Shown: piece after piece, positions 1-64,000 of the stretch
Position numbering within the stretch: position 1 is the first letter of the stretch
How the letters are laid out: every line of letters starts with the position of its first letter
NCBI GenBank assembly: GCA_030619825.1
Contig: JAUXAS010000002.1
Location: 3,363-67,362 of the forward strand
Direction of reading: 5' to 3'
DNA from: Hadesarchaea archaeon
Lineage (GTDB): Archaea; Hadarchaeota; Hadarchaeia; Hadarchaeales; Hadarchaeaceae
Length of the DNA: 64,000 nucleotides
The notes under the pieces: model-generated
Told to the model about the DNA's origin: nothing
Seen by the model: the letters and a program-made list of their open reading frames with translations, nothing else
The model's database searches: none
Translations under genes and position numbers: made by a program

Positions 1-1
1 G

Positions 2-199
2 ACTTGGCTCGGCACTGCCCTGATCCTCGTGGGCGTTGCCTTCGTGTTGCTCCCCATCCTAGGGAAGGTGATTGACTTATCGCGCATCCCCTCGTGGCTC
101 ATCTTCATCTATCGAAGCAATGGTTTCTACTTCGTGACTTCCCCCTTACTAATCGGCCTCTCTGCCCTCTCAGTCATCCTTTATTTTCTAATGAAGTGA
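2..199 (+). CDS. 3' end of a membrane protein gene truncated by the window edge
   Basis: Frame is open from the window start to TGA 197-199. Translation TWLGTALILVGVAFVLLPILG...LLIGLSALSVILYFLMK is two hydrophobic helices. No family assignable. Confidence 0.4.
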   Translation, partial: TWLGTALILVGVAFVLLPILGKVIDLSRIPSWLIFIYRSNGFYFVTSPLLIGLSALSVILYFLMK

Positions 200-243
200 C
201 CCGCGATTTAGACGTGACGAAGATATCCTCGGCCTAGGCTTGA

Positions 244-585
244 CTAACCGCCTTTGAGCTTTAGGATCGCCCGCGCCAGGTCGCCGCCGCTCTCCTTAAG
301 GGCTTGGATTGCCGCGGCTCGATCGACCCCTGCCTGCTCCATTACCAGCTTTAGGTCATCCTCGTTCAGCTCAGATTCCGGCTTCCGCTCGAACTCTTGC
401 CCGCTCACTTGATAGCTTCGCTGACCCGCCATATCTGTGCGCGTAACCTGGGCGTTCGGAATCACAATATCCTTATCAGCAAGCTTGATCACGACCTCTC
501 GGACGCTCTCAAGCTCCTCCATCTTAACTCCCATCTGCCGCATCGCCCGCTCCATCTGGCGCCGATCCATCCGCTTGGGTAACAT
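244..585 (-). CDS. nac: Nascent polypeptide-associated complex protein (archaeal NAC, NAC + UBA domains)
   Basis: 113 aa. MERAMRQMGVKMEELE...VIKL.DKDIVI..AQV matches the NAC domain. C-terminal VMEQAGVDRAAAIQALKESGGDLARAI is UBA-like. Confidence 0.85.
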   Translation of the reverse strand: MLPKRMDRRQMERAMRQMGVKMEELESVREVVIKLADKDIVIPNAQVTRTDMAGQRSYQVSGQEFERKPESELNEDDLKLVMEQAGVDRAAAIQALKESGGDLARAILKLKGG

Positions 586-1044
586 TCATTCGCCTCCGAA
601 ACCCCGCCTGACTGCCACAGCTTTTCCGATTTTAAACGCTATCATTTCCTCACCCGTCAATAAGGCTTTGCCGCTCGCTAACAGGCGGTCGCGCGAGTCC
701 ACGACAAGCACCTCCTCGGCCGGTCTTATCTCCGGGTCCGCCGCCGCGACGTGCTTCGCAAACACCGTCTTACCCTGCGCCACGAATGGTGCTGCATCGT
801 CGCTCACCGTTACGCGCAGGCGGGGGGGCTTGAGCGCTTGGTGTACGAGTTTGGCCCCCTTTCGATTGAGCACGATGAAGCCATCAGAAGCGCGGATTGC
901 GCACAATGGTTCTCCTTCAAACCAAACTTGGCGAATTCGCCCCCTGCTCTTCACCACTTGAATACCGTCGGGGAAAAGCGCGCGCCCAACCCCACGATCA
1001 AATAAGTAGTCTGCTGCTGCACGTAATTTGAATGACTCCTTCAT
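586..1044 (-). CDS. PUA domain-containing RNA-binding protein
   Basis: C-terminal half VTVSDDAAPFVAQGKTVFAKHV...VLVVDSRDRLLASGKALLTGEEM...GKAVAVRRG is a typical PUA fold motif. Start placed at the internal MKESFKL. Abuts the nac start. Confidence 0.65.
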   Translation of the reverse strand: MKESFKLRAAADYLFDRGVGRALFPDGIQVVKSRGRIRQVWFEGEPLCAIRASDGFIVLNRKGAKLVHQALKPPRLRVTVSDDAAPFVAQGKTVFAKHVAAADPEIRPAEEVLVVDSRDRLLASGKALLTGEEMIAFKIGKAVAVRRGFGGE

Positions 1045-1180
1045 CGTCGGTCCCTGCAAACCATCGCCGTGCAAACTTGACGGCAACAAGTGAAAAAGTT
1101 TTGGGCAGCAGGTGTCCTAAATGAAACAGTTTAGAGATTAGCTTGCCCAATTGAAGTGTCTCAGATAGGACATCTAAAAT

Positions 1181-2041
1181 TTAAAGCGCAGACTTTCCGC
1201 ATCCAATTTTTCCTACTCTCACATCAATAACCACGTGGTCGACGCCTGGGGCATAACGCTTCACCACGCGCTTGCCCAAGATCTCGACTCCCCGCCCAGC
1301 TGCTACTCCCAAAATCCGTTTGATCGGGCGCTCGAAACGCAGCCCCGAAGGGACGCTCTCGTGGTAGTGGATGACGCCCCCGCTGGGTTTGAGCACCTCG
1401 AGCGCTAACGGCAGGTACTGGTGTGTCACGTGTAGGATGCCAAGCACCACCCGATCCGCGACACCCCGAGGAGCAACCGCGGAGCAATCACCCAACAGTG
1501 GTTTTACGACATGCCCGACCCGGTTCAACCGGATGTTCTCGCGCAGGTAACCGTAAGCGATGGGGTTCAGTTCGGTCGCATAAACCCGGCTCGGCCTCGC
1601 GTGTTTCGCGATGGGGATGCTGAACTGCCCGATACCCGCAAACAAATCGACGATGACCTCGCCGGGCTCCACGAGCTTCGGCAGTCTCGCGCGCTCGTAA
1701 AGATTTCCCGGTGAGAACATCACCCGCGCGACATCGAGCTTGAACCAACAGCCCCCCTCGCTGTGAACGGTCTCCGTCGACGGGTCGCCTGCGATGACCC
1801 TCAGCCTCGGCTCGCGGTGCCTCCCCGCAATCGCGCCCTCTCGGAGCGCGACCGTGTGGACATTTTTTAGTTCGAGCAACGCATGCGCGATGTCCGGTGT
1901 CCTGTGAATAAGCTCGGGCGGCAGGGAGACAATTACGACATGCCCCACCCGGTCAAAACCCGCGGGTAAAAGCTCAAGTTCCTCACTCGTTAATTGATTC
2001 CCGAGGGCTGCGCGCAGGTAACCCATAGAGGGCACTTTCAA
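1181..2041 (-). CDS. trm5: tRNA (guanine37-N1)-methyltransferase Trm5 / Taw22 family (Met-10+ like)
   Basis: 286 aa. KLDVARVMFSPGNLYERARL, SAM motif VIVDLFAGIGQFSIPIAK and YATELNP are characteristic of Trm5/TYW2. Confidence 0.8.
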   Translation of the reverse strand: MKVPSMGYLRAALGNQLTSEELELLPAGFDRVGHVVIVSLPPELIHRTPDIAHALLELKNVHTVALREGAIAGRHREPRLRVIAGDPSTETVHSEGGCWFKLDVARVMFSPGNLYERARLPKLVEPGEVIVDLFAGIGQFSIPIAKHARPSRVYATELNPIAYGYLRENIRLNRVGHVVKPLLGDCSAVAPRGVADRVVLGILHVTHQYLPLALEVLKPSGGVIHYHESVPSGLRFERPIKRILGVAAGRGVEILGKRVVKRYAPGVDHVVIDVRVGKIGCGKSAL

Positions 2042-3477
2042 TGCTTGGCTCGTTTTCGTCTGGCCCTAGGCTTGACTACACCTATCACTTCCAAAAACCT
2101 TCGTCCAACCTTGCGGTCGATTTCAGCCTTAAGGGCCCTTTTTGAAACCCTACCGAAAGCCCTTAGCAGAATTGTCGCTCCCGCCATCCGCGCATGTCCA
2201 CCCGCCGTGCCAATCGGGAGGAATGCCTGTTTGAGCACTTGTCCCAAGTACAGCGACACATCGTTTGTCCGAGCCGAAGCGTAGACAGCATCACCGCAAA
2301 TTCCGTAGACGAACGCGGTCATCACCCCCTCACGCTTCAGTAGAAAGTCCGCGGTCAGAGCAATTAGGTCGCGGTCCTTGACTTCACCCACGTAGGTTAT
2401 TAGGTATCCTCCCTTGAGTTTGCTCCCCTTGATGGCTCGCGCGAGCACGTCGAGGGCCTCGGGGGAAACCGCGGGAGACTGGATTCTCCCAACCAGATCG
2501 AGATCAGCCAGCTTCATGAGGTGCTCGAACGCGTCGAAGTCGGTGGGAGTTGCCCCTCGCGTGAAGTTCTGGGTGTCGGTGAGAATCCCGATCACGAGCG
2601 CAGCTGCAGTTGCCCTATCGACCTCGACCATGGCGTACCTAAGATAATTCGTTAAAAGAGTCGATGCAGATCCCACCTTCGTGATATCCTGATACCTTGC
2701 TCCTACTTCGCTGGAGGGCACGGTGTGATGATCAATCACTATCGTAGGCAGAATTTCCTTTGGTAGGGCGCAGTTGGCGTGGGTCGCAACATCAACAAGC
2801 GCGAAAGCCCTATATCTGTTGAAATTGACATACTTTGCTCGTTTAAGGTCTAACTCAAGCAAGTTGACGAGGGCTCGGTTTTGCGGGTGCCCGATGTCCC
2901 CATCATAGATGATGTCGGCGTCAATCCCGAACGCCTTTGCGTAACGTTTCAGCGCCACACCGCTCGCGATCCCGTCTGGGTCGGGGTTCGTTTGGAGCAC
3001 AATCGCCATTCGCCCTCCGCTGTATTCTTGGAGCAGCGCGCGCAGGCGCTTCTCCTTAGCCATTCCCTTCAGCTCCTCAAACCTACTGAGAGCGAAGTTC
3101 GCGAGAATCTGGGATGATGGTATGGCATCGCTGGCGCCGAGTCGCTTCGCCTCCACCGTCTCCGCCTCGTCCAGAACTCGAGTGACGACTACGGGGTCTA
3201 TCTTCAGCTCCGTCCTCAAGCGATTGATCGTCCCCAGCGCCTGCTCGGTAGCGCGGAAATCTGGAACCATGAGAAGTACGACCTCCGCTCGCGAGATTCC
3301 GGCGTCTTTGAGCACCTTGGACAGACAAAAGTCGCCCATGAAAGTGCTAAAGCCCATCTTTGTGAGCGGTTCGATTTTTTTATCGTCCTTATCGACCACC
3401 ACTAGCTCCACGCCACGCTCCTTGAGCCTGCTCGCCACCGAAAACCCGACATCACCGCAGCCGAGCACGAGGTACAT
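2038..3477 (-). CDS. TrkA-N (NAD-binding) domain fused to a DHH/DHHA1 phosphoesterase
   Basis: N-terminus MYLVLGCGDVGFSVASRL is a Rossmann GxGxxG motif. DPDGIASG, VIDHH and GGHARMAG are DHH/DHHA1 motifs. Start chosen at the MYLVLG methionine. Confidence 0.8.
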   Translation of the reverse strand: MYLVLGCGDVGFSVASRLKERGVELVVVDKDDKKIEPLTKMGFSTFMGDFCLSKVLKDAGISRAEVVLLMVPDFRATEQALGTINRLRTELKIDPVVVTRVLDEAETVEAKRLGASDAIPSSQILANFALSRFEELKGMAKEKRLRALLQEYSGGRMAIVLQTNPDPDGIASGVALKRYAKAFGIDADIIYDGDIGHPQNRALVNLLELDLKRAKYVNFNRYRAFALVDVATHANCALPKEILPTIVIDHHTVPSSEVGARYQDITKVGSASTLLTNYLRYAMVEVDRATAAALVIGILTDTQNFTRGATPTDFDAFEHLMKLADLDLVGRIQSPAVSPEALDVLARAIKGSKLKGGYLITYVGEVKDRDLIALTADFLLKREGVMTAFVYGICGDAVYASARTNDVSLYLGQVLKQAFLPIGTAGGHARMAGATILLRAFGRVSKRALKAEIDRKVGRRFLEVIGVVKPRARRKRAKH

Positions 3478-3534
3478 TCGTTCACCGCGCATACTTATTG
3501 GGACCGCATATATATTGGCTCACTGGTGAACCGG

Positions 3535-3843
3535 ATGAAACAATTCGTGGTGGCCGAGCTCTCGGTGGTGCCGATCGGGACTTCAGGCACGGGTTTGAGC
3601 GATTACATCGCGGCTGCCCTACGCGAGGTCAAGAAGGCTGGAGTGAAGTACCAACTCTGCCCTACGAGCACGGTCTTTGAGGCCGACCTAGAGACCGTAC
3701 TGGAGGTCGCGAAAGCCGCCCACCGGGCCGTCATCGGCGCTGGCGCCAAGCGCGTGATCACGACGCTCCGCATAGATGAGCGTTTGGACCAGCCCAGAAC
3801 GATAGAGGAGCGCGTCGAGCGGGTGGCGGCCAAGGCCAAGTAA
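3535..3843 (+). CDS. MTH1187/YkoF-like thiamine-binding protein (DUF77)
   Basis: About 100 aa. VAELSVVPIGTSGTGLSDYIAAA...YQLCPTSTVFE...RVITTLRIDER fits the MTH1187 family pattern. Confidence 0.7.
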   Translation: MKQFVVAELSVVPIGTSGTGLSDYIAAALREVKKAGVKYQLCPTSTVFEADLETVLEVAKAAHRAVIGAGAKRVITTLRIDERLDQPRTIEERVERVAAKAK

Positions 3844-3931
3844 ACGGAAGAGAACCTCGCCTAGCCGAGCTTGAACGATATCTTTATAAGGCAGTTTTAC
3901 CCCTAAAAATTCAATCCCGTTGGTGATGCTC

Positions 3932-4186
3932 ATGGAATTTTGCCCAAAATGTGGCAGCATGCTTATCCCCACGAAGGTCCGGCGCTCGAAGCAACTGACC
4001 TGCCCGCGCTGCGGCTATAAAAGCAAGATAAAGAAGCGTGCGGCCTACAAGATCAGCGAGAAGGGGAAGGATGCAAAGGAGATCCCCGTCATCGTCGAGA
4101 AGAAGAAAAAGAAGAAAAAGCCCGCCGAACGGGAGTTCGAGCTGGAAACCCCCGAGTACTCCGAAGAGGTTTACGAGGGGGAATAG
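3932..4186 (+). CDS. Zinc-ribbon protein resembling the N-terminal ribbon of TFS/RpoM, with a Lys-rich and acidic tail
   Basis: MEFCPKCGSMLIP...LTCPRCGY is a C4 ribbon, followed by KKKKKKK and the acidic tail ETPEYSEEVYEGE. There is no second (catalytic) ribbon. Confidence 0.55.
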   Translation: MEFCPKCGSMLIPTKVRRSKQLTCPRCGYKSKIKKRAAYKISEKGKDAKEIPVIVEKKKKKKKPAEREFELETPEYSEEVYEGE

Positions 4187-4984
4187 CTAAGCCCTTACCG
4201 CTGCCCCCTCAAGTGCATGAGCACACGTGCACGAACGTTTTTTTGACATCCTCGGGATCGCCTTGAACAACAACTTTTGAACTCGACCGATGTTCTCCTT
4301 CATCAGCTCGGCAACTTCCGTGTGGGTAAGCTTCGCTTTCGAGATGCCTGCCGCGAAGTTCGTCACGACCGCAACCGCCGCATAGCATATCTCGAGCTCC
4401 CGGGTCAGCACGCACTCAGGCACATTCGTCATCCCCACGAGGTCGCAGCCCAACCGACGCAACGCTCTGACCTCAGCAGCCGTCTCGAAGCGCGGGCCCT
4501 CGGTGCACCCATAAGTCGCGCGGGGGTGGAGCTTGAGCTTGAGACCCCTGGCCGACTCAAGTAGGACATCTCGCAGCTCAGGACAATAAGGCTCGGTTAC
4601 ATCGACATGCACGACGCCTCCTTCGCCTCCCTCGTAAAAGGTCTGGGGACGCCGTTTTGTGAAGTCGATGAACTGGTAAATGAGCGCGAGTTCACCTGGC
4701 CGCATTCGGGGATTGAGCGAGCCACAAGCGGTCGTCGCGAGCACCCGCTTTACCCTCAGCTCGCTGAGCGCCCGAATGTTCGCGCGATAATTGACGAGGT
4801 GGGGTGGCACGGTGTGCCCCTTGCCGTGGCGGGGTAAAAACGCGACTCGGCGCCCACCCAGCCTGCCGATGGTGATCTCGGGCGAGTTGCCATATGGTGT
4901 GCTAACGACGGTAGTGCTCGCCCCCTTAAGAGCCTCTACCGAATAAACACCGGAGCCGCCAATTATCGCGATCTCCGCCCTCAT
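4187..4984 (-). CDS. mtnP: S-methyl-5'-thioadenosine phosphorylase
   Basis: IAIIGGSGVY, FLPRHGKGHTVPPHLVNYRANI, GCDLVGMTNVPE are MTAP/PNP-family motifs. Confidence 0.9.
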   Translation of the reverse strand: MRAEIAIIGGSGVYSVEALKGASTTVVSTPYGNSPEITIGRLGGRRVAFLPRHGKGHTVPPHLVNYRANIRALSELRVKRVLATTACGSLNPRMRPGELALIYQFIDFTKRRPQTFYEGGEGGVVHVDVTEPYCPELRDVLLESARGLKLKLHPRATYGCTEGPRFETAAEVRALRRLGCDLVGMTNVPECVLTRELEICYAAVAVVTNFAAGISKAKLTHTEVAELMKENIGRVQKLLFKAIPRMSKKRSCTCAHALEGAAVRA

Positions 4985-5805
4985 TTTCCAAACCTTCGCT
5001 CTCGCCCCTGGTAGGTGCGGATAGCGCGCAGGAATTCGATCTTGTTGAACTCTGGCCAGTTCGCCTCGCAGAAGTATAACTCGCTGTAAGCAGACTGCCA
5101 GAGCAGGAAACCGCTCAGCCGCTCCTCCCCGCTGGTGCGGATGATCAAGTCAGGGTCGGGCAGGCCAGCGGTGTAGAGATGGCTATTTATAATGCTTTCG
5201 TCGACATCGCTCGGCTTGAGCTCGCCCCGCTCGATGCGCTCGCATATTCGCCGGACCGCCTCGGCGAGCTCGGCCCTGCCGCCGTAGCCAACAGCGATGT
5301 TTAGGGTGTATCCATCGTAGCCCTGAGTTGCCTCTTGCGCTTCCTCGATCGCTCCCCTTACCTGCTTGGGTAAACAACTCAGATCGCCTATCGCACGGAC
5401 GCGTATTTTGTATTTATGAATGCGCTCGTCCTTCACCACCTTTTTGAACCTCTCGACAAACAGATCCATGAGCACTTTTAACTCCTCGCTGGAGCGGTTG
5501 AAGTTCTCGGTTGAAAAAGCGTAAATCGTGATGTGCTTGATGCCGAGTCCCTGACACCACCCCAGCACTTCCTCGAGCTTCTTCGCCCCAAGCGAGTGCC
5601 CCTGCAGCTTATCCAGCCCCGCCTTCTGCGCGAAGCGGCGGTTGCCGTCCAGAATTATCGCCACGTGCCGCGGGATGTTCCCCCGCCGCATTACCTCCTC
5701 CAACAACTGCTGCTCGTAGTACTTCGCCGCCATTGCCTGCAGTCTAGCCACGCCAGGTAATTTTGCTATCGGGAGCTTTTCGATAACCAAGCAATCCCGA
5801 AACAA
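4981..5805 (-). CDS. uppS: Undecaprenyl (tritrans,polycis) diphosphate synthase, archaeal cis-prenyltransferase
   Basis: PRHVAIILDGNRRFA, ITIYAFSTENFNR and IIRTSGEERLSGFLLWQSAYSELYF are conserved blocks. The true start may be the internal MAAKYY (5733). Confidence 0.9.
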   Translation of the reverse strand: MFRDCLVIEKLPIAKLPGVARLQAMAAKYYEQQLLEEVMRRGNIPRHVAIILDGNRRFAQKAGLDKLQGHSLGAKKLEEVLGWCQGLGIKHITIYAFSTENFNRSSEELKVLMDLFVERFKKVVKDERIHKYKIRVRAIGDLSCLPKQVRGAIEEAQEATQGYDGYTLNIAVGYGGRAELAEAVRRICERIERGELKPSDVDESIINSHLYTAGLPDPDLIIRTSGEERLSGFLLWQSAYSELYFCEANWPEFNKIEFLRAIRTYQGRERRFGK

Positions 5806-5996
5806 CTTCTCTGTGCGGCTTTAAACTTTTAGGGCTCCGCCTGAACGGCTTAATTTTTTGGCCAACGCTTTTTTTACCTAAATTTCCTGATTTTTTTCTA
5901 AATTTCTATAAAATACGTCGAAAAACTCAAAAACGAAAAATTTTTAACGATGAATGATGAAAATAAAACAATTTTTGGAGGCTGATAGGGGAGGGG

Positions 5997-8312
5997 GTGA
6001 ATAATCCTCCTAGGGTAGAAAACGTGGTGTACGTAAACAAAATCGAGCTCCGGGGCTTCAAGTCATTTGGAAATTCTAAGGTAAGCATCCCCCTCTCGAG
6101 GGGTTTGACGGCCATCGTCGGGCCAAACGGTTCAGGTAAGAGCAACGTCGTCGATGGGCTCTGCTTCGTGCTGGGCAGGATGAGCGCAAAGCTCATGCGC
6201 GCCGAGCGATTCTCTGATCTCCTTTTTAACGGGGGCAACGGCCAGCGCCCGGCTCCTTTCGCCGAGGTCTCGCTCCATTTCAATAATGAGGACAGCACGC
6301 TGCCCATTAATTCGACTACGGTAGTGATATCTCGAAAGGTGGACCGAAGCGGCAAATGCGTGTACCGGATAAACAGAAAGCGCTCCTCGCGACAGGAAAT
6401 CGTTGACCTGCTCTCGAATAGCCTGTCCAGCCCCGGGGGGTACAACTTCATCATGCAGGGAGACGTCGACCGCTTGATAAAAATCGACTCATTCGACCGC
6501 CGTATAATCATCGATGACTTAGCGGGGGTCGCGGAGTACGATGAAAAGAAGCAGCGATCGCTTTCGGAACTCCAGCGCGTCGAAACCAACCTCAACTCGA
6601 TGAACGCTATCCTCGGAGAGATTTCGGCACAGATGGAAAAGCTCCGATCCGAAAGAGAGGGCGCCATTCGCTACAAGGAGCTAAAGCAGGAGTTCGGTCA
6701 AATTCGAGCCGCGCTCCTCAGCGTTCGGCGTGTCGCCTGCCGTAGAAAACTTTCCCAACTGCAACAGAGGATAAAAACGAAGGAGGAGACGCTGCAAGAG
6801 CTGCGCGGCAAACGTCGGGGAATTTTGGAGGAAGCTGGGGGCTATGATAGAGAAGTCGAGCGTCTGGAAAAACTTATAGAGGAGAAGCAGATTACAGACG
6901 CGTTTGCGGATGCGGGAAAAATACGCGAACGTCTCAAACTGCTCAACGAAATGCTTAACTCGACAGCAGGGGAGCGCACGAGAATAGAGGGTGAAATTGC
7001 CGACCTTATCACTCGCATCAAAAAAATTGCCCCCCATGAGAAGCGAGATATCTCACCCGAAAAAATAGCCTCGCTTTCTTCAAAGTTCGAAAATCTTTGC
7101 GTGAGGTTTAACACGCTGACTCAAACCCTCGATTCAAGCAAATCGCGCGCTGAAACTGAAAAAGCGCTTCAGGAGCTCCGCGAGGTTCTTGATGACCTAC
7201 GTTCCGTCCTAGGTGACTTTTCCAGATATTTCGGGCAAATCTCAGAGCTTCTCGAGGGCGCAACATCGCTCGGGAAGTCAAACGAGTCTGAAACGGGGGC
7301 CCAACTTCGGCGCCGCCTAATAAGCTTGGAAGCTGTGCACTCCCAGCTGGACGATAGGCTGAAACAACTACAACAACAGACCCAAGAAGCCCAGACTGAG
7401 CTCGGGAGAGCCACCGCGCTGGAAGAGGAGGAACGGTCTTCGATCGGGGCTCTTCGCGGGGAAAGGGAAAAACTTCGAAGCAGGACCGGAAGCCTCAAGG
7501 AGAAAGCAGGTCGTCTAGAGAATACGATAGGGCAACTCGGCGATGAATTACAGGCATGCAGGGTCGAGGAGGCCTCGCTGCGGCCCCAACTCGAAACCAT
7601 TGAAGGGGAGCTAAAGCAAGTCAAGATAGGGGTTGAAATCGTCCATGATGTCGACCAGACCAAGCTCGAACGAAGAGTTGAAACTTTAGAAGCAGAGCTC
7701 GAGGCGCTCGGTCCCGTGAACTTCCGGGCTATCCAAGATTTTAGAGATGCTGAACGCCGTTATAACTCCGAAAAATTAAAGCACGACAAGCTGGTCGCGG
7801 AGAAGCAGGCCCTCCTTGATTTCATGCGGGAGATAGATGAGAAGAAAAAAGAAGTGTTCATGCAAACTTTCAACGAGCTCTCACAACACTTCAGCAAGAT
7901 TTTCAGCGAACTATCGCCGGGAGGCGTGGCGAGGCTGGCCCTAGAAAACGAAGAGAAACCATTCGAGGGCGGGCTCGAGATCGAGGCCAAACCAGCTGGC
8001 AAGGAGATCACTCGGGTGGGGATCCTCTCGGGCGGGGAAAAAGCACTAACCGCGCTCGCTTTTATCTTCGCCCTCCAGCGCTTCCGACCCACCACCCTCT
8101 ACGTGCTTGATGAGATCGACGCCCACCTCGACCCCCAGAACCTTCATCGTGTCGCGGAGATGATTCGCCGATCCACGCGTGAGTCGCAAGTCATCCTCGT
8201 CACGCTACACGATTCGATGATGTCTGTGGCCGACCGTTTGTTCGGCGTCACAATGGATAAGAGCGGGGTGTCCCGCCTGTTTTCAGTGGAGCTAGCGGGG
8301 CTTGCAGCGTGA
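5997..8312 (+). CDS. smc: SMC-type ABC ATPase (short form, no recognisable hinge)
   Basis: Walker A GPNGSGKSN, signature LSGGEKALTALAF and Walker B LYVLDEIDAHLD are present. The roughly 440 aa between the heads is continuous heptad-like sequence. Start is ambiguous (GTG 5997 after GGAGG, or GTG 6027). Confidence 0.85.
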   Translation: MNNPPRVENVVYVNKIELRGFKSFGNSKVSIPLSRGLTAIVGPNGSGKSNVVDGLCFVLGRMSAKLMRAERFSDLLFNGGNGQRPAPFAEVSLHFNNEDSTLPINSTTVVISRKVDRSGKCVYRINRKRSSRQEIVDLLSNSLSSPGGYNFIMQGDVDRLIKIDSFDRRIIIDDLAGVAEYDEKKQRSLSELQRVETNLNSMNAILGEISAQMEKLRSEREGAIRYKELKQEFGQIRAALLSVRRVACRRKLSQLQQRIKTKEETLQELRGKRRGILEEAGGYDREVERLEKLIEEKQITDAFADAGKIRERLKLLNEMLNSTAGERTRIEGEIADLITRIKKIAPHEKRDISPEKIASLSSKFENLCVRFNTLTQTLDSSKSRAETEKALQELREVLDDLRSVLGDFSRYFGQISELLEGATSLGKSNESETGAQLRRRLISLEAVHSQLDDRLKQLQQQTQEAQTELGRATALEEEERSSIGALRGEREKLRSRTGSLKEKAGRLENTIGQLGDELQACRVEEASLRPQLETIEGELKQVKIGVEIVHDVDQTKLERRVETLEAELEALGPVNFRAIQDFRDAERRYNSEKLKHDKLVAEKQALLDFMREIDEKKKEVFMQTFNELSQHFSKIFSELSPGGVARLALENEEKPFEGGLEIEAKPAGKEITRVGILSGGEKALTALAFIFALQRFRPTTLYVLDEIDAHLDPQNLHRVAEMIRRSTRESQVILVTLHDSMMSVADRLFGVTMDKSGVSRLFSVELAGLAA

Positions 8313-8321
8313 GGTGAAAAG

Positions 8322-8975
8322 ATGGTGACAATCGCCGATCAACCCTTCCAGATCTTGCTCGGACTGGTGCAGGAGCACAAGCTCGACCCGTGGGATGTCG
8401 ACATTGAGAAGCTCGCCGGTGTTTACTTGCAGCGCGTGCAGGAGATGCAGGAGTTCGACCTTCGCGTCTCGGGACGGACGCTGCTCTCGGCTTCGGTGCT
8501 CCTGCGGATGAAATCCGATTTTGTGCTCAACGGGCGGGGAGGGTCGGCCGCAGAGGATGAGCTCGAGGAAGTGTTCGACCTCGACTTGCCGGAGCTCGGG
8601 CAAGTGACCATCGTGCAGCGCTCACCACGCAAGATCTCACTCCTCGATCTCTTAGGCTCGCTGCAGGATGCACTCAAAGATATCCCGGCGCGGAAACCCC
8701 TCCAAAGGAGGAAGCTGGAAAAAATCATGCAGACGCTCAGCGAGTATCACATAAACATCGAGCGGTACCTCGATGAGTTATATCAGCGAATAAAAAGTCT
8801 CGTCGCCTCAGGGCAGGAGGTCCCGCTCTCGGCGCTCGTCCTCGAACGGACTCGGCTCGCGGTGGCCAGGACCCTTCTCCTCCTACTGTTCCTCAGCATT
8901 CAGGGCAAGGTGGTGCTGCAACAGCCTGAACCATTCGGTGAAATATTCGCCTCCGTGCCGGCGGGGGAGGAGTAG
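8322..8975 (+). CDS. scpA: Segregation and condensation protein A (kleisin)
   Basis: LLGLVQEHKLDPWDVDIEKLAGVYL is the conserved ScpA N-terminal motif. The gene follows smc after a 9-nt gap. Confidence 0.85.
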   Translation: MVTIADQPFQILLGLVQEHKLDPWDVDIEKLAGVYLQRVQEMQEFDLRVSGRTLLSASVLLRMKSDFVLNGRGGSAAEDELEEVFDLDLPELGQVTIVQRSPRKISLLDLLGSLQDALKDIPARKPLQRRKLEKIMQTLSEYHINIERYLDELYQRIKSLVASGQEVPLSALVLERTRLAVARTLLLLLFLSIQGKVVLQQPEPFGEIFASVPAGEE

Positions 8976-8976
8976 C

Positions 8977-9486
8977 ATGGGAGCTAAGGAAGATTTATCG
9001 ATTATCGAAGCCGCCCTCTACGTGGCAGACCGCCCGTTGACTCTAGGCGAGCTGCGAGAGATTCTGGGAACATCGTCTGAGACCTATGCGCGCAAGCTCG
9101 TGGAGGAGCTCATCGCTGAGTACGGAAAGCGTGGGGGTCCGCTCGTGCTCGCTGAGACCTCGAAGGGAACCTTTTCGCTCCGCCTCCGCGAGGAGTACAT
9201 GCCTAAGCTAGAGGGGGTGGTGCCCAAAGCTAGGCTCTCGCGGGGGGCATTGAAGACCCTCGCCATGATCGCCTACAAGCAACCAGTCTATCAAGCGAGG
9301 CTCGCTGACCTCCGGGGAAGCCGAGTTTACGATCACGTTAAGCAGCTGGGGACGCTTGGCTTTATCGAATCCAAGCCCTTTGAACGTACGAGGGTGCTCC
9401 GGACCTCACGGAGGTTCGCTGGCTACTTCGGCTTCGATGACGATATGGACAAAATCCGTGAGCGAATTGAGGAACTCATGCGATAA
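8977..9486 (+). CDS. scpB: Segregation and condensation protein B
   Basis: Tandem wHTH pattern: IIEAALYVADRPLTLGELREIL and GALKTLAMIAYKQPVYQARLADLRG. ATG lies 1 nt after the scpA stop. Confidence 0.85.
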   Translation: MGAKEDLSIIEAALYVADRPLTLGELREILGTSSETYARKLVEELIAEYGKRGGPLVLAETSKGTFSLRLREEYMPKLEGVVPKARLSRGALKTLAMIAYKQPVYQARLADLRGSRVYDHVKQLGTLGFIESKPFERTRVLRTSRRFAGYFGFDDDMDKIRERIEELMR

Positions 9487-9532
9487 GGACTTTTTTATAC
9501 CTGTGCACAGAAGAGTTGCAAGCGGTGCTTAA

Positions 9533-9973
9533 ATGGCCAAGTGGCAGGGTAGGTCGCTGAAGAAGTCGAGCGGGGGACGAAAATGGGCCAGTCGGAAGAA
9601 GCGCAGGCGGGAGATGGGGAGTGAGCTCGTCGAAACCAAGCTCGGCCCGACAAAACGAATCGAGCGGCGTGCCCTCGGTGGCAACATAAAAACCAGTTCG
9701 CTCGGTGCCGATATCGCTAACGTCATGGACCTAAAAACAGGAAAAGCAAAAAAATCGAAGATACTCACGGTCGTCGAGAATCCCGCTGACCCACACTTCG
9801 TCCGCAGAAATGTCCTGACGAAGGGGGCGATAATCGAAACCGAACTCGGCCGCGCGCGCGTGACCAACCGACCTGGACAAAGCGGCAGCATCGATGCCGT
9901 GTTGCTCGAGGCCAAACCCGTTGAAGCCGAGAAACCCGCTGAGAAGCCAGCAGTACCCGAAGAAAAGTCATAA
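9533..9973 (+). CDS. rps8e: 30S ribosomal protein S8e
   Basis: MAKWQGRSLKKSSGGRK...RRALGGN.K...NPADPHFVRRNVLTKGAII matches S8e. Confidence 0.9.
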   Translation: MAKWQGRSLKKSSGGRKWASRKKRRREMGSELVETKLGPTKRIERRALGGNIKTSSLGADIANVMDLKTGKAKKSKILTVVENPADPHFVRRNVLTKGAIIETELGRARVTNRPGQSGSIDAVLLEAKPVEAEKPAEKPAVPEEKS

Positions 9974-10381
9974 CATTTGTTGTTTTCCTTTACCTACTAC
10001 GTGCACGACCTTCCATCTTCGCTTTTTCAGCGCCCTTGCTATGAAGCGACGATGGCATGCGCTTGGGCTGGATTCAACGCACATGATTGCTGATGGCTTC
10101 TCGCGCGCGAGTTTCATCAGTTCCTTCAACGCTTGCTTGAACTCATGGGTCCGAGCGTAGACCCCGTAGCCCCCACGATATCCGCCGAGCTCTCGGATGT
10201 GGGCATAACCTATCCCCGTTGTAGGGAGGGTCCGCTGCAGGCTCTCCTTCACGAACTCCGGCCACTTTGAGGTCGGAAAGCGTCGGACATCGATGATGAG
10301 CTCGATACCGAAGCGCTTGAGGAGCTCCACAAAGTCGTCGAACTTGCGGTTCCCATAACCGACCGTGAATATCTTTGGCAT
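9968..10381 (-). CDS. DUF488 family protein
   Basis: IFTVGYGNRKFDDFVELLKRFGIELIIDVRRFP...CVESSPSACHRRFIA is the DUF488 signature. Confidence 0.8.
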   Translation of the reverse strand: MPKIFTVGYGNRKFDDFVELLKRFGIELIIDVRRFPTSKWPEFVKESLQRTLPTTGIGYAHIRELGGYRGGYGVYARTHEFKQALKELMKLAREKPSAIMCVESSPSACHRRFIARALKKRRWKVVHVVGKGKQQML

Positions 10382-10459
10382 ATGAGGGGCCCTGTCACAG
10401 CTATGACATATTAAGCCCCAAGTTTTTTAAAACAGCCGACCGAACTTCGTGCGATTAGC

Positions 10460-11260
10460 ATGCCCCAAATCCAAGTAACGTTAACCCCCGCCGAGTCGAA
10501 GCGGCTAATCGCGAAAGCTGTGGCCGCCCTCCCTGAGGTTAGACAGGCGCTTCGAAGAGGGACGATCGTCATTGGGCTGGGCACAACCAATGCCCGCGTC
10601 GCCGAGGAGTTGCTCGGGAGGAAAATTGAGCGTGGAAAATTCGTGGCGGGCGTAGTTCTGCCGAAGGGAACCTGTGTCATCCCCCGCGAGCAACGCAGGG
10701 GCGGGATCATCGTCCACAGGGGCAAGCCCATCGAAGCCAAGCTCGACGATGTACTCCCCCAGCTCACGGCCGACGATGTCTTCATCAAGGGAGCCAACGC
10801 GCTCGATGCCAGCGGCACGGCGGGAGTTCTCTTGGCATCGCGCCGAGGAGGCACGGTGGGCAGGGCGTTGGGGTTGGTGGTAGCGCGGGGCGTGAACCTC
10901 ATCATCCCCGTTGGGCTCGAGAAGTTCATCCCCGGCTCGATCCAAGGGGTCTCCAAAACTGCTGGAATCTTTCGTGCTAGCTACGCCACCGGCTGCCCCC
11001 TAGGCATCATGCCCGTTGTGGGAAAAATCATCACCGAAATCGAGGCCTTCGAGATCCTGACGGGCGGGGAGGCCATCCCCATGGGCAAGGGAGGCATCTC
11101 GGGTGCCGAGGGGAGCATTACCTTGCTCGTTCGAGGGACACCTAAACAGCTCGGAAAGGCCCGAAGTCTGATAAATGGTATAAAGGGCGAACCAAGTACG
11201 AAAGTGGAAACCGAATGCAAAACCTGCAATCAACAAGATTGTTGGCTCAGAAAGGGCTAG
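10460..11260 (+). CDS. Conserved hypothetical protein (family not recognised)
   Basis: 266-aa ORF with genome-typical GC3-rich codons, Gly-rich segments and a C-terminal CKTCNQQDC. No motif I can name. Confidence 0.5.
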   Translation: MPQIQVTLTPAESKRLIAKAVAALPEVRQALRRGTIVIGLGTTNARVAEELLGRKIERGKFVAGVVLPKGTCVIPREQRRGGIIVHRGKPIEAKLDDVLPQLTADDVFIKGANALDASGTAGVLLASRRGGTVGRALGLVVARGVNLIIPVGLEKFIPGSIQGVSKTAGIFRASYATGCPLGIMPVVGKIITEIEAFEILTGGEAIPMGKGGISGAEGSITLLVRGTPKQLGKARSLINGIKGEPSTKVETECKTCNQQDCWLRKG

Positions 11261-11589
11261 CCCCTTCCCTCGTAAGTGCGAGGTTTGGATCGGCGTTCGG
11301 TGGTCGGCCCCGCTAGGCTACCCGTTATCACCTCGTCAACGCTGTGGACGACGCCGCCCCACTCCTCAATCGCAGAGCGTATTATGCCATAATCTAGCTT
11401 ACCTTCAACGGTGACCTTGAGGGACTCGGTGTCCTTGTCGATCTCGATGAGCGTCACGTTCACCCCGTCGACGCCCGGCACCGAGCTAAGTTTCGTCGCG
11501 AACTCCGGCAGTGTGGGGCTGTGCGGCTTAAGCACATCAAGTACAAGCCTGCGAAGCTTTCGGGCACTGGACCTTCTAATTCTAACCAT
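11257..11589 (-). CDS. DUF211 family protein
   Basis: RRLVLDVLKPHSPTLPEFATKLSSVPGVDGVNVTLIEIDKDTESLKVTVEG matches the DUF211 pattern. Confidence 0.75.
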   Translation of the reverse strand: MVRIRRSSARKLRRLVLDVLKPHSPTLPEFATKLSSVPGVDGVNVTLIEIDKDTESLKVTVEGKLDYGIIRSAIEEWGGVVHSVDEVITGSLAGPTTERRSKPRTYEGRG

Positions 11590-11729
11590 TCAATCCTCAC
11601 CTCATAATGAACCTCTGATTGCTTAAGAATTTTCATGCTTGCCGAGAGGCAGCCAACCGTGTCTTTTAAATAATACGAAAAGCTTAAATATCGATATATG
11701 AACCCATTTTTAAATTTTTGGATGATCAA

Positions 11730-11987
11730 ATGCGCAAGTTAGGTAAGGTCATCCACCTCACCAATCGCGGGCTCGTGCTGCGCGCCGAGCATGTGCCAAA
11801 TCTCGGTGGAGCGGTATACGATGGCGCAGGCGAGCGCATAGGGCGCGTGCTTGACCTGTTCGGGCCCGTCGCGGCGCCCTACGCCGTGATAAAACCCGAC
11901 CGAGGGCTCACTCAAGCCGGCCTCGGAAAGCTCATCGGTGGGCCCCTATATATGGGGGAGAGATATGGAAAGACCCGAAAAGCATAA
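11730..11987 (+). CDS. gar1: H/ACA RNP complex subunit Gar1
   Basis: [20 protein letters not shown]...[19 protein letters not shown] is the Gar1 core. Overlaps the tfb start. Confidence 0.8.
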
Positions 11988-12885
11988 AAAGTGCTCGGAG
12001 TGCGGAAGCGGAAAGCTCGTGCGTGACTACGAGCGCGCCGAGCTAGTGTGCGCTGGGTGCGGCTTCGTCATCCACGACAAGATCATGGATATGGGGCCCG
12101 AGTGGAGGGCCTTCGACCAGGAGCAGCGGGAGCGCCGAGGGCGGGTTGGAGCACCTATGACCTTCACGATTCACGATAAAGGATTGTCAACGATGATCGA
12201 CTGGCGAGACCGTGACTCGCACGGGAAGGACCTGACGCCCAAACGTCGCGCTCAGATTTACCGCCTGCGAAAGTGGCAGCGCCGAATTCGGGTCTCCGAC
12301 GCGACCGAGCGCAACCTGGCCTTCGCGCTCTCGGAGATCGACCGGATGTCCTCACACCTGGGTCTGCCCCGAAACGTGCGTGAGGCTGCGGCGGTCATCT
12401 ACCGGCGGGCTGTTGAAGAGCGATTGATTCGAGGGCGTTCGATCGAGGGCGTTGCCGCAGCGGCCCTCTACGCTGCCTGCCGGGAGTGCAAGGTTCCCCG
12501 GACGCTCGACGAAATTGCAGATGTCTCGCGGGTGACCAAGAAGGAAATCGGGCGAAGCTACAGGTTCATCGCTCGTGAGCTGCTCATCCACCTGCGCCCG
12601 ACGAGCCCGACGGACTACATCCCGCGTTTCGGGTCTGAGCTGGGGCTTAGCGGCGAGGTCCAGTCGAAAGCTATCGAGCTGCTCAAGGAGGCGACGAAGA
12701 AGGGGCTGACCTCTGGGCGGGGGCCGACGGGTGTGGCGGCTGCGGCAATCTACATCGCGAGCGTGCTGTACGGCGAGCGGCGGACGCAGCGGGATGTGGC
12801 AGATGTGGCGCGAGTGACGGAGGTCACCGTGAGAAACAGGTATAAGGAACTTTGCGAGAAGCTGGGGCTAGATGTTGAACTTTAG
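11965..12885 (+). CDS. tfb: Transcription initiation factor IIB (TFB)
   Basis: N-terminal ribbon [25 protein letters not shown]-finger/linker and two cyclin folds ([13 protein letters not shown]..., [16 protein letters not shown]). Confidence 0.92.
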
Positions 12886-12892
12886 AGCTTTG

Positions 12893-12950
12893 TTTTTCCC
12901 TTATTTTTACTTTTAATGCATTTTTCCCCTTTGTTTTTTTGAATACTTTC
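12893..12950 (+). terminator. Oligo-T tracts downstream of tfb
   Basis: Runs TTTTT, TTTTT, TTTTT and TTTTTTT lie within 60 nt after the tfb stop. This is the archaeal intrinsic termination signal type. Confidence 0.4.
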
Positions 12951-13012
12951 GGTACCCCTGGCTCTGGGCGCCTGCGGAAGGCAAAAGTAGCACTGGCTCA
13001 AACGTTTAATCG

Positions 13013-13441
13013 ATGCCGCGCGGAACCTACGTGCTCCTCACCCACGTGCCCTACGACCTCGTGATTAGCGTGGGCGAGCTCGGCAATCTCTCCTTTAAGG
13101 CGGGCTACTACGCCTACGTCGGCTCGGCTCTCGGCGGCCTCGAGGCACGTGTCGGGCGCCATCTGAGGCGAAAGAAGCTCGCGCGCTGGCACATCGACTA
13201 CCTGCTCGCTCGAGCCCGTGCGGTCGATGTCGTCGTCGCAGAGAGTGAGGAACGAAAGGAGTGCGCGGTCGCAGGGGAGCTCGCGAAGAACCTCTCAAGC
13301 ATCCGGGGTTTCGGCTCGAGCGATTGCAAGTGCGAGAGTCACCTCTTTTACAGTCCGGACCCCCGTGAGCTGCTCCGACAGGTATTGCTCGGGTTCAAAG
13401 CTTGTGGGCTCAAGCCGAAGAAAGGTGTTAGATACGGCTAA
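13013..13441 (+). CDS. DUF123 (GIY-YIG-like nuclease superfamily) protein
   Basis: YVLLTHV...GYYAYVGSALGGLEARVGRHLRRKKLARWHIDYL...GFGSSDCKCESHLFY fits DUF123. Confidence 0.75.
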   Translation: MPRGTYVLLTHVPYDLVISVGELGNLSFKAGYYAYVGSALGGLEARVGRHLRRKKLARWHIDYLLARARAVDVVVAESEERKECAVAGELAKNLSSIRGFGSSDCKCESHLFYSPDPRELLRQVLLGFKACGLKPKKGVRYG

Positions 13442-14042
13442 GCAACGGCGTGAGCGAAAGCGTGAGCATTTTTACCGCATGGCGAAGCGGACGGGCTACA
13501 GGTCGAGAGCAGCCTACAAGGTCAAGCAGCTAAATGAACGCTACAATCTGTTGCGACGTGGCGATGTCGTCGTGGACCTAGGGGCTGCCCCCGGGGGGTG
13601 GCTTCAGGTTGCGCGCGAGGAGGTTGGCGAAGGGGGGTTCGTGCTGGGCGTCGACCTTCAAGAGATCACAAAACTCCCCTATGAAAACGTTAAAACCATC
13701 GTGGCGGACATCACCAACGCCTCGACACCAGAACTGACCAGAAATAACCTTTCTCGCGCAGCAGATGTAGTACTCTCCGATGCATCGCCAAAAATCTCGG
13801 GGATTTGGAGCGTCGACCATGCTCGCTCGGTTGAACTCGCTCGCGCCGCAATAGCGATCACCGAGCGGGTGCTGGCGCCGGGCGGGAGGTTGCTCGTCAA
13901 GGTTTTTCAAGGTGAGTTCTTCGAGGGCTTCGTGGGGGAAGTCAGGGAAAAATTTGAATTCGTAAAGATTTCCAAACCGCTCGCCTCGCGCAAGGGGAGC
14001 GCCGAGGCCTACGTCATCGCCAAAGGATTCACGCACTTTTGA
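13425..14042 (+). CDS. rlmE: 23S rRNA (uridine-2'-O)-methyltransferase RlmE/FtsJ
   Basis: YRMAKRTGYRSRAAYKVKQLNERY, VVDLGAAPGGW, VVLSDASPKISG and KVFQGE are the conserved motifs. GTG 13425 is proposed as the start (ATG 13479 is the alternative). The longer track ORF from 13218 is an upstream extension into the DUF123 gene. Confidence 0.85.
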   Translation: MLDTAKQRRERKREHFYRMAKRTGYRSRAAYKVKQLNERYNLLRRGDVVVDLGAAPGGWLQVAREEVGEGGFVLGVDLQEITKLPYENVKTIVADITNASTPELTRNNLSRAADVVLSDASPKISGIWSVDHARSVELARAAIAITERVLAPGGRLLVKVFQGEFFEGFVGEVREKFEFVKISKPLASRKGSAEAYVIAKGFTHF

Positions 14043-15195
14043 AAATTTTGACGATTTCATCCATGGGCGCGTTGGTCCTGAAGCCTGTGCCGGAGAAATG
14101 GGTGCGCGAAGCGAAGTAACCTAGTCCCCTAAGCTTTCTTATGAGTCCGATAATTTTTGGTGGCGAAGCTCCCGCGCGCTTCGCGAGCTCGTGCATGTCG
14201 TAAAACATCGGTGGCCCATCAGCTTCCTCGGCACAGCGAGCCAAAAGCACGAGCTCCTGTTGCCCAAATTTAAAGTTTCGCTTCACCAAATCTCCCGCAA
14301 CCTCATGGACGAACGCTAGGTCTATTAAACTCCCGAGCCAAAGCGGGCCAGCATGAATAAATTTGTTGCCGCACTCACACGAACTCGGTAACCCAGCCGC
14401 TGTGCCTTGGGTGAACTTCCTCCGTCCGCAAGCGCTGCAGTGCGACACGTATCCTTGCTGTGCCAAGAGCTCGTCCGCAACACTTGGACTCCTTCGCGCT
14501 CGCAGGTAAACCCTGAAATAGTGTCTCGTGGCATGCGCGAGCACGGGTGCCAGCGCTAGTCCGTGCTTCCCCGCGACGCGCTGAACGAAACCAACGAGAA
14601 TTCGTATGCCAAGCTCGTGGCAGTACTCCGTCTTGAGCGGCCTAGCGCCATATCTCCGCAAACATGCTTTCGCGTGGGTCCCAGAGAGCGGTGCGGTGTC
14701 GGTAGCAGTTACGGCTAGCATGCCCCTCCGGGCGAGCGCGGCACATGCTGCATCGACGAATGGCGCGGGAGAACCGAACGGGTCGAGGTCCACGAAGTTG
14801 AACCTACCGCGGTTCTCCCATAACAAAACATTCGCATCTTCGTTCCGCACCTCGACGAGCGAAGCCAGACCGTTGAGCTCAACATTTCGCTTGGCCAACT
14901 CGGACGCCTCTCGAGAGCGATCGTTGGCGACGACCTTTGCGATGCCCTGAACTTCTTTAGCATAGCGCAGCCCGCGGGCCCCAACGCCTGCAAGTGGATC
15001 GCAAACCCGGATGCTGCCCAACTCACCGGCCAAAACTTGCACCGCCGAAACCGAGATATCACGAGAGGGTTCCATGTGGGGGTTGTAAAATACGGGCGCA
15101 AGCGATGGTGCGTAGTCCCCCGCCCGGGTGCGGAAGTGCTCGAGCTCAGGCACCTCAAGCTTCGTCGTGCCCTCGCCCACGAGTTCGGTTCGCAA
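14029..15195 (-). CDS. trm1: tRNA (guanine26-N2)-dimethyltransferase Trm1
   Basis: VFYNPHMEPSRDISV, VCDPLAGVGARGLRYA, DLDPFGSPAPFVD and a Cys-rich insertion. Start proposed at TTG 15195 (MRTELVGEGTTKLEVP) because the longer ORF runs into the divergent minD-like start. Confidence 0.8.
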   Translation of the reverse strand: MRTELVGEGTTKLEVPELEHFRTRAGDYAPSLAPVFYNPHMEPSRDISVSAVQVLAGELGSIRVCDPLAGVGARGLRYAKEVQGIAKVVANDRSREASELAKRNVELNGLASLVEVRNEDANVLLWENRGRFNFVDLDPFGSPAPFVDAACAALARRGMLAVTATDTAPLSGTHAKACLRRYGARPLKTEYCHELGIRILVGFVQRVAGKHGLALAPVLAHATRHYFRVYLRARRSPSVADELLAQQGYVSHCSACGRRKFTQGTAAGLPSSCECGNKFIHAGPLWLGSLIDLAFVHEVAGDLVKRNFKFGQQELVLLARCAEEADGPPMFYDMHELAKRAGASPPKIIGLIRKLRGLGYFASRTHFSGTGFRTNAPMDEIVKIFKSA

Positions 15196-15223
15196 GTTAC
15201 CCCCAGCCCCGATTAAACCTCCC

Positions 15224-15232
15224 TTTATAAAA
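15224..15232. promoter_or_regulatory. Candidate shared (bidirectional) TATA box between trm1 and the minD-like gene
   Basis: TTTATAAAA lies about 30 nt from the proposed trm1 start (15195) and about 35 nt from the minD-like ATG (15264). Confidence 0.4.
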
Positions 15233-15263
15233 GAAGAACACGAACTTGTAAAAGGGTGCATGG

Positions 15264-16055
15264 ATGCCGAAGAGGGGCTTCCAGGAGCTCTTATCTCTCC
15301 TAAAGCCAAAACGTGAACGCGGGATCAAGATAAAGTTAAAACGTGCTAGGACGATCGGCATCTTTTCATGCAAGGGTGGCGTCGGGAAAACGACGACGGT
15401 GGCAAACGTTGGATTATGCTTGGCCAGCTATTTTGGGGGCGATGTTTTGGTGGTTGACGCAAACTTCGGTGCACCGAATTTGGGCCTGCACTTGGGCGAA
15501 CTAAACCCGAGTGTAACCATCCACGATGCCTTGGCTGGGGAGGTGCCTATCGAGGAGACGATTACGAAGCACCATGGCTTGCAAACTATCCTCGGCTCGA
15601 TCGCGTACGGGGAGGAGATCCATCTCATCGATCTAGGGGATTACTTGAGGCCCCTGAAGAAAAAACACAAGGTGATCCTCATCGACTCTGCACCTGGTAT
15701 CGGGGCCGAGGTGGTCGCCGCAATGAAGGCGTGCGATGAGATGTTTATCGTCACCAACCCCCATATCCCGACCATCGCGAGCACCCTCAAAACCTTCCGT
15801 ATGGCGGAGCGGTTCAAAATCCCGATAATCGGTGTAGTCGTGAACAGGGTCCGAGGAGAGCCTTTTGAGCTCCCCATCAAAGATGTGAAGAAGGCCTTGG
15901 GGTGGCCGATCATCGCTGTCGTGCCAGAGGATTCCAAAGTCCGCCAAAGCACCGCAGTCGGCGTCCCCATCGCGCACTATAAGCCCAAGTCCCGAGCAGC
16001 GGTTGAGTTCCGGAGGCTAAGCGAATTCCTGATTGAACATGTCGCGAAGGGCTGA
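15264..16055 (+). CDS. MinD/ParA-family P-loop ATPase (archaeal MinD-like)
   Basis: Deviant Walker A IGIFSCKGGVGKTTTVAN and Walker B VILIDSAPGIG. Confidence 0.8.
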   Translation: MPKRGFQELLSLLKPKRERGIKIKLKRARTIGIFSCKGGVGKTTTVANVGLCLASYFGGDVLVVDANFGAPNLGLHLGELNPSVTIHDALAGEVPIEETITKHHGLQTILGSIAYGEEIHLIDLGDYLRPLKKKHKVILIDSAPGIGAEVVAAMKACDEMFIVTNPHIPTIASTLKTFRMAERFKIPIIGVVVNRVRGEPFELPIKDVKKALGWPIIAVVPEDSKVRQSTAVGVPIAHYKPKSRAAVEFRRLSEFLIEHVAKG

Positions 16056-16089
16056 CTCAGCGACGCTAGCGCTCAAATTCCTCCGTTTT

Positions 16090-19000
16090 TCATGTGTGAT
16101 GTGCCTCAGCCGAAGATTTCCTACTGCGTTTTTTCTTTAACTTGCCCACCGCTTTCTCCAGCCGCTTGAGTATGAAGTAGGGCTCGTGAATAGGCTTCGG
16201 GGGTCTCTTTAACTTATATAACCTGTAAGCTAAAGCGGAGCCACCGAGCGCCACTCCGAGCGATAGCAATACGTAGAATACGATGGGCACAGCTGGAGGC
16301 ACACGCTTCTCGCCCGCCGCCGCGAACAGCGAGAACCTAGACGTGGTCGCCTCGTAGTAGAGGTAGGTGGAGTCAGCTCTAACCGCCCTTGTCGACAACC
16401 TCTGCCATCCGCTGCTATACCTGAACAGCTTGATCGTGCCCTCATCGATATCGTTCTGCTCGATCCAAGATCTCAACACCCTAAACTCAACCTCCGTGGA
16501 GCTGATGTTGGCTGCTGTAACGTTTGTGGTGACGATCCCGAAGTAGGGGTAGATCACTCCACTCGGCACAGCCACCTGCTCGGGACTCCCGGCAAACTCC
16601 TCAACCGTGATTTGTAGAGCGCTAACCCCAGCATCAATCACATCTTGCGTCACGGTTATCGATACTTTCACTATGAAAATACGATAGGACGTGAAGTCTG
16701 CCGTGACAGTCCCGCTCGCGGGTATGGGTCCGATCGTGACGGTAGGTATCTCGACCCTGACGACCAATAACCAAGCGTCTGTCCACCCACCGACGTTTCC
16801 GGCCCCGTCGATCGCCCGGACTCGCCAGTGATAAGTGCCCTCGGCCAACGCCTCCGAAACACTGAGCTGGTACACCGAAGTCGTGAGTCCGACCTTGCTC
16901 AGGACAGGCGAGCTGAAGTCCGAGCTGTCATCGACGACCAGCTCGTAGGCAACGCCGGAGAGGTCAGTGATATCAGCCCAATTGAATGTCGGCGCGGTTT
17001 CGTCGGTCATCGCTGTATCTGCGGGGGACACTAGTTGAATTGCGGGTGGCGCCGTGCGATCGACACCGCATCGAGCCTCGACCTGTATCTTGGCTGGCTC
17101 CTCGTTGGAATTGTCATCCTTGGATATGGAGTGGAACTCGTAGTACCCATCGCCCTTGGGTGCGGTGAACGACCACGACCAGGGTTCGACGCTGTCGACC
17201 CCGAATAGCGTCCAGCTGTCCCAGCTCGAGTTGTTGGTCGAGTAGCGGTACCAGAGCGCGACGTCGGTCAGATAGCCATCGTTGTCGCTTGCAGTTGCTG
17301 TGATGGTGAAGGGCGTGGCCGTCTGCCAGTAAGGCGTGATGGCATCCACGGATGAGATTGGGATTTCGGGCGGTGCAAGGGTGATCGTCAGCCCATAAGT
17401 TGTCGAACGGATCTTTCCATCCTCGCCCGTGCCCGTGATCGTTATCGTGTAGGTGCCCGTGGGAGCGCCCCTGCCCACGCTCATAGTGAGCGTCGAGTCG
17501 GAGCTCGGGGTGCCGTTATCTGGTGAGAAGGTGACCGTGACGCCGCTCGGCTGACCGCTCGCGGTGAGGTCGACCGTGTAGCTGTATCCCTCGATCGCCG
17601 TGACGGTGACGGTCGCCGTCGTGGAGCTGCCCTGCACGACCTCGTCACTCGTCGGGCTCACCGAGATGCTGAAGTCCGGCGCAGGTGGAGGTGGAGGCGG
17701 TGGCGGAGGCGGTGGTGCGGTGGACACTGTTAGAGACCAAGTGTTTGACCAGTCTCCCACGTTGCCTGCATTATCAATCGCTCGAACGCACCAAGAGTAA
17801 TCACCATCCGAGAGGGCCTTGCCGCTTGTGAGCGTGTAAGTTGAGGTGGTCAATCCGGTCTTGGTCAGCGTTCCTATGATCTCCAGCGTGTAGGTGACAC
17901 CCGATGGGTCGGTGACATCGGACCAGTCGAAGGTCGGTGTGGTATCATCGGTAGTCGTTCCGTCCGCTGGCAGGTAGAGAGTTGGCTTGGACGGGTAGAC
18001 GGGGGCCCCGATTACGCCCGTCCACGTTTCGATAAGCTGCCACGCGGCCGGGGCTTCAACCGTTCCCGTCCAGGTCTCGATCAACTGCCAAGCGGCAGGA
18101 GCCTGAATGGTTCCTGTCCACGTCTCGATCAGTTGCCACGTAATTGGAGCTTCGACCGTCCCAGTCCATGCTTCGATCAGGTTCCACGCACCAACCACCA
18201 CCTCGAAAGTCCACATGTTATCGGACCAGTTGTCGCCTTGGGCGTTGCGCGCGCAGACCTTCCAGTAGTAGTTGTCCAGCGGCAGCTCAGTCGTCGGGGT
18301 GAAGGAATTATCGCCGATTATCGTGTTGTCTATTGCGTTTTCCCCATCCGCGAAGTTCGGATCGTTGTCGACTACCAGTCTGTGGTTCTCCGCATTCGTC
18401 CCGTTCTCCCATTCGAAGTAAGGGGTGTTGTCGTAGGTCTTGGTAGCGTTCTCGGGCAGGTAGAGCACGGGCTGCCCAGGTGGGGCTTGGATCGTGAGCT
18501 TGAAGTTATCGGCCCATGAGCTTTGGTTGTTTGCAGCATCAACGGCACGGGCGCGCCAGTAGTACACACCGTCCGATGCGAAAGTATAGATGTACGAGTT
18601 GTCCGCGAGCCCGATGTTCTCGTGCACATAGAGTGAAGCGAACGAGGTCTCGTTGTCGATCTGGATGTCGTAGGTGACGCCGGGCTCGGGCTCGCTCCAA
18701 GTGAAGGTCTGGGTGAGATTACTTCCAACCGCATTGTTCTCCGGTAATACCAACGTGGGCGCCGACGGCGCCTGGGTGTCCACCACTAGCGTCCAAGTCT
18801 CCGCAGACTCATTCTCGCCCTGCGCGTTGATCGCGATTACCTTCCACGAGTAGTTATCATCGGGTAAGCTGTTTTCATCCGCTATGGTGTAGTTATTATC
18901 AAGCACAATTCGATTCTCTTCTGGCGATGAGAAGTCTGGGTCGTTGTCGACGAGCAACCGATGATTATCGGCGTTCGTACCATTCTCCCACTCAAAGTAG

Positions 19001-20043
19001 GGCATGTTGTCATTCGTAACCGTCCCATCAGCGGGCAGATAGAGCGCGGGCTTGCCTGGCGGAACCTCTGCCGGAGTATAATCCACCACCACCCATATTT
19101 CTGAAACGCGTATCAGTTCTGCTCCATCAACAGTGTCTGCTTTGACACCTGCTTCTAATGCCGTTACCTGCGCTTTTGTCCAACTGCCTGCACCTCCTGG
19201 ACCTGTAAGTTGAGTTCCTAGATAATCATTCCAAGAGTCTCTCGTTATTGTGTGTTGTATATCTTCGTAGTCTGTGCCATCAACTCTGTAAGTATTGTAA
19301 GCTGTTTCAGCTCCAGCAGAACCAACACCATAGGCCCTGAAATTTATTTGAACCCAATTAATTGTATAAGAATCACCAAACGTGGGGTCATCTAGATTCT
19401 CAATATCCCTTTCTTCTACCACGTTAGTGTAAATAAATGTTGTGTCAGTTGGGTCTGAAGTTGCTCCCCAATGACTTGTACCATTCAAATCCCATTCTTG
19501 ATAAGTTCCTGCCGCATTTGGTCTCAAGGTTTCCTGATCTGGAGGGTCCGCAACGATCCCCATCCAGTCATCGCTGACCGCGCTCCCTCCTTGGTAGGTC
19601 AGCTCGGAGTGGAAGTAGTACTTGGTCGGTGGCGACGTTAGTTGTGGAGATCTGATCACATAGGGTCTAGAAACAAAATCGCTGACTGCGCCAACGTTCC
19701 ACTCTATCTTACTGTAATTTTCATCGTACACGCTTACGACTCCACCGTTTGCGTCGACCACGGTCCAATCGCTCGAGAAGTAATCAGCCAGGACCGCGTT
19801 TTCCACCTGACTTGAAACGGTTGCGGTAATCGTCATGGTTACCGAGGTGAGAGGTGGCACTTTGTGCTGACCGACCCGATCTCCGGATAGCCACCTATCG
19901 AACGTTACCTCAGCGCCAGCCTGAGCCGCGGTGACCTGCTCGCTCAAGACCACGAAGATCGGGCTGGTTAAGAGCATCACCAGCATCACCAGCGCGGTCA
20001 ACGTTGCCCCGGCCCTCTGGTTTATCTTGAATCGTTTACCCAT
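16090..20043 (-). CDS. Giant multidomain cell-surface protein (signal peptide, repeated Ig/FN3-like modules, PGF-pre-PGF-like domain, C-terminal TM anchor)
   Basis: Signal/anchor MGKRFKINQRAGATLTALVMLVMLL. At least five modules with the pattern LYLPADG...F.W...Y.W.VRA.D.AGN. A P11 linker. C-terminal hydrophobic helix VFYVLLSLGVALGGSALAY followed by a basic tail. Start set at ATG 20043. Confidence 0.85.
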   Translation of the reverse strand: MGKRFKINQRAGATLTALVMLVMLLTSPIFVVLSEQVTAAQAGAEVTFDRWLSGDRVGQHKVPPLTSVTMTITATVSSQVENAVLADYFSSDWTVVDANGGVVSVYDENYSKIEWNVGAVSDFVSRPYVIRSPQLTSPPTKYYFHSELTYQGGSAVSDDWMGIVADPPDQETLRPNAAGTYQEWDLNGTSHWGATSDPTDTTFIYTNVVEERDIENLDDPTFGDSYTINWVQINFRAYGVGSAGAETAYNTYRVDGTDYEDIQHTITRDSWNDYLGTQLTGPGGAGSWTKAQVTALEAGVKADTVDGAELIRVSEIWVVVDYTPAEVPPGKPALYLPADGTVTNDNMPYFEWENGTNADNHRLLVDNDPDFSSPEENRIVLDNNYTIADENSLPDDNYSWKVIAINAQGENESAETWTLVVDTQAPSAPTLVLPENNAVGSNLTQTFTWSEPEPGVTYDIQIDNETSFASLYVHENIGLADNSYIYTFASDGVYYWRARAVDAANNQSSWADNFKLTIQAPPGQPVLYLPENATKTYDNTPYFEWENGTNAENHRLVVDNDPNFADGENAIDNTIIGDNSFTPTTELPLDNYYWKVCARNAQGDNWSDNMWTFEVVVGAWNLIEAWTGTVEAPITWQLIETWTGTIQAPAAWQLIETWTGTVEAPAAWQLIETWTGVIGAPVYPSKPTLYLPADGTTTDDTTPTFDWSDVTDPSGVTYTLEIIGTLTKTGLTTSTYTLTSGKALSDGDYSWCVRAIDNAGNVGDWSNTWSLTVSTAPPPPPPPPPPPAPDFSISVSPTSDEVVQGSSTTATVTVTAIEGYSYTVDLTASGQPSGVTVTFSPDNGTPSSDSTLTMSVGRGAPTGTYTITITGTGEDGKIRSTTYGLTITLAPPEIPISSVDAITPYWQTATPFTITATASDNDGYLTDVALWYRYSTNNSSWDSWTLFGVDSVEPWSWSFTAPKGDGYYEFHSISKDDNSNEEPAKIQVEARCGVDRTAPPAIQLVSPADTAMTDETAPTFNWADITDLSGVAYELVVDDSSDFSSPVLSKVGLTTSVYQLSVSEALAEGTYHWRVRAIDGAGNVGGWTDAWLLVVRVEIPTVTIGPIPASGTVTADFTSYRIFIVKVSITVTQDVIDAGVSALQITVEEFAGSPEQVAVPSGVIYPYFGIVTTNVTAANISSTEVEFRVLRSWIEQNDIDEGTIKLFRYSSGWQRLSTRAVRADSTYLYYEATTSRFSLFAAAGEKRVPPAVPIVFYVLLSLGVALGGSALAYRLYKLKRPPKPIHEPYFILKRLEKAVGKLKKKRSRKSSAEAHHT
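18017..18208 (-). repeat. Four tandem 48-nt repeats inside the giant surface protein gene
   Basis: Units start at 18017, 18065, 18113 and 18161. They encode W(N/Q)LIE(A/T)WTG(T/V)(V/I)(E/Q/G)AP.. four times in a row. Confidence 0.9.
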
Positions 20044-20044
20044 C

Positions 20045-20298
20045 CTATCTAACCTCGAACCTCGCTCTCTCAACTGCCAGCTCGTAGAGCCTGCGAGGCT
20101 TTTTCGGCCCGAAACTATCACCCACGAGCTTCACCTCACCAAACATCTGAACTCGTCTGCCCTCCAGCGTCCCGTTGCGCCTGAACAGGAGATCTCGGCG
20201 GATGTAGAACCTGAGGATCGCCCTATCTTCGCTTGGGTAAAGTTCGGCGTGCGTGAATGTCCTCGAGGGGGTGGCGAACGGCAGGCTGTACCTATGCA
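20045..20298 (-). CDS. Small basic ORF (84 aa) tightly coupled to the giant surface protein gene
   Basis: ATG 20298 is preceded by AAGGAGG at 9-nt spacing. GC3-rich codons. Its TAG stop is 1 nt from the ATG of the downstream gene (TAGGATG). No family recognised. Confidence 0.35.
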
Positions 20299-20530
20299 TG
20301 TTTCGGCCCCTCCTTTTGACCAAGCTGGAGGGCGAGGCTCCCGGCGTAGTCCTCATCGCTCGCTCCCCTCGGCTGGTTCTCGGTGCGTCCGAAAAGTCTC
20401 CTCGGTCGCCCCGGATTCGGAAAAAATCTCGATGAGCGCAAGGGTGCGAGTAAACCCCACAGCAGGTAGTCCGATCGAAACGGGGCAGTAGCTTACGCTG
20501 ACGCCGCAAAGCAAAAGCTCCCGGGTGGAT

Positions 20531-20672
20531 TTCCCGAATCCGGAAGGTTCCCGCAAGTTATGGCTCCTATCCGTTTTATGCTAGCAATCAAATCTCTGCT
20601 CGGCGCCCTTTCGGGGTCTTCGGGGGATGGAGTTGTTTCGCCCCCTATCGAAACAATATAGTTCACTTAAGG
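20531..20672 (+). repeat. Conserved non-coding module, copy A (long form)
   Basis: Core 20602-20666 is GGCGCCCTTTCGGGGTCTTCGGGGGATGGAGTTGTTTCGCCCCCTATCGAAACAATATAGTTCAC. Palindrome TTGTTTCG-N8-CGAAACAA at 20633-20656. The 5' extension TTCCCGAATCCGGAAGG..CGCAAGTTATGGCTCCTATCC is shared with copy E. Confidence 0.85.
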
Positions 20673-20927
20673 TTGCATCTATCTCCGCCGTCGCGTCGAC
20701 CTTGGTTTTCGTTGGGAAAACACCAATGAGTTTCGACAGGGGATCCTCCCCGCCCTTCTTCCCGACCCTCACAAAAATCTCGTCTCCGACCACAGTCCAC
20801 ACTACTTCATCACCATTGTCGGGTGCGTGACGTTCCTCAGCTCAAAAGTCAGGTCTCTTGTGGTAAGAGTAATCTCGCTTGTTTCCTACAAGGGGTCCTG
20901 CCCGTTTATGTAAAAATCTCCCGAGGG

Positions 20928-22259
20928 CTAACCGATCTCGAAATAGTGGCTCTCTATATCCTGTAGCCCCACGTCGTCAACCGCCTTGAAATCCACCCTG
21001 TAGACGCCCTTTGCCGTCGGTAGCGGAACATTCATATAGGTAGCCTTGAAGACAAAACCACGATCATGCTCTACCGCCATGGTGTACCAAGACCCGATCC
21101 CAATTCTGAACTCCACGCTTCTTATTTCTTTGAGCGGTTTGGCTGGGTCCTCTACCCTTTCCCAGATGTAGATCCAGAAAGTCACACTCGCACCCGGATC
21201 TATCGTCGTGGGGCTCGACTCCGTCCCTTCTGGATATGCTTTGCCTAGTTCCGGTGGGGTAGAATCTATGTAAACCTTCGCCAAGCTCTGTATTTCCAAG
21301 GTTTCCTCACCTAGAGGGTCCGCAACTATCATCATCCAGTCATCGCTGACTACGCTACCCCCGCCGTAGGTCAGCTCGAAGTGGAAGTAATACTTGGTCG
21401 GCGGCAATGTTCGTTGGGGAGATTCAATAACATAAGACTTTGAAACCGAGTCGCTGACCGTTCCAACGTCCCACTCTATCTTGTTGTGAGTCTCATTATG
21501 GATGACGGTCCCACCGTTTCCATCTACCACTGACCAGTCCTTCGGGAAGTAGTCGACTATAACCGCACTGTCCACTGGGCTCGAGACCGTCGCGGTAATC
21601 GTCATAGTCACGGGCGAGAGGGGCGGCGCCTTGTGCTGACCTACTCTGTCTCCAGATAATCGCCTATCGAACGTTACCTCAACGCCAGCCTGAGCCGTGG
21701 TGACCTGCTCGCCCAAGACTACTGTCCATATTTCCGAGACCCTTATCTCCTCTCCTGACCCTACTGTCGAGGAGTAAAGACCAATCTGTAAATCATTTAA
21801 CTCTTGCTTGGTCCACGCTTGTTGGGTATAGGGATTAACATCCCAAGTATGTGAATAATCAGTGAAGGTGTCCCTGGATACTGTTATCGGAGAACTCCAA
21901 TCACTGATAGCGTATGTGTATACCCCAATCTTCATTTTTTCTGGCTGACCACTCCCTCCAACACTTCTTGCCCTTACCCATACGGTAACACCGTTAATCG
22001 TGTCGTCATCACCAATTGATGTGTTGTCTACATTCAAAAAGTGGTCCTTATTCGGAGAAGTCGCGTAGATATATGTAGCGTCATTCTCGTCGGACGTCGC
22101 TTCCCAGTCAGATGTATCACTTACACTCCAAGTCGCGAAGATACCAGTCGCATACGTTACCTCAGCGCCAGCCTGAGCCGCAGTGCTGGTCAAGAGCATC
22201 ACCAACATCACCAGTGCGGTCAGCGTTGCCCCAGCCCTTATCTTGAACCGTTTACCCAT
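20928..22259 (-). CDS. Secreted surface protein, paralog of the N-terminal third of the giant protein (domains in swapped order)
   Basis: The signal peptide MGKRFKIRAGATLTALVMLVMLL is almost identical, at nucleotide level too, to that of 16090..20043. It shares the VEVTFDR.LSGDRVGQHK...DDWM.IVADP domain and the ...IRVSEIW.VV domain. Confidence 0.8.
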   Translation of the reverse strand: MGKRFKIRAGATLTALVMLVMLLTSTAAQAGAEVTYATGIFATWSVSDTSDWEATSDENDATYIYATSPNKDHFLNVDNTSIGDDDTINGVTVWVRARSVGGSGQPEKMKIGVYTYAISDWSSPITVSRDTFTDYSHTWDVNPYTQQAWTKQELNDLQIGLYSSTVGSGEEIRVSEIWTVVLGEQVTTAQAGVEVTFDRRLSGDRVGQHKAPPLSPVTMTITATVSSPVDSAVIVDYFPKDWSVVDGNGGTVIHNETHNKIEWDVGTVSDSVSKSYVIESPQRTLPPTKYYFHFELTYGGGSVVSDDWMMIVADPLGEETLEIQSLAKVYIDSTPPELGKAYPEGTESSPTTIDPGASVTFWIYIWERVEDPAKPLKEIRSVEFRIGIGSWYTMAVEHDRGFVFKATYMNVPLPTAKGVYRVDFKAVDDVGLQDIESHYFEIG

Positions 22260-22377
22260 CCTATTCACCCTCTGATCTTGCTCCCCCGATCGTGAACTCG
22301 TGCGGCCTGCGCAGTCGGCCCGCCTGGACTGGGCCGGGGGTTGAGCGCTCTATCGGGTAATATACGACCATGTCGTG

Positions 22378-22494
22378 GCACTCTCCTTATCTCACTCAAA
22401 CCTCTACTTGGCGCCCTTTCGGGGACTTCGGGGGAAGGGAGTTGTTTCGCCCTCTATCGAAACAATAATAAGTCACCGAAAAAATAATAAGTCA
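22378..22494 (+). repeat. Conserved non-coding module, copy B
   Basis: Core 22410-22476 with palindrome TTGTTTCG-CCCTCTAT-CGAAACAA. Contains an internal duplication of AATAATAAGTCAC. Confidence 0.85.
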
Positions 22495-22500
22495 CTTAAA

Positions 22501-22706
22501 GTGTTTCGCAAATGCCTGAAATACTATTTGAACACGCCCTCTAAATCGTTTGGGGGTTACTACGAGGAAGATCAATCGGATCCTGCACGAGATTCTCCAC
22601 CGCTTCTACGGGGGCGGTGTGCGTTTCTTTAACCAGGAGGGGGCTCGCCCAAACTTGCGCGCTCTCGCTTGGTACGGTAAACCCCCTCATCGAGCTACTC
22701 GAAGGG
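22501..22706 (+). pseudogene. 5' fragment of a wHTH regulator gene (paralog of 25474..26181), frameshifted and truncated
   Basis: Nucleotide-level alignment to 25474-25690 with 1-nt indels (GGGGGTTACTACG vs GGGGGTACTACG; CCAGGAGGGGGCTCGCCC vs CCAGAAGGGGCTCGCC). Homology stops at about 22706. Confidence 0.7.
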
Positions 22707-22769
22707 CTAGGGGCATCTCGCTGAATTTTTTCTCTAATTGTATCTTCTAGCTAAATCGGATTCGTTGTT

Positions 22770-22967
22770 GTGAGCGTCGATCCCTCTTCATCAATTCCTT
22801 CAATCGACGCGGAATCCTCACCCGAAGGTGTACAACGGTCCCGCGATCATACTTGCCGTCATTGCGCCGTCCCGGCGGAGCATCCGCTAGGTTTGGGTGA
22901 TAAGACGATCGTGAAGGTCTCAGTGGTCGATGAGAGGATAGTCATCGAGAAGGGAATGGAGCTTTAA
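22770..22967 (+). CDS. Possible degenerate AbrB/SpoVT-type (antitoxin-like) small protein
   Basis: C-terminal ...PLGLGDKTIVKVSVVDERIVIEKG resembles the swapped-hairpin AbrB motif. The N-terminus is atypical and the start is GTG. Confidence 0.3.
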   Translation: MSVDPSSSIPSIDAESSPEGVQRSRDHTCRHCAVPAEHPLGLGDKTIVKVSVVDERIVIEKGMEL

Positions 22968-23074
22968 TACCTTACCGTTTCAAGAACTCGGGTTTTGGGG
23001 ATGAGGGGCTTTGCGCATAGACTAATTCTTACACATAAATTACCCTGCGTGCACATAAATTCTCCCTGATTACT

Positions 23075-23242
23075 CTAGTAATCGGGCATTTTAGTTCTCA
23101 TCTTGGCGAACTGTATCGAGTGAAGATAACCTAAGTATGGGTCGAGGTGAGCATACACCACTCCCCTGTAGACCTCACCCTTCAGGACTTCGTGGCCCAA
23201 GTTTAGGAGGTTGTTTAGAGGGTCTTCGGCGTTGTGCTTCAT
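23075..23242 (-). pseudogene. cas1: Orphan Cas1 core fragment (55 codons)
   Basis: MKHNAEDPLNNLLNLGHEVLKGEVYRGVVYAHLDPYLGYLHS... matches the Cas1 block D.(V/L)N.LL..GY..L..EV.......LDPYLGFLH. The N-terminal domain and the C-terminal catalytic Asp region are absent. Below the 60-aa cutoff of the ORF track. Confidence 0.55.
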
Positions 23243-23279
23243 TCACTTAGGTGTTTGTAAGAAATCTGGAAAAAAGGTT

Positions 23280-23344
23280 GGCTTATTATTGTTTCGATGG
23301 GGGACGAAACAATTCCCTTCCCCGAAGCCCCCGAAAGGGCGTCC
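23280..23344 (-). repeat. Conserved non-coding module, copy C (inverted orientation)
   Basis: Reverse complement reads GGACGCCCTTTCGGGGGCTTCGGGGAAGGGAATTGTTTCGTCCCCCATCGAAACAATAATAAGCC. It sits between the Cas1 fragment and the divergent 23361 gene. Confidence 0.85.
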
Positions 23345-23360
23345 GCGCTAATTTATTTCG

Positions 23361-23630
23361 ATGGTCCTTAATCCTTTTAGCCTCGCAAAATGGATACTAG
23401 ACAAGTTCTGGTACTGGCTCGGGTGGTCTCTGATATTCCTCGGGCTAATGTACATTTTGACGGGCGTGGGGAGCAGCCAAGAGCTGATCATCGCGTGTTC
23501 CTTTGGATCATTCTGGATAACTACCACGTTTATGGATTGGATCCGAAAGGTGGAAAGGAAGGTTCGCTCAAATCGAGCGTGGAAGCGGCAAGCCATCTCT
23601 AAGTTTGCGACATTCAAGAGATCGGGCTGA
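23361..23630 (+). CDS. Small membrane protein (two predicted TM helices)
   Basis: WYWLGWSLIFLGLMYILTGV and IIACSFGSFWITTTFMDWI are hydrophobic spans, followed by a basic C-terminus. ATG lies 16 nt beyond copy C. Confidence 0.5.
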   Translation: MVLNPFSLAKWILDKFWYWLGWSLIFLGLMYILTGVGSSQELIIACSFGSFWITTTFMDWIRKVERKVRSNRAWKRQAISKFATFKRSG

Positions 23631-23941
23631 TAGACGACTTCTTAATCAGCTACAGCCAAAGATTAACTGAGGAGGACTTTGAGCGTAAAGGTGAAAGAGA
23701 GCTACAAGTTAATAAAGGCAATCAATGAGCTCTTCAATAAACGGATTAAATATCAGAAAATCAGGAAGTACGGTGAATGCTCTAAGATAAGGACTGCAAT
23801 TAGAGAGGAGCCGATAAAGCTGGCGCTACCTGAGGGGAGAAAAGGAGAGTTACGAGCCCATCATGATCCACCACCTCCGTGAGCCACGCGCGCTTTAATT
23901 GTGAACCGCCGAATTTCTACGGAAGCAAAAGGAGGCTAAAA

Positions 23942-25108
23942 GTGAGGATCGAACTTTTAAAAGGCGCCTTGCTGTCGTTGCTGTCGACCTTGGTGATAGC
24001 TTCATTAATGGCATTAGCGATTCCGGAGTTGAGTACTATTGTCAAGCGACCGAACGACCCGCCGTTCGGCGACATCGTGTTAAAGGCTGGCGAGAATGTG
24101 GGGACTTTCGCTTGGTTTGGTGAATTAGAAATCATAAAGAATATCGATGTCGTCTATGATACTCACGCCCAAGGGAGAAAGGCAGAGATAACCTTTGGGA
24201 ACTTCGATGTTGGAGCAGGGGAATTGCAATTTTAGACCCGACTATGAATATCGGTGTTGGAGAAAATAGCGAAGTAAGCCCAAGCGCTCCTACCTGGAAT
24301 TACGGAGAATATTCAAGTTTAAGAGCTGGGAGCGACCCTGGAGCAGAGGGCTGGCGTTCTTGGTTTAAGTTCGACTTAAGTGTAATTATACCGGGAGCGA
24401 CTATTTCGGAAGCGTCTCTAAAAATATATGCTTATTATGTTGGTGCAGACGAAGGATATAGCAAGATAACTTATGTTCATAAATCTGATAACGATAATTG
24501 GACAGAATCTGAGATAACTTGGAACAATCAACCTACTTATTATCCTACGGCAACTGACAATATTACAGTTCTCGATACAGGCTGGAAAACTTGGACTGTA
24601 ACTAACGATGTACAACAGAATTTGCAGGAGATAAAGTCGTTTCTTGGGTTATAAGAAAACCAGATGGGGAAGTAGTTAATTTTGAATCTAAAGAACGTGA
24701 TGGCAATGACTCATATCTTGAAATCACCTACGCCCCGTTACCCGCCACAATCGCATCGACCCAGACATCTTAAACCTTAAAAGCAGGGGCGGGTGGATAA
24801 CTGCCTATATCGAGCTGCCCTCTGGCTACAGCGTAGAGAACATCGACGTGAGCACGGTAAGGCTGATCGTCGACAACGACAACGTGCCCGCCGAGCCCTG
24901 GCCCGCTAAAATAGGCGACCGCGACAACGACGTCATACCCGACCTCATGGTGAAGTTCAGCAGGTCCGCCGTTCAGGCGCTCGCCAGCGTGGGCGAGTAC
25001 GAGGTAAAGGTGATCGGCAAGGTCGCGGGCGTGTCATTCCAGGGCAGCGACACTATCCGGGTCATTGACTTCGGCATCGACACGCTTTACCGGCAAGGCT
25101 GGGCTTGA
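23942..25108 (+). pseudogene. DNRLRE-type secreted protein gene disrupted by a stop and at least two frameshifts (paralog of 27497..28507)
   Basis: Pieces lie in different frames. There is an anchor segment up to TAG 24233. The DNRLRE-like core is 24244-24654 (NYGEYSSL...WFKFDLSVIIPGATISEASL...WTESEITWNNQP). Frame-0 piece DSYLEITYAPLPATI is followed by DPDILNLKSRGGWITAYIELP...DVIPDLMVKF...VIGKVAGVSFQGSDTIRVI. All are colinear with the intact paralog. Confidence 0.75.
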
Positions 25109-25402
25109 ACTTCAACCTGGAAAACAGCCAAGGGCTGGCGGTCAGGTTCTACACCTCCGCTGGCGTCTATCAAGGCGAGAACCTCAGAAGGGTGGCGCGC
25201 CGGCGCATGTGGTGTTCCTTGGGAGCATACCCCACCCGGAGAACAGGTATCAAGGAAAATTTCAGCGAATCCATAGTAAACAATGAATCTTACGTGGAGA
25301 GCTAGAGGGCTTATTAAACTCGGAGGCTTGTGGGGGACCGAGGAGGCGGGACCAAGGAGGCTAATAAGTCCCAAGCCCTCAAGCTCAACTGCCACTCTGC
25401 TT

Positions 25403-25468
25403 GGCGTCCTTTCGGGGATTTCGGGGGAGGGAGTTGTTTCACCCACTATCGAAACAATAATAAGTCAC
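25403..25468 (+). repeat. Conserved non-coding module, copy D
   Basis: GGCGTCCTTTCGGGGATTTCGGGGGAGGGAGTTGTTTCACCCACTATCGAAACAATAATAAGTCAC, directly upstream of the wHTH gene. Confidence 0.85.
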
Positions 25469-25473
25469 TTAAG

Positions 25474-26181
25474 GTGTTTCGCAAATGCCCGAAATATTAT
25501 TTAAGCACGCCATCTAAATCGTTTGGGGGTACTACGAGGAAGATCGATAGGATCCTGCGCGAGATCCTCCACCGCTTCTACGGGGGCGGCGAGCGTTTCT
25601 TCAACCAGAAGGGGCTCGCCAAAACTTGCGCGCTTTCGTTAGGTACGGTAAACCCCCTCATCGCGCGACTCGAGGGACTGGGGGCCATCGAGCGCAAGCC
25701 GTTGGGGTTTCGTCTCGTGGACCCGAAGCGGGCCCTGCTATACTGGGCGATCACCCGCGAGCTGGGGAAGGACGTCACCTATACCACCTTTGTCACGGAT
25801 ACGGTGGAGGAGCTGGAAGCTGGGTTACCGCGCAGCGCCATCCTCACCGCTTACTCTGGCTTCCGCGCCAAGTTGGGCTCAATGCCCGCCGATTACGACC
25901 AAGTTTTCATCTACGCTGATGCTGACGAGATGCAAGGCGCGTTCAAGCCAACCTCTCGAGAAAGGCGAAACCTATTCGTGTTGACGCCGGACGAGCACCT
26001 TCAGCGCCTGAGCGAGAAAAACGTCGCCCCGCTTGTCCAAATCTACGTCGACCTCTGGCAGCTGGGGGCGCCCGCCAGCCGATTGGTGGATGAGCTCGAG
26101 CGGGAGTTCGCGCCAGCACCTACCCGAGCGCTTGAGGGGGTTGCGAAAACCCTCGAAAGGAAACGCCGCGAGCCTAAGTGA
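25474..26181 (+). CDS. Winged helix-turn-helix transcriptional regulator with an uncharacterised C-terminal domain
   Basis: FFNQKGLAKTCALSLGTVNPLIARLEGLGAIERKPLGFRLVDP is a wHTH. The C-terminal ~150 aa is unassigned (faint AbiEi-antitoxin-like flavour). GTG 25474 is the only canonical start between module D and the conserved residues, so the start is uncertain. Confidence 0.65.
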   Translation: MFRKCPKYYLSTPSKSFGGTTRKIDRILREILHRFYGGGERFFNQKGLAKTCALSLGTVNPLIARLEGLGAIERKPLGFRLVDPKRALLYWAITRELGKDVTYTTFVTDTVEELEAGLPRSAILTAYSGFRAKLGSMPADYDQVFIYADADEMQGAFKPTSRERRNLFVLTPDEHLQRLSEKNVAPLVQIYVDLWQLGAPASRLVDELEREFAPAPTRALEGVAKTLERKRREPK

Positions 26182-26447
26182 GCTATTCTAACAGCTGGGG
26201 TGTTTTTTTGTACCCTAAATGTACTCTTCTCACCTTTTTATCTTGCCATCAAAATAACGAAGAATGTAAATCCTTGATATCTGACTAACAATAATAACCC
26301 AAAAACGATCGAGGCCCTGAAGGCGCTGGCGCGGAAGGGGTTCCTAATCCAGCCTAATCCCAACCGTGGGCGCTGCTGTATCACCTTAAAGAGTTTCGAG
26401 TTGCGTGGAAAACGGTTAACTAAACATCTTCTTCCGCAAATCCACCT

Positions 26448-26693
26448 TCAGAGAATTTCTACGCTACTCCCCACCGCCCAGCCCGGCAAGCCCGAGCGAA
26501 AGCGAGCGCGGTAGCATGCCCCGCCGTGAGCGGCAACGATTTTCCCGATGACCTTGCTCCCCGCGCGAGGGTTGAGCCATATGACCTTTCGTCCGATGAG
26601 CGAGCCTTCAAACTTTTCCAACAGACGAATTATGACCTCGTCACCACGGCGCGTGCGAAAACCGCCTCGAAAGTTGACGACCACCGCCCTCAC
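26448..26693 (-). CDS. rpl35ae: 50S ribosomal protein L35Ae
   Basis: VVVNFRGG.RTRRGDEVII...GKIVAAHGGACYRARFRSGLPGWAVGSSVEI matches L35Ae. Confidence 0.85.
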   Translation of the reverse strand: MRAVVVNFRGGFRTRRGDEVIIRLLEKFEGSLIGRKVIWLNPRAGSKVIGKIVAAHGGACYRARFRSGLPGWAVGSSVEIL

Positions 26694-27229
26694 TTGAGCA
26701 CCTCCGCCACCAGCTCGGCAAGTTGCTCAGATAACCTCGCTCGTGTACCCGGCATCACCTCGAAAATCTTGATGTCGTCACGGGCCTTGACGCCGCCGAT
26801 GAAACCCGTCCTCGTCCGTTGATGGATCACCGCTAGCAAAGGCTTGGGGGAGTCGAGCGCATCCAGCACCGAGCGCTTGAAGCCTTCGCTATATGTCTCC
26901 ATAGGGGCGATCTCATCGATGACCACGAAGTCCGCCTCTTGCAGCGCCCGCCCGATCGCCGCCTCGCTGAGCTCATCCACATTCCTAACATTCACGCGGT
27001 ACTTGCTCACCTGGGGGCCTTCGCGTTGGTTGACGTGAGCTAGGATTCGCTCCTCGCCCGTCACGAGATCAACGATCTTAAAACCGAGCCTGACGCCGCC
27101 CTCGCGAATCTCGGGGCAGTAGATCCCGCCAGCCCTGAGCCCTTGGGCCCGCAAAATTGAAATCGCGCCCTCGATGACCGAGGTCTTGCCGCTTCCGGGA
27201 CGCCCGGTAATCAGGAAATTGTTGGGCAT
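26690..27229 (-). CDS. Nucleoside-triphosphatase, THEP1/MJ1559 family
   Basis: FLITGRPGSGKTSVI, GGIYCPEIREGGVRLGFKIVDL and VVIDEIAPME are characteristic. Confidence 0.85.
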   Translation of the reverse strand: MPNNFLITGRPGSGKTSVIEGAISILRAQGLRAGGIYCPEIREGGVRLGFKIVDLVTGEERILAHVNQREGPQVSKYRVNVRNVDELSEAAIGRALQEADFVVIDEIAPMETYSEGFKRSVLDALDSPKPLLAVIHQRTRTGFIGGVKARDDIKIFEVMPGTRARLSEQLAELVAEVLK

Positions 27230-27375
27230 GCACCCCCCAAATCCGTTTCGCGCTACAAGCCAAAAATTTATTCAACAGATCTTTAATTTCTCTTTATCGG
27301 TTTAAGTTTTGGGTATTGCATCGATTGATATTCTAGGCCTCCAAGATCCCAATAAATTATGTTTTTGCTTTTACA

Positions 27376-27411
27376 TGTCTGAAACGATTAAGATTAACAT
27401 TTTCAGACATT
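27376..27411. other. Perfect 10-bp inverted repeat (hairpin) in the intergenic region
   Basis: ATGTCTGAAA-N16-TTTCAGACAT. Lies downstream of the 27497..28507 gene, near a second GGGGA...TCCCC hairpin followed by a T-rich tract. Confidence 0.4.
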
Positions 27412-27496
27412 ATCTCAATTGAGATGGTTTAAAAATAGAAATAGGAAAGGGGAGTTGGGTGCATTTTCCCCTTATTCACTTTGGTCACTCACTCGC

Positions 27497-28507
27497 CTAC
27501 TTTTTTCTTGTGCCGATTACCTTGATTGTGTCGCTGCCCTCAAAGTAAAATCCCGCGACTTCTCCCGTTATTTTCAATTCGAGCTCATCAGCGATCCCTG
27601 CCTCTTCATTGTTGACGTCACCAACATTAAGCCAGTCCACTATAGCGGCTCTGTCGAACTTGACCATGAGATCGGGGATGCCGTCGTCGTCGTAGTCCCC
27701 GATTGCGGTTGGGTCAGCTGGATCTACTACAAATTCATTCTCAGCAGCGGTCAGCTTGATAGACCCAATGGCGATTTCATTAACATCGTAGGGCTCTGGG
27801 AGCTCGATGTAAGCGGTTACCCAATTGCCATTGCTCTTCAGGTTCAGGGTGTCGGGGTCGATGTCGATTGTGGCGGGTAACGGGACGTAGGTGACTTCAA
27901 GATATGGGTCATTTGTAGCCTCCATTGAATGAAAAGATGCTGTTCGGTCTATCCAACATGCTTCGTTTTGAGTTTTCAACTTCAACGAAACGATATTTTC
28001 CCCAGCGTTATATTCATTTTCCACGAAAGATTTGACATCCCAATTATCCCAATATGCAACGTACCAAGATAATCTTTCGAGCATAGTTATGTGAGTTGGT
28101 TGATTATTCCACGTTACCCCACTTTCTATCCAGTTATCGTTATCCACAGACCACACTTCTGGTTCGGTGTAACCACTTACATTCGAGTAAGCCGTGCAAT
28201 ACATAAAAAGTTTAGCTTCAGTTATTGTTATACCAGAAGGCAAAGTTGATATGTCAAATTTTAACAAAATTCTACGAGCAGCACTTTCTTTTGTTGTAAG
28301 TAAGAGTTCAGTTGATGTGCCGTAATTGATATCAGGATTTTCTTGGTCGATATAAGCATCATTATTTGGATATAACTTCAACTTCACCGGTTCGGTGTAG
28401 GTCGCTCCAACAACAGGCACCGTCGATAGTAAAGCAGTCATGCTCACGAGCGGCGCGAGCAACGCGGTAATCAGCAGCACCGTCAGCGTCGATGCAGCCT
28501 TCTTCAT
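27497..28507 (-). CDS. Secreted DNRLRE-type domain protein with a C-terminal beta-rich module
   Basis: Signal peptide MKKAASTLTVLLITALLAPLV. INYGTSTELLL...RRILLKFDISTLPSGITITEAKL...WIESGVTWNNQP. The central part is visibly AT-richer than the flanks. Confidence 0.8.
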   Translation of the reverse strand: MKKAASTLTVLLITALLAPLVSMTALLSTVPVVGATYTEPVKLKLYPNNDAYIDQENPDINYGTSTELLLTTKESAARRILLKFDISTLPSGITITEAKLFMYCTAYSNVSGYTEPEVWSVDNDNWIESGVTWNNQPTHITMLERLSWYVAYWDNWDVKSFVENEYNAGENIVSLKLKTQNEACWIDRTASFHSMEATNDPYLEVTYVPLPATIDIDPDTLNLKSNGNWVTAYIELPEPYDVNEIAIGSIKLTAAENEFVVDPADPTAIGDYDDDGIPDLMVKFDRAAIVDWLNVGDVNNEEAGIADELELKITGEVAGFYFEGSDTIKVIGTRKK

Positions 28508-28898
28508 CCCCCACTCACCCCACCTCCATCCGAAAAGGGGTATTTAACGTTTGTGGTCGAAAAGGCTTTGCACAATAATTGGTTTTCTGCACAAAAAATG
28601 CACTGTCTGCATAATAATTGCGTGAGCCACGCAACGAGTTTCGAAACCCTTTGCGCGTGGCCGGGAAGGCAAAGTGAGGATCACCAACCAGTCCAAGCCA
28701 CGCGCGACTCGCGAATCGAACCTTCACAACGGCTGGACAAGTCCGAGCGAAGAGGATGACCGCGGATTGCCACAGTGGTTTAAGCACTAGGGGGATAAAT
28801 CGCTTTGGACCACTATGAACCAGAAGAAGTCCAAGCCCTCGATGGGTTGGGTCTATTTTGGCACCAGCTAGAGAACCGTTTCTACAAAACAATTTATC

Positions 28899-29306
28899 TC
28901 ACCCAGCAGGATTACCTGCCTGCTCCACATATTGGAGGACGGCTCTTTGGTACTTCGCCACTAAGCCTTTTCGGATGCGCCTGAGGCGCTTTATCTTGAT
29001 TTCAAACTTGCGGACCGATACGGCCGTCATCGTCACGGGCGCTGCGGGGGCTCCCACGAGCAAGGGGGTTCCCACGAGCATGGAGGACCAAGCCAGCGGA
29101 GCCCCTCCAAAAAGTTTGGTACTCATCGCCACGATCGCGAATAAGAAAACCGCAAGGCCGAAGACCCATGTCGCGAACCCAAACCTCAGCATGTTTTTTG
29201 TATACGACCATCTATTCTCCTCTAAGCGACGAAGCTTGCGCTCGGTGGTCCGGAGCTGCTGCTTAACCTCCTCGAATTTTATGAACGCTTCCCGACCCAT
29301 ATGCAT
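28899..29306 (-). CDS. Small membrane protein (coiled N-terminus, two TM helices, basic tail)
   Basis: MHMGREAFIKFEEVKQQL..., then FGFATWVFGLAVFLFAIVAM and LAWSSMLVGTPLLVGAPAAPV. GGGGAG lies upstream of ATG 29306. Confidence 0.45.
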   Translation of the reverse strand: MHMGREAFIKFEEVKQQLRTTERKLRRLEENRWSYTKNMLRFGFATWVFGLAVFLFAIVAMSTKLFGGAPLAWSSMLVGTPLLVGAPAAPVTMTAVSVRKFEIKIKRLRRIRKGLVAKYQRAVLQYVEQAGNPAG

Positions 29307-29317
29307 GATACTCCCCT

Positions 29318-29446
29318 TTCCCGAATCTGGAAGGATCTCGCAAGTTATGGCTCCTATCCAGTTTACACTCAAACCTTTACTAGGCGTCCTTTCAGCGACC
29401 TCGGGGGAATGGAGTTGTTTCGCCCCTTATCGAAACTATAATAGTC
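29318..29446 (+). repeat. Conserved non-coding module, copy E (long form)
   Basis: Core 29383-29446 is GGCGTCCTTTCAGCGACCTCGGGGGAATGGAGTTGTTTCGCCCCTTATCGAAACTATAATAGTC. The 5' extension is shared with copy A. Confidence 0.8.
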
Positions 29447-29655
29447 CTGTTATGGAGGCTGGAATTTGCGACAGATACCGCGGATTGCCATAACGATTTA
29501 AGCGCCCCGGGGATAAAGCGATTTTGGAGTTAGTCTTAGGGAGGCAACGAAGGGGGTGAAAAAGTGGAAAAGCGGGAAATTCAAATTAGAGGAACGCCTG
29601 CTATGGTAAAGCCCTTATTTGCAGACGAAGTGGTTCTTGGAGTTTCCGAAAGAAC

Positions 29656-30003
29656 CTACAGGAGGTCAGTGACCAGGGCGGCATCCCGTACATCCCTTTT
29701 AGGGCGGGTACTGCAGGCAAATGCCGGGGGGCAATAATCTGGAGGAGGATGTACCAATACTTTACAGAGCACAAGGCAGAGTTTGAGAAACACTACCACA
29801 AGCGGAGCAACGCGGAAACCGTCTTCGCCATGATCAAGCGGAAATTGGGTGTGGGCCTCCGAAACAAGAAGGAGATCAGCCAAGAAAACGAGATACTACT
29901 GAAATGTTTGGCCCACAACATCATCGTCTTGATTCACGAAATGTGCGAACTCGGGATAAAGGTTGATTTTAATTATTGTGCAGAATCGGTTTTTATGGGG
30001 TAG
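29656..30003 (+). pseudogene. C-terminal fragment of a DDE transposase
   Basis: LQEVSDQGGIPYIPFRAGTAGKCRGAIIWRRMYQYFTEHKAEFEKHYHKRSNAETVFAMIKRKLG...ENEILLKCLAHNIIVLIHEM is the conserved C-terminal third (catalytic E region). About 250 N-terminal residues are missing. Confidence 0.7.
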
Positions 30004-30171
30004 TGAGGTTAATTTTTGTGCAAACCCGGTCGAAAAGTCGAAAACACGATTGTAGCCGCCCACGCTAACCGGACGCAGGTCAAGTTGACCCCAGTGATCC
30101 AAATCTTATGAAAATGCTCATAAAATGGTGCAAAGCTAAGGCTGGGGACCACAGGATGTTAAATTGATTTT

Positions 30172-31278
30172 TTACTCGACAATCGCCACTAGGATGACAT
30201 CTTTGGTCGCAGTCATGTGCAGCTCGTACTGCGTGATCTCCGCACCAATGTCGTCGGGTACCTCCACCATGTAAATCACTGATACACCGTACTCCCCAAT
30301 ATTTGCGCTTCGGGCGCGATCCATGACGTCTACACCGTAATCCTGCCAAGCGACGGCTGCTGCATCCGCGTCCCCGGCTGCGGCTGCCTTGATGCTCTCC
30401 CAAACGTTCACCGAGTAGGACTGCGTGGTGGCCCCGTCCGTCAGGGCCCACTCAATGGTGGCGATGTCGGATTGGGAGTAGATCACACTGCCGACTGTGG
30501 CATTCCCCCATATGGGCCTCATGTTATCGGTCGCTATGTCATAAACGTAGATCTTCACGGTCGAATTGGGTTTGATTGTGGGGGTTCGTTGGAAGGTATC
30601 CAAAACCGGTACCTCGACGGTGCTGGGATTTTCAAATTTTAGTTTACGTAGGGTCTGCCAAATTTCCCCTGCAACGTACGCGAGCGCATCATCCTTAGAC
30701 ATCCATTCTCCATAGAGCAGGGAATTCATCCGCAACATCGCTATTTTGCTTGCAGTAAAATTTCCTATTAAATTGGCAAAGTGGGTCCGCCAAGTTGAGG
30801 CCGCTTGGTTATCTATCTGAGGCTCGTACGCCTCCATCTGCGACCTGCTCGTCATGGTGTTTATTTTTTCCTTGAGGCTCTGCGAGAGCGCTGCGAGCTC
30901 TGGCACGTCAGCAGTCGTGAAGTAGGTACCGTTCGTGGCCGTGGCGACTTCGTCCAGCAGCTGCTTGCGCTTTTGCTCAAGTTGGGCAGTCGAGGCCACC
31001 TCAACCAAAATCGCATTGACCTCGCTCTTGGATCCCGCGTCTTGGACTTCGGCCGAATATCTCGATGCCGCCTCTGATGCTTGATCGGTTCCTATCGCTG
31101 CCAGAGTTGAATTTATCTGATCCAAAGCCGACAGCTTCGCCTGCTCGAACTCCTCGGCCGCGGGCTTTGCTACGCCGAAATAGTAAATCCCAAAAATGAC
31201 CGCACCTATAATCCCAAAAACGACTACTGCACCGATGATTGGCCTAAAATCGATTTCCCTTCGCGCGATAATAATCAC
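30172..31278 (-). CDS. Membrane-anchored hypothetical protein
   Basis: N-terminal TM IIGAVVVFGIIGAVIFGIYYF, then a long helical region and a beta-rich C-terminal domain. Family not recognised. Confidence 0.55.
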   Translation of the reverse strand: MIIIARREIDFRPIIGAVVVFGIIGAVIFGIYYFGVAKPAAEEFEQAKLSALDQINSTLAAIGTDQASEAASRYSAEVQDAGSKSEVNAILVEVASTAQLEQKRKQLLDEVATATNGTYFTTADVPELAALSQSLKEKINTMTSRSQMEAYEPQIDNQAASTWRTHFANLIGNFTASKIAMLRMNSLLYGEWMSKDDALAYVAGEIWQTLRKLKFENPSTVEVPVLDTFQRTPTIKPNSTVKIYVYDIATDNMRPIWGNATVGSVIYSQSDIATIEWALTDGATTQSYSVNVWESIKAAAAGDADAAAVAWQDYGVDVMDRARSANIGEYGVSVIYMVEVPDDIGAEITQYELHMTATKDVILVAIVE

Positions 31279-31329
31279 CCAACCAAAAATAGATGAAATC
31301 CGTAGCCTATATTAATGCTTTGGGTATCG

Positions 31330-32025
31330 ATGGACAAGCGAGCACTTCGCGAGCGGGTCTGGCGGGAACTGGAGGCAAGAGGCGTTACCACTTTCCCGAA
31401 ACCCGCTCGAGGGAGGATCCCGAACTTTGTGGGGAGCAGAACGGCAGCTACCCTTCTCCGCTCGTTGCCGACCTACGCCCAGGCCCGAACGATCTTCGTG
31501 AACCCAGATGCTGCCCAGCTAGCCGTGCGGGAGCTTGCGCTGCGCGATGGAAAACGCCTGATCATGGCAACCCCCAGACTGCGAGAGGGCTTCATCCTGC
31601 TCGATCCGGCGGAAATAAAAGATGCGAGGGGGGCGGCGAGCATCCGAGGTGCCTTCAAGCACGGTAGAAAAACAAGCGTTCACGGGGTGAAGGTGGAGAT
31701 GATTGTTGAGGGTTCCGTGGTCGTGGACAGGAGGGGCGGCAGGGTGGGAAAAGGAGGCGGCTTCGGTGACCTGGAGTTCGCCATCCTGCGTGAAACCGGA
31801 GCTGTCACAGACACGCCACCCATCGTGACGACAGTTCATCCCCTGCAGATCGTCGACGAGGTACCGATGAGCGAGCACGATGTTCCGGTCGACTTCATCG
31901 TTACACCGAATCGTATCATCGAAACCACCCACGCCCACCCAAAACCGCCGGGAATCATTTGGGAGCTCCTGCCGAGCGATGTGTTTAAGCGCATGCCAAT
32001 CCTTGCAGAACTGAGGAGAAAATAA
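31330..32025 (+). CDS. 5-formyltetrahydrofolate cyclo-ligase family protein
   Basis: MDKRALRERVWRELE...RIPNF.G...VDRRGGRVGKGGGFGDLEFAIL fits the MTHFS-like family. Confidence 0.7.
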   Translation: MDKRALRERVWRELEARGVTTFPKPARGRIPNFVGSRTAATLLRSLPTYAQARTIFVNPDAAQLAVRELALRDGKRLIMATPRLREGFILLDPAEIKDARGAASIRGAFKHGRKTSVHGVKVEMIVEGSVVVDRRGGRVGKGGGFGDLEFAILRETGAVTDTPPIVTTVHPLQIVDEVPMSEHDVPVDFIVTPNRIIETTHAHPKPPGIIWELLPSDVFKRMPILAELRRK

Positions 32026-32672
32026 TGATAGCGGGCACGGACGAGGCTGGGAGGGGGCCAGTTTTTGGTCCGATGGTGCTCTGCGGCGTGCTTCTCGACG
32101 AGCGAATGCTTGAGGAGCTAAAAACCGCTGGGGTCAGGGACTCGAAACTTCTTACACCAAAAAGGCGCGAGACGCTTGCTGAGCTTATCTCTCAAAAGGC
32201 TGCGAAGTGCGAAATCGTGGAACTCTTGCCGGCCGAGATAGATGAATCCCGCCTCATCAAAAAAATTAACCTCAACGAGCTAGAGGCGATGAAGTTCGCT
32301 CAAATCCTCGATCGCCTAAAGCCGGAGATCGCGTACGTCGACTCAACCGATCCAAATCCTGCGATGTTTAAGGAGCGAATCCAGCGTCACATCCAAACAA
32401 AAACAAAGCTTGTGGTCGAGAACTTCGCCGACCGCAATTATGTCGTCGTGGCCGCTGCGTCTATCGTCGCAAAAGTCCGCCGCGACCAGCGAATAAACGA
32501 GCTGCGCAAGCGCTACGGGGATCTCGGCTCGGGGTACACCTCCGACCCCCGCACGATCGCCTTCCTCGAGCGGTGGGTACGCGAGCATGGGAAGCTGCCG
32601 GAGTTCGCGAGGAAATCGTGGGAAACGGCGCAGCGCATCGAGAGTGAGGCTAAGCAAAAAAAGCTCACATAA
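32025..32672 (+). CDS. rnhB: Ribonuclease HII
   Basis: IAGTDEAGRGPVFGPMVLCGV, VDSTDP and SIVAKVRRDQ are RNase HII motifs. Confidence 0.9.
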   Translation: MIAGTDEAGRGPVFGPMVLCGVLLDERMLEELKTAGVRDSKLLTPKRRETLAELISQKAAKCEIVELLPAEIDESRLIKKINLNELEAMKFAQILDRLKPEIAYVDSTDPNPAMFKERIQRHIQTKTKLVVENFADRNYVVVAAASIVAKVRRDQRINELRKRYGDLGSGYTSDPRTIAFLERWVREHGKLPEFARKSWETAQRIESEAKQKKLT

Positions 32673-33113
32673 TGAAAACATCGTTCCAGCAAGGAAGAGC
32701 TCCTCGAACTCGCGCGGGCTGCAAGGCGAGAGGGGATTAAAAACGCGAAGATTTTTACCGTCGAGGATGGGCTTGAAACTGTTTATTAAATTGGCCCCCG
32801 ATGTCCCCGACACAACTAACAGCGAGCTTCATTGAGTGTCTTTTCGACGTCCTTCACTCGCTAACCCTCGATGGCGGGTTTTCCCGGGGGCCGCCCGCCG
32901 TGTCCCGCACCAGGGTTGTCTCGAATGTCATTGCTAGGTGTTCCCGCCAATATGCTCCTACGAGGACCCAATTTGGCACGATTGCCGACGGGTTGCTCCA
33001 GTGTTCCCGCGATGATGCACCGGCGCTCATGGATCACGCCAGCTCTCGATTCCCGCGGATTATTCCTTCATCGCATTTTAAATTGGTTTTCGTGAAGTAA
33101 AAACCTTACTTCT

Positions 33114-34754
33114 CTACCCTAAATCAAACTCAAACGTCACAACCGGGTGCTCGAGCTCGAAACCGAGGATGACTTCGGGATGAATCTCTCCCACGACGCC
33201 CAAGCTCTTGCCATCAGAGACGAACTCCGCCGCCCGACCTTCCAAGAAGCTGGGGTGCTCGATGGGGCGAACCTCGTGGCTGATGCCGAGCTCTCGGAGC
33301 AGAGTTTCCGCAACGGCTTTGATATAGGTGAACCCCAATCCCTCACCTATCACCGCTGCTGCGGCACGGCGTACATTTCGCGCGCCCGTTTCCGCACCCT
33401 CATCTAGCAAGGCGACATCACCCACCTCAAACACCCGCTGGGGCAACGGGTTGCGTCGGTTCGCTCGCAGCACCGAGAGCAAGCAAGGGAGCAGCGAGTT
33501 CCTGATAATTGTGTACTCCTCCGACACCGGGTTCGCGATTTCCACCGCCTCACCCCGTGCACGCATGAGCTCGAAGTTCGTGCGTGGGTTTGTAAGCGTG
33601 TAGGTCATAGCCTCCATGAAGCCCAGCCCCGTCAAAACTCGCCTGGCCCGCTCGCTGAGTCGCTCAATCGGCATTCGCTCACCCGTGGTCACAACCTTCG
33701 GCAGCGTGGGCTCGAGCTGGTCGTAGCCGTAGCCTATGGCTATGTTCTCAATGATATCAACCTCATGCATTAGGTCACTTCGATAGGGCGGGGCCAGCAG
33801 CGTCAGAATATCACCCCAAATGTCCGCGATGCCGTAGCGCATGCGCTCCGCAATTTTGGCGATTCCCCTTGGTTTCAGGTTGATGCCTATGAACTCGTTC
33901 GCGTTGCGCGCGCTCAAGCGGTGCCTGCGGGGGCGGAGGTCGGGCGTCCGAACGCGCCTGCCAGGATACTTAACCGCCACCGATCTGAGCTCAAATCCCC
34001 GCTCCGCCAGCCCGGTCATCAAAATCGTCAAGGATTGGTTCGCCACGCGCTCGTCCTCCCCGGTGACATCGATGAAGAGTTGCCTCGTCTTGCTCGTGAC
34101 GCGCGTGGACTCGCTGTTGATGATAGGGGGTATAGAGAGCACCACGCCCTGTGAGTCGACCAACAGCGGGTAGCGTGACCACCCTCGCGTGATCGAGCCG
34201 TACTCGATGCCCTTCGGATGCTCGCGCAGGATCTGAGCGGGGGTGAGCTCCCGGTTGAATTCCAGCGGGACGAAACGGATGCCATCTGGCAGCGTGGTGG
34301 TGTAGCGCACGGGCGGCTCGATAGTATCGAGGTCATAGACACCTATCGAGCCCCTGCGCCGATTTCTGCAAAGTGAGGCGTGGAGCTTCTCCTGAACCTG
34401 CATGAGCGATGCAACTATCTCATCAATCAGCTTCACCTTGGTCACCACACCCGCTGCGATGAAAGGCCGGATGGGCTTGACGCTCCGGTCGACCTGAACC
34501 ATCACCCCGGATGCACTCGGCTCGTAGCTGGGCAGTCCGATCTCTATGCCCAAGAAGCCCTTGAGCACCCGAGCCACGCCTTCGGGGCTGAGTAGGTCTG
34601 GGCGATTGTGGGCCACCTCGAGTTTGAGCTCATCGCCGGCCGCCTCAGTGATATCAATCCCGATCATCACCAAGTGCCCCAGCAACTTCTTCAGCCCTAT
34701 TCGCCTGCCCAACAGCTTGCAGAGATCGCGGTAGCTCACGGTAATCGATGGCAT
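33114..34754 (-). CDS. pheT: Phenylalanine--tRNA ligase beta subunit (archaeal type)
   Basis: 546 aa. MPSITVSYRDLCKLLG start, B3/4 and B5 domain pattern. Immediately downstream of pheS. Confidence 0.92.
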   Translation of the reverse strand: MPSITVSYRDLCKLLGRRIGLKKLLGHLVMIGIDITEAAGDELKLEVAHNRPDLLSPEGVARVLKGFLGIEIGLPSYEPSASGVMVQVDRSVKPIRPFIAAGVVTKVKLIDEIVASLMQVQEKLHASLCRNRRRGSIGVYDLDTIEPPVRYTTTLPDGIRFVPLEFNRELTPAQILREHPKGIEYGSITRGWSRYPLLVDSQGVVLSIPPIINSESTRVTSKTRQLFIDVTGEDERVANQSLTILMTGLAERGFELRSVAVKYPGRRVRTPDLRPRRHRLSARNANEFIGINLKPRGIAKIAERMRYGIADIWGDILTLLAPPYRSDLMHEVDIIENIAIGYGYDQLEPTLPKVVTTGERMPIERLSERARRVLTGLGFMEAMTYTLTNPRTNFELMRARGEAVEIANPVSEEYTIIRNSLLPCLLSVLRANRRNPLPQRVFEVGDVALLDEGAETGARNVRRAAAAVIGEGLGFTYIKAVAETLLRELGISHEVRPIEHPSFLEGRAAEFVSDGKSLGVVGEIHPEVILGFELEHPVVTFEFDLG

Positions 34755-36311
34755 CTAAACCATCCTCCAGGCGTGAAGCCACTCGAGATCGTTGTTGAAC
34801 AAGTCCCGAATATCCTCGATCCCAAGCCTAATCATGGCCAAGCGCGAGAAACCAATCCCCCATGCCAAGACTGGGTAGCGAATGCCGAGCGGGCGAAGCA
34901 ACTCAGGTCTGAACATGCCGGCGCCCAAAACCTCAAGCCACTCGCCCTTCTCGGGAAAGTACACATCGGCCTCGACCGATGGTTCAGTGTAGGGGAAGTA
35001 GCCCGGCCTGAACCTCACCTTAGGGAGTCCCAGCTTGACCATGACCTGCTTCAGGTACCCCAGCATGTCCCGCAGCGTTAGCTTCGGGTCCATCACGATG
35101 CCCTCGGCCTGATAGAATTCGGCGAGGTGCTTGTAGTCAATTTTCTCGTGGCGATAAACGCGATTGATGCAGAAAATCTTGACGGGGGGCTCTGGGTGTG
35201 AGGCGAGGTATCGTACGGTTGCGGCAGTCGTCTGCGAGCACAGCACGGGTCTTCGGCTTACCTCTATGTTGAACTTGTAGCCCCAACCCGTCGACCCGGC
35301 GACACCCCGTTCGTGCGCGGCGGCAACTCGTCTGACCAACGCAGGTGAAGGGAGTTTAGTCCGCTCCGGCTTCGATAGCGAAAGGCTATCGTGAATTTCG
35401 CGCGCGGGGTGATCCTGAGCTTGGAAGAGAGCATCGAAATTCCAGAACTCAGATTCGACAAAGTTACTCCTGATCTCGACGAAACCCATCTCGAGCAAGA
35501 TCTCGCGGAGCTCGTCGATGACCTGCTGCTGGGGGTGAACCTTTCCCGGGTGGACCGGGGCTCCCGGAGCTACCACGTCATAACGTCTGAGTCTGACCTC
35601 CCGCCAACGCCCGCTCACGAGCAACTCGTGGGTTAGTTCGCTCACCTCCTCAACCAGCTCGACGCCGAGCGCGAGGGCTTGATTCCCGAACTCTGTCAGC
35701 TTCAGCTCCCGCCGAGCTTCCTCTTCGGTCTTCACAAGCTTGCGCTCGACCAGCGTGTTGAGAGCTCCTCTCAGGTCGGCTGGAATCTCATCGACACGAT
35801 GCACGCGTGACGCTAATTGCTCGAGCAGCGCCTCATCTGCGAACTTCTGTGAAATCGCCGTTCCGCCCTGCTCGGTAATGGTTAGAACAGTTTTACCTTG
35901 CCGCTTTTGAAATTCTGCCCAGCCCTTGCGCGTGAGCCACGCTAGGGCTATTTGTACCAGTTTCCCCTTGAGGGCTGCGCGGGTAGCTACTTCATACACG
36001 AGTTCTGGACCACCGCTGGCGAGCGCAACCAGCATGCGTCGCTCCGGCAGGCCCTCGCGCGCGTACTCCAAACCTTCCTGGGTGAGACCCGCCCTTGAGA
36101 ACTTTTCTTCACGCATTCCGGCCAAACCATGTTGGGTGAGGGAAAGTGCCGCCCGCATCACCGTTGCTTGGTCGATCTCCGCCCGCTGGGTGATGTCCGT
36201 GACTCCCGCCCTACCGCCGAGCTGCTGGAGGGTAAGTAGGACTTTTTTCTCGTGAGGGGTCAGGCCATCAATGATCGCACGGATATCCAAGGCTTTCAAC
36301 CCCAGAAACAC
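34755..36311 (-). CDS. pheS: Phenylalanine--tRNA ligase alpha subunit (archaeal type)
   Basis: N-terminal wHTH repeats, class II motifs HPAREIHDS, FCINRVYRHE, GAGMFRPE. Confidence 0.92.
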   Translation of the reverse strand: MFLGLKALDIRAIIDGLTPHEKKVLLTLQQLGGRAGVTDITQRAEIDQATVMRAALSLTQHGLAGMREEKFSRAGLTQEGLEYAREGLPERRMLVALASGGPELVYEVATRAALKGKLVQIALAWLTRKGWAEFQKRQGKTVLTITEQGGTAISQKFADEALLEQLASRVHRVDEIPADLRGALNTLVERKLVKTEEEARRELKLTEFGNQALALGVELVEEVSELTHELLVSGRWREVRLRRYDVVAPGAPVHPGKVHPQQQVIDELREILLEMGFVEIRSNFVESEFWNFDALFQAQDHPAREIHDSLSLSKPERTKLPSPALVRRVAAAHERGVAGSTGWGYKFNIEVSRRPVLCSQTTAATVRYLASHPEPPVKIFCINRVYRHEKIDYKHLAEFYQAEGIVMDPKLTLRDMLGYLKQVMVKLGLPKVRFRPGYFPYTEPSVEADVYFPEKGEWLEVLGAGMFRPELLRPLGIRYPVLAWGIGFSRLAMIRLGIEDIRDLFNNDLEWLHAWRMV

Positions 36312-36456
36312 AAGGTGAGAGAGAGTTATAAAATCCGCTGAAGGAAACCCGCTTTAAAAGTGGGATGAAAGCGGTGCCGAACCTTGCTCGGTGAGGCCGG
36401 TTTGGTGGCTCAAAATGAACTGGATGAAGCTGAGATTAAAGGGTTGCGAGTAAAAA

Positions 36457-36882
36457 CTAAATCTTCAACCTTTTCAGCAACTTCCACGTTTGGATTATCT
36501 CGGTATCCCCGACCCGCTTCAGGGAAAGAATCCATTTATCGCCGGTGACCAAGTAATCGGCCCCACTCACGGCCGCTGCTGCCAAAATTGGAACATCCGC
36601 CTCATCGCTAATCAGCTTAGCATATCGCTTTTCAGAGCTTTTGTATGCGCTCTTGGATATTTTCTCATGTTTCACCAAGCGCAAAAACAGCGGGAAGAGG
36701 ACAGCGTGTTTTGGAAACTTTCTCTCGAGCACCGCGTTCGCTTCGTCGATTACGTCGGCGCTCAACACCAGCCCTAATTTTCCATCGATGATCGCATCCA
36801 GCAATTTTCTCTCGTTCCCGGCAAAACCCATCCCAGACACTAGGATATTGGTGTCTAAGAAAACCCTCGGCTTCTTGATCAT
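36457..36882 (-). CDS. vapC: PIN-domain toxin (VapC-like)
   Basis: VFLDTNILVS...SDEADVPILAAA...YLVTGDK are PIN acidic motifs. 4-nt overlap with the upstream AbrB gene. Confidence 0.8.
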   Translation of the reverse strand: MIKKPRVFLDTNILVSGMGFAGNERKLLDAIIDGKLGLVLSADVIDEANAVLERKFPKHAVLFPLFLRLVKHEKISKSAYKSSEKRYAKLISDEADVPILAAAAVSGADYLVTGDKWILSLKRVGDTEIIQTWKLLKRLKI

Positions 36883-37130
36883 CTCTTGGTCCGCCTGATT
36901 TCTTGGATGGCCCGATTCAATTCTCTCCTCGTGAGACCGATCTCCTTTGCGGCACGCTGAAACACGTTCAGGATTTCCTTGGGGTCGACACCGATCCGCT
37001 TCATCAAAATTAGACCCCCTGCTTCAGTGACGTAGAGGTAATCGTCCTCGCTGATGTTCAGGTCATCCCGTATTCCCGCGGGTAGGGTGAGCTGGCCTTT
37101 CGAGGTGACTTTTACCACAGCCTCCACCAT
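36879..37130 (-). CDS. vapB: AbrB/SpoVT-type antitoxin (VapB-like)
   Basis: VKVTSKGQLTLPAGIRDDLNISEDDYLYVTEAGGLILMK is a canonical AbrB swapped-hairpin motif. Confidence 0.8.
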   Translation of the reverse strand: MVEAVVKVTSKGQLTLPAGIRDDLNISEDDYLYVTEAGGLILMKRIGVDPKEILNVFQRAAKEIGLTRRELNRAIQEIRRTKR

Positions 37131-37290
37131 CTTACCACCGTTTAAAATGTAAGAATTCCTTACTTATAAAACTTTGGACCTTGGGGCAACCCACTTGATG
37201 GAGCCAGTTTAATGGCTCAAATTGATAAACCATAAATTGAAAGAATACAAACCAGATAACTGGCTATTACCGGGGCGATTCCCAAGAGGC

Positions 37291-37446
37291 ATATAACTAC
37301 AAGAACTGCCCAGGCGATTTTTGAGCAGGATTGTAAAAATGGTGGAATTCTGAAAGACGTGAGTATTCACTCATTAAGACATAGTTTCGCCACGCATCTT
37401 TTAGAAAATGGAGTGGATTTGAGGTATATCCAAGAGTTATTGGGGA
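37291..37446 (+). pseudogene. C-terminal fragment of a tyrosine recombinase/integrase
   Basis: ...[47 protein letters not shown] is the box II region. The catalytic Tyr segment is missing and no N-terminal part is present. Confidence 0.6.
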
Positions 37447-37478
37447 AAACGTTATATTCAATCACTCTGGCGTGCTCA

Positions 37479-38246
37479 TCATTTTTTTCTTAGAAGAACC
37501 ATGTTATCAGAAAATTTTTTAGCTTTTTCTAGAGGTTTGTCTAAATGCCAAATATTACAATTTCCCTTCCACCACCCTAAGAATTCAAATTTTCCATTTA
37601 ACTTTACAAGTGTTTTAAATTCTTGTGGGTAAATAAATTTTAAATCTCTTTTATGAACAAATTTCATTTCCTTTCCATAATCATTTACTTCATGTGTTAA
37701 TATTTCGGTCCCCATTTGGGTTATTGGATTTTTATAAATCCATTCAAAAGTTGTTTTTACTTTTATTCCTCCTTTTTCTCTTGTCCAGGATTGTTTTCCG
37801 GATTTTGAATTTATGCCATGATTTTGTATAAAATAAAGTCCGCCTTTATTCAGAGATTTTGCAACAGAGTCAAGATGTGAAAGAAACTCTTCATTAGATT
37901 GCACATCTAAGGAGCCCATCATTATAAAAGCAAAATCTGCTTTCTTTTTTAACCTGAAATTTGTTAAATCCGCCCTAATGGTTTCTATTTTTACTCCTTC
38001 TTCCTTCGCTTTCTTTTTCAGATACCCCAACATTCTAAAATTTAAATCTAGTCCAATAGCTTCATATCCTCTTTTTGCAATTTCTCGAAGTTGTAAACTT
38101 GGCCCACATGCTATATCTAAAAATCTTTTAACTTTTCTTTTGCTGAATTTCTTAATTATTTTTTCAAAATTGTCAACTTGCTGTTTGGCGTTTACAAAAA
38201 TAAATGCTATATCATAGTATTCTGGTTTATCATACGGACTTATCAT
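37479..38246 (-). CDS. Class I SAM-dependent methyltransferase (in an AT-rich islet)
   Basis: [28 protein letters not shown] is SAM motif I. Composition is strikingly AT-rich relative to the neighbours. Confidence 0.75.
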
Positions 38247-38510
38247 GATATAAAATAATCCTCAATTACTATTTAAAAGATTTGAAAAAATTGCGTGCCC
38301 TCGTGACTTCTCCGTCGTTCAGCTTACGCCTGCGCTACTCGACCTTCGCTATCGCTCAGGGAATATAACACGGGCTATACGGCTCGCTAACGCTCTGCCC
38401 AACTCGTTTCTAACGAAACGACTTCGTATAGCCTGAATACGTTATACGCAATTCCGCCCCGAAGCCTTATGAAAAAAGAAATTTAAGATCAAATGGAAAG
38501 GTAACTAAAA

Positions 38511-38984
38511 ATGTCGAACGAAAATGAATGGAATTTAGTTGCTCCCTGCGGGCTTTATTGTAAAGAATGCACAGCTTTTCTTAATGAGAAATGTGGGGGT
38601 TGCAGGTCTAATGAGGGCTTAAGCAAAGAGTATAGAAAATATTGCGAAATCTATCATTGTTCAAGCAGTAAAAACTTAAAGATATGTTTAGATTGTAAGG
38701 AATTCCCCTGTAGATTCTTTGATTTCTTTAAGACTGAAAAATTAGAGGAAAGCTCTTGGTTTTTAGACATCTGGAGCAACATGAAGCAAATTAAGGAAGT
38801 AGGCCTAACAAATTTCCTGAGGAAGAAAATAGATTGGTTAAGGAAGAGAAAAGAATGTGCTAAGAAAAAAGGGATTAAATATTGCAATGAATGTAAGCAA
38901 TGGCCATGTGAATTTTTGAAAAGACCTGTCCTTGTTCCAGCAAATTTGAAAGAATTTAAAGAATTCATGAGGAAAGGTAGGTAA
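38511..38984 (+). CDS. Cys-rich DUF3795-like protein
   Basis: APCGLYCKECTAF...CGGCRS...C.IYHC...CLDCKEFPC and a second YCNECKQWPC cluster. Confidence 0.6.
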   Translation: MSNENEWNLVAPCGLYCKECTAFLNEKCGGCRSNEGLSKEYRKYCEIYHCSSSKNLKICLDCKEFPCRFFDFFKTEKLEESSWFLDIWSNMKQIKEVGLTNFLRKKIDWLRKRKECAKKKGIKYCNECKQWPCEFLKRPVLVPANLKEFKEFMRKGR

Positions 38985-39134
38985 AAATGAGAGCGATCAG
39001 TAGCTTTGGACGAGACTCTTCCGTTGTTCGCCCCTATCGGGAGCGTATAACAGTGGCTAAAAGGCTTCGCTACGCTTCGCCCAAATTTGCTACGCAAACT
39101 TCTTTTACCCGCAAAACGTTAGGAGTATTTTTGC

Positions 39135-40124
39135 TCATCTGAAATGCTCATAACCGCGATCTGGCAACGCTCGTGTCTTTCCCTTCACTTGAATAAAAAC
39201 TCCCTTACCCTTGGCCACACGTCCAATCGTAGTTGCTGTGGCGCCCACGCGTTTGAGCGCCCACCGAACTTTTTCCCACCCTCTCGGGCGAACCGTAAAG
39301 AGTAATTCAAAATCCTCCCCACCGAAGAGCACGAAATCGTCAACACCAAAACCATACCGGGTGACAAATTTTCTGACGAGTGGATGTTCAGGCACATTAG
39401 CCCGATCGATGACGAGCTTGACTTTGCTCTCTCGAGCCAGTTGCCAAAGGTTCGCCGCGAGCCCATCGGTGACATCTATCGCCGATGTAACAAAGCCACT
39501 CCGCGCCAGAACCATGCCCTCCCGCACGCGCGCTCTCGGTTCAAGCTGGGCTCTGACCAGCGCACGGTAGCCCTTGGCCGGATGTCTCTTGAGCAGGAGC
39601 CTCAAACCCGCCGCGGCCGTCCCCAGCCTGCCCGTCACCGCGATGAGGTCGCCCGCCCTCGCCCCTGAGCGAGTCAGGAGCTCCCGCCTGCGGGCCATGC
39701 CGAAGGCCGCCCCGGATATGACCACCTCCTCGCTCTCGTCCAGGTCCCCACCGACAACGTGGGTGTCGTATTCGCGTGCAGCTACATCCATGCCCCGCAC
39801 GAGCCGCTCGACGAATTTCACCTCGAGCTTCCGCGGCAAACCCACCGAGAAAATCAGTCCTAGGGGCTCGGCCCCCATCGCCGCCAGGTCGCTGAGGTTG
39901 ACTACGACCGCCCTGCGGGCCATCTGCTCGGGTGTCGTGCGAGGTGGGAAATGTCTGCTTGCGACGAGCATATCGGTGGTCGCGACCAGACAACTGCCAT
40001 CGATGTCAATCGCCGCAGCATCGTCACCTATTCCAACCCTAACCCGGGGCCCTCGCCTACAGATTTTACGCGCCAACTCCACCAAGGCTCTTTCGCCGGC
40101 CTCGCTCAGCTTCATCGACTCCAC
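39135..40124 (-). CDS. thiL: Thiamine-monophosphate kinase
   Basis: GIGDDAAAIDIDGSCLVATTDMLVASRHFP and AMGAEPLGLIFSVGLP, an AIR-synthase-like fold. Confidence 0.85.
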   Translation of the reverse strand: MESMKLSEAGERALVELARKICRRGPRVRVGIGDDAAAIDIDGSCLVATTDMLVASRHFPPRTTPEQMARRAVVVNLSDLAAMGAEPLGLIFSVGLPRKLEVKFVERLVRGMDVAAREYDTHVVGGDLDESEEVVISGAAFGMARRRELLTRSGARAGDLIAVTGRLGTAAAGLRLLLKRHPAKGYRALVRAQLEPRARVREGMVLARSGFVTSAIDVTDGLAANLWQLARESKVKLVIDRANVPEHPLVRKFVTRYGFGVDDFVLFGGEDFELLFTVRPRGWEKVRWALKRVGATATTIGRVAKGKGVFIQVKGKTRALPDRGYEHFR

Positions 40125-40490
40125 CTACAACAGAGGCAACTTGCTAGTAACTTTGTCCACAAGTTCGGACGGCGCTGGCCCGACTGCTAAAACCGTGGTA
40201 GTGTTTGGGGGCAACTCGGTAAGTCCTGAATCTTGGATCAACTCACATGATAAGCTCAATTCCTTCGCATGTGCCTCAAGTTCTCTCAGTTCCTCATCGT
40301 TCGATACTTTAACAACCACTTTTTTCTGACCCTCGCCTAGCCAAGCCTTGAACCACTCTTGTTTCGCCCTCCTCGTTCGCTCAGCCGATGCCACGGAACC
40401 GTGCGCAACCTGTGTCGCGAGCTTTCCCGGACTCATCTCAAGGTCGGCTCGAACGACGATTACCTGCTTGTACCTAAACACCCTCGCCAC
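40125..40490 (-). CDS. pth2: Peptidyl-tRNA hydrolase, archaeal Pth2
   Basis: KQVIVVRADLEMSPGKLATQVAHGSV...GQKKVVVKV...IQDSGLTELPPNTTTVLAVGP. Confidence 0.9.
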   Translation of the reverse strand: MARVFRYKQVIVVRADLEMSPGKLATQVAHGSVASAERTRRAKQEWFKAWLGEGQKKVVVKVSNDEELRELEAHAKELSLSCELIQDSGLTELPPNTTTVLAVGPAPSELVDKVTSKLPLL

Positions 40491-41013
40491 TTTCTCGCTT
40501 CTCCTCAGAAGGTTTGGGCGGTGGGGCTGGTCGCTCTTCGGGTGGGGCTGGTTTCTCTTCAGGTGGAGCTGGTAGCTCTTCGGGTGGGTGTGGCTGCTCG
40601 GGCGGGGTTGGTTTTTCCTCAGGTGGAACCGGCTTGGGCTTGGGCGGCCTCAGTCTACTTATCTTTCGCATCAACGCGCGCACATACCTCAATCTGCTTA
40701 TCTTTCGCACCAACGCGCGCTCATAAATTATGGCCACCTCCAGCCCCCCGCGCCAGTACGCTATGAATACAAAAAGCAGACACACGCCGAGCACGGCGAG
40801 TATGAATGGTACTAAGGTGAGCATTTTCACTCCTGGCTGGGCGAGCACAAAACCGAGGTAAATGAGCACAAGCACACCTAGGCCCAAGCTCACCCCCATG
40901 CGCTCCCAGAAATCGAGGCTCTCCCTGCGGGGGTAGAGCACGAGCGTGAAGAGGAAGCCCGGCACCATCAAGAGGAATAAGCCGAATAGCACGTACACGA
41001 GTACATCTAGCAT
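40474..41013 (-). CDS. Membrane protein with a Pro/Glu-rich repetitive C-terminal tail
   Basis: Four hydrophobic helices, then the duplication RALVRKISRLRYV/RALMRKISRLRPP and the PPEE(K/L)P(A/T)PPE repeats. Confidence 0.6.
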   Translation of the reverse strand: MLDVLVYVLFGLFLLMVPGFLFTLVLYPRRESLDFWERMGVSLGLGVLVLIYLGFVLAQPGVKMLTLVPFILAVLGVCLLFVFIAYWRGGLEVAIIYERALVRKISRLRYVRALMRKISRLRPPKPKPVPPEEKPTPPEQPHPPEELPAPPEEKPAPPEERPAPPPKPSEEKRESGEGV

Positions 41014-41042
41014 CCCATCACTCGTTAGGGTTATCTGGAGGG

Positions 41043-42263
41043 TTGCCTAAAAAGTTGCAAGGTGATGACTTGCGAGTAGATGTCGCCGTGGTTGGCGGCG
41101 GTCCTGCGGGATGCTTCGTCAGCGGGGTGCTTGCCAAACAAGGTTTTGAAGTTGCAATCATCGAGGAGCATGCTGAAGTGGGCAACCCGGCCTGCTGCGC
41201 GGGCGTGGTGGGGGTAGGCGGGCTTCGAGAGCTGAAAATCAAGCCGGGGAAATGGGTGCTCGGCAAGCTTCGCCGCGCCGTTTTCTACCCCCCATCGAAC
41301 GAGCCCGTCGAGATAACTCGCGGCAAGGTGGAGGCATTTGTAATCGACCGCGCCGCCTTCGACCGGGAGATGGCGAGAAAAGCCGTGAAGGCTGGGGCCA
41401 CCCTGCTCCTTGGGACAAGGTGCGTGGGACTCAAACTTGGGCGCGAGCCAGTGGTGAAGCTCAAGGGTGGACGTGAAACCGAAGTCGGGGCACGCTTGGT
41501 AATCGGCGCAGACGGCCCGGCTTCGATCATCGCGCGGGAGGCAGGCCTGCTTAAAAACGTGCGCTACCTCAAATGCTCCCAACTCGAAACTATCGCTGAA
41601 GTCCGAGCTGACGCCACCGAGCTTTACTTCGGCAGCTCGTTCGCCCCTGGCTTCTTCGCTTGGTTGACCCCGGCCGGCGACCTCTGTCGCGTGGGGCTCG
41701 GCACCTTCCGGGGCGATGCCCTCAGGAATCTCCTATCTTTTGTAGGGACTCACCCGACAGCATCCACCAAGGTCCAATCCAGTAAAATTCTCAGCCTCTG
41801 CGCTGGGCTCATCCCCGAGCCGCTGACGAGGAAGATCTACACCGACCGCGTGATACTTGTAGGCGACGCCGCCGGTCACGTCAAGCCCCTCACAGGCGGC
41901 GGCATCTACGTCGGGCTTTCTTGCTCCCAACTCGCTGCCGAGGTCGCGGCGGATGCCCTTGGGAGCGAGCCCACCGCCAAGAAGCTTCGCGCGTACGAAC
42001 GGGCCGTGATGAAGAGATTTGGCCGCGAGTTTGAGCTGGGAATTCGTGCACGCAGGGTTTTTGAGCAAATGACCGATGAGGACCTAAATTCAATATTCGA
42101 ACTTCTGAAGAGAGAAGACGTTCAAGCGCTGGTACTAGAAAACTTCGACTTCGACCACCACGAAAAACTACTCCGAGCCCTTCTAATCAAGGCCCCACGA
42201 TTGCTACCCTCGCTCGAGCTGAAAAGGATCCTGAAATACTCACGCTACCTACTGAAACCCTAA
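41043..42263 (+). CDS. Geranylgeranyl reductase family flavoprotein (digeranylgeranylglycerophospholipid reductase-like)
   Basis: FAD motif DVAVVGGGPAGCFVSGVLAKQG, GADGPASIIAR and VGDAAGHVKPLTGGGIY. Non-ATG (TTG) start, so the start is uncertain. Confidence 0.85.
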   Translation: MPKKLQGDDLRVDVAVVGGGPAGCFVSGVLAKQGFEVAIIEEHAEVGNPACCAGVVGVGGLRELKIKPGKWVLGKLRRAVFYPPSNEPVEITRGKVEAFVIDRAAFDREMARKAVKAGATLLLGTRCVGLKLGREPVVKLKGGRETEVGARLVIGADGPASIIAREAGLLKNVRYLKCSQLETIAEVRADATELYFGSSFAPGFFAWLTPAGDLCRVGLGTFRGDALRNLLSFVGTHPTASTKVQSSKILSLCAGLIPEPLTRKIYTDRVILVGDAAGHVKPLTGGGIYVGLSCSQLAAEVAADALGSEPTAKKLRAYERAVMKRFGREFELGIRARRVFEQMTDEDLNSIFELLKREDVQALVLENFDFDHHEKLLRALLIKAPRLLPSLELKRILKYSRYLLKP

Positions 42264-42267
42264 AAAA

Positions 42268-42499
42268 TGGCGGGGATTTAGACCCTTCCACTACTCCCTC
42301 GACGAGCTTGCGAATCTCGACCACTCCGCTCACTCATCGCTTTTTCACGTTGGGGCCTTTATCCCACAGTCGTTGCCTTGCCTCGCTCCTCCACGAGACT
42401 TATCCGCGTCCTCCCCCGGTTTTTCGCCCGAGTTTTTACGCGGCTCTCCGTTGCCCTTAAGCTCCGGTTCGGCCTCCTCTGCAGACTTCTATCCCCGCC
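42268..42499 (-). ncRNA. Structured RNA candidate, copy 1 (class unassigned)
   Basis: 5' GGCGGGGA pairs with 3' UCCCCGCC, then A. A T6 run follows immediately after the 3' end. TATA at -23 to -29. Helices covary with copy 2 (see findings). Confidence 0.6.
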
Positions 42500-42521
42500 G
42501 CCTGCATTTAAAGCGTCCCGC

Positions 42522-42528
42522 TATTTAA
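42522..42528 (-). promoter_or_regulatory. TATA box for structured RNA copy 1
   Basis: TTAAATA on the minus strand, 23-29 nt upstream of the first G of the terminal helix. Confidence 0.5.
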
Positions 42529-42585
42529 GGTTTTTTTCGAAAGTAGAACTATTTCCAACTTAGATATATGGCTAAAATAAAAAAA

Positions 42586-42789
42586 TGGCGGGGTTCGACC
42601 CCTCGACTACTCTTCAGCGCAACTTTCGCTGCGCCGCTTTTCATCTCGGGGCCTTTTTCCCACAGCTCTTGCCTCCGCACCCACCACCGGGCGCCTTAGC
42701 CAATCCCTTCCCAAGTACTCCTGGTTTCTGAGTGGCTCCCCGTCGCCCTTGAGCGCCGGTTTGGCTTTCGCTGCGGGCTTCCCCCCGCC
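42586..42789 (-). ncRNA. Structured RNA candidate, copy 2 (class unassigned)
   Basis: 5' GGCGGGG pairs with 3' CCCCGCC, then A, followed by T7. TATA at -24 to -30. 9-bp GAAA-capped hairpin at 42615-42636. Confidence 0.6.
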
Positions 42790-42812
42790 AAAATTCATAT
42801 TCCTTATCAACC

Positions 42813-42819
42813 TAATAAA
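42813..42819. promoter_or_regulatory. TATA box shared by structured RNA copy 2 (minus) and the DRG GTPase gene (plus)
   Basis: TAATAAA/TTTATTA lies 24-30 nt from the RNA 5' end (42789) and about 20 nt from ATG 42835. Confidence 0.45.
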
Positions 42820-42834
42820 GATTTGGCGTCAAAA

Positions 42835-44007
42835 ATGCCAGCAAACCTCCGCCCAGAATACTTCAAGGCTGAAGAGCGATACCTCCAAGCGCGAACGCTG
42901 GAGGAGCGAATCCTTGCAACCGAGGAGCTCATCCGCCTCGCCCCGAAGCATAAGGGGACCGAGAAGCTCCTGAGGGTACTCAAGCGGCGCCTGGCCAAGC
43001 TTCGCCAAGAGCTACGGGTGAAGCAGGGGCGCCGGGTCGGGAGGAGTGGGCCGAGCTTCGCTATCAAAAAGGAAGGCGCCGCCCAAATAGCACTCGTTGG
43101 GGCACCGAACTCAGGGAAATCGACGCTGCTACACCAACTCACGGCCGCCCGTCCAAAAATCGACAATTATCTATTCACCACCCGGCGGCCAGTGCCGGGA
43201 ATGATGCAATTCGAGGATGTTCAAATACAGTTGGTTGAGGTCCCCGCGGTGATCGAGGGCTCGAGCCTCGGCAAGGGGCTTGGTGCACAGCCGCTCAGCG
43301 TCGCCCGAAACGCGGACGCCATCGTCCTAGTGGTCGATGCCTCGACGGAGCCGATCGAGCAGGTCCGAATTCTGATCAACGAACTCGAGGCAGCAGGCAT
43401 CAGGCTCAACCAGCAGATCCCCAAGCTCAGTATCCAGCGCAAGGTCACGGGAGGGATTGAAGTTCGGGGAGCGGGTGCGTTCGATGGCAGCGAAGTGGAG
43501 CTCAAACGCATCCTGCAAGAGCATCGCATCCACAACGCGCTCTTGACCATCGACGAACCGGTAACGGCCGATGACCTCGAGGAATTGCTCGATGAATCCT
43601 TGGTTTATCGCCGTGCCTTCATCCTCCTCACAAAATGTGAATCTTCGGGCGCCGCAGACAAACTCAAGCTGCTGGAGCGCGAGTTCAGGGGGCGCTTTCG
43701 GGCGATTGCCACTCAAGGGGCTGGGGAGCGGCTGAAGCAAGCGATCTTCGAAAAACTCGACCTCATCCGCGTTTACACCAAGCGCTCCGACGAGGAGCCA
43801 GCCAAACGCCCGCTGGTCCTGCCTAAGGGCTCGACGATCTTCGACATCGCAAGGGCGGTGCACAAAGATTTCGCGAGAGAGCTGGAGTTTGCCCGTGTGT
43901 GGGGGTCGACGCGCTTTCCGGGACAACAGGTGCCTCGGGAGTACGCGCTTCAGGACAAAGACATCGTCGAACTTCACGCATCAAAAATCTACTCGCCGCG
44001 CAAGTAG
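42835..44007 (+). CDS. Developmentally regulated GTP-binding protein (DRG/Obg-like GTPase with TGS domain)
   Basis: G1 LVGAPNSGKSTLL, YLFTT, C-terminal TGS-like KDIVELH. ATG 42835 preferred over TTG 42823. Confidence 0.85.
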   Translation: MPANLRPEYFKAEERYLQARTLEERILATEELIRLAPKHKGTEKLLRVLKRRLAKLRQELRVKQGRRVGRSGPSFAIKKEGAAQIALVGAPNSGKSTLLHQLTAARPKIDNYLFTTRRPVPGMMQFEDVQIQLVEVPAVIEGSSLGKGLGAQPLSVARNADAIVLVVDASTEPIEQVRILINELEAAGIRLNQQIPKLSIQRKVTGGIEVRGAGAFDGSEVELKRILQEHRIHNALLTIDEPVTADDLEELLDESLVYRRAFILLTKCESSGAADKLKLLEREFRGRFRAIATQGAGERLKQAIFEKLDLIRVYTKRSDEEPAKRPLVLPKGSTIFDIARAVHKDFARELEFARVWGSTRFPGQQVPREYALQDKDIVELHASKIYSPRK

Positions 44008-44648
44008 CGGGTAATCTTTAAAACAGCGTCGGGTTTGCCCACGACCGTGACGAGATCCCCCGCTCGGATATCGGTATCGCCCCGTGGGGGAATGAGCTCG
44101 TCGCCCCGTGTTATCATCGCGAACGTGCAGCTTTTTGGTACGTCTACGTCCTTGATGAACTTTCCGACCGACTTCGAGCCCGCGCCGACCGTGACCTCCA
44201 CGACCTCACCCTTGCCGCCGCCTATGCCAAGCAGCCCGTAGACCCCCGAGCCCGTCACAGCCTTCTCGAAAAGCATCACCGCGGCGCTCACCAAGCTAAC
44301 CGCGATGTCAACCCCAAGCTCCTCAAACATCTTCGCGTGCTTCTCGTCGTTGACGCGAGCGATCACCCTCCGGACGCCCATCTTCTTACCCAACTCACAC
44401 GACATGAGGTTGACCTCATCGGCTTGGGTGAGGGCGATCAGCACGTCTGCCTTATCGACGCCCGAATCCTTCAACGTGTCTATGTCGGCGCCGTTGCCGT
44501 GGATGACGAGCATGTCCAGCTCGGCCGCCAGCTCGTGGGCTCGCTTCTCGTCCCTCTCGATCACCACCACGTTGTGCCCTCGATCGCCCAGCCGCTTGGC
44601 CAGTTTGGAGCCCGTCTGTCCCCCGCCGACGATCACGATGTACGACAT
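43989..44648 (-). CDS. trkA: Trk-type potassium transport NAD-binding protein (TrkA-N + TrkA-C)
   Basis: IVIVGGGQTGSKLAKRL, DVLIALTQADEVN and C-terminal RGDTDIRAGDLVTVVG. Confidence 0.85.
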   Translation of the reverse strand: MSYIVIVGGGQTGSKLAKRLGDRGHNVVVIERDEKRAHELAAELDMLVIHGNGADIDTLKDSGVDKADVLIALTQADEVNLMSCELGKKMGVRRVIARVNDEKHAKMFEELGVDIAVSLVSAAVMLFEKAVTGSGVYGLLGIGGGKGEVVEVTVGAGSKSVGKFIKDVDVPKSCTFAMITRGDELIPPRGDTDIRAGDLVTVVGKPDAVLKITRYLRGE

Positions 44649-44723
44649 TTGCTGCCTGCCATATTTTATGGGTAATTAAATAAATAAGGATGAGGGCTTT
44701 AAAGCTTATTTAGAGTGGTCCAG

Positions 44724-45242
44724 ATGCCGATCCGACCAGCGCGAACCTACCGCTATTTTAGCGGTCCGGCCTACACCCGCCGGGAGTACGTTAAGGGAGT
44801 CCCGGGGGTACGTGTTACTTTCTTCGACATGGGCAACCCAAAAGGCGATTTCCCCGTCGAAATGTCCTTGATCTCGCAGGAGAGCGGCCAGATAAGGCAC
44901 AACGCGCTAGAAGCCGCTCGCATCGCCGCGAACCGCCTGCTCGAGGTCAAGGCGGGCAAGGACAATTACCATTTCAAGATCCGCGTCTACCCCCACCAGA
45001 TTCTGCGGGAGAACCCCATGGCAACAGGGGCGGGGGCTGACCGGATCTCCGATGGTATGGCCCGATCCTTCGGCCGACCGATCGGCACCGCCGCGAGGGT
45101 CAGCCGAGGACAAAAGCTCATGAGCGTGCGAATAGCGGAGGAATTTGCACTCGTCGGCAAGGAAGCGCTCCGCCGTGCAAGTTTGAAGCTGTCCCTGCCG
45201 TCCCGAATCGTTGTGGAGCGGGGGCAGAAACTATTTGGATGA
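44724..45242 (+). CDS. rpl10e: 50S ribosomal protein L10e (uL16)
   Basis: [27 protein letters not shown]...[14 protein letters not shown]...[11 protein letters not shown]. Confidence 0.9.
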
Positions 45243-46106
45243 ACTCGCCATCGCCGCGAGCAACTCGTAAATAACTTTCGCCGCAGCAAATGCCGCGGTA
45301 CCGTCGTCGTGCGGTGGAACCAATTCCACGACATCAAAAGCCCATAAGTCGAGTTTCCCAAACTCACGAACCAACCGCAAAATTTCAACCGTCGAAGGCC
45401 CCCCAGGTTCCGGGGTCGCAACCCCTGGCGCGAAAGCCGGATCTAGCACGTCGAGGTCGATGGTGAGGTAGACCCTCGCGCCACCGACGAGCTTGCGCAC
45501 CTCCGCGACTATTCTCGATGCATCATCAATTATCTGCTCTGAAGTGTAGGTCGTTATCCCCTCCTCTCGTGCGAACTCCGCTTCCTCCTTCGAACAGGAG
45601 CGGATGCCCACCTGCAAGAGGCGCTCGGGGGGCAGGTGATCCAGCACCCTGCGCATCACCGTCGCGTGGCAGAGCTTGTCGCCCAAGTACTCATCGCGGA
45701 GATCGCGGTGGGCATCTAGCTGCACCACGAAAACATCCTTGAAAGCTTGGAGGGTGAAGTATGACAGCGTGTGCTCTCCGCCCAGCAAAATTGGCATCTT
45801 CCCATCCTTTGTTATCTTTTGAACCGACCGCGAGATCCGCTCCCCCGTTGCCCTAAGGTCGGTGGGGGTAACCATCAAGTCGCCGAGGTCTGAGATGTTC
45901 AGACGCTCGAAAACATCCAGTCTAGCCGATGTCAAGTAGGTCTCGAGATTTGCCGACGCCTCTCGAATCCTAGCTGGACCGAAGCGGTAGCCTGAACGAT
46001 AGCTTGAGGTGACATCGAGTGGCACGCCCAAGAAGACAACGTTGGCCCGCTCGTAGGGCTCGTCGAAGCCGCCGAAACCCGGTCGGACCGGGGTAATCCA
46101 TTCCAT
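45231..46106 (-). CDS. speB: Agmatinase (ureohydrolase family)
   Basis: [39 protein letters not shown] and [14 protein letters not shown] are Mn-binding motifs. Confidence 0.88.
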
Positions 46107-46150
46107 CTACTAACCCCCCTTATAGTGGGGCCCCAAAAAGAATAAAAGCA

Positions 46151-48880
<2,730 letters not shown>

Positions 48881-48954
48881 CTACGTGTTTTGATTCCAAA
48901 CTGTGTCACGAAAAGTGCAAGGGCAAGTCTCCATAAGTGGTATAAATCTCGAAG

Positions 48955-49437
48955 ATGTCATTCATAGGGGAAGAGCCTATGGTGCGATTATTTGGAAAAA
49001 AGAAAGAGGCACCGAAGGCTGTGGCGGCATGCACCTGCCCGTTGTGCAAGTTTATGGATTTGCTCGAGCCCGAACTAAAGGGTAAGCCGTATGAAGAATC
49101 CCTGCTGAAGTTCATCATCTCCCCAACAAACGTCGGCGATGAATCTCCCAAGGAGATCGAAAAAAGGGCTAAGGATGCTGTGAAAAAAGGGAAAATCGAG
49201 GAAGCAAGGATTTCCTACCTTACGCTGATTGGCAATGCCCTTGCAAAAGAAAATGTGTCAGCAAAGGATGTTAGGGGATACCTAGAGGAATACAAATTGT
49301 TCTTAAAAAAGCATAAGCTCCCTGCTACAGAGTATTATCCATCAGTGGAAGATTGCTCAAATGTAATGAATCACGCTGATGAAATTATAGGTGTAGTCAG
49401 AAAGGCTTATCAAGAAGTGAAAAGTCCCGAGAAATGA
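48955..49437 (+). CDS. Hypothetical protein
   Basis: 160-aa ORF, CxC..C near the N-terminus, helical Lys/Glu-rich remainder. Lower GC than the core genes. Confidence 0.4.
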   Translation: MSFIGEEPMVRLFGKKKEAPKAVAACTCPLCKFMDLLEPELKGKPYEESLLKFIISPTNVGDESPKEIEKRAKDAVKKGKIEEARISYLTLIGNALAKENVSAKDVRGYLEEYKLFLKKHKLPATEYYPSVEDCSNVMNHADEIIGVVRKAYQEVKSPEK

Positions 49438-49489
49438 ATACGTCCCGTTCTTACTAGCCATCAAAAATGCGCCGGTCATTTTTAACCTA

Positions 49490-49545
49490 TGGTGCGGTAT
49501 TAAGGGTTTGAACCCAGATTTGTACCCTCCAGAATCTTTCCGTAC
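49490..49545 (-). repeat. Decayed copy (e) of the tRNA-Leu 3' half (att-like)
   Basis: Plus strand TGGTGCGGTATTAAGGGTTTGAACCCAGATTTGTACCCTCCAGAATC, compared with TGGTGCGGGGGAGGGGATTCGAACCCCCGAACCCCTACGGGACCAGACCCTGAATC at the tRNA gene. Same orientation. Confidence 0.6.
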
Positions 49546-49592
49546 AACAGATAAATACCTCCTTCCCTCTAACTTTGTAGTGAGGGTGAAGC

Positions 49593-50447
49593 ATGTCCAT
49601 AAACGTTGTAAAAGCCGATGGGCACGTGGAGGGATTTCAACCAGAAAAGATAACACGAACCTTGCTGAAAGCTGGGGCAAGTAGGGAAGTTTCTGAGCGG
49701 ATTATCAAAGAAATTAAGACTAGGGTCTATGATGGTATCACCACCAAGAAAATCTTGAAGCTGGTAAAGTCCCTGCTCAGAAAGGAAGAGGCGAGAGCGG
49801 CGATGCGCTACGATCTCAAGGGGGCGATGATGCGCCTTGGTCCAGCAGGCTTCCCCTTTGAAACTTTCGTGGCTAATGTCTTAGAGCACTACGGGTATAA
49901 GACGAGGTTGAGAAGTATCCTTCAAGGCAGGTGCGTAAAACATGAAGTCGACATCATCGCTGAGGAAGCTAGCGAAGAAAGAATCAAAAGATACCTCATC
50001 GAATGCAAGTATCGTAATACCTCAGGCACCTTTATCGATCTCAAAGATGCTCTTTACACGTATGCGCGTTTTTTGGACCTAAACGAGGCAAGTGAGTTGG
50101 GTAAGGGAACAAAGTTCGACGGGGTTTGGCTTGCCTGCAACACCCGGGCCTCTTATGCTGCAAGACGCTATGCTGACTGCAAGGGGATGAGGTTACTATC
50201 CTGGCTGCACCCCAAAGGTCAAGGTTTAGAGCGGCTTGTGGAGGAAAAGAAGTTATATCCAGTGACGATCCTGCCCTCGGTCGACAGAAAGACCTTGGAA
50301 AACCTGTCCAGAGCCGGTTTAATGCTCGTCAAGGACCTAATAATCCGTGATTTGAACACCCTTCGAGAAAAATCAGGGGTGAGCAAGGAGAAACTTAGGA
50401 GGATAATAAAGGAAGCTAAGGACTTGATGTCTGAAGCAGCCAGTTGA
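49593..50447 (+). CDS. ATP-cone domain fused to a PD-(D/E)xK (Mrr-like) nuclease core and a C-terminal helix-hairpin-helix
   Basis: VVKADGHVEGFQPEKITRTLLKAG...TKKILKLV is an ATP-cone. HEVDIIAEE...YLIECKYRN is D...ExK. LSRAGLMLVKDLI...L..KSGVSKEKLRRI is HhH-like. Confidence 0.65.
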   Translation: MSINVVKADGHVEGFQPEKITRTLLKAGASREVSERIIKEIKTRVYDGITTKKILKLVKSLLRKEEARAAMRYDLKGAMMRLGPAGFPFETFVANVLEHYGYKTRLRSILQGRCVKHEVDIIAEEASEERIKRYLIECKYRNTSGTFIDLKDALYTYARFLDLNEASELGKGTKFDGVWLACNTRASYAARRYADCKGMRLLSWLHPKGQGLERLVEEKKLYPVTILPSVDRKTLENLSRAGLMLVKDLIIRDLNTLREKSGVSKEKLRRIIKEAKDLMSEAAS

Positions 50448-50691
50448 GGGTTCTGAAGATTTTTTTGAGAGGGCCCCGAACGACCGAGCCTGTGAAACCC
50501 TTCACACGATTCGACTCCCGATCGCGCGCAAAGGGCTTTTTTATGGAGTGCGAGCGTCATGGGGAGAACTGTTTTCCTCGAGAGAGTGCCAATTTGTCAA
50601 CTCTCTATCCCTCCTCCAAGCTAAAGGAGGAAGACTGCTACAAGACTTTCGGCAAATCTTAACGATACCCCCTTTTTTACTGTTTCCACTT

Positions 50692-50745
50692 TGGTGCGGG
50701 GGAGTGGATTTAAGCACCAATTTACTGGTAAAAATCCTGCAAAGA
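50692..50745 (-). repeat. Decayed copy (d) of the tRNA-Leu 3' half (att-like)
   Basis: TGGTGCGGGGGAGTGGATTTAAGCACCAATTTACTGGTAAAAATCCTG. The first 13 nt are identical to the tRNA 3' end and the rest is AT-shifted. Confidence 0.65.
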
Positions 50746-50915
50746 TGATTTAATCGATCACTGTAATAAACTAAACTATTTGAATGAGCGAGGCCGAGAA
50801 TTTTGTTTATCCACGCACGTTGTTGTTTAGACCTCTTCTCAGCTCCACGCCCACGTTATAGACATCCTTGAGAAACTGACTGTGTGAGCAATAGAGATCG
50901 GGGGATAAAACTACC

Positions 50916-52817
50916 TTAAAACGCCAGTCTTTGAAAGATTTTAGGCCCAAGAGTTGAAATGATTTCTACGCAGGTAGCGAGGGTGAACTTAATCATGTTC
51001 AGTGTCTCGCGTATATCGCCGACAGTTAATGGTTTAAAGACGTGGTACATATAATTCCGAACAGAACCTTTTATCAATTTGAAAGGATAATTATTGCTAC
51101 CCTTCAATTGATCGAAATCGAAATTGAGGTCAAAATTTATTGTTGCTTTGTCTTGTTTTCCGGATATGATTTTTATATATTCTACGGTGTTTCTTGTGGT
51201 TTCCATGATGTAACTGGTAAGCGGTCTGTTTTTGTATCTTATAGTTAATTGGATTGTTTGTGGACCCAATATGGCAAGGAATCTTGTCATATCTACGACT
51301 TGATGCATTCTTATTTTCCTTGTGCATTCTTCAACGCGGGGATCTGCCATTGATTCTATAAAGACTTTAAACTGAGTAGCCATATTTTTGGAAGATACTT
51401 GTTGAGAAAAGCCTGCTTTAGCCAAGAATACCAACTGAACGATTCTGTCCATTATAAACTTAGACAGCGACGTTTTTCTAGCGTCTCTTTTCTGAGTGAC
51501 TGCAAGCCAGTCAAAGAAGGTGTCCGGTGTCCAAAACTTTCCTATACAGTAAGTTCTCAGTTCCTCAATTTGTTGTTTGCTTATTTTCGGTGATTTAAAT
51601 ACAGAATTATTTTCATCGTATTTGGTCCAATCGCGTTCGAAGATTAAACTCTCTCTTTCTAAAGACTCATAGAATTCGGTCCCGGGAAATGGTGTTGCGA
51701 TACCGAACGCCGCGCTCATCAAGCCTATTTTCTTAGCGTATGTTGGAAATTGCTTTATCTCTTCTTCGCTCTGATCTGGTAAACTTATTACGAAAGTGCC
51801 TGCAGCGACGCCACCGGAATCTCGAATTACCTGTATGGCCTTTTTTTGCATTTCAGTGTTTATTCCTTTGTGCGTTATATTTAGATCTTTTAAATTCGGA
51901 CTTTCGATTCCCATACAAAAATGAATAATGTTATTGTCACACATTTTTTTAACGACTTCAGGGCGTCTAGCCATTGAATCTACCCGAACCATGGCATGAA
52001 ATACTATGTCAAAATTTAATTCGCTTAATAAATCGCAAAAACGGTCAACTCTCTTGGCATCACCCATAAAATTAGGGTCTCCTATGAGGATACATAGAGG
52101 TTTCCCTTTGTGTATCCCATTGTATATTTGATCGATTTCTTCTATTACGTTTTCCGGAGAACGATAACGTTGGCGACTTCTGCTCATACTCGGTTCGCAG
52201 CAAAAAGTGCAACGCCCCCAACACCCACGAGACGTGTGAATCTCATCTACCTCCCTATCCCTTATAAGAGGACTAGTGTATTTGTGTCGTCTAAGGTGTC
52301 GTGCAGGGAAGGGAAGCGAACCCAGGTCTCCAATCAATGGACGATCGGGATTATGAATCACCTTATTGTTCTCTTTGTAAGAAATACCTAGAACACCCTC
52401 AGGAGAACCCCTTTGGACCAGTTCCTTCATCGTTAATTCCCCTTCACCACGGACTACCATATCAACTTGTTTATGTGAAAGCAATTCATCTGGAATAGCA
52501 GTCGGGTGATAGCCCCCCAACACTGTTACAATCCCCCTCTTTTTGGCAATCGAAGCGATACGCAAACCACTTTTATGTTCGGTTGCTGACATTGAGATTC
52601 CCACTAAATCGGGACGAAATAAATCTAGGAAATACAGAAACGAATGGCGTTTTTCGTGTGACATGTCAAGTACATTTACCTCATCAACGATATCTTCAAT
52701 CGACGCTGCGACATATTCTAAGCCTATTGGAATCAAAGCCAACGCAAACCCTAATCCCGTTCTTCCTGCTGGTTTCACCAATAAAATTCTTCTAAAAGCC
52801 ATTCTTATCATATCCAA
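50916..52817 (-). CDS. B12-binding domain radical SAM protein with a long C-terminal extension
   Basis: B12-binding region LVGISMSATEHKSGLRIASIAKKRGIVTVLGGYHPT and radical SAM cluster SRGCWGRCTFCCEP. The gene is AT-rich. Confidence 0.85.
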   Translation of the reverse strand: MDMIRMAFRRILLVKPAGRTGLGFALALIPIGLEYVAASIEDIVDEVNVLDMSHEKRHSFLYFLDLFRPDLVGISMSATEHKSGLRIASIAKKRGIVTVLGGYHPTAIPDELLSHKQVDMVVRGEGELTMKELVQRGSPEGVLGISYKENNKVIHNPDRPLIGDLGSLPFPARHLRRHKYTSPLIRDREVDEIHTSRGCWGRCTFCCEPSMSRSRQRYRSPENVIEEIDQIYNGIHKGKPLCILIGDPNFMGDAKRVDRFCDLLSELNFDIVFHAMVRVDSMARRPEVVKKMCDNNIIHFCMGIESPNLKDLNITHKGINTEMQKKAIQVIRDSGGVAAGTFVISLPDQSEEEIKQFPTYAKKIGLMSAAFGIATPFPGTEFYESLERESLIFERDWTKYDENNSVFKSPKISKQQIEELRTYCIGKFWTPDTFFDWLAVTQKRDARKTSLSKFIMDRIVQLVFLAKAGFSQQVSSKNMATQFKVFIESMADPRVEECTRKIRMHQVVDMTRFLAILGPQTIQLTIRYKNRPLTSYIMETTRNTVEYIKIISGKQDKATINFDLNFDFDQLKGSNNYPFKLIKGSVRNYMYHVFKPLTVGDIRETLNMIKFTLATCVEIISTLGPKIFQRLAF

Positions 52818-52892
52818 TAATTGTGTTCCACCATGTATTTCAATTGTCTATAATAGCTTTCACGATTTCAGAACACACTATGAATTAATACT

Positions 52893-53037
52893 GTACTTGC
52901 AAATCCCGGATCGCTACGTCAACGCCATCTGCGGCCGCGTTCCAGCGAGCGTCCTAGCGCGGCACTACACGGACTACTCGTTCGAAAGACTAAGGAAATC
53001 TGTGAAAAGGCTAATCTGGGGGTGTTGGATGGCTAAA
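52893..53037 (+). pseudogene. C-terminal fragment of an archaeal tyrosine integrase, with a frameshift
   Basis: IPDRYVNAICGRVPASVLARHYTDYSFERLRK, then after a +1 shift ICEKANLGVLDG-stop. Only about the last 45 codons are present. The fragment is GC-rich inside AT-rich flanks. Confidence 0.6.
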
Positions 53038-53346
53038 GTCAAAATGCGGCAAATCAAATCACCAAAAATATGAAAATTGAACTCGCGCTTTTTGAGATAG
53101 CAAGTGGGGATCTTGAAGCTGCAAGGGACTTGAAAATAGTGCAGAAAGAGGATATAAAATACTGAAAAAATTCCGAGAATTCTTTAGAAAATTGAAGTTG
53201 AGGACCAAACTGTGCGGACAAATGTATGTACACGCCGCTACCGCAAGCGCATAAATTTGACCCTTCCCGCCCGATTTGTGGCAACAGCGCGTGAAAAAAA
53301 TACCTTTGTCCCGTTTCTGCGAAATGGCGATTGATGAACATTTGAA

Positions 53347-53386
53347 GTGCGGGGGGATAGGTTTAAGCTACCGTTTAAATCTACCG
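53347..53386 (-). repeat. Decayed copy (c) of the tRNA-Leu 3' half
   Basis: GTGCGGGGGGATAGGTTTAAGCTACCGTTTAAATCTACCG. Confidence 0.55.
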
Positions 53387-53444
53387 AAATGAAATTTTTA
53401 TGCCTAAAAACTGCCTAAATCTTGCTCCATTGGCTATTGAAGAG

Positions 53445-53487
53445 TGGTGCGGGGGAAGAGATACCGACTACCGTTTAATTCTACCGT
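53445..53487 (-). repeat. Decayed copy (b) of the tRNA-Leu 3' half
   Basis: TGGTGCGGGGGAAGAGATACCGACTACCGTTTAATTCTACCG. Confidence 0.6.
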
Positions 53488-53529
53488 ATTTAAATGGCAA
53501 TGTTTGCGCGACCGGCTTTTGAGTTTTAT

Positions 53530-53572
53530 CCTGTGGTGCGGAGGCAGTGCTTGTGGTTTAAAATTATTTTAT
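53530..53572 (-). repeat. Short copy (a) of the tRNA-Leu 3' end plus flank
   Basis: CCTGTGGTGCGG is identical to 55438-55449 (includes 4 nt beyond the tRNA 3' end), followed by ..GTGGTTTAAAA. Confidence 0.45.
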
Positions 53573-53585
53573 CCTCGTCTATCTT

Positions 53586-55175
53586 CTACTCCCAAGCGAG
53601 CATGTCCTCAGAATGCGATTCTTTGATGGACTCCAGCAATATCCTCTTCATTTTCTTCTTCGTGTGGTAGTCGTAAACGACCTTAACCTTCTCAAGCGTG
53701 AAAGGGTTCAGACCCGTCCAGTACATACACGATGAGACCGTCATGGGTGTGGGCGTGAAAAGCTGGAAATGCTCTATGTTCCGCAGCCGCGCTAACTTTT
53801 CACCCAACAATTTAACCTGTCCCTCATCGTCGCCAGGATGGCCTATCATGATGTAGTACCTCAGTGTCTGCTTCTTACCCTTGTTCAAGGAGTTGAAGAG
53901 ATCCACGAACTTGTCGAACCTCGAGTTGTCCTTGTTCATGAGCCTCAGGACCTCGCCCGAGAAGTGCTCCGGGGCTATCTTCAGAGTGCCCGAGATGTGG
54001 TGCTCTGATAACTCCTTTATGTACTCCTCGCTGTCCAGCGCCAGATCGTACCTTATGCCGCTCCTAACGAAAATCTTCTTCACGCCAGGAATCGCCCTAG
54101 CCTTCCTTAACAACGATATCAACCTCCTGTGGCTCCTGTCCAGATCGGTGCATCGCCAGCAACTTTCGCCGCACCTCTTCTCACAGTCCATGCCATACAT
54201 GTTCGCCGATGGGCCGCCGAAGTCGTCTATGTAGCCCTTAAAATCCGGATGCTTCGTCAGGCCCTTTATCTCCTTTAGTATGTTTGCCTCAGACCTCGAG
54301 ATTATCTCGTCACCCTGATGGAGCGCGATGGAGCAGAAATTGCACCCGCCTATGCACCCCCGGTGGGTGACGACGGAGAACTTGGCCATCTTCAACGGCG
54401 AGTGCGGGTGCAGCTTCCTCGTGTAGCCCAGGGAATATATCCAATCCAAGTCCTCGGTTGTGTAATCCGGGTATCTATATTGCAACACGTAGTTGTTTTT
54501 GTACTCCTGGGCCTGGTTCTTGTAGTTCGAGAAGGCCACCTGCATCTGGCAGAACTTTACCTTGTCCTCTTTCACCTCTTTGAAAGACGGCAGCATCCCG
54601 AAATTGGCGTCGACCGTCCGGGATAGGATGCACGTGCCCCGTATTCCCCGCAGGTCCTTCCTGTCCCTCAATCTGTCGGCAATCTCGATGGCCTGCTTCT
54701 CGCCGTTACCGTACACCAGGATGTCGGCCCTCGAGTCGAGAAGGATGCTGCACCTGACGTTGTTGTCCCAGTAATCGTAGTGCGCGAACCGCCTCAGGGA
54801 GGCCTCTATGCCGCCTATGACGATCGTGCTCGACTTGAAATGCCGCTTTACCCCGTTGCAGTATACGATCACGGCCTTGTCCGGCATCTTCGTGACGGAG
54901 CTGTGCCTGTCGCCGACCCGCTTCTTCTTAAGCGGCGTGTAGTTGTTCACCATGCTGTCCACGGAACCCGAGGTGACGCAGAAGCAGAGCTTCGGCGCGC
55001 CGAGCCTGGTGAAGTCCTCCTCGGTCTCGGGCTGCTCGATTATCCCCACCTTGTAACCCTTGGCGTCTAGGACCCGGGCTATGACTCCCGCGGGTGAGAA
55101 GGGGTGGTCGTCGTAGTAGTCCGCCGTGAGGAGCACTATGTCGAAACCCGCCCCAGTTTTGGCTATCATCGTCAT
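53586..55175 (-). CDS. YgiQ-family radical SAM protein (UPF0313)
   Basis: N-terminal FDIVLLTADYYDDHPFSPAGVIARVL, cluster HRGCIGGCNFCSI and the C-terminal YgiQ pattern. Confidence 0.85.
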   Translation of the reverse strand: MTMIAKTGAGFDIVLLTADYYDDHPFSPAGVIARVLDAKGYKVGIIEQPETEEDFTRLGAPKLCFCVTSGSVDSMVNNYTPLKKKRVGDRHSSVTKMPDKAVIVYCNGVKRHFKSSTIVIGGIEASLRRFAHYDYWDNNVRCSILLDSRADILVYGNGEKQAIEIADRLRDRKDLRGIRGTCILSRTVDANFGMLPSFKEVKEDKVKFCQMQVAFSNYKNQAQEYKNNYVLQYRYPDYTTEDLDWIYSLGYTRKLHPHSPLKMAKFSVVTHRGCIGGCNFCSIALHQGDEIISRSEANILKEIKGLTKHPDFKGYIDDFGGPSANMYGMDCEKRCGESCWRCTDLDRSHRRLISLLRKARAIPGVKKIFVRSGIRYDLALDSEEYIKELSEHHISGTLKIAPEHFSGEVLRLMNKDNSRFDKFVDLFNSLNKGKKQTLRYYIMIGHPGDDEGQVKLLGEKLARLRNIEHFQLFTPTPMTVSSCMYWTGLNPFTLEKVKVVYDYHTKKKMKRILLESIKESHSEDMLAWE

Positions 55176-55441
55176 CCTCAGCTTATAGTATGCTTTGGCT
55201 CAAATAATCTCAGTCGGGAAAGGGGTTTGGACCACTGAACAAGCATGTTGTTATATCACGTATCAAGAAAGCTAGCTTTGGTGCCATGCAGAAGCTGAGC
55301 CTAGAAAAATTGCTTTAGATTACTCTCACCCAGGGCATTTTCTGAAAATGAAATATTGGCAGTGCTGCCTGTTTCTCAGCCTAGCCGACACAGTTTCTGC
55401 TAAGGGATGATGGTTTGGGAGGGTATCTCAAAATAGTCCTG

Positions 55442-55529
55442 TGGTGCGGGGGAGGGGATTCGAACCCCCGAACCCCTACGGGACCAGACCCTGAATCTGG
55501 CACCTTTGACCTGACTTGGCTACCCCCGC
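55442..55529 (-). tRNA. tRNA-Leu (anticodon CAG), class II with long variable arm, CCA encoded
   Basis: GCGGGGGTAGCCAAGTCAGGTCAAAGGTGCCAGATTCAGGGTCTGGTCCCGTAGGGGTTCGGGGGTTCGAATCCCCTCCCCCGCACCA. 7-bp acceptor stem, anticodon stem CCAGA/TCTGG with loop TTCAGGG, T-loop TTCGAAT. Confidence 0.9.
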
Positions 55530-55613
55530 GGCTAAAACTTCCCCACCGAGCGGCTTTAATTTTTCGAGAGCAAGGTATATGAAACCAGGAAACAATCAAA
55601 ATTTGGGAACGAT

Positions 55614-56792
55614 ATGCCTTTCAACATAGATATAGTGACGTGGATATTCATCATGATCATTTTCTTCACCATCTCCATCTTCCTCACCCCTCGCATGATA
55701 GGGCTCCAAGCACGCATGGGGCTTGGGCAGCTGCGCAAGTCGGTCCGCGAGCTCGAGGGCTTGGCGAAGGAGAGCAGAAGGGCCGCGCTCCGGGCGATAA
55801 CGAAGCACGGCAAACCCAAGCGTGATGTCGAGCGGGAGTTCGACAATTTCTTGGAATTTTTCGCCATAGCGCCGGTTAGCGAGGATCCGGTGGGGGTGCT
55901 TCGCAGGATGGAGCATGTGTTAGATGTGCGAAAGAAGCGGTTCGAGGGCGTCGTCGCGCGCTTGGCTCCAAACGCCGAGCCCGAAGCCGCCGCCAACTTG
56001 GAGATGACCATCGAGGGGGCAATGGCGAGCTACACCCTCTATCGCCTGGTGCGCCACTTCACGTTGCTGGCCGAGAAGACGAAGAGCTACCAACTCGTCA
56101 TGCTCCTCCAGATGCAGCTACCCTTCCTGAAGGAATATGCGAAAGCGTTCGTGGATGCGACGAAGGCGTTCGTTGCCGGAAAACCCATAGGTGACGGGGT
56201 CGGGGCGATGACGGCAACCAAGCTCATCGGGGATGCACGCTGGGAGGAACCCATCGAAGGTACCATCTACGCTGAGACGAAGTTCGACGGGCGGAAGCTC
56301 CTTATCGTCAAGGCGAAAGGGCCCGGGGGGAGGGTCGGCAAACCCGGCGAGCTGATCAAACGCTTGGTCGGGCGAAGCAAGATAAACCGAATCATCATGA
56401 TCGATGCCGCCCTGAAGCTCGAGGGAGACACGAGTGGGCAGGTGATCGAGGGCGTCGGGGCTGCGATAGGCGGGCCCCCCACGGAGAAGTACAAGATCGA
56501 GGAGATCTCGGTGAAGCGCAAGGTGCCGCTGGACGCCATCGTGATCAAGGAGTCGTTCAAGGAGGCGATAAGGCCCCTCAACAAGCGCCTCGCCCGCGCG
56601 GCCGAAGTGGCTGCGGAGCGGGTGAAGCAGGCGGTGCAGGAGCGGACGAAGCCGGGCGATGTAGTAATCGTCGCGGGCATAGGGAACACGATAGGGATAG
56701 GGCAGAGCACCGAGGAGCTGCCCCAGGAATTCCCGGCGGCACCCGAGAAGAGGAAGAGCGAAATCGAGTCAGATCTCCTACCCTTCCGTTAA
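55614..56792 (+). CDS. DUF1512 family membrane-anchored protein
   Basis: N-terminal TM WIFIMIIFFTISIFL. Conserved archaeal pattern ...FFAIAPVSEDPVGVLRRMEHVLD...GPGGRVGKPGE...IGGPPTEKY. Confidence 0.7.
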   Translation: MPFNIDIVTWIFIMIIFFTISIFLTPRMIGLQARMGLGQLRKSVRELEGLAKESRRAALRAITKHGKPKRDVEREFDNFLEFFAIAPVSEDPVGVLRRMEHVLDVRKKRFEGVVARLAPNAEPEAAANLEMTIEGAMASYTLYRLVRHFTLLAEKTKSYQLVMLLQMQLPFLKEYAKAFVDATKAFVAGKPIGDGVGAMTATKLIGDARWEEPIEGTIYAETKFDGRKLLIVKAKGPGGRVGKPGELIKRLVGRSKINRIIMIDAALKLEGDTSGQVIEGVGAAIGGPPTEKYKIEEISVKRKVPLDAIVIKESFKEAIRPLNKRLARAAEVAAERVKQAVQERTKPGDVVIVAGIGNTIGIGQSTEELPQEFPAAPEKRKSEIESDLLPFR

Positions 56793-56839
56793 CTCGACTT
56801 TTAAGCGATGAGATTGATATTTTTTAACAAGTGGTGGAT

Positions 56840-59029
56840 ATGCGGCGCTACAAACACATAGGCGATGTCCAGCAAATCATGTGGGAACCGCAGCGGATTC
56901 GGAACATAGGCATCGTCGCTCACGTCGACCACGGCAAAACCACGTTGACGGACTCGCTCGTGGCAGCCTCGGGCATCATAAGCTTCGAACTCGCCGGCGA
57001 ACAGCTCTTCACGGATTTCCTCGAGATCGAGCAGCAGCGCGGAATAACCATCCAGACTGCCGCGGTTAGCCTCGCACACACCTTCGGCGGGCAGGAGTAC
57101 CTCATCAATCTGCTCGACACCCCGGGCCACGTCGACTTCAGTGGAGACGTGACGCGAGCCCTGCGGGCGATCGATGGGGTAGTGGTGGTGGTAGATGCAG
57201 TCGAGGAGGTGATGCCCCAGACCGAAACCGTGCTCCGCCAAGCGTTGCACGAGCGGGCGCGTCCCCTGCTCTTCATCAACAAGGTCGACCGCCTCATCGC
57301 TGAGCTCAAGCTAACTCCCGAGGGCATGCAAGCGCGTTTTATGAAACTCATAACCAAATTCAACCAGCTGATCCGGAGGTATGCCCCGCCCGATCTCGCC
57401 GATAAATGGCAGGTGAGCGTTGAGGAGGGCTCCGTTGCATTTGGGTCTGCGAAGGAGAAGTGGGCCCTCTCGATGCCCCAAATGAAGGCCAAGAACATCA
57501 GCTTCAAGGACATCATCACCGCCTACCAAACAGAAACCCAATCGGAGCTGGCGAAGAAGAGCCACCTCTTTGAGGTTGTCCTTGACATGGCCATCCGGCA
57601 CCTTCCAAACCCAAAGGACGCACAGGCAAAAAGGATCCCGAGGATATGGAAGGGCGACGTGGAAAGCGAGCTCGGCAAGGACATGATCACGTGCAACCCG
57701 GAGGGCAAGGTGTGCATGGTGGTCACCGACATCATCGTGGACGAGCAGGCCGGGGTCATCTCGACGGGTCGGGTCTTCTCGGGAACGCTCGAAAAGGGAA
57801 AGGCCGTGAGGCTGGTGAACGCGGAACGGGATGCACGCATTCAGCAGGTGGGCGTCTATATGGGACCTGACCGCGTGATGGTCGACCGAGTGCCAGCTGG
57901 GAACATCGCGGCAATCATAGGCATGAAGGAAGCCCACGTCGGTGAGACTCTCGTCGAATTGGGAATAGAAGGGAAGGGCTTCGAGGAACTCCGCTACATA
58001 AGCGAGCCCGTCGTCACCGTCGCCGTCGAGCCCAAGAACTTCCAGGAGTTGCCCCGATTGATAAACCAGCTCAAGAAGATTTCCCGCGAGGACCCGAATA
58101 TAAAGATAAAGATCAACGAGGAGACGGGAGAGTACCTCGTTTCGGGGATGGGCGAGGTCCACCTCGAGATCGTCGAATACAAGCTCAAGGAGGCTGGGCT
58201 TGAGGTGAAAACGTCGGAGCCGATTGTCGTCTACCGCGAGGCGCTCCTCGGTAAGGCCGAGCACGTCGAGGGCAAGTCGCCAAACAAACACAATCGATTC
58301 CTCATCGCAGTCGAACCCCTCGAACCAGGGGTGGTCAAAGCGATCGAGGAGGGTAAGGTCGTCCAAAAGCAGGAACGGAAGGAGCGCGCGAACGTGCTCC
58401 GGGAGCTGGGATGGGAGACCCACGCCGCGCGGAAAGTGGTTTCCATCATTGGTGCGAACATTCTTGTCGACGTCAGCAAGGGCGTACAGTACATGCACGA
58501 GGTCGAAGACTACACCATCGATGCCTTCAAGCAGGTCGTCGAGGAGGGGCCGCTGATGCGCGAGCCTATGCGCGGGCTCAAGGTGCTCATCGACGACGCA
58601 TCACTGCACGAGGATTCGGTGCACCGGGGGCCAGCTCAAATCATCCCGGCTGTCAGGCGCCCGATTCAGGCTGGAATCCTCCTCGCGAACCCCACCGTGC
58701 TCGAGCCCCGGCTCAAGCTCGAGGTGCGGGTGCCACAGGAGTTCATGGGTGGCGCCACCAAGGTCGTTCAGGGGCGCCGGGGGCGAATCCTCACTATGGA
58801 GTCGGAGGAAGACATCGCGATCATCAAAGCCTCGCTGCCGGTGGCAAATTCCTTCGGGCTTGCCGCGGAGATGCGCTCCGAGACCGAGGGGCGGGCGATC
58901 TGGGGGACGGAATTCGAAAAATTTGAGCAGTTGCCCAAGGAGCTTCAGGAGCAGGTCGTTCGGGACGCGCGAAAGCGCAAGGGGCTGAAACCGGAGCCGC
59001 CCAAGCCCGAGGACTTCATGGAGAAGTAA
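56840..59029 (+). CDS. fusA: Translation elongation factor 2 (aEF-2)
   Basis: IRNIGIVAHVDHGKTTLTDSL, LINLLDTPGHVDF, NKVDRL. The diphthamide-region motif is ASLHEDSVHRGPAQIIPA. Confidence 0.95.
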   Translation: MRRYKHIGDVQQIMWEPQRIRNIGIVAHVDHGKTTLTDSLVAASGIISFELAGEQLFTDFLEIEQQRGITIQTAAVSLAHTFGGQEYLINLLDTPGHVDFSGDVTRALRAIDGVVVVVDAVEEVMPQTETVLRQALHERARPLLFINKVDRLIAELKLTPEGMQARFMKLITKFNQLIRRYAPPDLADKWQVSVEEGSVAFGSAKEKWALSMPQMKAKNISFKDIITAYQTETQSELAKKSHLFEVVLDMAIRHLPNPKDAQAKRIPRIWKGDVESELGKDMITCNPEGKVCMVVTDIIVDEQAGVISTGRVFSGTLEKGKAVRLVNAERDARIQQVGVYMGPDRVMVDRVPAGNIAAIIGMKEAHVGETLVELGIEGKGFEELRYISEPVVTVAVEPKNFQELPRLINQLKKISREDPNIKIKINEETGEYLVSGMGEVHLEIVEYKLKEAGLEVKTSEPIVVYREALLGKAEHVEGKSPNKHNRFLIAVEPLEPGVVKAIEEGKVVQKQERKERANVLRELGWETHAARKVVSIIGANILVDVSKGVQYMHEVEDYTIDAFKQVVEEGPLMREPMRGLKVLIDDASLHEDSVHRGPAQIIPAVRRPIQAGILLANPTVLEPRLKLEVRVPQEFMGGATKVVQGRRGRILTMESEEDIAIIKASLPVANSFGLAAEMRSETEGRAIWGTEFEKFEQLPKELQEQVVRDARKRKGLKPEPPKPEDFMEK

Positions 59030-59852
59030 GTAGGTTAGCTATCACGCCAAATTTCTCTGGTGCGAGGTCCATGACAGGGGTTTCGGCGAGCGCTTTAGGG
59101 AGCTTCTGATCTATCGTCGCCCGCCTCTCTACCTTCGATACTTTCACACCAGGGAATACCTCACCGAACGAACGGTATAGCGCGTTCCGCACCCGCTGAC
59201 GCCGATGCTGAAACAGCGCCCGAACCACGTTAAAAAACATGCTCTCATCTGCGACATCGAACGGTGGCTCTCGGGGTTTGAGCCTGACAATCGCCGACGT
59301 GACTTTTGGCTGCGGGAAAAATGCCTCTGGCGGCACCTCCCCCAACAACTCGACGCTTGCTCGATAGTAAGCGTTCACCGTCAGGCGGCCGTAATCATCG
59401 GAACCCGGTTTCGCCACGAGCCGCTTGGCGAACTCCCGCTGATACATCAGTATGGCCAGCTCGAATTTGCGCTTGAGCAACCTGAACGTGATGTCCGAGG
59501 AAATGCCGTAAGGGAGGTTCGCGACGACTTTGTTAAACTTGGGAAGCTCGATCTGCAATGCGTCCCCGCACAACAGCTCAATGTTCGAGTGGCCCCCTAA
59601 CCGCTCCCTTAGGACTTTTATGAGCCTTCTATCTCGTTCCACCGCGATAACCCTTCCAGCGCGCGCGGCGAGTAAAAGTGTCAAATTTCCTATCCCGGCA
59701 CCTACCTCAAGCACCACGTCATCGCGCGAGAGTTCGGCGTAATCAACCATCTGCTCCAAAACAGTGGGGTCGATGACTTGATGCTGCCCCGCTCGCTTGC
59801 TAAGCCTTATGCCGTGCCTCCGCAACAGAGCTAGAATTTGACCCATCATCAA
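59016..59852 (-). CDS. rsmA: 16S/18S rRNA dimethyladenosine transferase (RsmA/KsgA/Dim1)
   Basis: SKRAGQHQVIDP, VLEVGAGIGNLT, VANLPYGISS. Confidence 0.9.
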   Translation of the reverse strand: MMMGQILALLRRHGIRLSKRAGQHQVIDPTVLEQMVDYAELSRDDVVLEVGAGIGNLTLLLAARAGRVIAVERDRRLIKVLRERLGGHSNIELLCGDALQIELPKFNKVVANLPYGISSDITFRLLKRKFELAILMYQREFAKRLVAKPGSDDYGRLTVNAYYRASVELLGEVPPEAFFPQPKVTSAIVRLKPREPPFDVADESMFFNVVRALFQHRRQRVRNALYRSFGEVFPGVKVSKVERRATIDQKLPKALAETPVMDLAPEKFGVIANLLTSP

Positions 59853-59885
59853 CTTTATTCTAATACTGATGTGTGATTAATTAAG

Positions 59886-60251
59886 GTGGGGACGAGGATG
59901 GTTTCTGCAGCGTTCCAGCGCGGGAGGGACGAGCTGTTCAAGCGCCTGAAGCGCGGTAAGGTGCTCAGTCCAGAGCTCGAACGGGAGATAATGGATGTTT
60001 ATGGCGGGCGGGGAAAGCGGGCCTTAGAAGTCATCAAGCGAAGGTGCGTCATAAAGAGAGGACGGCGATGGTTTGTACGAGGGAAGGCTGATGAATATGA
60101 AGTTGTCCGCAATTTCTGCACCTGCCGTGACTACGTAATGAACATCGCTACTGAAAAGGTCGACGCCGACATGTGTTATCACGCGCTCGCGAAAAATATC
60201 TGCGAAGCAATCGACGCATATTATGTGATTGAACCAGAAGCTGAAAGCTAG
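59886..60251 (+). CDS. SWIM zinc-finger protein
   Basis: FCTCRDYV...ADMCYHAL is the CxCxnCxH SWIM signature. Basic N-terminus. Confidence 0.6.
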   Translation: MGTRMVSAAFQRGRDELFKRLKRGKVLSPELEREIMDVYGGRGKRALEVIKRRCVIKRGRRWFVRGKADEYEVVRNFCTCRDYVMNIATEKVDADMCYHALAKNICEAIDAYYVIEPEAES

Positions 60252-60263
60252 CTAGGTGATGGA

Positions 60264-61679
60264 ATGCGATTTGTGATCAAGTTTGGTGGTGTCCCCGTCA
60301 AAGACGGCAAAAGTATTCGCAAAGCAGCTGAGTTAATTGTCGACCGATACAAAAAACGCGATCAGCTCGTGGTTGTCACTTCTGCCATGGCAGGCGTCAC
60401 CGACGAACTCGCGACGATTGCGAGCAAACTCGTCGAGCCTCGCGCGAACCCCAAGCAATTGATCCCTGAGTTCATGAAGCGCATCTCGGACAAGCACTTC
60501 GAAGCGTGCAGGGGTGCCATCGCCGATAAGGATGTCCTTTACCAGACCACACGAACGGTCAGGGGTGCTCTCGACAATTTACAACGCGTGCTCACGGGCA
60601 TCTCATATTTAGGTGAACTCTCACCACGCTCACAGGATCTCGTGCTATCCTTCGGCGAGCGTCTCTCCGCACCTATCCTCGCGGGGGCAATCGGGTCGCT
60701 GGGGGTGTCATCCAAACACCTGACGGGGTTCGAGGCGGGAATCCTCACGGACGGCCGGCACACCGAGGCTCGACCGCTGCTCGAAAAAACCCGCAAACTA
60801 GTCCACCGGCGCTTGAACAAAATTCTCGCCGCTGGGGAAGTTCCTGTAGTAACCGGGTTCATCGCCGGTACCAAAGATGGTACCGTGACGACCCTTGGCC
60901 GGGGGGGCTCGGATTACACGGCGTCCATCCTCGGCGCAAGCTTGGGTGTCGACGAAATATGGATCATGACCGATGTCGATGGGATCATGACCGCCGACCC
61001 GAAGGCTGAGCCTAACGCCAGGGTAATCGAGGTCATCTCCTACCTCGAGGCAACGGAGCTTGCTTACTTCGGGGCGAAGGTGCTCCACCCCAAGATGATT
61101 GAACCCGCGATGGAATTTGACATCCCGGTGCGCGTACGCAACGCCTTCAAACTCGAGCGTGAGGGCACGTTGATCGTTCGAAAACCCAAGCGCATCGAAG
61201 GTATCGTCAAGGTGATAACCGCGAGCAAGAACGTCTCGCTGGTCACCGTGGGGGGCGCGGGGATGATAGGTGCCCTAGGGGTGGCTGCTACTGTGTTCGA
61301 CATCCTCGGGCGGGCGGGGATCAAGGTGCTCATGATCTCCCAGAGCTCCTCGCAGGCAAACATAAGTTTCGCCGTCGACCGAAAGCAACTGGATGCCGCC
61401 CTCCACGCCCTGCGCACGGAGTTCGCCAAACGTCGGATAGACTGGAGCATCACCTGCGACAGAAACGCGAGCGTCATCGCAACGGTCGGGGCTGGGATGA
61501 AGGGGGCACCAGGAGTCGCCGCACGAGTTTTCAATACGATGGGGCGCAATCGAATAAACATCCTCATGATCGCCCAAGGGTCCTCGGAACTCAACATCTC
61601 TTTCGCGACCAGCGAGCGGGACGCTGTTAAAGCCGTGCGCGCTTTGCACGACGAATTCCGATTGGGCAGAGGTCGTTGA
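60264..61679 (+). CDS. lysC: Aspartate kinase with tandem ACT domains
   Basis: VIKFGGVPV, VVVTSAMAGVTD, GRGGSDYTASILGA, then two ACT repeats. Confidence 0.9.
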   Translation: MRFVIKFGGVPVKDGKSIRKAAELIVDRYKKRDQLVVVTSAMAGVTDELATIASKLVEPRANPKQLIPEFMKRISDKHFEACRGAIADKDVLYQTTRTVRGALDNLQRVLTGISYLGELSPRSQDLVLSFGERLSAPILAGAIGSLGVSSKHLTGFEAGILTDGRHTEARPLLEKTRKLVHRRLNKILAAGEVPVVTGFIAGTKDGTVTTLGRGGSDYTASILGASLGVDEIWIMTDVDGIMTADPKAEPNARVIEVISYLEATELAYFGAKVLHPKMIEPAMEFDIPVRVRNAFKLEREGTLIVRKPKRIEGIVKVITASKNVSLVTVGGAGMIGALGVAATVFDILGRAGIKVLMISQSSSQANISFAVDRKQLDAALHALRTEFAKRRIDWSITCDRNASVIATVGAGMKGAPGVAARVFNTMGRNRINILMIAQGSSELNISFATSERDAVKAVRALHDEFRLGRGR

Positions 61680-62280
61680 TCGGGCACTCGTCGCACAGCG
61701 GGTTACGGGCGAGACAGTAACGCCGACCGTGTTGAATCAGTAGCACGTGGGCCTCGCCACGGCGGCCTCTAGGCGTGAGCTCCTCGAGCTCGGATCTGAC
61801 TTCTTCATAGCTGGCCTTAGGTCGGGCGAAACCAAGACGCTTCGAAATCCTGAAAATGTGGGTGTCGATCGGCAGCACGTCACGCCCAGCCCCGAAGACC
61901 AGCACCACGTCAGCAGTCTTGTACCCAATGCCGGGCAAGGAGAGCAACTCTCGACGCGCCTCCTCGGGCGACTTTCTAAGCACAGTGCTTATGTCCCCGT
62001 GGTATCGCTCGAGCACTATGCGCGCTAGCTCCTTCAGGCGCTTGGATTTCATCCGGTACAGGCCAGCGGGCTTGATTAACTTTTGGATCTCCCGTACCTC
62101 CGCCCTCGCGAGCTGTTCGGGCGTACGAAACTTGACTATGAGCCGGTTGTAGGCCGCGCGGGTATTGCGCCAGTTGGTGTTCTGCGAGAGTACGGTGCCA
62201 ACAAGTAGCAGGAATGGGTCATCGGTGTAACGACGCCAGAGCTCGAACTCGGTACCCATGCGGTTTAAAATCATAAACAT
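61627..62280 (-). CDS. nth: Endonuclease III (HhH-GPD glycosylase with 4Fe-4S cluster)
   Basis: DPFLLLVGTVLSQNT, LPGIGYKTADVVL and CLARNPLCDECPINDLC. The start is uncertain (62358, 62280 or 62259). The 3' end overlaps lysC by 53 nt on the opposite strand. Confidence 0.85.
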   Translation of the reverse strand: MFMILNRMGTEFELWRRYTDDPFLLLVGTVLSQNTNWRNTRAAYNRLIVKFRTPEQLARAEVREIQKLIKPAGLYRMKSKRLKELARIVLERYHGDISTVLRKSPEEARRELLSLPGIGYKTADVVLVFGAGRDVLPIDTHIFRISKRLGFARPKASYEEVRSELEELTPRGRRGEAHVLLIQHGRRYCLARNPLCDECPINDLCPIGIRRAKRARL

Positions 62281-62746
62281 ACGGCGGCTGGCACCCGCTC
62301 GTCCACCCTTTAAATCTTCTGCCGCCCTAGCTCGATTGGTGACTGGGTTGAGCGCCATTGATATTCTCTACCTAATTCTCCTCGTCGGTTCTTTGGCTTT
62401 TGGGCTAGAGGCGCTGCTCTTGGGTTTGGGAGGCAAGCTTATGGTGCTTTATCGCCGTCGAAAGGTCAAAACGATTGTGATTGCCCTAGCGGTCGGGCTC
62501 GCAATCGCCGGACCTGCAATCGTCACATCCATGGCGCTCGCGCTCGAACCGCTCTACTTCTGCGTGGTGGTGCTTGCATATATGTTCGTTGCAGGCAAAA
62601 TCATCAGCGTGTTCAGGGAGAAGCTGGCTCGAACGCCCGCTCCCCCCTTGCCCCCGCAGCCTTCCGAGCGAGAGATCAAAGCGATGCTCCGGAAGCGTGG
62701 ACTCGGAAAACTCGTGAAGAAAAAACGGGCTAAGTCTGGCGGTTGA
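62258..62746 (+). CDS. Small membrane protein with a Pro-rich/basic tail
   Basis: Hydrophobic spans LYLILLVGSLAFGLEALLLGL, IVIALAVGLAIAGPAIV and YFCVVVLAYMFVAG. The 5' part overlaps candidate nth starts, so the start is uncertain. Confidence 0.4.
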   Translation: MRFKIINIRRLAPARPPFKSSAALARLVTGLSAIDILYLILLVGSLAFGLEALLLGLGGKLMVLYRRRKVKTIVIALAVGLAIAGPAIVTSMALALEPLYFCVVVLAYMFVAGKIISVFREKLARTPAPPLPPQPSEREIKAMLRKRGLGKLVKKKRAKSGG

Positions 62747-62825
62747 CTTCAAAAGTGTGAATCCTTCATAGGTTGTTAAATGACGGTAACGTAGAAAATA
62801 AACAGGGGCCGAGTAGGTGGCTTTG

Positions 62826-63758
62826 ATGGATATCGAAGATATAGCAAGGGCCGCACAGCTCGCGTCCGCGTTGGAGGTTAGCGGGTACCCAAAGCCGGGA
62901 AATGTTCACAGAACTGCGGATCTCAAGGGAATGACGTTCGAGCATTTTATAGCGAGCTCCATCGCGATAGGCCCCGTTCTGCTCGATGTGGCCAAGAAAG
63001 GGTTCAGGGCTGGAAAGGGAGAGATCAAAACGGTGGATATTGGAGTTGGAGGAGCAATAAAAAGCGCGATTGGAAACACAATGAAATGGCAAAGAGATGG
63101 GAACACAAATCTGGGCATCGTGTTGCTCCTAACGCCGCTTGCGGCAGCAGCAGGAATGACGCTGGCCAAGGAAGGTAAAATCCAAATGAAAAAACTTAGG
63201 ACAAACCTCTCATGTGTCCTGAAATCCACGACCCCTGAGGATGCGCTAAACGTCTACGATGCAATCTTGATTGCGAACCCGGAAGGTCTTGGGAAAGTGG
63301 ATGAACTCGATTTAAAGAATGAAGCATCGAAGAAGAAGATAAAAGAGGAACGAATCTCGCTCTATGAGATAATGGCTATCAGCTCAGGGTGGGACAACAT
63401 ATCCAAAGAATGGGTCACAGATATGCAGATAACTTTTGAGTTCGGTTATCCGCTCGTGAGAAAATTGTACGGGAGAACTAAAAATATGAATACGACGACC
63501 GTCCAGAGCTTTCTTGAGATACTCTCAAAATATCCCGATACCTACGTGCGAAGAATACATGGCAAAAAAATCGCGAAGAAGGTCTCGGAGAAGGCGAGAG
63601 CCATCATCGAGAAAGGAGGGATGTTAACAAGTGCAGGGAGAGTCCTCATCAAAAAATTTGACGAGGAGCTGAGGAAAAAAAGCATAAATCCAGGAACAGC
63701 AGCTGACCTTACATCTTCTTCTCTAATGCTGGCAATCCTCGATGGGTTGAGGCCTTGA
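62826..63758 (+). CDS. Triphosphoribosyl-dephospho-CoA synthase (CitG/MdcB) family protein
   Basis: ALEVSGYPKPGNVHR, NTNLGIVLLLTPLAAAAG and PGTAADLTSSSL fit the CitG family. Confidence 0.8.
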   Translation: MDIEDIARAAQLASALEVSGYPKPGNVHRTADLKGMTFEHFIASSIAIGPVLLDVAKKGFRAGKGEIKTVDIGVGGAIKSAIGNTMKWQRDGNTNLGIVLLLTPLAAAAGMTLAKEGKIQMKKLRTNLSCVLKSTTPEDALNVYDAILIANPEGLGKVDELDLKNEASKKKIKEERISLYEIMAISSGWDNISKEWVTDMQITFEFGYPLVRKLYGRTKNMNTTTVQSFLEILSKYPDTYVRRIHGKKIAKKVSEKARAIIEKGGMLTSAGRVLIKKFDEELRKKSINPGTAADLTSSSLMLAILDGLRP

Positions 63759-63759
63759 A

Positions 63760-64000
63760 ATGAAGATGCAAGTTATGTCCTCCTTAAAGAAAATAGGACT
63801 GACAAAGCAATCTCCGGCAGAAATCGTTCTGACCACATTCTCGCCTGATAAAAAGCCCCACGCATCAGTCATGGGTATCAGAGCAATGGGAGGATCAAGG
63901 GTGATGCTAAGGATTTTCACCAACACTAGAACCTTTCGGAATATCTTTCAATCCCGGGCCGCGGTTATAAACATCGTGAAGGATGTGAATCTGCTGGCAT
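63760..64000 (+). CDS. DUF447 (FMN-binding split-barrel-like) protein, 5' part, truncated by the window end
   Basis: ATG lies 1 nt after the CitG-like stop. EIVLTTFSPDKKPHASVMGIRA...LRIFTNTRTFRNI fits DUF447. Open to the window edge. Confidence 0.55.
   Translation, partial: MKMQVMSSLKKIGLTKQSPAEIVLTTFSPDKKPHASVMGIRAMGGSRVMLRIFTNTRTFRNIFQSRAAVINIVKDVNLLA

Follow-up and report, generated by a model that had tools for sequence, protein, structure and literature searches.

The 64-kb window, meaning the whole stretch of DNA analysed here, belongs to an uncultured Hadarchaeota archaeon and contains five copies (A to E) of a short module, all located within 9 kb. Copy A (20602..20660, + strand) is divergent from the gene of a giant surface protein (16090..20043, -) with Ig-like domains, a C-terminal PGF-pre-PGF domain and a membrane anchor. 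Copy B (22410..22475, extending to 22495 with a tandem duplication, +) is divergent from the gene of a paralogous secreted protein (20928..22259, -), which has its signal peptide and part of its 5' UTR in common with the giant surface protein gene. The inverted copy C (23279..23343, -) is divergent from the gene of an 89-aa membrane protein (23361..23630, +), orthologues of which adjoin module copies in three related contigs (L007, L038 and L048). Copy E (29383..29446, +) is divergent from the gene of a 134-aa two-TM membrane protein (28899..29303, -), with orthologues adjoining E-type copies in L035 and L078; a secreted DNRLRE/CBM96-domain protein is encoded downstream on the same strand (27497..28507, -). 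The initial annotation placed a divergent exported or membrane protein gene beside every copy. This is the case for A, B, C and E, but not for copy D (25403..25467, +), where a conserved element at 25284-25386 is found instead.

To the right of copy D lies the gene of a two-domain winged-helix (wHTH) protein (25534..26181, +), an AbiEi-like orphan presumed to be the reader of the module palindromes. The rightward context described earlier for copies B and C was confirmed: copy B is followed by a wHTH pseudogene (22530..22714, +), a frameshifted 5' portion of the wHTH gene that came along with copy B, while a Cas1 C-terminal fragment (23075..23242, -; Pfam E 3.9e-9) is fused at the rightward side of copy C. 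The latter junction is also present in L013 and L031. A truncated MazE/AbrB-type antitoxin remnant (20581..20802, -) adjoins the right edge of copy A. Of the five rightward neighbours in the window, three (wHTH pseudogene, Cas1, MazE) are fragments, and a rightward promoter at those copies would drive nothing useful. The surroundings also include a DDE transposase fragment ~300 nt downstream of copy E (29749..30003, +) and an archaeal MinD-like ATPase gene (15264..16055, +).

All five copies were recovered at the coordinates first reported, where chance predicts 0: the left-half pattern matches 5 times in the window (0.00 expected) and the palindrome pattern 10 times, counting both strands (0.74 expected). 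Pattern and profile scans of the window revealed no further module copy. Each module has ~30 conserved bp upstream with two direct TTCGGGG repeats, and this left half (TTCGGGG repeats, AAGGGAG) is strongly conserved. The palindrome, P1, reads TTGTTTCG (20633-20640), spacer (20641-20648) and CGAAACAA (20649-20656) in copy A, and TTGTTTCA (25434-25441), spacer (25442-25449) and CGAAACAA (25450-25457) in copy D; it occupies 22442-22465 in B, 23289-23312 in C and 29415-29438 in E. It had been described as a perfect 8-N8-8 palindrome, which is true of A, B and C but not of D (TTGTTTCA, 7/8) or E (CGAAACTA, 7/8). The TATA-like box is AATAATAAG in copy D (25456-25464), lies at 22464-22472 in copy B and takes the variant form TATAATAG in copy E. 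The BRE/TATA end of copy B is a tandem duplicate of a 19-nt unit (22458-22476, then 22477-22495). The 1-nt indels among copies (GGGGGA-GGGAG versus GGGGGAAGGGAG) are genuine, in support of the module being non-coding. The proposed size of ~65 nt holds for the core, but homology reaches past it: copies A and E have ~50 nt of extra leftward homology (20530-20578 versus 29317-29365, 90%), and copies B and D ~320 nt of rightward homology that runs into the wHTH gene and covers its 5' part. The module edges are graded.

A second palindrome, P2, which is absent from the initial annotation, lies between copy D and the wHTH gene (25474-25497, GTGTTTCG-N8-CGAAATAT), with its centre 40 bp from that of P1. 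Together with TATA2 it spans 25474..25505 (+), reading GTGTTTCG-CAAATGCC-CGAAATAT followed by TTATTTAAG, and it ends 28 nt upstream of the wHTH start position. P2 and TATA2 probably form the ancestral promoter/operator of the wHTH gene. A decayed P2 with right arm TGAAAT is found in the duplicated unit of copy B (22501..22524, +). The conserved block to the left of copy D, element X (25284..25386, +; ~100 nt), contains a 14-bp stem GAGCTAGAGGGCTT...AAGCCCTCAAGCTC. At least 20 module copies elsewhere also have this block on their left, and it was never seen without a module. A TATA-like box precedes the ~190-nt composite of element X and module.

The initial annotation had suggested searching relatives for module copies and their context. 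An nhmmer search returned 98 matches, of which ~90 are module copies (71 distinct), distributed over 7 MAGs and ~50 metagenome contigs; these are Hadarchaeota loci, and no copy was found in viral contigs. Three contigs of 137-323 kb contain one matching stretch each, and the MAG copies often lie at contig ends. The gene divergent from the module in related contigs usually encodes a secreted or membrane protein. The proposed surface-protein regulon is thus borne out as an association in many contigs but is too narrow, as copies in L017 and L069 head non-surface genes (nitroreductase / indolepyruvate oxidoreductase operon).

Six arm-core pairs (GTTTCG/CGAAAC) are unchanged in 69-71 of the 71 distinct copies, and the spacer is 8 nt long in every copy. 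Over 8 orthologous loci (28 pairs), identity is 94% in the arms, 81% in the TATA-like box, 73% in the left 32 nt and 41% in the spacer, with the four-fold degenerate sites of the adjacent gene (60%) as reference. Copies with the same flank keep their own spacer signature across genomes (e.g. CCTGCCAT, TCCCCTAC and CTCTTAAT) while the arms are kept in all, suggesting the paralogous copies are old. Sites with at most one mismatch are confined to the modules and P2 in the 64-kb window, plus one in a coding region.

The order CGAAAC-(0-2 nt)-A/T box fits the layout of an A-rich BRE and TATA, as found in archaeal promoters, where transcription starts ~23 bp past the TATA (PMC4247193). The P1 right arm CGAAAC followed by AATAATAAG accordingly looks like an archaeal BRE+TATA. 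The earlier description of the promoter as bidirectional is an assumption, since BRE logic favours rightward firing.

A confident structure model of the wHTH protein (pLDDT 92.6) has an N-terminal wHTH that matches DNA-binding regulators. A paralogue whose gene immediately precedes an AbiEii toxin gene shares 33% identity with the protein (E 2e-33), and hhalign against a paralogue matching Pfam AbiEi_2 gives 88.6% probability; the window protein itself falls below the AbiEi thresholds of both Pfam and PADLOC. These comparisons point to an orphan paralogue of AbiEi-type antitoxins. In the window, the gene has ACG where homologues have ATG, with the frame open back to GTG 25474. As no plausible canonical start is present, expression in the window organism is uncertain. 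GTTTCG/TTTCA-N8-CGAAAC and a TATA are found upstream of wHTH homologues at 66%, 56%, 52% and 47% identity (L090, L091, L087/88 and L089, respectively), in each case with a surface or other large protein gene divergent. The other-side neighbour of the wHTH gene in L087-L089 is a hydrogenase gene rather than an NTPase gene, and the gap from TATA to the wHTH ATG is 22-23 nt in L087 and L089. No full palindrome was found upstream of the homologues in L083, L085, L092 and L093. Across deep lineages of the Hadarchaeota, palindrome and TATA hence appear to travel together with the wHTH gene, and the ancestral partner of that gene appears to be a divergent PGF-pre-PGF surface protein gene. The wHTH protein is probably the reader of the module palindromes.

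We consider the module to be, with reasonable probability, a reused archaeal promoter/operator cassette. The proposal of a promoter/operator is partly supported: the invariant arms, free spacer, BRE/TATA geometry and linkage with the AbiEi-like wHTH gene favour a DNA-level cis-regulatory element. The GTTTCG and CGAAAC arms at fixed 8-bp spacing would form the recognition palindrome, with the right arm at the BRE (TFB-recognition element) position and the A/T-rich TATA-like box directly after it. Palindrome and BRE/TATA, with the start codon 22-29 nt further on in the lineages measured, would constitute the ancestral unit, serving as promoter of the orphan two-domain winged-helix gene and divergent from the PGF-pre-PGF cell-surface protein gene. 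Binding of the wHTH protein to the arms may block or modulate TBP/TFB access; the protein would autoregulate its own gene via P2, and co-regulate any transcription unit starting at or beside each P1 copy. We infer that the sub-clade of the window enlarged the cassette to P1 and P2, and that the cassette was then copied in a recombination-prone island, at times together with parts of the regulator gene, to positions ahead of further surface/membrane protein operons. If so, copying joined these operons in one small regulon.

The cassette could be a promoter with its palindrome read by another factor, or simply a strong symmetric BRE context, without the adjacent wHTH protein binding to it. Core promoter conservation alone would keep CGAAA and TATA, L083 and L093 retain only the right arm and TATA, and these loci also contain small HTH_45 / PadR-like wHTH genes. 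We nevertheless consider this unlikely: across 71 copies the two arms are equally invariant and a fixed N8 apart, and four distant lineages keep the left arm along with the wHTH gene even as the gene on the other side of wHTH changes. A centromere-like function, in which the repeats would load a MinD/ParA-type ATPase system through the wHTH protein as DNA adaptor, seems extremely unlikely. The ATPase scores as an archaeal MinD and not as a partition ParA, minimal loci have one site only, and promoter geometry is present at every site, each heading a transcription unit. This is despite the clustering of multiple sites, the linkage of an orthologous MinD-like ATPase gene to the wHTH gene across deep, distant Hadarchaeota lineages (in L092 the two overlap in one operon), and an arm TGTTTC/GAAACA that we take to resemble bacterial parS half-sites. 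A role as RNA, be it a conserved 5' leader on the mRNAs of the divergent surface proteins or a small RNA, with the palindrome as hairpin, is distinctly unlikely. With just 17 nt between the module edge and the start codon of the 89-aa gene, the 5' end of that mRNA must lie within the module or past it; small hairpins (CCC-N4-GGG and CUUC-N-GAAG) can be drawn, and the ~190-nt composite follows a TATA-like box. However, the base-pair covariation expected of the leader RNA suggested earlier is absent (0.120 against a shuffled mean of 0.122, with 304 of 500 shuffles reaching 0.120; RNAalifold covariation term -0.25). Folding z-scores are -1.4 on both strands, Rfam yields no module match even at E <=5, and an invariant stem with a sequence-free loop is the reverse of the typical RNA-hairpin signature.

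The initial annotation also raised a tyrosine-recombinase-like core and a MITE. The 8-9-bp inverted arms around an 8-bp spacer, the presence of both orientations, the variable surface proteins concerned, the differing combinations of left and right flank classes between genomes and the gene fragments at the right edge might all suggest a crossover site, shuffling or inverting surface-protein cassettes in a shufflon- or integron-like manner. Such a function is very unlikely. Copies of the same genome differ in their spacers, which would block Cre/FLP/Xer-type strand exchange; the genes called up to 10 kb away in L001 and L003 include no recorded recombinase family, and the window has the DDE transposase fragment only. 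Furthermore, colinearity holds between closely related contigs (L050 versus the window, L071 versus L075, L035 versus L080), and ancestrally the palindrome existed once, in the promoter of the regulator. We give almost no credence to a mobile element of the MITE type, or to segmental duplications having left a neutral relic, even if the repeats are multi-copy with unrelated flanks, MAG copies often sit at contig ends and copy B clearly derives from a ~320-nt segmental duplication. The two ends (GGCGCCC... and ...AATAATAAG) do not match in inverted orientation, hence terminal inverted repeats are absent, and inspection of the flanks revealed no evident target-site duplications. The edges are graded, the copies are intergenic beside gene starts and clustered near one locus (5 in 9 kb; one stretch per 137-323 kb contig), and conservation of the arms far exceeds that of neutral sites. 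The MITE reading is largely refuted by ends, context, clustering and arm conservation.

The module can be compared to several known systems. It resembles tyrosine-recombinase cores (loxP, FRT, dif) in its short inverted arms around a 6-8-bp asymmetric spacer, but differs in the variation of spacers between copies, with no nearby recombinase gene and no junction polymorphism. Prokaryotic promoter reuse and putative mobile promoters involve highly similar upstream regions before non-homologous genes (PMC3575422). The module is likewise a highly similar block before non-homologous genes, within one genome and in relatives. Unlike mobile promoters, it includes a defined operator that is linked to the regulator next to it, and its paralogues appear old, with spacer signatures conserved across genomes. 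The operators of some archaeal repressors (e.g. MDR1, LrpA, Phr, TrmB-family) overlap the BRE/TATA or the start site. The module palindrome is similarly placed at the BRE/TATA, where occupancy would exclude TBP/TFB or RNA polymerase, and these repressors, like the proposed module regulator, control their own gene. The differences are the protein family, the operator arm itself being at the BRE position, and the multi-copy module conserved over ~70 nt.

AbiEi and Rv2827c autoregulate via one or two inverted-repeat pairs overlapping their promoters (PMC7319586). As in these type IV toxin-antitoxin regulators, the window protein combines an N-terminal winged helix with a C-terminal domain, and one or two pairs of inverted repeats overlap core elements at its own promoter; its paralogues in related contigs are encoded directly upstream of AbiEii nucleotidyltransferase genes. 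In contrast to AbiEi, the window gene is an orphan without adjacent toxin and a syntenic core gene of the clade, its product fails the Pfam and PADLOC AbiEi models, and the site has an archaeal BRE/TATA context and also occurs before unrelated surface-protein operons. The arms are 8 bp with an 8-bp spacer, compared to 23-bp repeats in AbiEi and Rv2827c. The module is most likely a fresh instance of a familiar type of gene switch, rather than a novel class of element.

Five copies of the module, a non-coding block of ~70 nt, were confirmed in the window where the initial annotation had placed them: copies A (20602–20660, + strand), B (22410–22475, +), C (23279–23343, −), D (25403–25467, +) and E (29383–29446, +). 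A pattern describing the left half (GGCGYCCTTTCGGGGNYTTCGGGGGA) gave 5 matches compared to 0.00 expected, and that of the palindrome (GTTTCG-N8-CGAAAC, termed P1) gave 10, with both strands counted, compared to 0.74 expected; no sixth module copy was found in the 64-kb window. Indels between the copies exclude a coding reading, as had been proposed. The palindrome had been described as a perfect 8-N8-8 repeat throughout, which holds for A, B and C, but D (TTGTTTCA) and E (CGAAACTA) each match at 7 of 8 positions. The spacers of P1 in the window are CCCCCTAT, CCCTCTAT, TCCCCCAT, CCCACTAT and CCCCTTAT. Homology between copies A and E reaches ~50 nt further on the left, and B and D have ~320 nt in common on the right. 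Given the latter, copy B can be considered a segmental duplicate of D that included the 5′ part of the adjacent regulator gene (a winged-helix, wHTH, protein; 25534–26181, +) and has since decayed. The BRE/TATA end of copy B is tandemly duplicated (19 nt). A G-quadruplex in the module left half was set aside, as the G-runs number only three.

Among GTDB species genomes, exact matching of the pattern located the module in 12 contigs from 7 Hadarchaeota MAGs, in addition to 9 unrelated chance matches, and a metagenome scan yielded 57 loci. A search by nhmmer with a profile built from the five window copies returned 98 matches, ~90 of which are module copies, and 71 distinct module cores from these matches were used for alignment. 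Homologues of the regulator all reside in Hadarchaeota/Hadesarchaea MAGs, and neighbouring window proteins (L35Ae, THEP1 NTPase and DUF515) are archaeal. Viral contigs (IMG/VR) contain no match to the module pattern, and a viral origin was rejected on this basis. Related loci bearing the module or regulator homologues are denoted L001–L093.

The alignment of 71 sequences reveals near-invariant stretches at TTC-GGGG..GG, T.GTTTCG and CGAAAC, with the six inner palindrome pairs unchanged in 69–71 of the 71, and an A/T box after CGAAAC with consensus TAATAAG. The spacer and outer flanks are variable, with the spacer length always 8 nt; such a dyad of fixed spacing, with arms kept and spacer free, is what is expected of an operator. 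Identities were compared across eight orthologous loci with the module ahead of the regulator gene (28 pairs), taking four-fold degenerate sites of the adjacent gene as neutral reference (60%). The palindrome arms (94%), the A/T box (81%) and the left 32 nt of the module (73%) all exceed this value, and hence are under selection; the spacer is 41% and the regulator-locus protein 83% identical. Of the spacer, only the length is under selection, and the overall pattern is characteristic of DNA recognised by a protein, not of an RNA hairpin. A leader or otherwise structured RNA had been listed as an alternative, and shows neither covariation nor similarity to a known family. A test structure of three candidate helices, the palindrome plus two small hairpins, had a covariation score of 0.120 compared to a shuffled mean of 0.122, and 304 of 500 shuffles reached this score. 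The RNAalifold energy was −7.3 kcal/mol (covariation term, −0.25), and single-sequence folds were no better than shuffles (z ~ −1.4, either strand). No Rfam match was obtained at the modules, using the gathering threshold for the whole window or E ≤ 5 for 20400–29700.

The TATA-like box claimed for each copy is a reasonable assignment: in P1 as well as in a second palindrome, P2 (25474–25497, preceding a second box, TATA2, and the regulator gene), the right arm CGAAA(C/T) is located directly before an A/T box. This corresponds to the BRE position, and the arm presumably doubles as BRE. In P1 the CGAAAC is followed by AATAATAAG, and P2 reads CGAAAT-A-TTATTTAAG. This layout, an A-rich BRE directly before an A/T-rich TATA box, occurs in most of the 71 distinct copies, with variant boxes (TATAATAG, TTATAAG, TATAGTT) in the others. 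In Thermococcus, TATA and BRE are located ~23 bp and ~33 bp upstream of the transcription start, respectively (PMC4247193). Copies that can be considered complete (window D, decayed in B, and those of L003, L007, L015, L018, L025, L011 and L037) contain a second palindrome after the module, GTGTTTCG-N8-CGAAAYA, with its centre 40 bp from that of the first. This is followed by (T)TATTTAAG and, ~28 nt further, by the start of the winged-helix protein, whose N-terminal sequence (M)[RK]KIDR is conserved. The distance between the end of TATA2 and the wHTH start codon is 22–29 nt in the window, L087 and L089, and ~33 nt in L090, which would be consistent with leaderless or short-leader mRNAs. BRE logic predicts that P1 fires rightward. 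The consistently intact genes lie leftward of P1, and the ATG of an 89-aa gene is found only 17 nt past the module edge, leaving no room for a separate promoter. These observations make a bidirectional or shared control region at P1 plausible.

The palindrome is present in the regulator's own promoter across lineages, i.e. in the window clade, L090, L091, L087/L088 and L089. The L090 locus (66% identity to the window protein) contains GGTTTCG-GTTATAAA-CGAAAC-AA-ATATAAGG ~33 nt before the ATG, with a divergent gene for a 3672-aa Ig-like surface protein. In L091 (56%), TTGTTTCG-GTTTAAAT-CGAAAC-C-TTAAAAAGG is located ahead of an operon consisting of a small ORF and the regulator, with a large protein encoded divergently. 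Both L087/L088 (52%) and L089 (47%) display TTTCA-AATTTTTT-CGAAAC, combined with TATTTAAG and ATTTAAAG, respectively, 22–23 nt before the ATG. A hydrogenase gene lies beyond the regulator in L087–L089, and the divergent operon contains genes for a MinD-like ATPase (orthologous to window gene 15264–16055, 43–60% identity), for a small wHTH protein and for a PGF-pre-PGF surface protein; the giant window protein likewise ends in a PGF-pre-PGF domain. The arrangement in these distant loci points to an ancestral unit in which the regulator gene and a divergent surface-protein operon share one palindrome/TATA. Containing both P1 and P2, the ~70-nt module is an elaboration of this unit, seen only in the sub-clade with regulator proteins at least ~75% identical. 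The full palindrome is absent upstream of the homologue in L083, L085, L092 and L093; in these loci the gene lies within an operon or its promoter retains just the right arm and TATA. The L083 locus (Ca. Hadarchaeum yellowstonense), with a promoter of the latter type, contains a different palindrome, TTGTTATA-TT-TATAACAA, in triplicate (3760–3860), 150–250 nt upstream of the regulator homologue.

Pfam detects only a weak MarR-type wHTH in the window regulator, with no AbiEi match in Pfam or PADLOC; PADLOC and NCBIfam provide no name for it, and an exact-sequence look-up returned no record. The AlphaFold model, obtained with 62 homologues, is a confident two-domain structure (pLDDT 92.6, pTM 0.87). 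Foldseek matches only the first ~70 residues, to DNA-binding regulators such as BusR, GntR, Crp, MarR and DtxR, with a weak match to Rv2827c and no convincing PDB match for the C-terminal alpha/beta domain. A 203-aa paralogue, located directly upstream of an AbiEii gene (Pfam threshold passed) in L001, L062, L072 and L073, shares 33% identity with the window protein across its full length (E 2e-33). Another paralogue passes Pfam AbiEi_2 and aligns to the regulator family profile with 88.6% probability (hhalign). These paralogues suggest the core protein is an orphan relative of AbiEi-type antitoxins, and we treat it as such, although the curated models would not place the window protein itself in the family. 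A bicistronic AbiEii partner is absent at the core gene, where a convergent THEP1-type NTPase gene comes next, and AbiEii pairing is seen only for the paralogues in the four loci. In these, the AbiE-like pair of wHTH paralogue and AbiEii nucleotidyltransferase (8711–9962 in L001) has been inserted to the right of the module and ahead of the core regulator gene, in a zone that is an insertion hot spot.

At the position of the conserved regulator ATG, ACG is found in 10 distinct loci, among them the window (25534–25536), L015, L018, L025, L066, L072, L073 and L001, and ATA in 5 (L011, L040, L048, L056 and L057). The corresponding ORFs are intact (210–214 codons) and under purifying selection, often with no in-frame ATG, GTG or TTG between this codon and the nearest stop upstream. 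These features suggest that a nearly leaderless regulator mRNA is translated from a near-cognate codon. The near-identical contig L050 contains G6 at the position of the window G5 (25525–25529), resulting in an in-frame TTG start.

Gene maps of all loci show a common backbone of TFB, FtsJ, TRM and MinD-like genes, the divergent surface gene, module and regulator, followed by NTPase, DUF515, 5-FTHF cyclo-ligase and RNase HII. Minimal loci contain one module (L040, L046, L011 and L015) and expanded loci 2–5. A divergent gene for an exported or membrane protein had been claimed for every copy; it is usually present, on the left (GGCG) side, but is replaced by a nitroreductase and indolepyruvate oxidoreductase operon in L017 and L069. 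The left-side genes are mostly intact, belong to surface-protein families and encode a hydrophobic N-terminus, and pairs are orthologous across genomes (an 89-aa membrane protein with C-type copies, a 134–141-aa two-TM protein with E-type copies). The right neighbour is the regulator gene, a ~37-nt leader and the ATG of a 308–325-aa secreted protein, another membrane protein, or debris; at window copies A, B and C such debris consists, respectively, of a MazE fragment, the regulator pseudogene and a Cas1 fragment, and part of a DDE transposase gene lies downstream of copy E. A single core is thus combined with at least five right and at least three left flank classes, placing a homologous upstream segment ahead of non-homologous genes as in a reused promoter. 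Copies with the same flank have common spacer signatures in different genomes, hence the paralogous copies are old, individually maintained and not homogenised, and concerted evolution was rejected. A CRISPR leader or casposon end, an idea derived from the Cas1 fragment, was likewise dismissed: the window contains no CRISPR array, the Cas1 piece is an old remnant common to L013 and L031, and the same leader heads an intact secreted-protein gene elsewhere.

Directly left of copy D lies element X (25284–25386), a conserved non-coding block of ~100 nt that includes a 14-bp stem and has GGAGGCTTGT as its invariant centre. It is found in ~24 loci, always directly left of a module copy and never alone, and outside the window TTAAATATTGAATAGGGGGG is located ahead of it; the stem displays few changes, none compensated. 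Other short conserved non-coding blocks recur near modules in either orientation (28759–28806 and 29477–29524; 23850–23890; L017, L069 and L038). One of these, ACCGCGGATTGCC...GGGGATAAA, may be one end of the IS whose transposase fragment lies at 29749–30003; another is TTACGAGCCCATCATGATCCA..CGTGAGCCAC. A right-flank element, TCTATTCGGCCTAGTTCGGTGCTCGGTTCGGGCTAG, occurs in L082, L075, L071, L044, L032, L019, L012, L074, L076, L041 and L028 and not in the window, with its 12-nt unit GGTGCTCGGTTC present as five tandem repeats in L041. Within the giant surface-protein gene, three tandem 48-nt repeats (18017–18160) encode the 16-aa unit WQLIETWTGT(V/I)(E/Q)AP(A/I)(A/T). At the surface-protein C-terminus, the PGF-pre-PGF domain is followed by a TM helix and by a cytoplasmic tail that is basic and contains an LKRLE/KxAV motif (window 16090–16800, −; L087 2936–3898). 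This tail motif is also found in small non-secreted proteins (L040, L046 and L066) at the divergent position of minimal loci, and might conceivably be linked to the MinD-like ATPase encoded nearby. Part of the DNRLRE/CBM96 secreted-protein gene at 27497–28507 has an inverted and frameshifted duplicate at 24244–25108, with arms 76–94% complementary and fragmentary ORFs at 24244–24654 and 24848–25108.

The conservation pattern, promoter geometry, linkage and protein family observed here form the basis of the proposed mechanism. The AbiEi-like protein would bind the GTTTCG/CGAAAC half-sites. With one arm at the BRE position and abutting TATA, the occupied arm would compete with TFB/TBP, leading to repression of the regulator's own gene at P2 and of transcription starting beside each P1. 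The two upstream TTCGGGG repeats might, speculatively, offer extra half-site-like contacts. Duplication of the whole block would have put more operons under the same control. The main uncertainty is that a different factor might read the palindrome. It is very improbable that the sites are instead centromere-like and serve the linked MinD/ParA-type ATPase, as this ATPase is MinD-like and promoter geometry is found at every site.

A mobile or recombining module had also been considered. The ends GGCGCCC... and ...AATAATAAGTCAC are not mutually inverted, so a MITE would lack its terminal inverted repeats; furthermore, the module edges are graded and no target-site duplications are evident by eye in the flanks of the aligned copies. 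Rather than residing in random contexts, the copies are intergenic, beside gene starts, clustered (5 within 9 kb) and orthologous across genomes. Mosaic flanks and abutting fragments do show frequent recombination in the island, probably because selection shields the cassette and not the sequence past its right edge. However, the spacers differ between copies within one genome, which argues against a tyrosine-recombinase site, and close relatives are colinear. Among genes called up to 10 kb from the regulator gene, L001 and L003 have no recorded integrase, resolvase or recombinase family, and no recombinase was found among the scanned ORFs of the window island. A tRNA or att site was rejected for the modules, the sole tRNA being 26 kb away. 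This tRNA-Leu (55442–55529, −) has a 30-nt partial copy 2 kb away (53444–53473, 77% identical to the 3′ end at 55441–55470, first 13 nt identical); the pair flanks a radical-SAM gene in a low-GC stretch (50–54 kb) and could be the remnant att pair of an integrated element. A replication origin (ORB) was set aside, with no orc1/cdc6 among annotated neighbours and sites spread over 9 kb at gene heads. A more elaborate proposal appears unlikely to us: the cassette as a capture unit that brings new surface operons under a domesticated antitoxin-type regulator, with inter-copy recombination possibly reshuffling the expressed surface genes and the regulator throttled or switched via the T/G homopolymer tract and near-cognate ACG/AUA starts, together constituting an archaeal surface-variation system.

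We found no literature on Hadarchaeota gene regulation. The reading as an operator for the AbiEi-like regulator provides a concrete, testable, predicted regulator-operator pair and a candidate envelope-protein regulon for this lineage, with GTTTCG-N8-CGAAAC plus TATA usable for annotating promoters and regulon members in Hadarchaeota MAGs. It would offer a natural example of regulon growth through copying of a whole ~70-bp promoter/operator block, and of an antitoxin-type DNA binder retained as chromosomal core regulator. The closest experimentally characterised arrangement is the autoregulation of AbiEi and M. tuberculosis Rv2827c, which repress their own promoters via one to two inverted-repeat pairs overlapping promoter elements (PMC7319586). 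Reuse of a promoter block ahead of unrelated genes has been described (PMC3575422), and winged-helix repressors that control their own genes through a palindromic operator located on the core promoter are already known; what is unusual here is the size and copy number of the block, the retention of an antitoxin-type regulator among the core genes, and the candidate envelope regulon.

Follow-up and report, generated by a model that had tools for sequence, protein, structure and literature searches.

The minus strand of the gap between a GGR-like oxidoreductase gene and a DRG/OBG-type GTPase gene in a Hadarchaeota archaeon holds what are predicted to be two separate genes, each with its own putative archaeal promoter and oligo-T terminator, and the RNAs they would encode very probably belong to a real, structured and independently transcribed family. 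We rate this family as a new class of structured RNA, with no corresponding Rfam family or paper found. The window, by which we mean the whole 64,000-nt stretch of DNA that was analysed, had received an initial annotation in which two clearly diverged copies of one element (232 and 204 nt) were placed on the minus strand between GGR and DRG; all of its coordinates proved correct (Table 1), and the ends described there, GGCGGGG and CCCCGCC-A with a directly adjoining run of six to seven T, can be read off the sequence. The gap measures 560 nt and houses both elements, here called copy A and copy B, which align end to end with 66% identity and which are the only two sequences recovered by nhmmer over the 64-kb window (E 1e-53 and 1e-67). 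The minimum free energy of copy A is -100.8 kcal/mol against a shuffle mean of -74 (z = -6.2), and that of copy B -96.3 kcal/mol against a mean of -72 (z = -5.6); for neither copy was any of 200 dinucleotide shuffles equally stable. No open reading frame is common to copies A and B, as the initial annotation had also stated, and their homologs are overlain just by short gene calls that are inconsistent and fall on either strand.

Table 1. Coordinates of the two RNA genes, their predicted signals and structural elements, and the flanking protein genes, numbered from the first letter of the window.
Feature	Position (nt)	Strand	Description or basis
GGR-like FAD-dependent oxidoreductase	41043-42263	plus	Pfam
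DRG/OBG-type GTPase	42835-44007	plus	Pfam; ATG at 42835
Copy A, A-type RNA gene	42789->42586	minus	204 nt including unpaired 3' A; GGCGGGG...CCCCGCC-A; read from sequence
Copy A predicted promoter	42813..42826	minus	TATA TTTATTA 42819-42813, -30/-24 from first G; BRE-like stretch upstream
Copy A predicted terminator	42585-42579	minus	T7 run directly 3' of CCCCGCC-A
Copy A arm 2	42597..42653	minus	P7, P8, GAAAAG / GAAGAGUA loop, 9-bp P9 with GAAA cap (42636-42615)
Copy B, B-type RNA gene	42499->42268	minus	232 nt; GGCGGGGAU...AUCCCCGCC-A; read from sequence
Copy B predicted promoter	42522..42537	minus	TATA TTAAATA 42528-42522, -29/-23 from first G; A-rich BRE (aaaaaaCC)
Copy B predicted terminator	42267-42262	minus	T6 run; overlaps stop codon of the convergent GGR-like gene
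Copy B P1	42499-42491 / 42269..42277	minus	5' strand GGCGGGGAU with 3' strand AUCCCCGCC; covariation
Copy B arm 1	42363..42485	minus	P2 42485-42479/42369-42363; P3 42473-42471/42377-42375
Copy B arm-1 hairpins	P4 42467-42448; P5 42443-42404; P6 42399-42380	minus	Consensus helices
Copy B arm 2	42281..42357	minus	P7 42357-42353/42285-42281, P8, P9, P10; helices 8-11
Copy B S-turn-type loop	42346-42340 / 42299-42292	minus	GAAAAAG versus AGGGAGUA; sequence signature
Copy B P10 loop	42325-42314	minus	AGUGGUCGAGAU; near-invariant in B/C-type

The proposal that these are functional RNAs, originally drawn from their ends, promoters and apparent covariation, is now supported by covariation in 51 homologs and by transcription signals in 49. 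The consensus structure was derived from an alignment (A2) of 51 distinct homologous sequences, on which RNAalifold returned 56 pairs, 40 with compensatory double changes; completion of the terminal helix brought this to 60 pairs in 11 helices, 41 with double changes. The initial annotation had named substitutions that break the helices in relatives as grounds for rejecting the fold; across the alignment 97.2% of cells stay paired, with 41 of the 60 pairs compensated, as against 84% of cells in column shuffles and 34-46% when partners were slid by 1-3 columns. Double-change cells number 390, compared with 92 in shuffles, and none of 500 column shuffles attained the observed value by any of these measures. 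Nearly all of the top pairs by APC-corrected mutual information are predicted pairs, and the eight A-type sequences alone yield the same architecture as the whole family. In the terminal helix P1, 42 sequences have G-C and eight have A-U at pair 7-230, pair 9-228 is seen as UA, CG, GC and UG, and pair 4-233 as GC, AU and CG; in helices 2-7, which make up the first arm, compensatory changes occur in 22 of 32 pairs and 96-100% of cells are paired. Helices first proposed from the two window copies reappear in the consensus and covary across the 51 homologs, namely CCCGCAG/CUGUGGG as P2, AGCCA/UGGCU versus CCGCG/CGCGG as P5a, CCAG/UUGG versus UCGG/CCGG as P5b, and GCGCCC/GGGUGC versus GUCUCG/CGAGGC as P6, and the 9-bp GAAA hairpin noted at the same time is P9 of copy A. 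The abundance of G-U pairs in the helices identifies the minus strand as the functional one.

The common fold starts from a 9-bp, G+C-rich P1 that joins the 5' and 3' ends, and continues into a three-way junction with two arms. Arm 1, common to all types, consists of P2 and P3 around three hairpins (P4, P5 and P6), where the P4 loop is UNCG or UAAG, and the internal loop of P5 is 5x5 and entirely purine, with one A.G pair changing to G.A by covariation. An AAAAA linker joins arm 1 to arm 2, itself composed of P7-P8, an internal loop, P9 and a tip. The internal loop presents GAA on its 5' strand and AGUA on its 3' strand, both adjoining P8, and we read it from this signature as a putative S-turn (bulged-G, loop-E type) motif; a K-turn was considered at the same place and rejected, as the tandem pairs are 5'-AG/AG-3' and not GA/GA, and the S-turn fits. 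The tip of arm 2 differs between types, being a GNRA cap in A-type sequences (GAAA in L061; GUAA in L022, L006 and L012; GCAA in L060), and P10 with a nearly invariant 11-nt loop, GUGGUCGAGAU, in B/C-type sequences; arm 2 of copy A is without the P10 extension. The core of the P10 loop, GUGGUCGA, is invariant in 44 of 44 B/C-type sequences and the rest of the loop nearly so. While helices change by compensation, unpaired purine-rich stretches stay nearly invariant, and AACCG, CGGRGANCC, GGGAAAAAG, GAAAA, GAGUA and GGAAGG are found in this state across types A, B and C. Both window copies show the P1-P10 family features, with the AACCG..CGGRGANCC hairpin, GGGAAAAAG leading to P7, the AGUA/GAA loop, BRE/TATA and the T-run. 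Two other pairings were tried and set aside: an alternative T-arm-like 3' hairpin is broken in seven sequences (A222/C230) that keep P1 and P7, and a tertiary kissing interaction of the P10 loop (UCG) with J3/2 (CGA) is unsupported, being lost in the L036/L038/L039/L045 clade.

The predicted transcription signals are shared well beyond the window. In 49 family members a BRE-like, A-rich stretch near -36/-31 precedes a TATA-like box (-30/-23), and 45 of them have a T-run of at least three, one nucleotide past P1; the promoter earlier proposed for each copy thus recurs as BRE/TATA elements at a fixed distance throughout these members. In combination such predicted signals are hallmarks of independent archaeal stable-RNA genes. 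The TATA element of copy A lies 16 nt from the DRG ATG (42835), on the strand opposite to DRG, and it is present at identical spacing in all A-type orthologs, where it matches the family consensus. In the copy B promoter, aaaaatCCTTAAATA is kept across orthologs.

The closest named relatives of the DRG protein belong to Candidatus Hadarchaeum and Hodarchaeaceae (65-69% identity), metagenomic proteins reach up to 98%, and the source of the window is a Hadarchaeota archaeon. Contigs were examined for ten DRG-related proteins, with DRG identity down to 55%, and the gene order AIRS-PTH2-DUF1616-GGR-[gap]-DRG-(TrkA)-uL16-arginase-PPDK is kept in all ten. An HMM made from the two window copies and run with nhmmer found a homolog in the GGR-DRG gap of ten out of ten contigs, in each case on the other strand from GGR and DRG, so that the search of related archaea advised in the initial annotation returned homologs at this site in every relative examined. 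A genome-wide scan used an exact pattern taken from the blocks conserved in all copies, over 185,579 species genomes (one per GTDB species); it is blind to diverged relatives by being exact, and gave 46 loci, 41 in Hadarchaeota MAGs and five bacterial. The bacterial matches draw no HMM hit in nhmmer and are in line with the roughly eight expected by chance, so that by this one scan the family is confined to Hadarchaeota. By the same scan, the six MAGs with more than one locus each have two or three separate ones, and about 20 loci lie away from the GGR-DRG site. No Hadarchaeota relative examined lacks the family, which occupies second loci in addition to the GGR-DRG site.

The surroundings of these additional loci vary. 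In at least five loci outside the GGR-DRG site the next gene downstream, on the same strand, is polB, with C-type copies 34-115 nt upstream of it in five; nifU/iscS/dsrE stand beside a family copy in four loci, and a PHP-domain gene, AMMECR1 and others are found elsewhere. In the Hadarchaeota MAG L018 a family member is near a canonical SRP RNA and a tRNA. The nearby PheRS, PTH2, DRG, uL16, SRP RNA and tRNA genes are compatible with a function in translation or RNA processing without proving it. No conserved neighbouring gene that would point to a function was seen among the extra copies, whose contexts differ. Two pattern scans of 2.9 million viral contigs gave zero matches, and with synteny also stable, a viral or mobile origin was rejected.

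Family members fall into three types: A, of about 205 nt; B, of about 232 nt; and C, of the same length as B and found at loci other than GGR-DRG. In close relatives (DRG identity 82-93%) the GGR-DRG gap holds an A and a B copy, more distant relatives (Hadarchaeum and others) carry B only, and Hodarchaeaceae, together with two short-DRG lineages (L060 and L061), carry A only. Orthologs of copy B occupy this site in the majority of the relatives examined. A-type orthologs are found in L004, L002, L022, L006, L042, L012, L060 and L061, and the consensus structure is common to them. In a neighbour-joining tree the A-type sequences form a deep, separate clade, and B and C sequences are intermixed, following lineage in part; this pattern implies that the family has duplicated repeatedly, with the division of A from B/C an old split. 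A and B thus appear as old paralog types and not as products of a recent tandem duplication. Paralogs are 66-77% identical to one another. In several genomes the A copy has decayed beside an intact B copy, through loss of the 5' strand of P1 in L014 and L054, and to fragments only in L050, L052 and L001; because close relatives have lost the A copy in this manner while keeping B, the gene copies seem partly redundant.

The comparison with known RNA classes used Rfam 15 (4227 models); the gathering score served for the whole window and some 300 kb of related loci, and a cutoff of E<=10 for six members. At gathering score the window contains only a tRNA-Leu (55442-55529), on which ARAGORN agrees. 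No Rfam 15 family was returned for copies A and B and four other members, even at E<=10, and the sub-threshold matches, just two of them in the GGR-DRG gap, are unstructured chance ones (JPX_1 and RUF6-5, for example, with E 2-3). The early judgement that the elements fit no nameable class is therefore upheld, both by the Rfam scan at either setting and by the ARAGORN tRNA prediction. A search of the literature on non-coding RNAs of Hadarchaeota or Hadesarchaea (ncRNA, RNase P, 5S) found nothing relevant. Among individual classes, tRNA was rejected since the D, anticodon and T arms of a cloverleaf cannot be drawn, and both ARAGORN and the Rfam tRNA model are silent on the family. The RF01857 match that an SRP RNA should give is absent, and in L018 a canonical Archaea_SRP (156.8 bits) lies 0.85 kb from a family member. 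Box C/D RNAs were dismissed for want of an RUGAUGA/CUGA pair in K-turn register and of any snoRNA-type Rfam match, and H/ACA RNAs because the terminal ACA is absent, the 3' end being CCCCGCC-N. In RNase P RNA, CR-I (GAGGAAAGUCC) and CR-V (ACAGAA..GGCUUA) form the P4 pseudoknot, and P2 closes beside P1. The family matches no RNase P model and has neither CR-I nor CR-V, its helices are all nested without a P4 pseudoknot, and its P2, closing at column 138, is neither beside P1 nor near the 3' end; moreover, the equivalent of the bulged U is paired and covarying (pair 145-223), so that the weak AAAGNCC likeness fails.

The consensus structure does have a 5S-type topology: a terminal helix, a three-way junction and, in arm 2, a loop-E motif. 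RF00001 nonetheless gave no match on six members, at gathering score or at E<=10. Conserved loops of 5S rRNA include loop A (CAUA), loop C (CCCAUC.GAAC) and GGGAGUAC...GGGAA, and in archaeal and eukaryal loop E the S-turn occupies the strand opposite to that in the family, where AGUA is on the 3' strand. No canonical 5S gene was matched by Rfam in the roughly 300 kb of related Hadarchaeota loci, which cover only part of these genomes, and a regular expression for canonical 5S motifs, run on 537 kb of loci, returned chance matches in coding sequence only.

Taken as a whole, these observations are probably best explained by a new family of stable, trans-acting RNAs that would serve as the scaffold of a ribonucleoprotein. 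The RNA would be a stable and abundant molecule acting in trans, whose conserved single-stranded surfaces and S-turn may be binding sites for a protein, for several proteins or for another RNA; it could thus form the scaffold of a housekeeping ribonucleoprotein, most plausibly with a role in translation or RNA processing, and the several gene copies would supply dosage and be partly redundant. Paralog identity of 66-77% is unusual in a classical housekeeping RNA, and counts against this explanation, as do the differing contexts of the extra copies and the absence of a conserved neighbour indicative of function. A bolder version, which we put forward tentatively and think more doubtful than not, holds that the family is an additional essential and abundant ribonucleoprotein RNA of Hadarchaeota, either ribosome-associated (5S-like or a rebuilt 5S) or a subunit of a new catalytic or processing particle, with two ancient paralog types (A and B/C) that predate the diversification of the phylum, and not known from any other studied lineage.

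Five rival explanations were considered. The repeated GGA(A/G)G motifs, left unpaired in J1/2, J2/3 and three loops (the internal loop of P5 and those of P6 and arm 2), might titrate an RNA-binding protein or the 16S anti-Shine-Dalgarno, in the manner of bacterial CsrB/RsmZ, and the five to seven conserved single-stranded GGA-containing stretches in the group consensus, as well as several paralogs per genome, a common trait of sponge RNAs, speak for it. We nevertheless find a regulatory sponge unlikely: such RNAs are usually loose hairpin arrays, whereas this one is a compact multi-helix junction with invariant parts devoid of GGA, AACCG...CGGGGAGCC and GUGGUCGAGAU, and purine-rich loops are expected in a family RNA anyway; we also know of no CsrA-type protein in archaea. 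It is quite unlikely that the RNA is self-sufficient, as a new ribozyme or ligand sensor in which A-rich loops and the GNRA cap build a tertiary fold around an active site. Its size, multi-helix junction, A-rich internal loops, GNRA and UNCG caps and invariant junction nucleotides do recall large ribozymes and orphan bacterial RNAs, but the alignment offers no covariation for a pseudoknot, the sole candidate pair (150-197) being sterically doubtful, the GNRA cap is swapped for a different loop in B/C-type sequences, and no linked substrate gene or mobile element was seen.

The resemblance to 5S rRNA can also be taken at face value, with P1 as helix I, P2 as the helix II-III arm bearing an insertion of about 90 nt that replaces loop C, and P7-P10 as helix V, loop E and helix IV. 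Topology and the loop-E-type AGUA/GAA in the second arm would agree with an expanded, derived 5S rRNA, as would the roughly 116 nt that remain of copy A once P4-P6 are removed, and several unlinked copies beside a small genome with translation genes nearby (PheRS, PTH2, DRG, uL16). A 231-nt archaeal 5S rRNA is indeed known from Halococcus (PMC7812874, PMC7530397), but expanded 5S rRNAs of archaea are known from Halobacteriales only (PMC7812874). With RF00001 silent on six members even at E<=10, the conserved loop sequences of 5S rRNA absent, the S-turn on the strand opposite to that of archaeal and eukaryal loop E, and paralogs of a single genome only 66% identical and with arms of differing length, we judge this reading very improbable. 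Still less credence is due to a known housekeeping RNA in disguise, be it RNase P RNA in reduced form, SRP RNA or something tRNA-like; GGGAAAAAG(A/G)(C/U)CC weakly recalls CR-I of RNase P (GAGGAAAGUCC), and GGCGGGG...CCCCGCC with one unpaired base and a T-run resembles the ends of a tRNA gene, but the RNase P, SRP and tRNA models are without a match, a canonical SRP RNA exists at L018, and several paralogs per genome contrast with single-copy RNase P and SRP genes. Equally hard to credit is a cis-acting or antisense element of DRG, GGR or polB, a repeat or mobile remnant, or a set of hidden small ORFs. The promoter of copy A does adjoin the start of DRG, and C-type copies precede polB by 34-115 nt on the same strand in five loci, as a cis element might; yet both neighbours of the window copies are on the other strand, without coding overlap except for the copy B T-run at the GGR stop, and the RNA has its own predicted terminator and recurs in unrelated contexts. 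A mobile remnant is at odds with the zero viral-contig matches and with synteny that is stable across the phylum, and hidden ORFs with indels that are not multiples of three and substitutions that keep pairing, not codons.

A new stable, trans-acting RNA family remains our preferred reading. To our knowledge, very few classes of large, structured, stand-alone archaeal RNAs are known beyond rRNA, tRNA, RNase P RNA and SRP RNA, and the family is a candidate addition to them: about 230 nt long, phylum-wide and multi-copy, with 11 covarying helices and near-invariant single-stranded surfaces. On these properties it is a strong candidate for a new type of ribonucleoprotein or ribozyme, from a subsurface lineage without a cultured member. 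In public Hadarchaeota MAGs its genes are unannotated or lie under spurious ORF calls; a covariance model from the 51-sequence alignment would mend this annotation, and serve as a marker of the phylum in metatranscriptomes.

Placed beside known systems, the family shares paired termini, multi-helix junctions, A-rich joining regions, and an own (here predicted) promoter with oligo-T, with archaeal SRP RNA (RF01857) and RNase P RNA (RF00373, RF02357), but SRP helix 8, CR-I/CR-V and the P4 pseudoknot are absent from it, and those genes are single-copy. With 5S rRNA (RF00001, including the 231-nt Halococcus form) it has in common the terminal helix, three-way junction and two arms, with an AGUA/GAA loop of loop-E type in the second, and an organization as stand-alone genes with promoter and T-run of their own in several unlinked copies; it differs in having no sequence or covariance-model similarity, in being nearly twice as long in all members, and in its three-hairpin junction in the first arm, its S-turn on the other strand and its paralogs of 66-77% identity. 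Diverged copies on one scaffold, unpaired candidate protein-binding motifs and stable terminal pairing are also features of 6S-1/6S-2, Y RNAs and CsrB/RsmZ, although the family is not a rod with a central bubble, has no Ro-binding stem or hairpin array, and has no rsr or csrA nearby. A further comparison is with raiA, OLE, ROOL and GOLLD, large structured orphan RNAs of bacteria, which comparative genomics brought to light before any function was known. The family is archaeal and unrelated to them in sequence and fold, with no Rfam match, and OLE, ROOL and GOLLD are larger, whereas the family comprises several paralogs per genome without a consistently linked protein gene; what it shares with all four is independent transcription, here predicted, together with strong covariation, apparent restriction to a lineage and the lack of an obvious target in cis.

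Degraded A-type copies, the orthologs of copy A, occur in five of the loci fetched from Hadarchaeota, all of them from close relatives of the window organism (see table). The decay takes two forms, loss of the terminal helix's 5' strand or reduction to fragments, and the B copy beside each degraded A-type copy is intact. In the window itself, just 16 nt separate copy A's TATA box from the start codon of the DRG gene on the opposite strand (42813-42837); the DRG promoter must consequently overlap either the promoter or the 5' end of copy A, which would make this a compact divergent control region. Elsewhere in the window, G+C falls to 0.42-0.47 at 36000-40000 and 50000-54000, clearly below the remainder (about 0.55-0.59), and these stretches may represent DNA islands that are foreign or differ in some other way. 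The sole tRNA of the window is a tRNA-Leu (CAG) whose variable arm is long.

Three covarying column pairs fall outside the nested structure in alignment A2, which holds 51 distinct family sequences. Columns 150 and 197 take the states CG, UA and UG, and their pairing would be a pseudoknot inside arm 2. Covariation of columns 4 and 17 suggests an alternative 5' hairpin, in which the 5' strand of P1 would pair with that of P2. Columns 63 and 91 switch between A.G and G.A. In the public annotation of four loci, hypothetical ORFs, 50-182 aa long and not all on one strand, are called directly atop the RNA genes; these calls are very probably spurious.

C-type copies, the B-length members away from the GGR-DRG site, have neighbors of their own. 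In L036, L038, L047, L049, and L056, a family B DNA polymerase gene (polB) follows directly downstream on the same strand, starting 34-115 nt from the end of the RNA, and the T-run plus A at the RNA 3' side could also serve as the TATA box of polB, or transcription could read through it. The Hadarchaeota MAG SRP323688_co1_140 carries C-type copies on two contigs, L018 and L033, with identical 45-nt upstream sequences and different RNA sequences, a pattern that points to either a recent duplication or strain variants within one bin. About 0.7-0.85 kb from the L018 member lie a canonical archaeal SRP RNA and a tRNA, which together with it are a small cluster of stable-RNA genes.

Coordinates of RNA genes, degraded copies and overlapping gene calls
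Feature	Sequence	Positions	Strand
C-type member	L018	1843-2073	+
C-type member	L033	2164-2393	
SRP RNA (RF01857, 156.8 bits) and tRNA	L018	2752-3237	-
Degraded A-type copy	L014	2109-2305	
Degraded A-type copy	L054	1958-2153	
Degraded A-type copy	L050	1525-1610	
Degraded A-type copy	L052	5873-5939	
Degraded A-type copy	L001	about 5870-5950	
Hypothetical ORF call over RNA gene	L006	4688-5236	
Hypothetical ORF call over RNA gene	L002	5775-5981	
Hypothetical ORF call over RNA gene	L007	3534-3710	
Hypothetical ORF call over RNA gene	L013	4689-4841	
tRNA-Leu (CAG)	window	55442-55529	-

Follow-up and report, generated by a model that had tools for sequence, protein, structure and literature searches.

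A tRNA-Leu(CAG) integration hotspot in a Hadesarchaea archaeon: copies of the tRNA 3' end with putatively element-borne arms

The CIMEs of streptococcal ICEs are bacterial, conjugation-linked elements that are flanked by att sites, lack an integrase and take part in accretion-mobilisation. Tandem genomic islands at tRNA genes are known as tDNA islands of the Islander type (PMC4383910), and tandem integration and gene capture have already been recognised in archaea (PMC8371274, which cites She et al. 2001 for 'gene capture in archaeal chromosomes'). The SSV-type archaeal integrases (type I, 'suicidal'), such as those of SSV1, pTN3 and pT26-2 (PMC7253208, PMC8371274), have attP inside the int gene, which is antiparallel to the tRNA (PMC7253208). 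In addition, attC arrays have been reported from phyla that include the Hadarchaeota (Ghaly et al. 2022, PMC9668308).

The locus described here lies in a 64,000-nt stretch of a Hadesarchaea archaeon (Hadarchaeota); this whole stretch is referred to as the window, and all coordinates refer to it. It represents a known kind of system, the tRNA integration hotspot, in a new host, the phylum Hadarchaeota, where it has not been described before. In the preferred reading, to which a probability of roughly 0.8 is assigned, the 3' end of tRNA-Leu(CAG) serves as attB for Hadarchaeal integrative elements, with serial stacking and loss of the integrase.

The tRNA gene and the copies of its 3' end

A single, intact tRNA-Leu(CAG) gene (55442..55529, minus strand; ARAGORN; Rfam tRNA, 52.5 bits) is present, adjoined by the DUF1512 and EF-2 genes. 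Its 3' end (55442-55452), which reads TGGTGCGGGGG on the plus strand, is the recombination core, and the gene is a live attachment site. The encoded CCA is missing in four relatives (L002, L001, L004 and L008), in which the sequence reads ...CATTTGAA|GTGCGGGGG; the last inserted segment appears to be the source of the encoded CCA and of the 3' flank ...AATAGTCCTG of the window's tRNA. In L047 the 3' 46 nt of the live tRNA are identical to the 5' end of the L042 int, and the T-arm has been exchanged in a gene still called as a tRNA by ARAGORN.

The initial annotation had listed five copies of the tRNA 3' end on one strand, at 49490, 50692, 53347, 53445 and 53534, all of which were found. The 49490 copy with its arm (49490..49542, plus strand), the oldest clear copy, reads TGGTGCGGtat... 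(core TGGTGCGG) and contains a T-arm-like GGGTTTGAACCC; the flank that precedes it, CATTTTTAACCTA, also precedes the intact integrase in L042. About 50 nt of this copy are kept in L003, L006 and L007 before divergence sets in (repeat family D6), and in L003 it reads MVRYWGFEPRFVPS... on translation, free of the in-frame stop found in the window's copy. The 50692 copy and arm (50691..50753, plus strand; core TGGTGCGGGGGAG...), at the left end of the B12 island, translate as LVRGSGFKHQFTGKNPAKMI*, which can be aligned with integrase N-termini. The 53347-type att unit of ~100 nt (53347..53444, plus strand; core GTGCGGGGG, arm GATAGGTTTAAGCTACCGTTTAAATCTACCG...) opens with a copy that reads GTGCGGGGGG and is preceded by AA instead of TG; immediately to its left lies the right end of the B12 island, and units of this type occur at 11 metagenome loci with many different left flanks, also in tandem. 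The adjacent 89-nt att unit (53445..53533, plus strand; core TGGTGCGGGGG and arm, the copy reading TGGTGCGGGGGAA...) is its diverged paralogue, with 76% identity over 49 nt (family D3). The core copy at 53534 (53534..53544, plus strand; TGGTGCGGAGG) forms the left boundary of the YgiQ unit and shares a 5-nt 3' flank with the tRNA, giving a 13-nt exact direct repeat, TCCTGTGGTGCGG (family D13; 53530-53542 = 55438-55450). Since the sequence left of TGCGGAGG in L037 is unrelated, the 53534 core is taken as a recombination junction.

The window contains the seed TGGTGCGG 10 times, where 2.07 occurrences would be expected, a count reached in none of 100 shuffles, and five of the ten occurrences lie on one strand inside 6 kb; for GGTGCGGGGG at up to one mismatch, 17 occurrences were observed against 5.3 expected (0/100 shuffles reach 17). 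The copies were further compared with the tRNA 3' end over 30 nt without gaps, the null maximum being obtained from 200 simulations. The proposed alignment to the tRNA held in part: 50692 and 53445 match at 22/30 positions (the null maximum reaches 22 in 3/200), while 49490 (18/30), 53345 (17/30) and 53534 (15/30) do not reach significance on their own outside the exact seeds and were accepted because of position, strand and the comparative data. An Rfam search of all the copies found no tRNA-like fold.

The segments and their distribution in related genomes

The genes assigned to the segments by the initial annotation, for an ATP-cone nuclease, a B12-binding radical SAM protein and YgiQ, were all recovered by Pfam/NCBIfam; for the HEPN-like and RHH-like debris, which is unconfirmed, no family match was obtained even at E<=10. 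Between PPDK and the first copy lies orf160 (48955..49437, plus strand; GC 0.44), for which Pfam, NCBIfam and other family searches gave no match and which is also present in the 'empty' relative L003. The ATP-cone/Mrr-like nuclease segment (49543..50691, plus strand), whose gene (49593-50447) encodes ATP-cone, Mrr_cat and AF1548-like_C domains (Pfam, NCBIfam), is missing from L003 and L043. Homology with L003 stops at 49542; the segment begins at +53 of the 49490 copy, without a core there, and the 43-nt flank of L003 is missing in the window, so that the ATP-cone event was no simple insertion into an L003-like site. The AT-richness ascribed to the segments applies to ATP-cone (GC 0.48) and B12 (GC 0.41), relative to ~0.58 for the core, but not to YgiQ (GC 0.55, GC3 0.80), the composition of which is native and resembles that of core genes.

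The B12-binding radical SAM module (50801..52875, minus strand; gene 50916-52817, GC 0.40; Pfam) is flanked by a putative integrase 5' stub and an integrase 3' stub. The nearest named homologues of its product belong to Bathyarchaeia or Thermoproteota, and the module shares 93.7% nucleotide identity with L034, where the context is non-mobile (UbiA, TBP, thermosome; GC 0.43). The island is 98.3% identical in L004 at the nucleotide level, as against 88.2% for the flank, and in L008 its final 172 nt show 98.8% identity, with a flank at 75.7%; it lies at the same tRNA in every genome and has another left neighbour in L043. Such sequence comparisons show that the island has spread horizontally.

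The integrase C-terminal fragment claimed for the B12 segment was confirmed by profile and protein searches and by tblastn. It is a pseudogene stub (52864..53030, plus strand) of the last ~45-55 codons, with a frameshift near 52983, and includes GRVPASVLARHYTDY with the catalytic-Tyr region; it matches the phrog_5127 integrase (2.6e-4) and, weakly, PF16795. A total of 152 matches at E<=0.001 were obtained among 1.84 billion proteins, and most of the matches listed correspond to the C-terminus of ~290-aa tyrosine recombinases or to short fragments thereof. These recombinases carry Phage_integrase and Phage_integr_3 domains, several full-length relatives passing the Pfam threshold for the latter, and the KxxR box of the SSV1-type consensus R...KxxR...Y is recognisable by eye in P0251, P0252 and P0257; protein similarity places the remnant in this family. 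About half of the full-length relatives begin with antisense-T-arm peptides, e.g. GFEP; the N-terminus of P0285 corresponds to the antisense translation of the window's tRNA (76% identity, 17 aa), and the intact int of L042, a relative in which attP and int evidently overlap, begins ctATGGTGCGGGGGACGGGATTTGAACCCGCGAACCCCTACGGGACCAG. No intact integrase was found in the window or in the locus of any close relative, and catalysis is therefore presumed.

The newest insertion, delimited by blastn against relatives without it, measures 2,088 bp (53356..55443) and holds two ~90-100-nt att units, the third core copy, YgiQ and a NOG1 stub. Only this segment is missing in L001, L002, L004 and L008: L002 matches the window at 48880-53355 and then at 55444-55620 with a 9-nt overlap, the other three give the same pattern, and the junction falls within the 9-nt GTGCGGGGG. 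The YgiQ-family radical SAM gene (53586..55175, minus strand; Pfam Radical_SAM_N 2.5e-82; NCBIfam TIGR03904, 582 bits) has its closest homologues in the Hadarchaeota (84-91% identity). Divergent from it is a NOG1-type GTPase stub (55238..55318, plus strand), consisting of the promoter region and the first 10 codons, MQKLSLEKLL*, in a region 87% identical to L009 7695-7770; the YgiQ/NOG1 pair is intact and divergent in L040 and L041. The stub suggests that the segment was taken from a different Hadarchaeal chromosome; the segment resembles transferred Hadarchaeal chromosomal DNA and not foreign DNA. A YgiQ unit 99% identical to that of the window is found in L037 with different sequence beyond both cores, and in the L049+L047 contig two 53347-type units spaced 2,097 nt apart enclose YgiQ.

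Across the related Hadarchaeota, aligned sequences place the presence/absence boundaries exactly at the copies, where the segments come and go. The order in L003 is PPDK-orf160-(49490 copy)-43 nt-tRNA, with none of the three segments; the B12 island directly abuts the tRNA in L002, L001, L004 and L008; YgiQ is added in the window, L050 and L053; and L049+L047 has a further unit and a 2.1-kb ABC-transporter segment. Relatives that lack single segments exactly at the copies, along with the tyrosine-integrase remnant, bear out the earlier proposal of an integration hotspot at the tRNA 3' half, and these absences also agree with the idea that older att copies were pushed outward by serial insertion. 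Crossover positions appear to be event-dependent, falling in the acceptor stem for YgiQ and beyond the T-arm in L047. Parsimony is the basis for reading the difference as an insertion in the window and not as a deletion in L002, and presence or absence among strains could spread via homologous recombination rather than by an integrase.

Origin of the arms and alternative explanations

The tRNA-like extensions had been interpreted as chromosomal tRNA copies decayed in place toward A/T, an interpretation that did not survive the comparison. The arms recur conserved in other genomes, the 50692-type in L019, L042, L043 and L046 and the 49490-type in L003, L006, L007 and L045, and the 53347 extension arrived with incoming DNA, since at 98-99% identity the genomes compared have not been apart long enough for decay. 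The arms translate to N-terminal codons MVRGxGF(E/K)P... that align with integrase N-termini; the extensions appear to be element-borne, matching the 5' ends of an SSV-like tyrosine integrase family, and the arms are probably integrase 5' remnants. A frameshifting T/TT indel between copies implies that the 53347-type arms do not code at present and that they may not have been integrase codons at any time.

In the preferred reading, an SSV-like tyrosine integrase of ~290-300 aa would be encoded antisense to a tRNA-like attP, its ORF starting on the CCA end (xTG GTG CGG GGG ... = M V R G x G F E P), and the tRNA-like arm of the element would be the 5' end of the integrase gene. Integration would rebuild the tRNA out of element DNA, and the former 3' end, now displaced, would be joined to this arm on the side of the insert away from the tRNA. 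Repeated events at the live tRNA would stack segments, the newest adjoining the tRNA, and the integrase genes would later be lost or overwritten. The Bathyarchaeia-like B12 radical-SAM module would sit between the 5' and 3' stubs of what may have been a single integrase gene split by it, the remainder being cargo parted by 'core + arm' boundaries and ~100-nt solo att units. The segments without an integrase may have been moved in trans by one encoded elsewhere.

That one insertion after another displaced former chromosomal tRNA 3' halves, which then decayed in place toward A/T to give the five copies, is improbable. The order and orientation of the copies are correct for such an origin, the outer copies match the tRNA less (49490 at 18/30 versus 50692 at 22/30), and some decay does occur, as the in-frame stop at 49490 in the window and not in L003 illustrates; however, similarity is not monotonic, 53534 being nearest to the tRNA and worst at 15/30, the arm families are conserved across genomes and contexts, and the 53347 arm is unlike the tRNA at most positions and yet separates genomes that are 98-99% identical. 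For 53347, 50692 and 49490, arm conservation in unrelated contexts contradicts decay in place. Chance matches, or relics of a tandem tRNA-gene duplication, have next to no credibility: although three of the five copies fall short of individual significance over 30 nt, the seed enrichment is attained by none of 100 shuffles, all the copies are on one strand, the tRNA's 3' part alone is copied, Rfam detects no tRNA-like fold, and the indel boundaries of related genomes fall at the copies, by which this origin is refuted.

It also seems unlikely that the window arrangement is ancestral, the genomes without YgiQ having arisen by deletion between the 53347 and tRNA cores with no recent integrase activity, and the variants having spread among strains through homologous recombination. 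YgiQ is compositionally native (GC3 0.80), an ATP-cone homologue adjoins YgiQ near the tRNA-Leu of L024, and a deletion could have made use of direct repeats of 9-13 nt or ~100 nt; but the same island/tRNA junction is found in three lineages (L002/L001, L004 and L008) with flanks 76-98% identical to the window, which makes it more likely that island integration first produced that state, and the NOG1 stub marks the YgiQ segment as a truncated copy of another chromosomal region. A gene-capture platform analogous to integrons, in which core+arm segments lacking an integrase are excised and re-inserted in trans at the tRNA, can be entertained tentatively; the mobile units would be ~1-2.6 kb, up to 9 kb, with one or a few genes and a ~45-nt arm, and the ~100-nt units would be empty cassettes. 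Consistent with it, every segment seen is cargo only, without mobility genes (ATP-cone nuclease; B12 rSAM; YgiQ; ABC transporter, L047; HAD hydrolase, L042; a probable P-type ATPase, L006, named from sequence alone; a 9.2-kb nucleoside-uptake operon, L052), the recent YgiQ insertion has no integrase, the B12 island spread carrying a dead one, the YgiQ unit appears in two settings, bounded by cores, and, in L049+L047, between two 53347-type units, and units are more alike within one array than between contigs. Against it, the units have no attC-like single-strand hairpin (z-scores +0.4 to +1.3), gene orientations are mixed, there is neither an IntI-type integrase nor any integrase adjoining the site, a circular junction was not observed directly, and ordinary element decay with homologous recombination among strains can give the same pictures.

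Comparison with known systems

The locus shares the main traits of tDNA islands and archaeal gene capture: an intact tRNA at one end, displaced 3' fragments in the same orientation marking island ends, a tyrosine-integrase gene or remnant, foreign composition, strain-variable content, the newest island adjoining the tRNA, and elements trapped after integrase loss. Unlike in tDNA islands, the segments are very small, with one or two genes and none with an intact integrase, the YgiQ segment is native-like chromosomal DNA with a NOG1 stub, there are ~100-nt solo att units, sometimes in tandem, and the host phylum is Hadarchaeota. As in CIMEs, tandem rows of att-flanked segments that lack an integrase build up at a tRNA or another att site and could leave together with, or by the action of, an incoming autonomous element; in contrast to CIMEs, no autonomous partner was seen in the same locus, and mobilisation is presumptive.

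The resemblance to integrons and CALIN arrays, including archaeal ones, lies in cargo parted by short recombination sites, one fixed site and the frequency of arrays without an integrase; here, however, the site is a tRNA 3' end with an arm rather than a folded attC, with no single-strand structure found, the integrase is SSV-like rather than IntI, genes are not co-oriented and cassettes are not promoterless. With the SSV-type integrases the locus shares an attP within the int ORF that equals the tRNA 3' part, an int antiparallel to the tRNA, and the KxxR box and Phage_integr_3 in several full-length relatives. It differs in that the att overlap covers codons 1 to ~16 with the start codon on the CCA end, which means that the ORF can stay whole on integration instead of being divided into int(N) and int(C), one at each end, and in that the 5' and 3' stubs of the window lie on the same side, parted by an inserted cargo module. 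Tandem arrays, of which Badel et al. (PMC7253208) observed none for the suicidal integrases they studied, are common here.

The tRNA-Leu(CAG) gene and the copies of its 3' end

One end of the segment array is formed by an intact tRNA-Leu(CAG) gene (55442-55529, minus strand), identified by ARAGORN and by Rfam (RF00005, 52.5 bits), the 3' end of which reads TGGTGCGGGGGAGGGGATTCGAACCCCC... on the plus strand. The five same-strand copies of this 3' end (hereafter referred to as cores) claimed in the initial annotation are present at 49490, 50692, 53347, 53445 and 53534, all on the plus strand; that at 53347 reads GTGCGGGGGG and is immediately preceded by AA. The 8-mer TGGTGCGG occurs 10 times in the window against 2.07 expected, at least 10 occurrences being reached in 0 of 100 shuffles, and five of the 10 lie on one strand inside 6 kb; the 10-mer with one mismatch is observed 17 times against 5.3 expected. 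Alignment of the copies to the tRNA, proposed earlier as a check, bears out two of them: 50692 and 53445 show 22/30 identities (30 nt, in register), which only 3 of 200 simulations under the null equalled, while 49490 (18/30), 53345 (17/30) and 53534 (15/30) are individually non-significant. Strict local alignment of each copy with the tRNA recovers seeds of 8-19 nt only. The 53534 copy shares 5 nt of the tRNA 3' flank, giving an exact 13-nt repeat, TCCTGTGGTGCGG.

At 48975-48985, at the start of orf160 (MVRLFGKK...), 11 nucleotides (CCTATGGTGCG) are the same as 49486-49496 and may represent a sixth, older core copy. The related contig L003 differs at the orf160 start, the protein reading ...EPMTRFRLFGKK against ...EEPMVRLFGKK in the window. 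The possibility that orf160 is an integrase N-terminal remnant was rejected (hhalign probability 2.6%, no profile similarity to integrases).

Segment content and distribution in related genomes

The ATP-cone nuclease, B12-binding radical-SAM and YgiQ genes are present in the segments as claimed, and the supposed HEPN-like and RHH-like debris has no Pfam match at E<=10. The AT-richness ascribed to several segments holds for the ATP-cone (GC 0.48) and B12 (0.41) segments, compared with ~0.58 in the core genome, and fails for the YgiQ segment, which is core-like (GC 0.55, GC3 0.80). The protein encoded at 49593-50447 carries an uncommon domain combination of ATP-cone, Mrr-like nuclease and AF1548-like C-terminal HhH; a homologue, 47% identical, adjoins YgiQ in the related locus L024 and a small ATP-cone ORF adjoins NOG1/YgiQ in L040. 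Elsewhere in the window, GC drops sharply to 0.35-0.36 against ~0.58 in an islet at 37100-39100 (and 36457-37130), with ORFs for a methyltransferase-like protein (255 aa; 37479-38246, minus strand) and a Cys-rich protein (157 aa; 38511-38984, plus strand) and, beside it, a PIN/AbrB-type toxin-antitoxin pair going by the looks of the sequences; the tRNA scan of the window found no tRNA near 37100-39100. At the right end (62750-64000) GC goes down to 0.44-0.50, and this stretch may be another foreign segment.

Related loci were obtained through the DUF1512 protein (65-97% identity) from 25 Hadarchaeota (Hadesarchaea) MAG contigs, matches that assign the window to a Hadarchaeon, and the comparison revealed missing segments as the initial annotation had envisaged. 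L003, with flanking DNA ~88% identical at the nucleotide level and DUF1512 86% identical in amino acids, has the order agmatinase, PPDK, orf160, a 49490-type copy, 43 nt, tRNA, DUF1512 and EF2; homology to the window ends at 49542 and the ATP-cone, B12 and YgiQ segments are all missing. Four further contigs (L001, L002, L004 and L008) are without YgiQ, and their B12 island abuts the tRNA (...CATTTGAA/GTGCGGGGG/AGGGGATTCG), the YgiQ-segment breakpoint falling inside GTGCGGGGG in each; nucleotide identity to the window is ~98% for L002 and L001, and 88% and 76% in the flanks of L004 and L008, respectively. The alignment of L002 covers window positions 48880-53355 and then 55444-55620, with the 9-nt GTGCGGGGG in common, so that 53356-55443 (2,088 bp) constitutes one indel with the crossover within the 9-mer. 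L049 and L047, one split contig with DUF1512 99% identical, have the window arrangement plus a 53347-type unit, a 50692-like copy and a 2.1-kb ABC-transporter segment; L050 and L053 have the same arrangement as the window, and in L043 (flank 97.7% identical in nucleotides) the B12 island has another left neighbour, ATP-cone and orf160 being absent. Relatives thus lose and gain segments at the copies, in support of an integration hotspot with serial accretion. On its left side the ATP-cone segment begins off-core, at +53 of the 49490 copy, and no single event order fitting this boundary or the L047 array could be reconstructed. In L006, L007, L012 and L023, the tRNA-Leu beside DUF1512 (~9807-9900 or 5155-5270) has an altered anticodon-arm region (GATACGGCCCTGAACCGTACG...), is missed by ARAGORN and is probably intron-containing or otherwise atypical.

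The B12 island of L004 is 98.3% identical to that of the window over 2,092 nt, against 88.2% in the flank, and in L008, with a flank of 75.7% identity, the final 172 nt of the island reach 98.8%; the island has spread horizontally. Its radical-SAM module (50801-52875) shows 93.7% identity to L034, where its neighbours are UbiA, TBP and thermosome genes and the GC is 0.43, and its named homologues are mostly from Bathyarchaeia or Thermoproteota. Since the neighbourhoods of the homologues (L034-L036) are ordinary chromosome with no integrase, the B12 radical-SAM gene is regarded as cargo rather than as a conserved part of the element.

The YgiQ segment looks like a reused piece of Hadarchaeal chromosome. 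The closest homologues of YgiQ come from Hadarchaeota, and YgiQ forms a divergent pair with a NOG1-type GTPase in L040 and L041, of which the window retains only the intergenic region and 10 GTPase codons (MQKLSLEKLL*) beside YgiQ. No record of the exact window YgiQ protein was found; L037, a Logan contig of 2,151 nt with YgiQ 99% identical, carries the YgiQ unit of the window, with unrelated sequence to the left of TGCGGAGG and a 53347-type unit to the right of ...AATAGTCCTG/TGGTGCGGGGG. These junctions indicate that the YgiQ unit is core-bounded and present in at least two contexts.

Integrase remnants and the origin of the tRNA-like arms

The claimed integrase C-terminal fragment was confirmed as a frameshifted stub of ~50 codons (52864-53030). 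The 69-aa ORF at 52864-53070 matches phrog_5127 integrase (2.6e-4) and, weakly, PF16795; by tblastn, only the last ~45 integrase codons survive, with a frameshift. A word-indexed homologue search with the 63-aa stub gave no matches, and an exhaustive HMMER protein search gave 152 (E<=0.001). In most matches listed, the stub aligns to the final ~35 residues of a protein of ~290 aa, or to a short fragment of such a C-terminus, with the shared motif ...GVPDRYIDAFCGRVPxSVLARHYTDYSPE... The full-length relatives tested contain Phage_integrase (PF00589), Phage_integr_3 (PF16795) and SAM-like N-terminal domains above threshold, and KxxR was read by eye in P0251, P0252 and P0257; of these features, the window stub retains only the ...ARHYTDY region and what may be an HDFR. 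Among the best 150 cluster representatives matching the integrase C-terminus (P0241-P0390), 109 have fewer than 260 aa and 84 fewer than 150 aa, so that metagenomes apparently abound in C-terminal stubs of this family, some of which may owe their length to contig ends.

The window, which keeps only the C-terminal stub and short putative 5' stubs, has no intact integrase gene (int), and neither have the loci of close relatives; a phmmer search with the stub through every ORF in 33 related loci gave no second integrase. Translation from every core in all loci identified one intact int, in L042. IMG/VR searches with the 50692-type arm, the B12 radical-SAM protein and the integrase profile returned nothing, or relatives at 26-27% identity only.

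The tRNA-like extensions (arms) beside the cores had been interpreted as tRNA copies decaying in place towards AT, a mechanism that the following observations do not uphold. About half of 38 full-length integrase relatives open with M..G.GFEP-type peptides, which are translations of the antisense tRNA T-arm, the codons GGA TTC GAA CCC giving G F E P; residues 1-17 of one of them, P0285, are 76% identical to the antisense of the window tRNA. The intact P0285 gene in L042 begins ctATGGTGCGGGGGACGGGATTTGAACCCGCGAACCCCTACGGGACCAG, the ORF thus beginning at the CCA of a tRNA-Leu-like attP 46 nt long, and these 46 nt are the 3' part of the live L047 tRNA. All the window copies open in the int frame and orientation and line up with integrase N-termini, the in-frame translations being LVRGSGFKHQFTGK...* (50692), VRGDRFKLPFKST...* (53347), VVRGKRYRLPFNST... 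(53445) and, for 49490, MVRY* in the window and MVRYWGFEPRFVPS... in L003. The arms are also conserved elsewhere, the 50692-type in L019, L042, L043 and L046, the 49490-type in L003, L006, L007 and L045 and the 53347-type in 11 metagenome loci, in tandem in some. Conserved arm families and the match to int frame and N-terminus together argue that the arms are element-borne attP/integrase 5' sequence and not copies mutated in place.

Units of ~100 nt (core plus arm), conserved at the left arm and the right end, flank anything from nothing up to a 9.2-kb nucleoside-uptake operon (L052). In L052 (3480-3700) and L045 (7342-7560), two tandem 53347-type units precede a 49490-type copy; 53347-type units are more alike within an array than between contigs, as local duplication or concerted evolution might produce.

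In L047, element DNA has taken the place of the 3' half of the live tRNA, whose 3' 46 nt carry a different, compensated T-arm. The T-stem of this tRNA-Leu(CAG) gene (L047 3140-3227) is GGGGG/CCCCT, against GCGGG/CCCGT in that of the window (55442-55529), with flanks 99% identical; where the two differ, L047 agrees with the start of the P0285-type integrase gene.

Proposed mechanism and comparison with known systems

In the most likely mechanism, an element carrying int and attP would recombine at the tRNA 3' end, and element DNA would rebuild the tRNA, a step shown by the CCA and flank in which the window departs from L002 and by the swapped L047 T-arm. The old 3' end would be pushed outward, joined to the element arm, repeated rounds would stack the segments, and int genes would later be deleted or overwritten. 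The B12 module is bordered by a putative 5' stub (50691) and by the 3' stub (52864), which share one strand, and we infer that the two stubs belonged to one former int gene.

Integrase-less segments have moved recently, though an intact int is absent from the window and the loci of close relatives, and the same segment is found in different contexts and hosts (YgiQ unit, B12 island). Mobilisation in trans, CIME-like or integron-analogous, is a plausible explanation; spread of these segments by homologous recombination is plausible too. Tentatively, with a probability of about one in four, the tRNA-Leu site may be an integron-analogous platform, at which integrase-less cargo and empty ~100-nt units (core plus a ~45-nt int-5'-derived arm) are cut out as circles and re-inserted in trans by an SSV-like integrase whose gene lies elsewhere; genes of ordinary chromosome, such as YgiQ with the NOG1 stub, would then shuttle between lineages as well. 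The platform reading predicts the junctions ...AATAGTCCTG/TGGTGCGGAGGCAGTGCTTG for a YgiQ-unit circle, ...AATAGTCCTGTG/GTGCGGGGG/GATAGGTTTAAGC for the 2,088-bp circle and ...CATTTGAA/GTGCGGGGG/AGGGGATTCG for the empty site.

In the literature searched, Hadarchaeota are mentioned in work on archaeal integrons and in provirus surveys, and no description of such elements was found. The breakpoints provide population-level evidence for active tRNA-targeted gene capture in this uncultivated subsurface phylum, one site admitting cross-phylum cargo (the Bathyarchaeia-like B12 radical-SAM gene) as well as same-phylum chromosomal genes. The locus also corrects a common misreading, in that 'decayed' tRNA-like repeats beside a tRNA can be element-borne attP arms and integrase start codons rather than mutated chromosomal copies. 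The P0285-type integrase and its att sequences are candidates for in vitro tests or for an archaeal integration tool.

The hotspot interpretation was right in kind and wrong in one mechanism, the AT decay, and the system is of a known kind. Archaeal gene capture and tandem integration are on record (PMC8371274). As in tDNA island arrays, an intact tRNA stands at one end, same-orientation tRNA-3'-end repeats (the five plus-strand copies) bound the islands, and islands are missing in relatives with breakpoints at the repeats (YgiQ; L003; the L047 extra segment); of the tyrosine integrase gene of tDNA islands, the window shows only the ~50-codon frameshifted stub and putative 5' stubs. The units were rejected as integron attC sites, single-stranded DNA folding of units and arms on both strands giving z-scores of -1.3 to +1.3 and no attC-like fold; Rfam matched nothing but the tRNA. 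Unlike integrons and CALINs, the remnant is SSV-like and not IntI, and gene orientation is mixed rather than that of co-oriented short ORFs. Type I archaeal integrases carry attP within int, antiparallel to the tRNA (PMC7253208), and the same SSV-type arrangement is seen in the L042 int, about half of the 38 relatives and the window arms; for the catalytic signature R...KxxR...Y, the relatives match PF16795/PF00589 and the window stub is partial. The 'suicidal' int(N)/int(C) split at opposite element ends is not seen here, both window stubs lying within one segment on the same strand; since the overlap spans codons 1 to ~16 with the start codon on the core, integration can leave the ORF unbroken, as L042 illustrates, and such a split is not expected. 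Like CIMEs, the YgiQ unit, the B12 island (with its dead int) and the L047 ABC-transporter segment are flanked by att sequences at either end and lack integrase and transfer genes.
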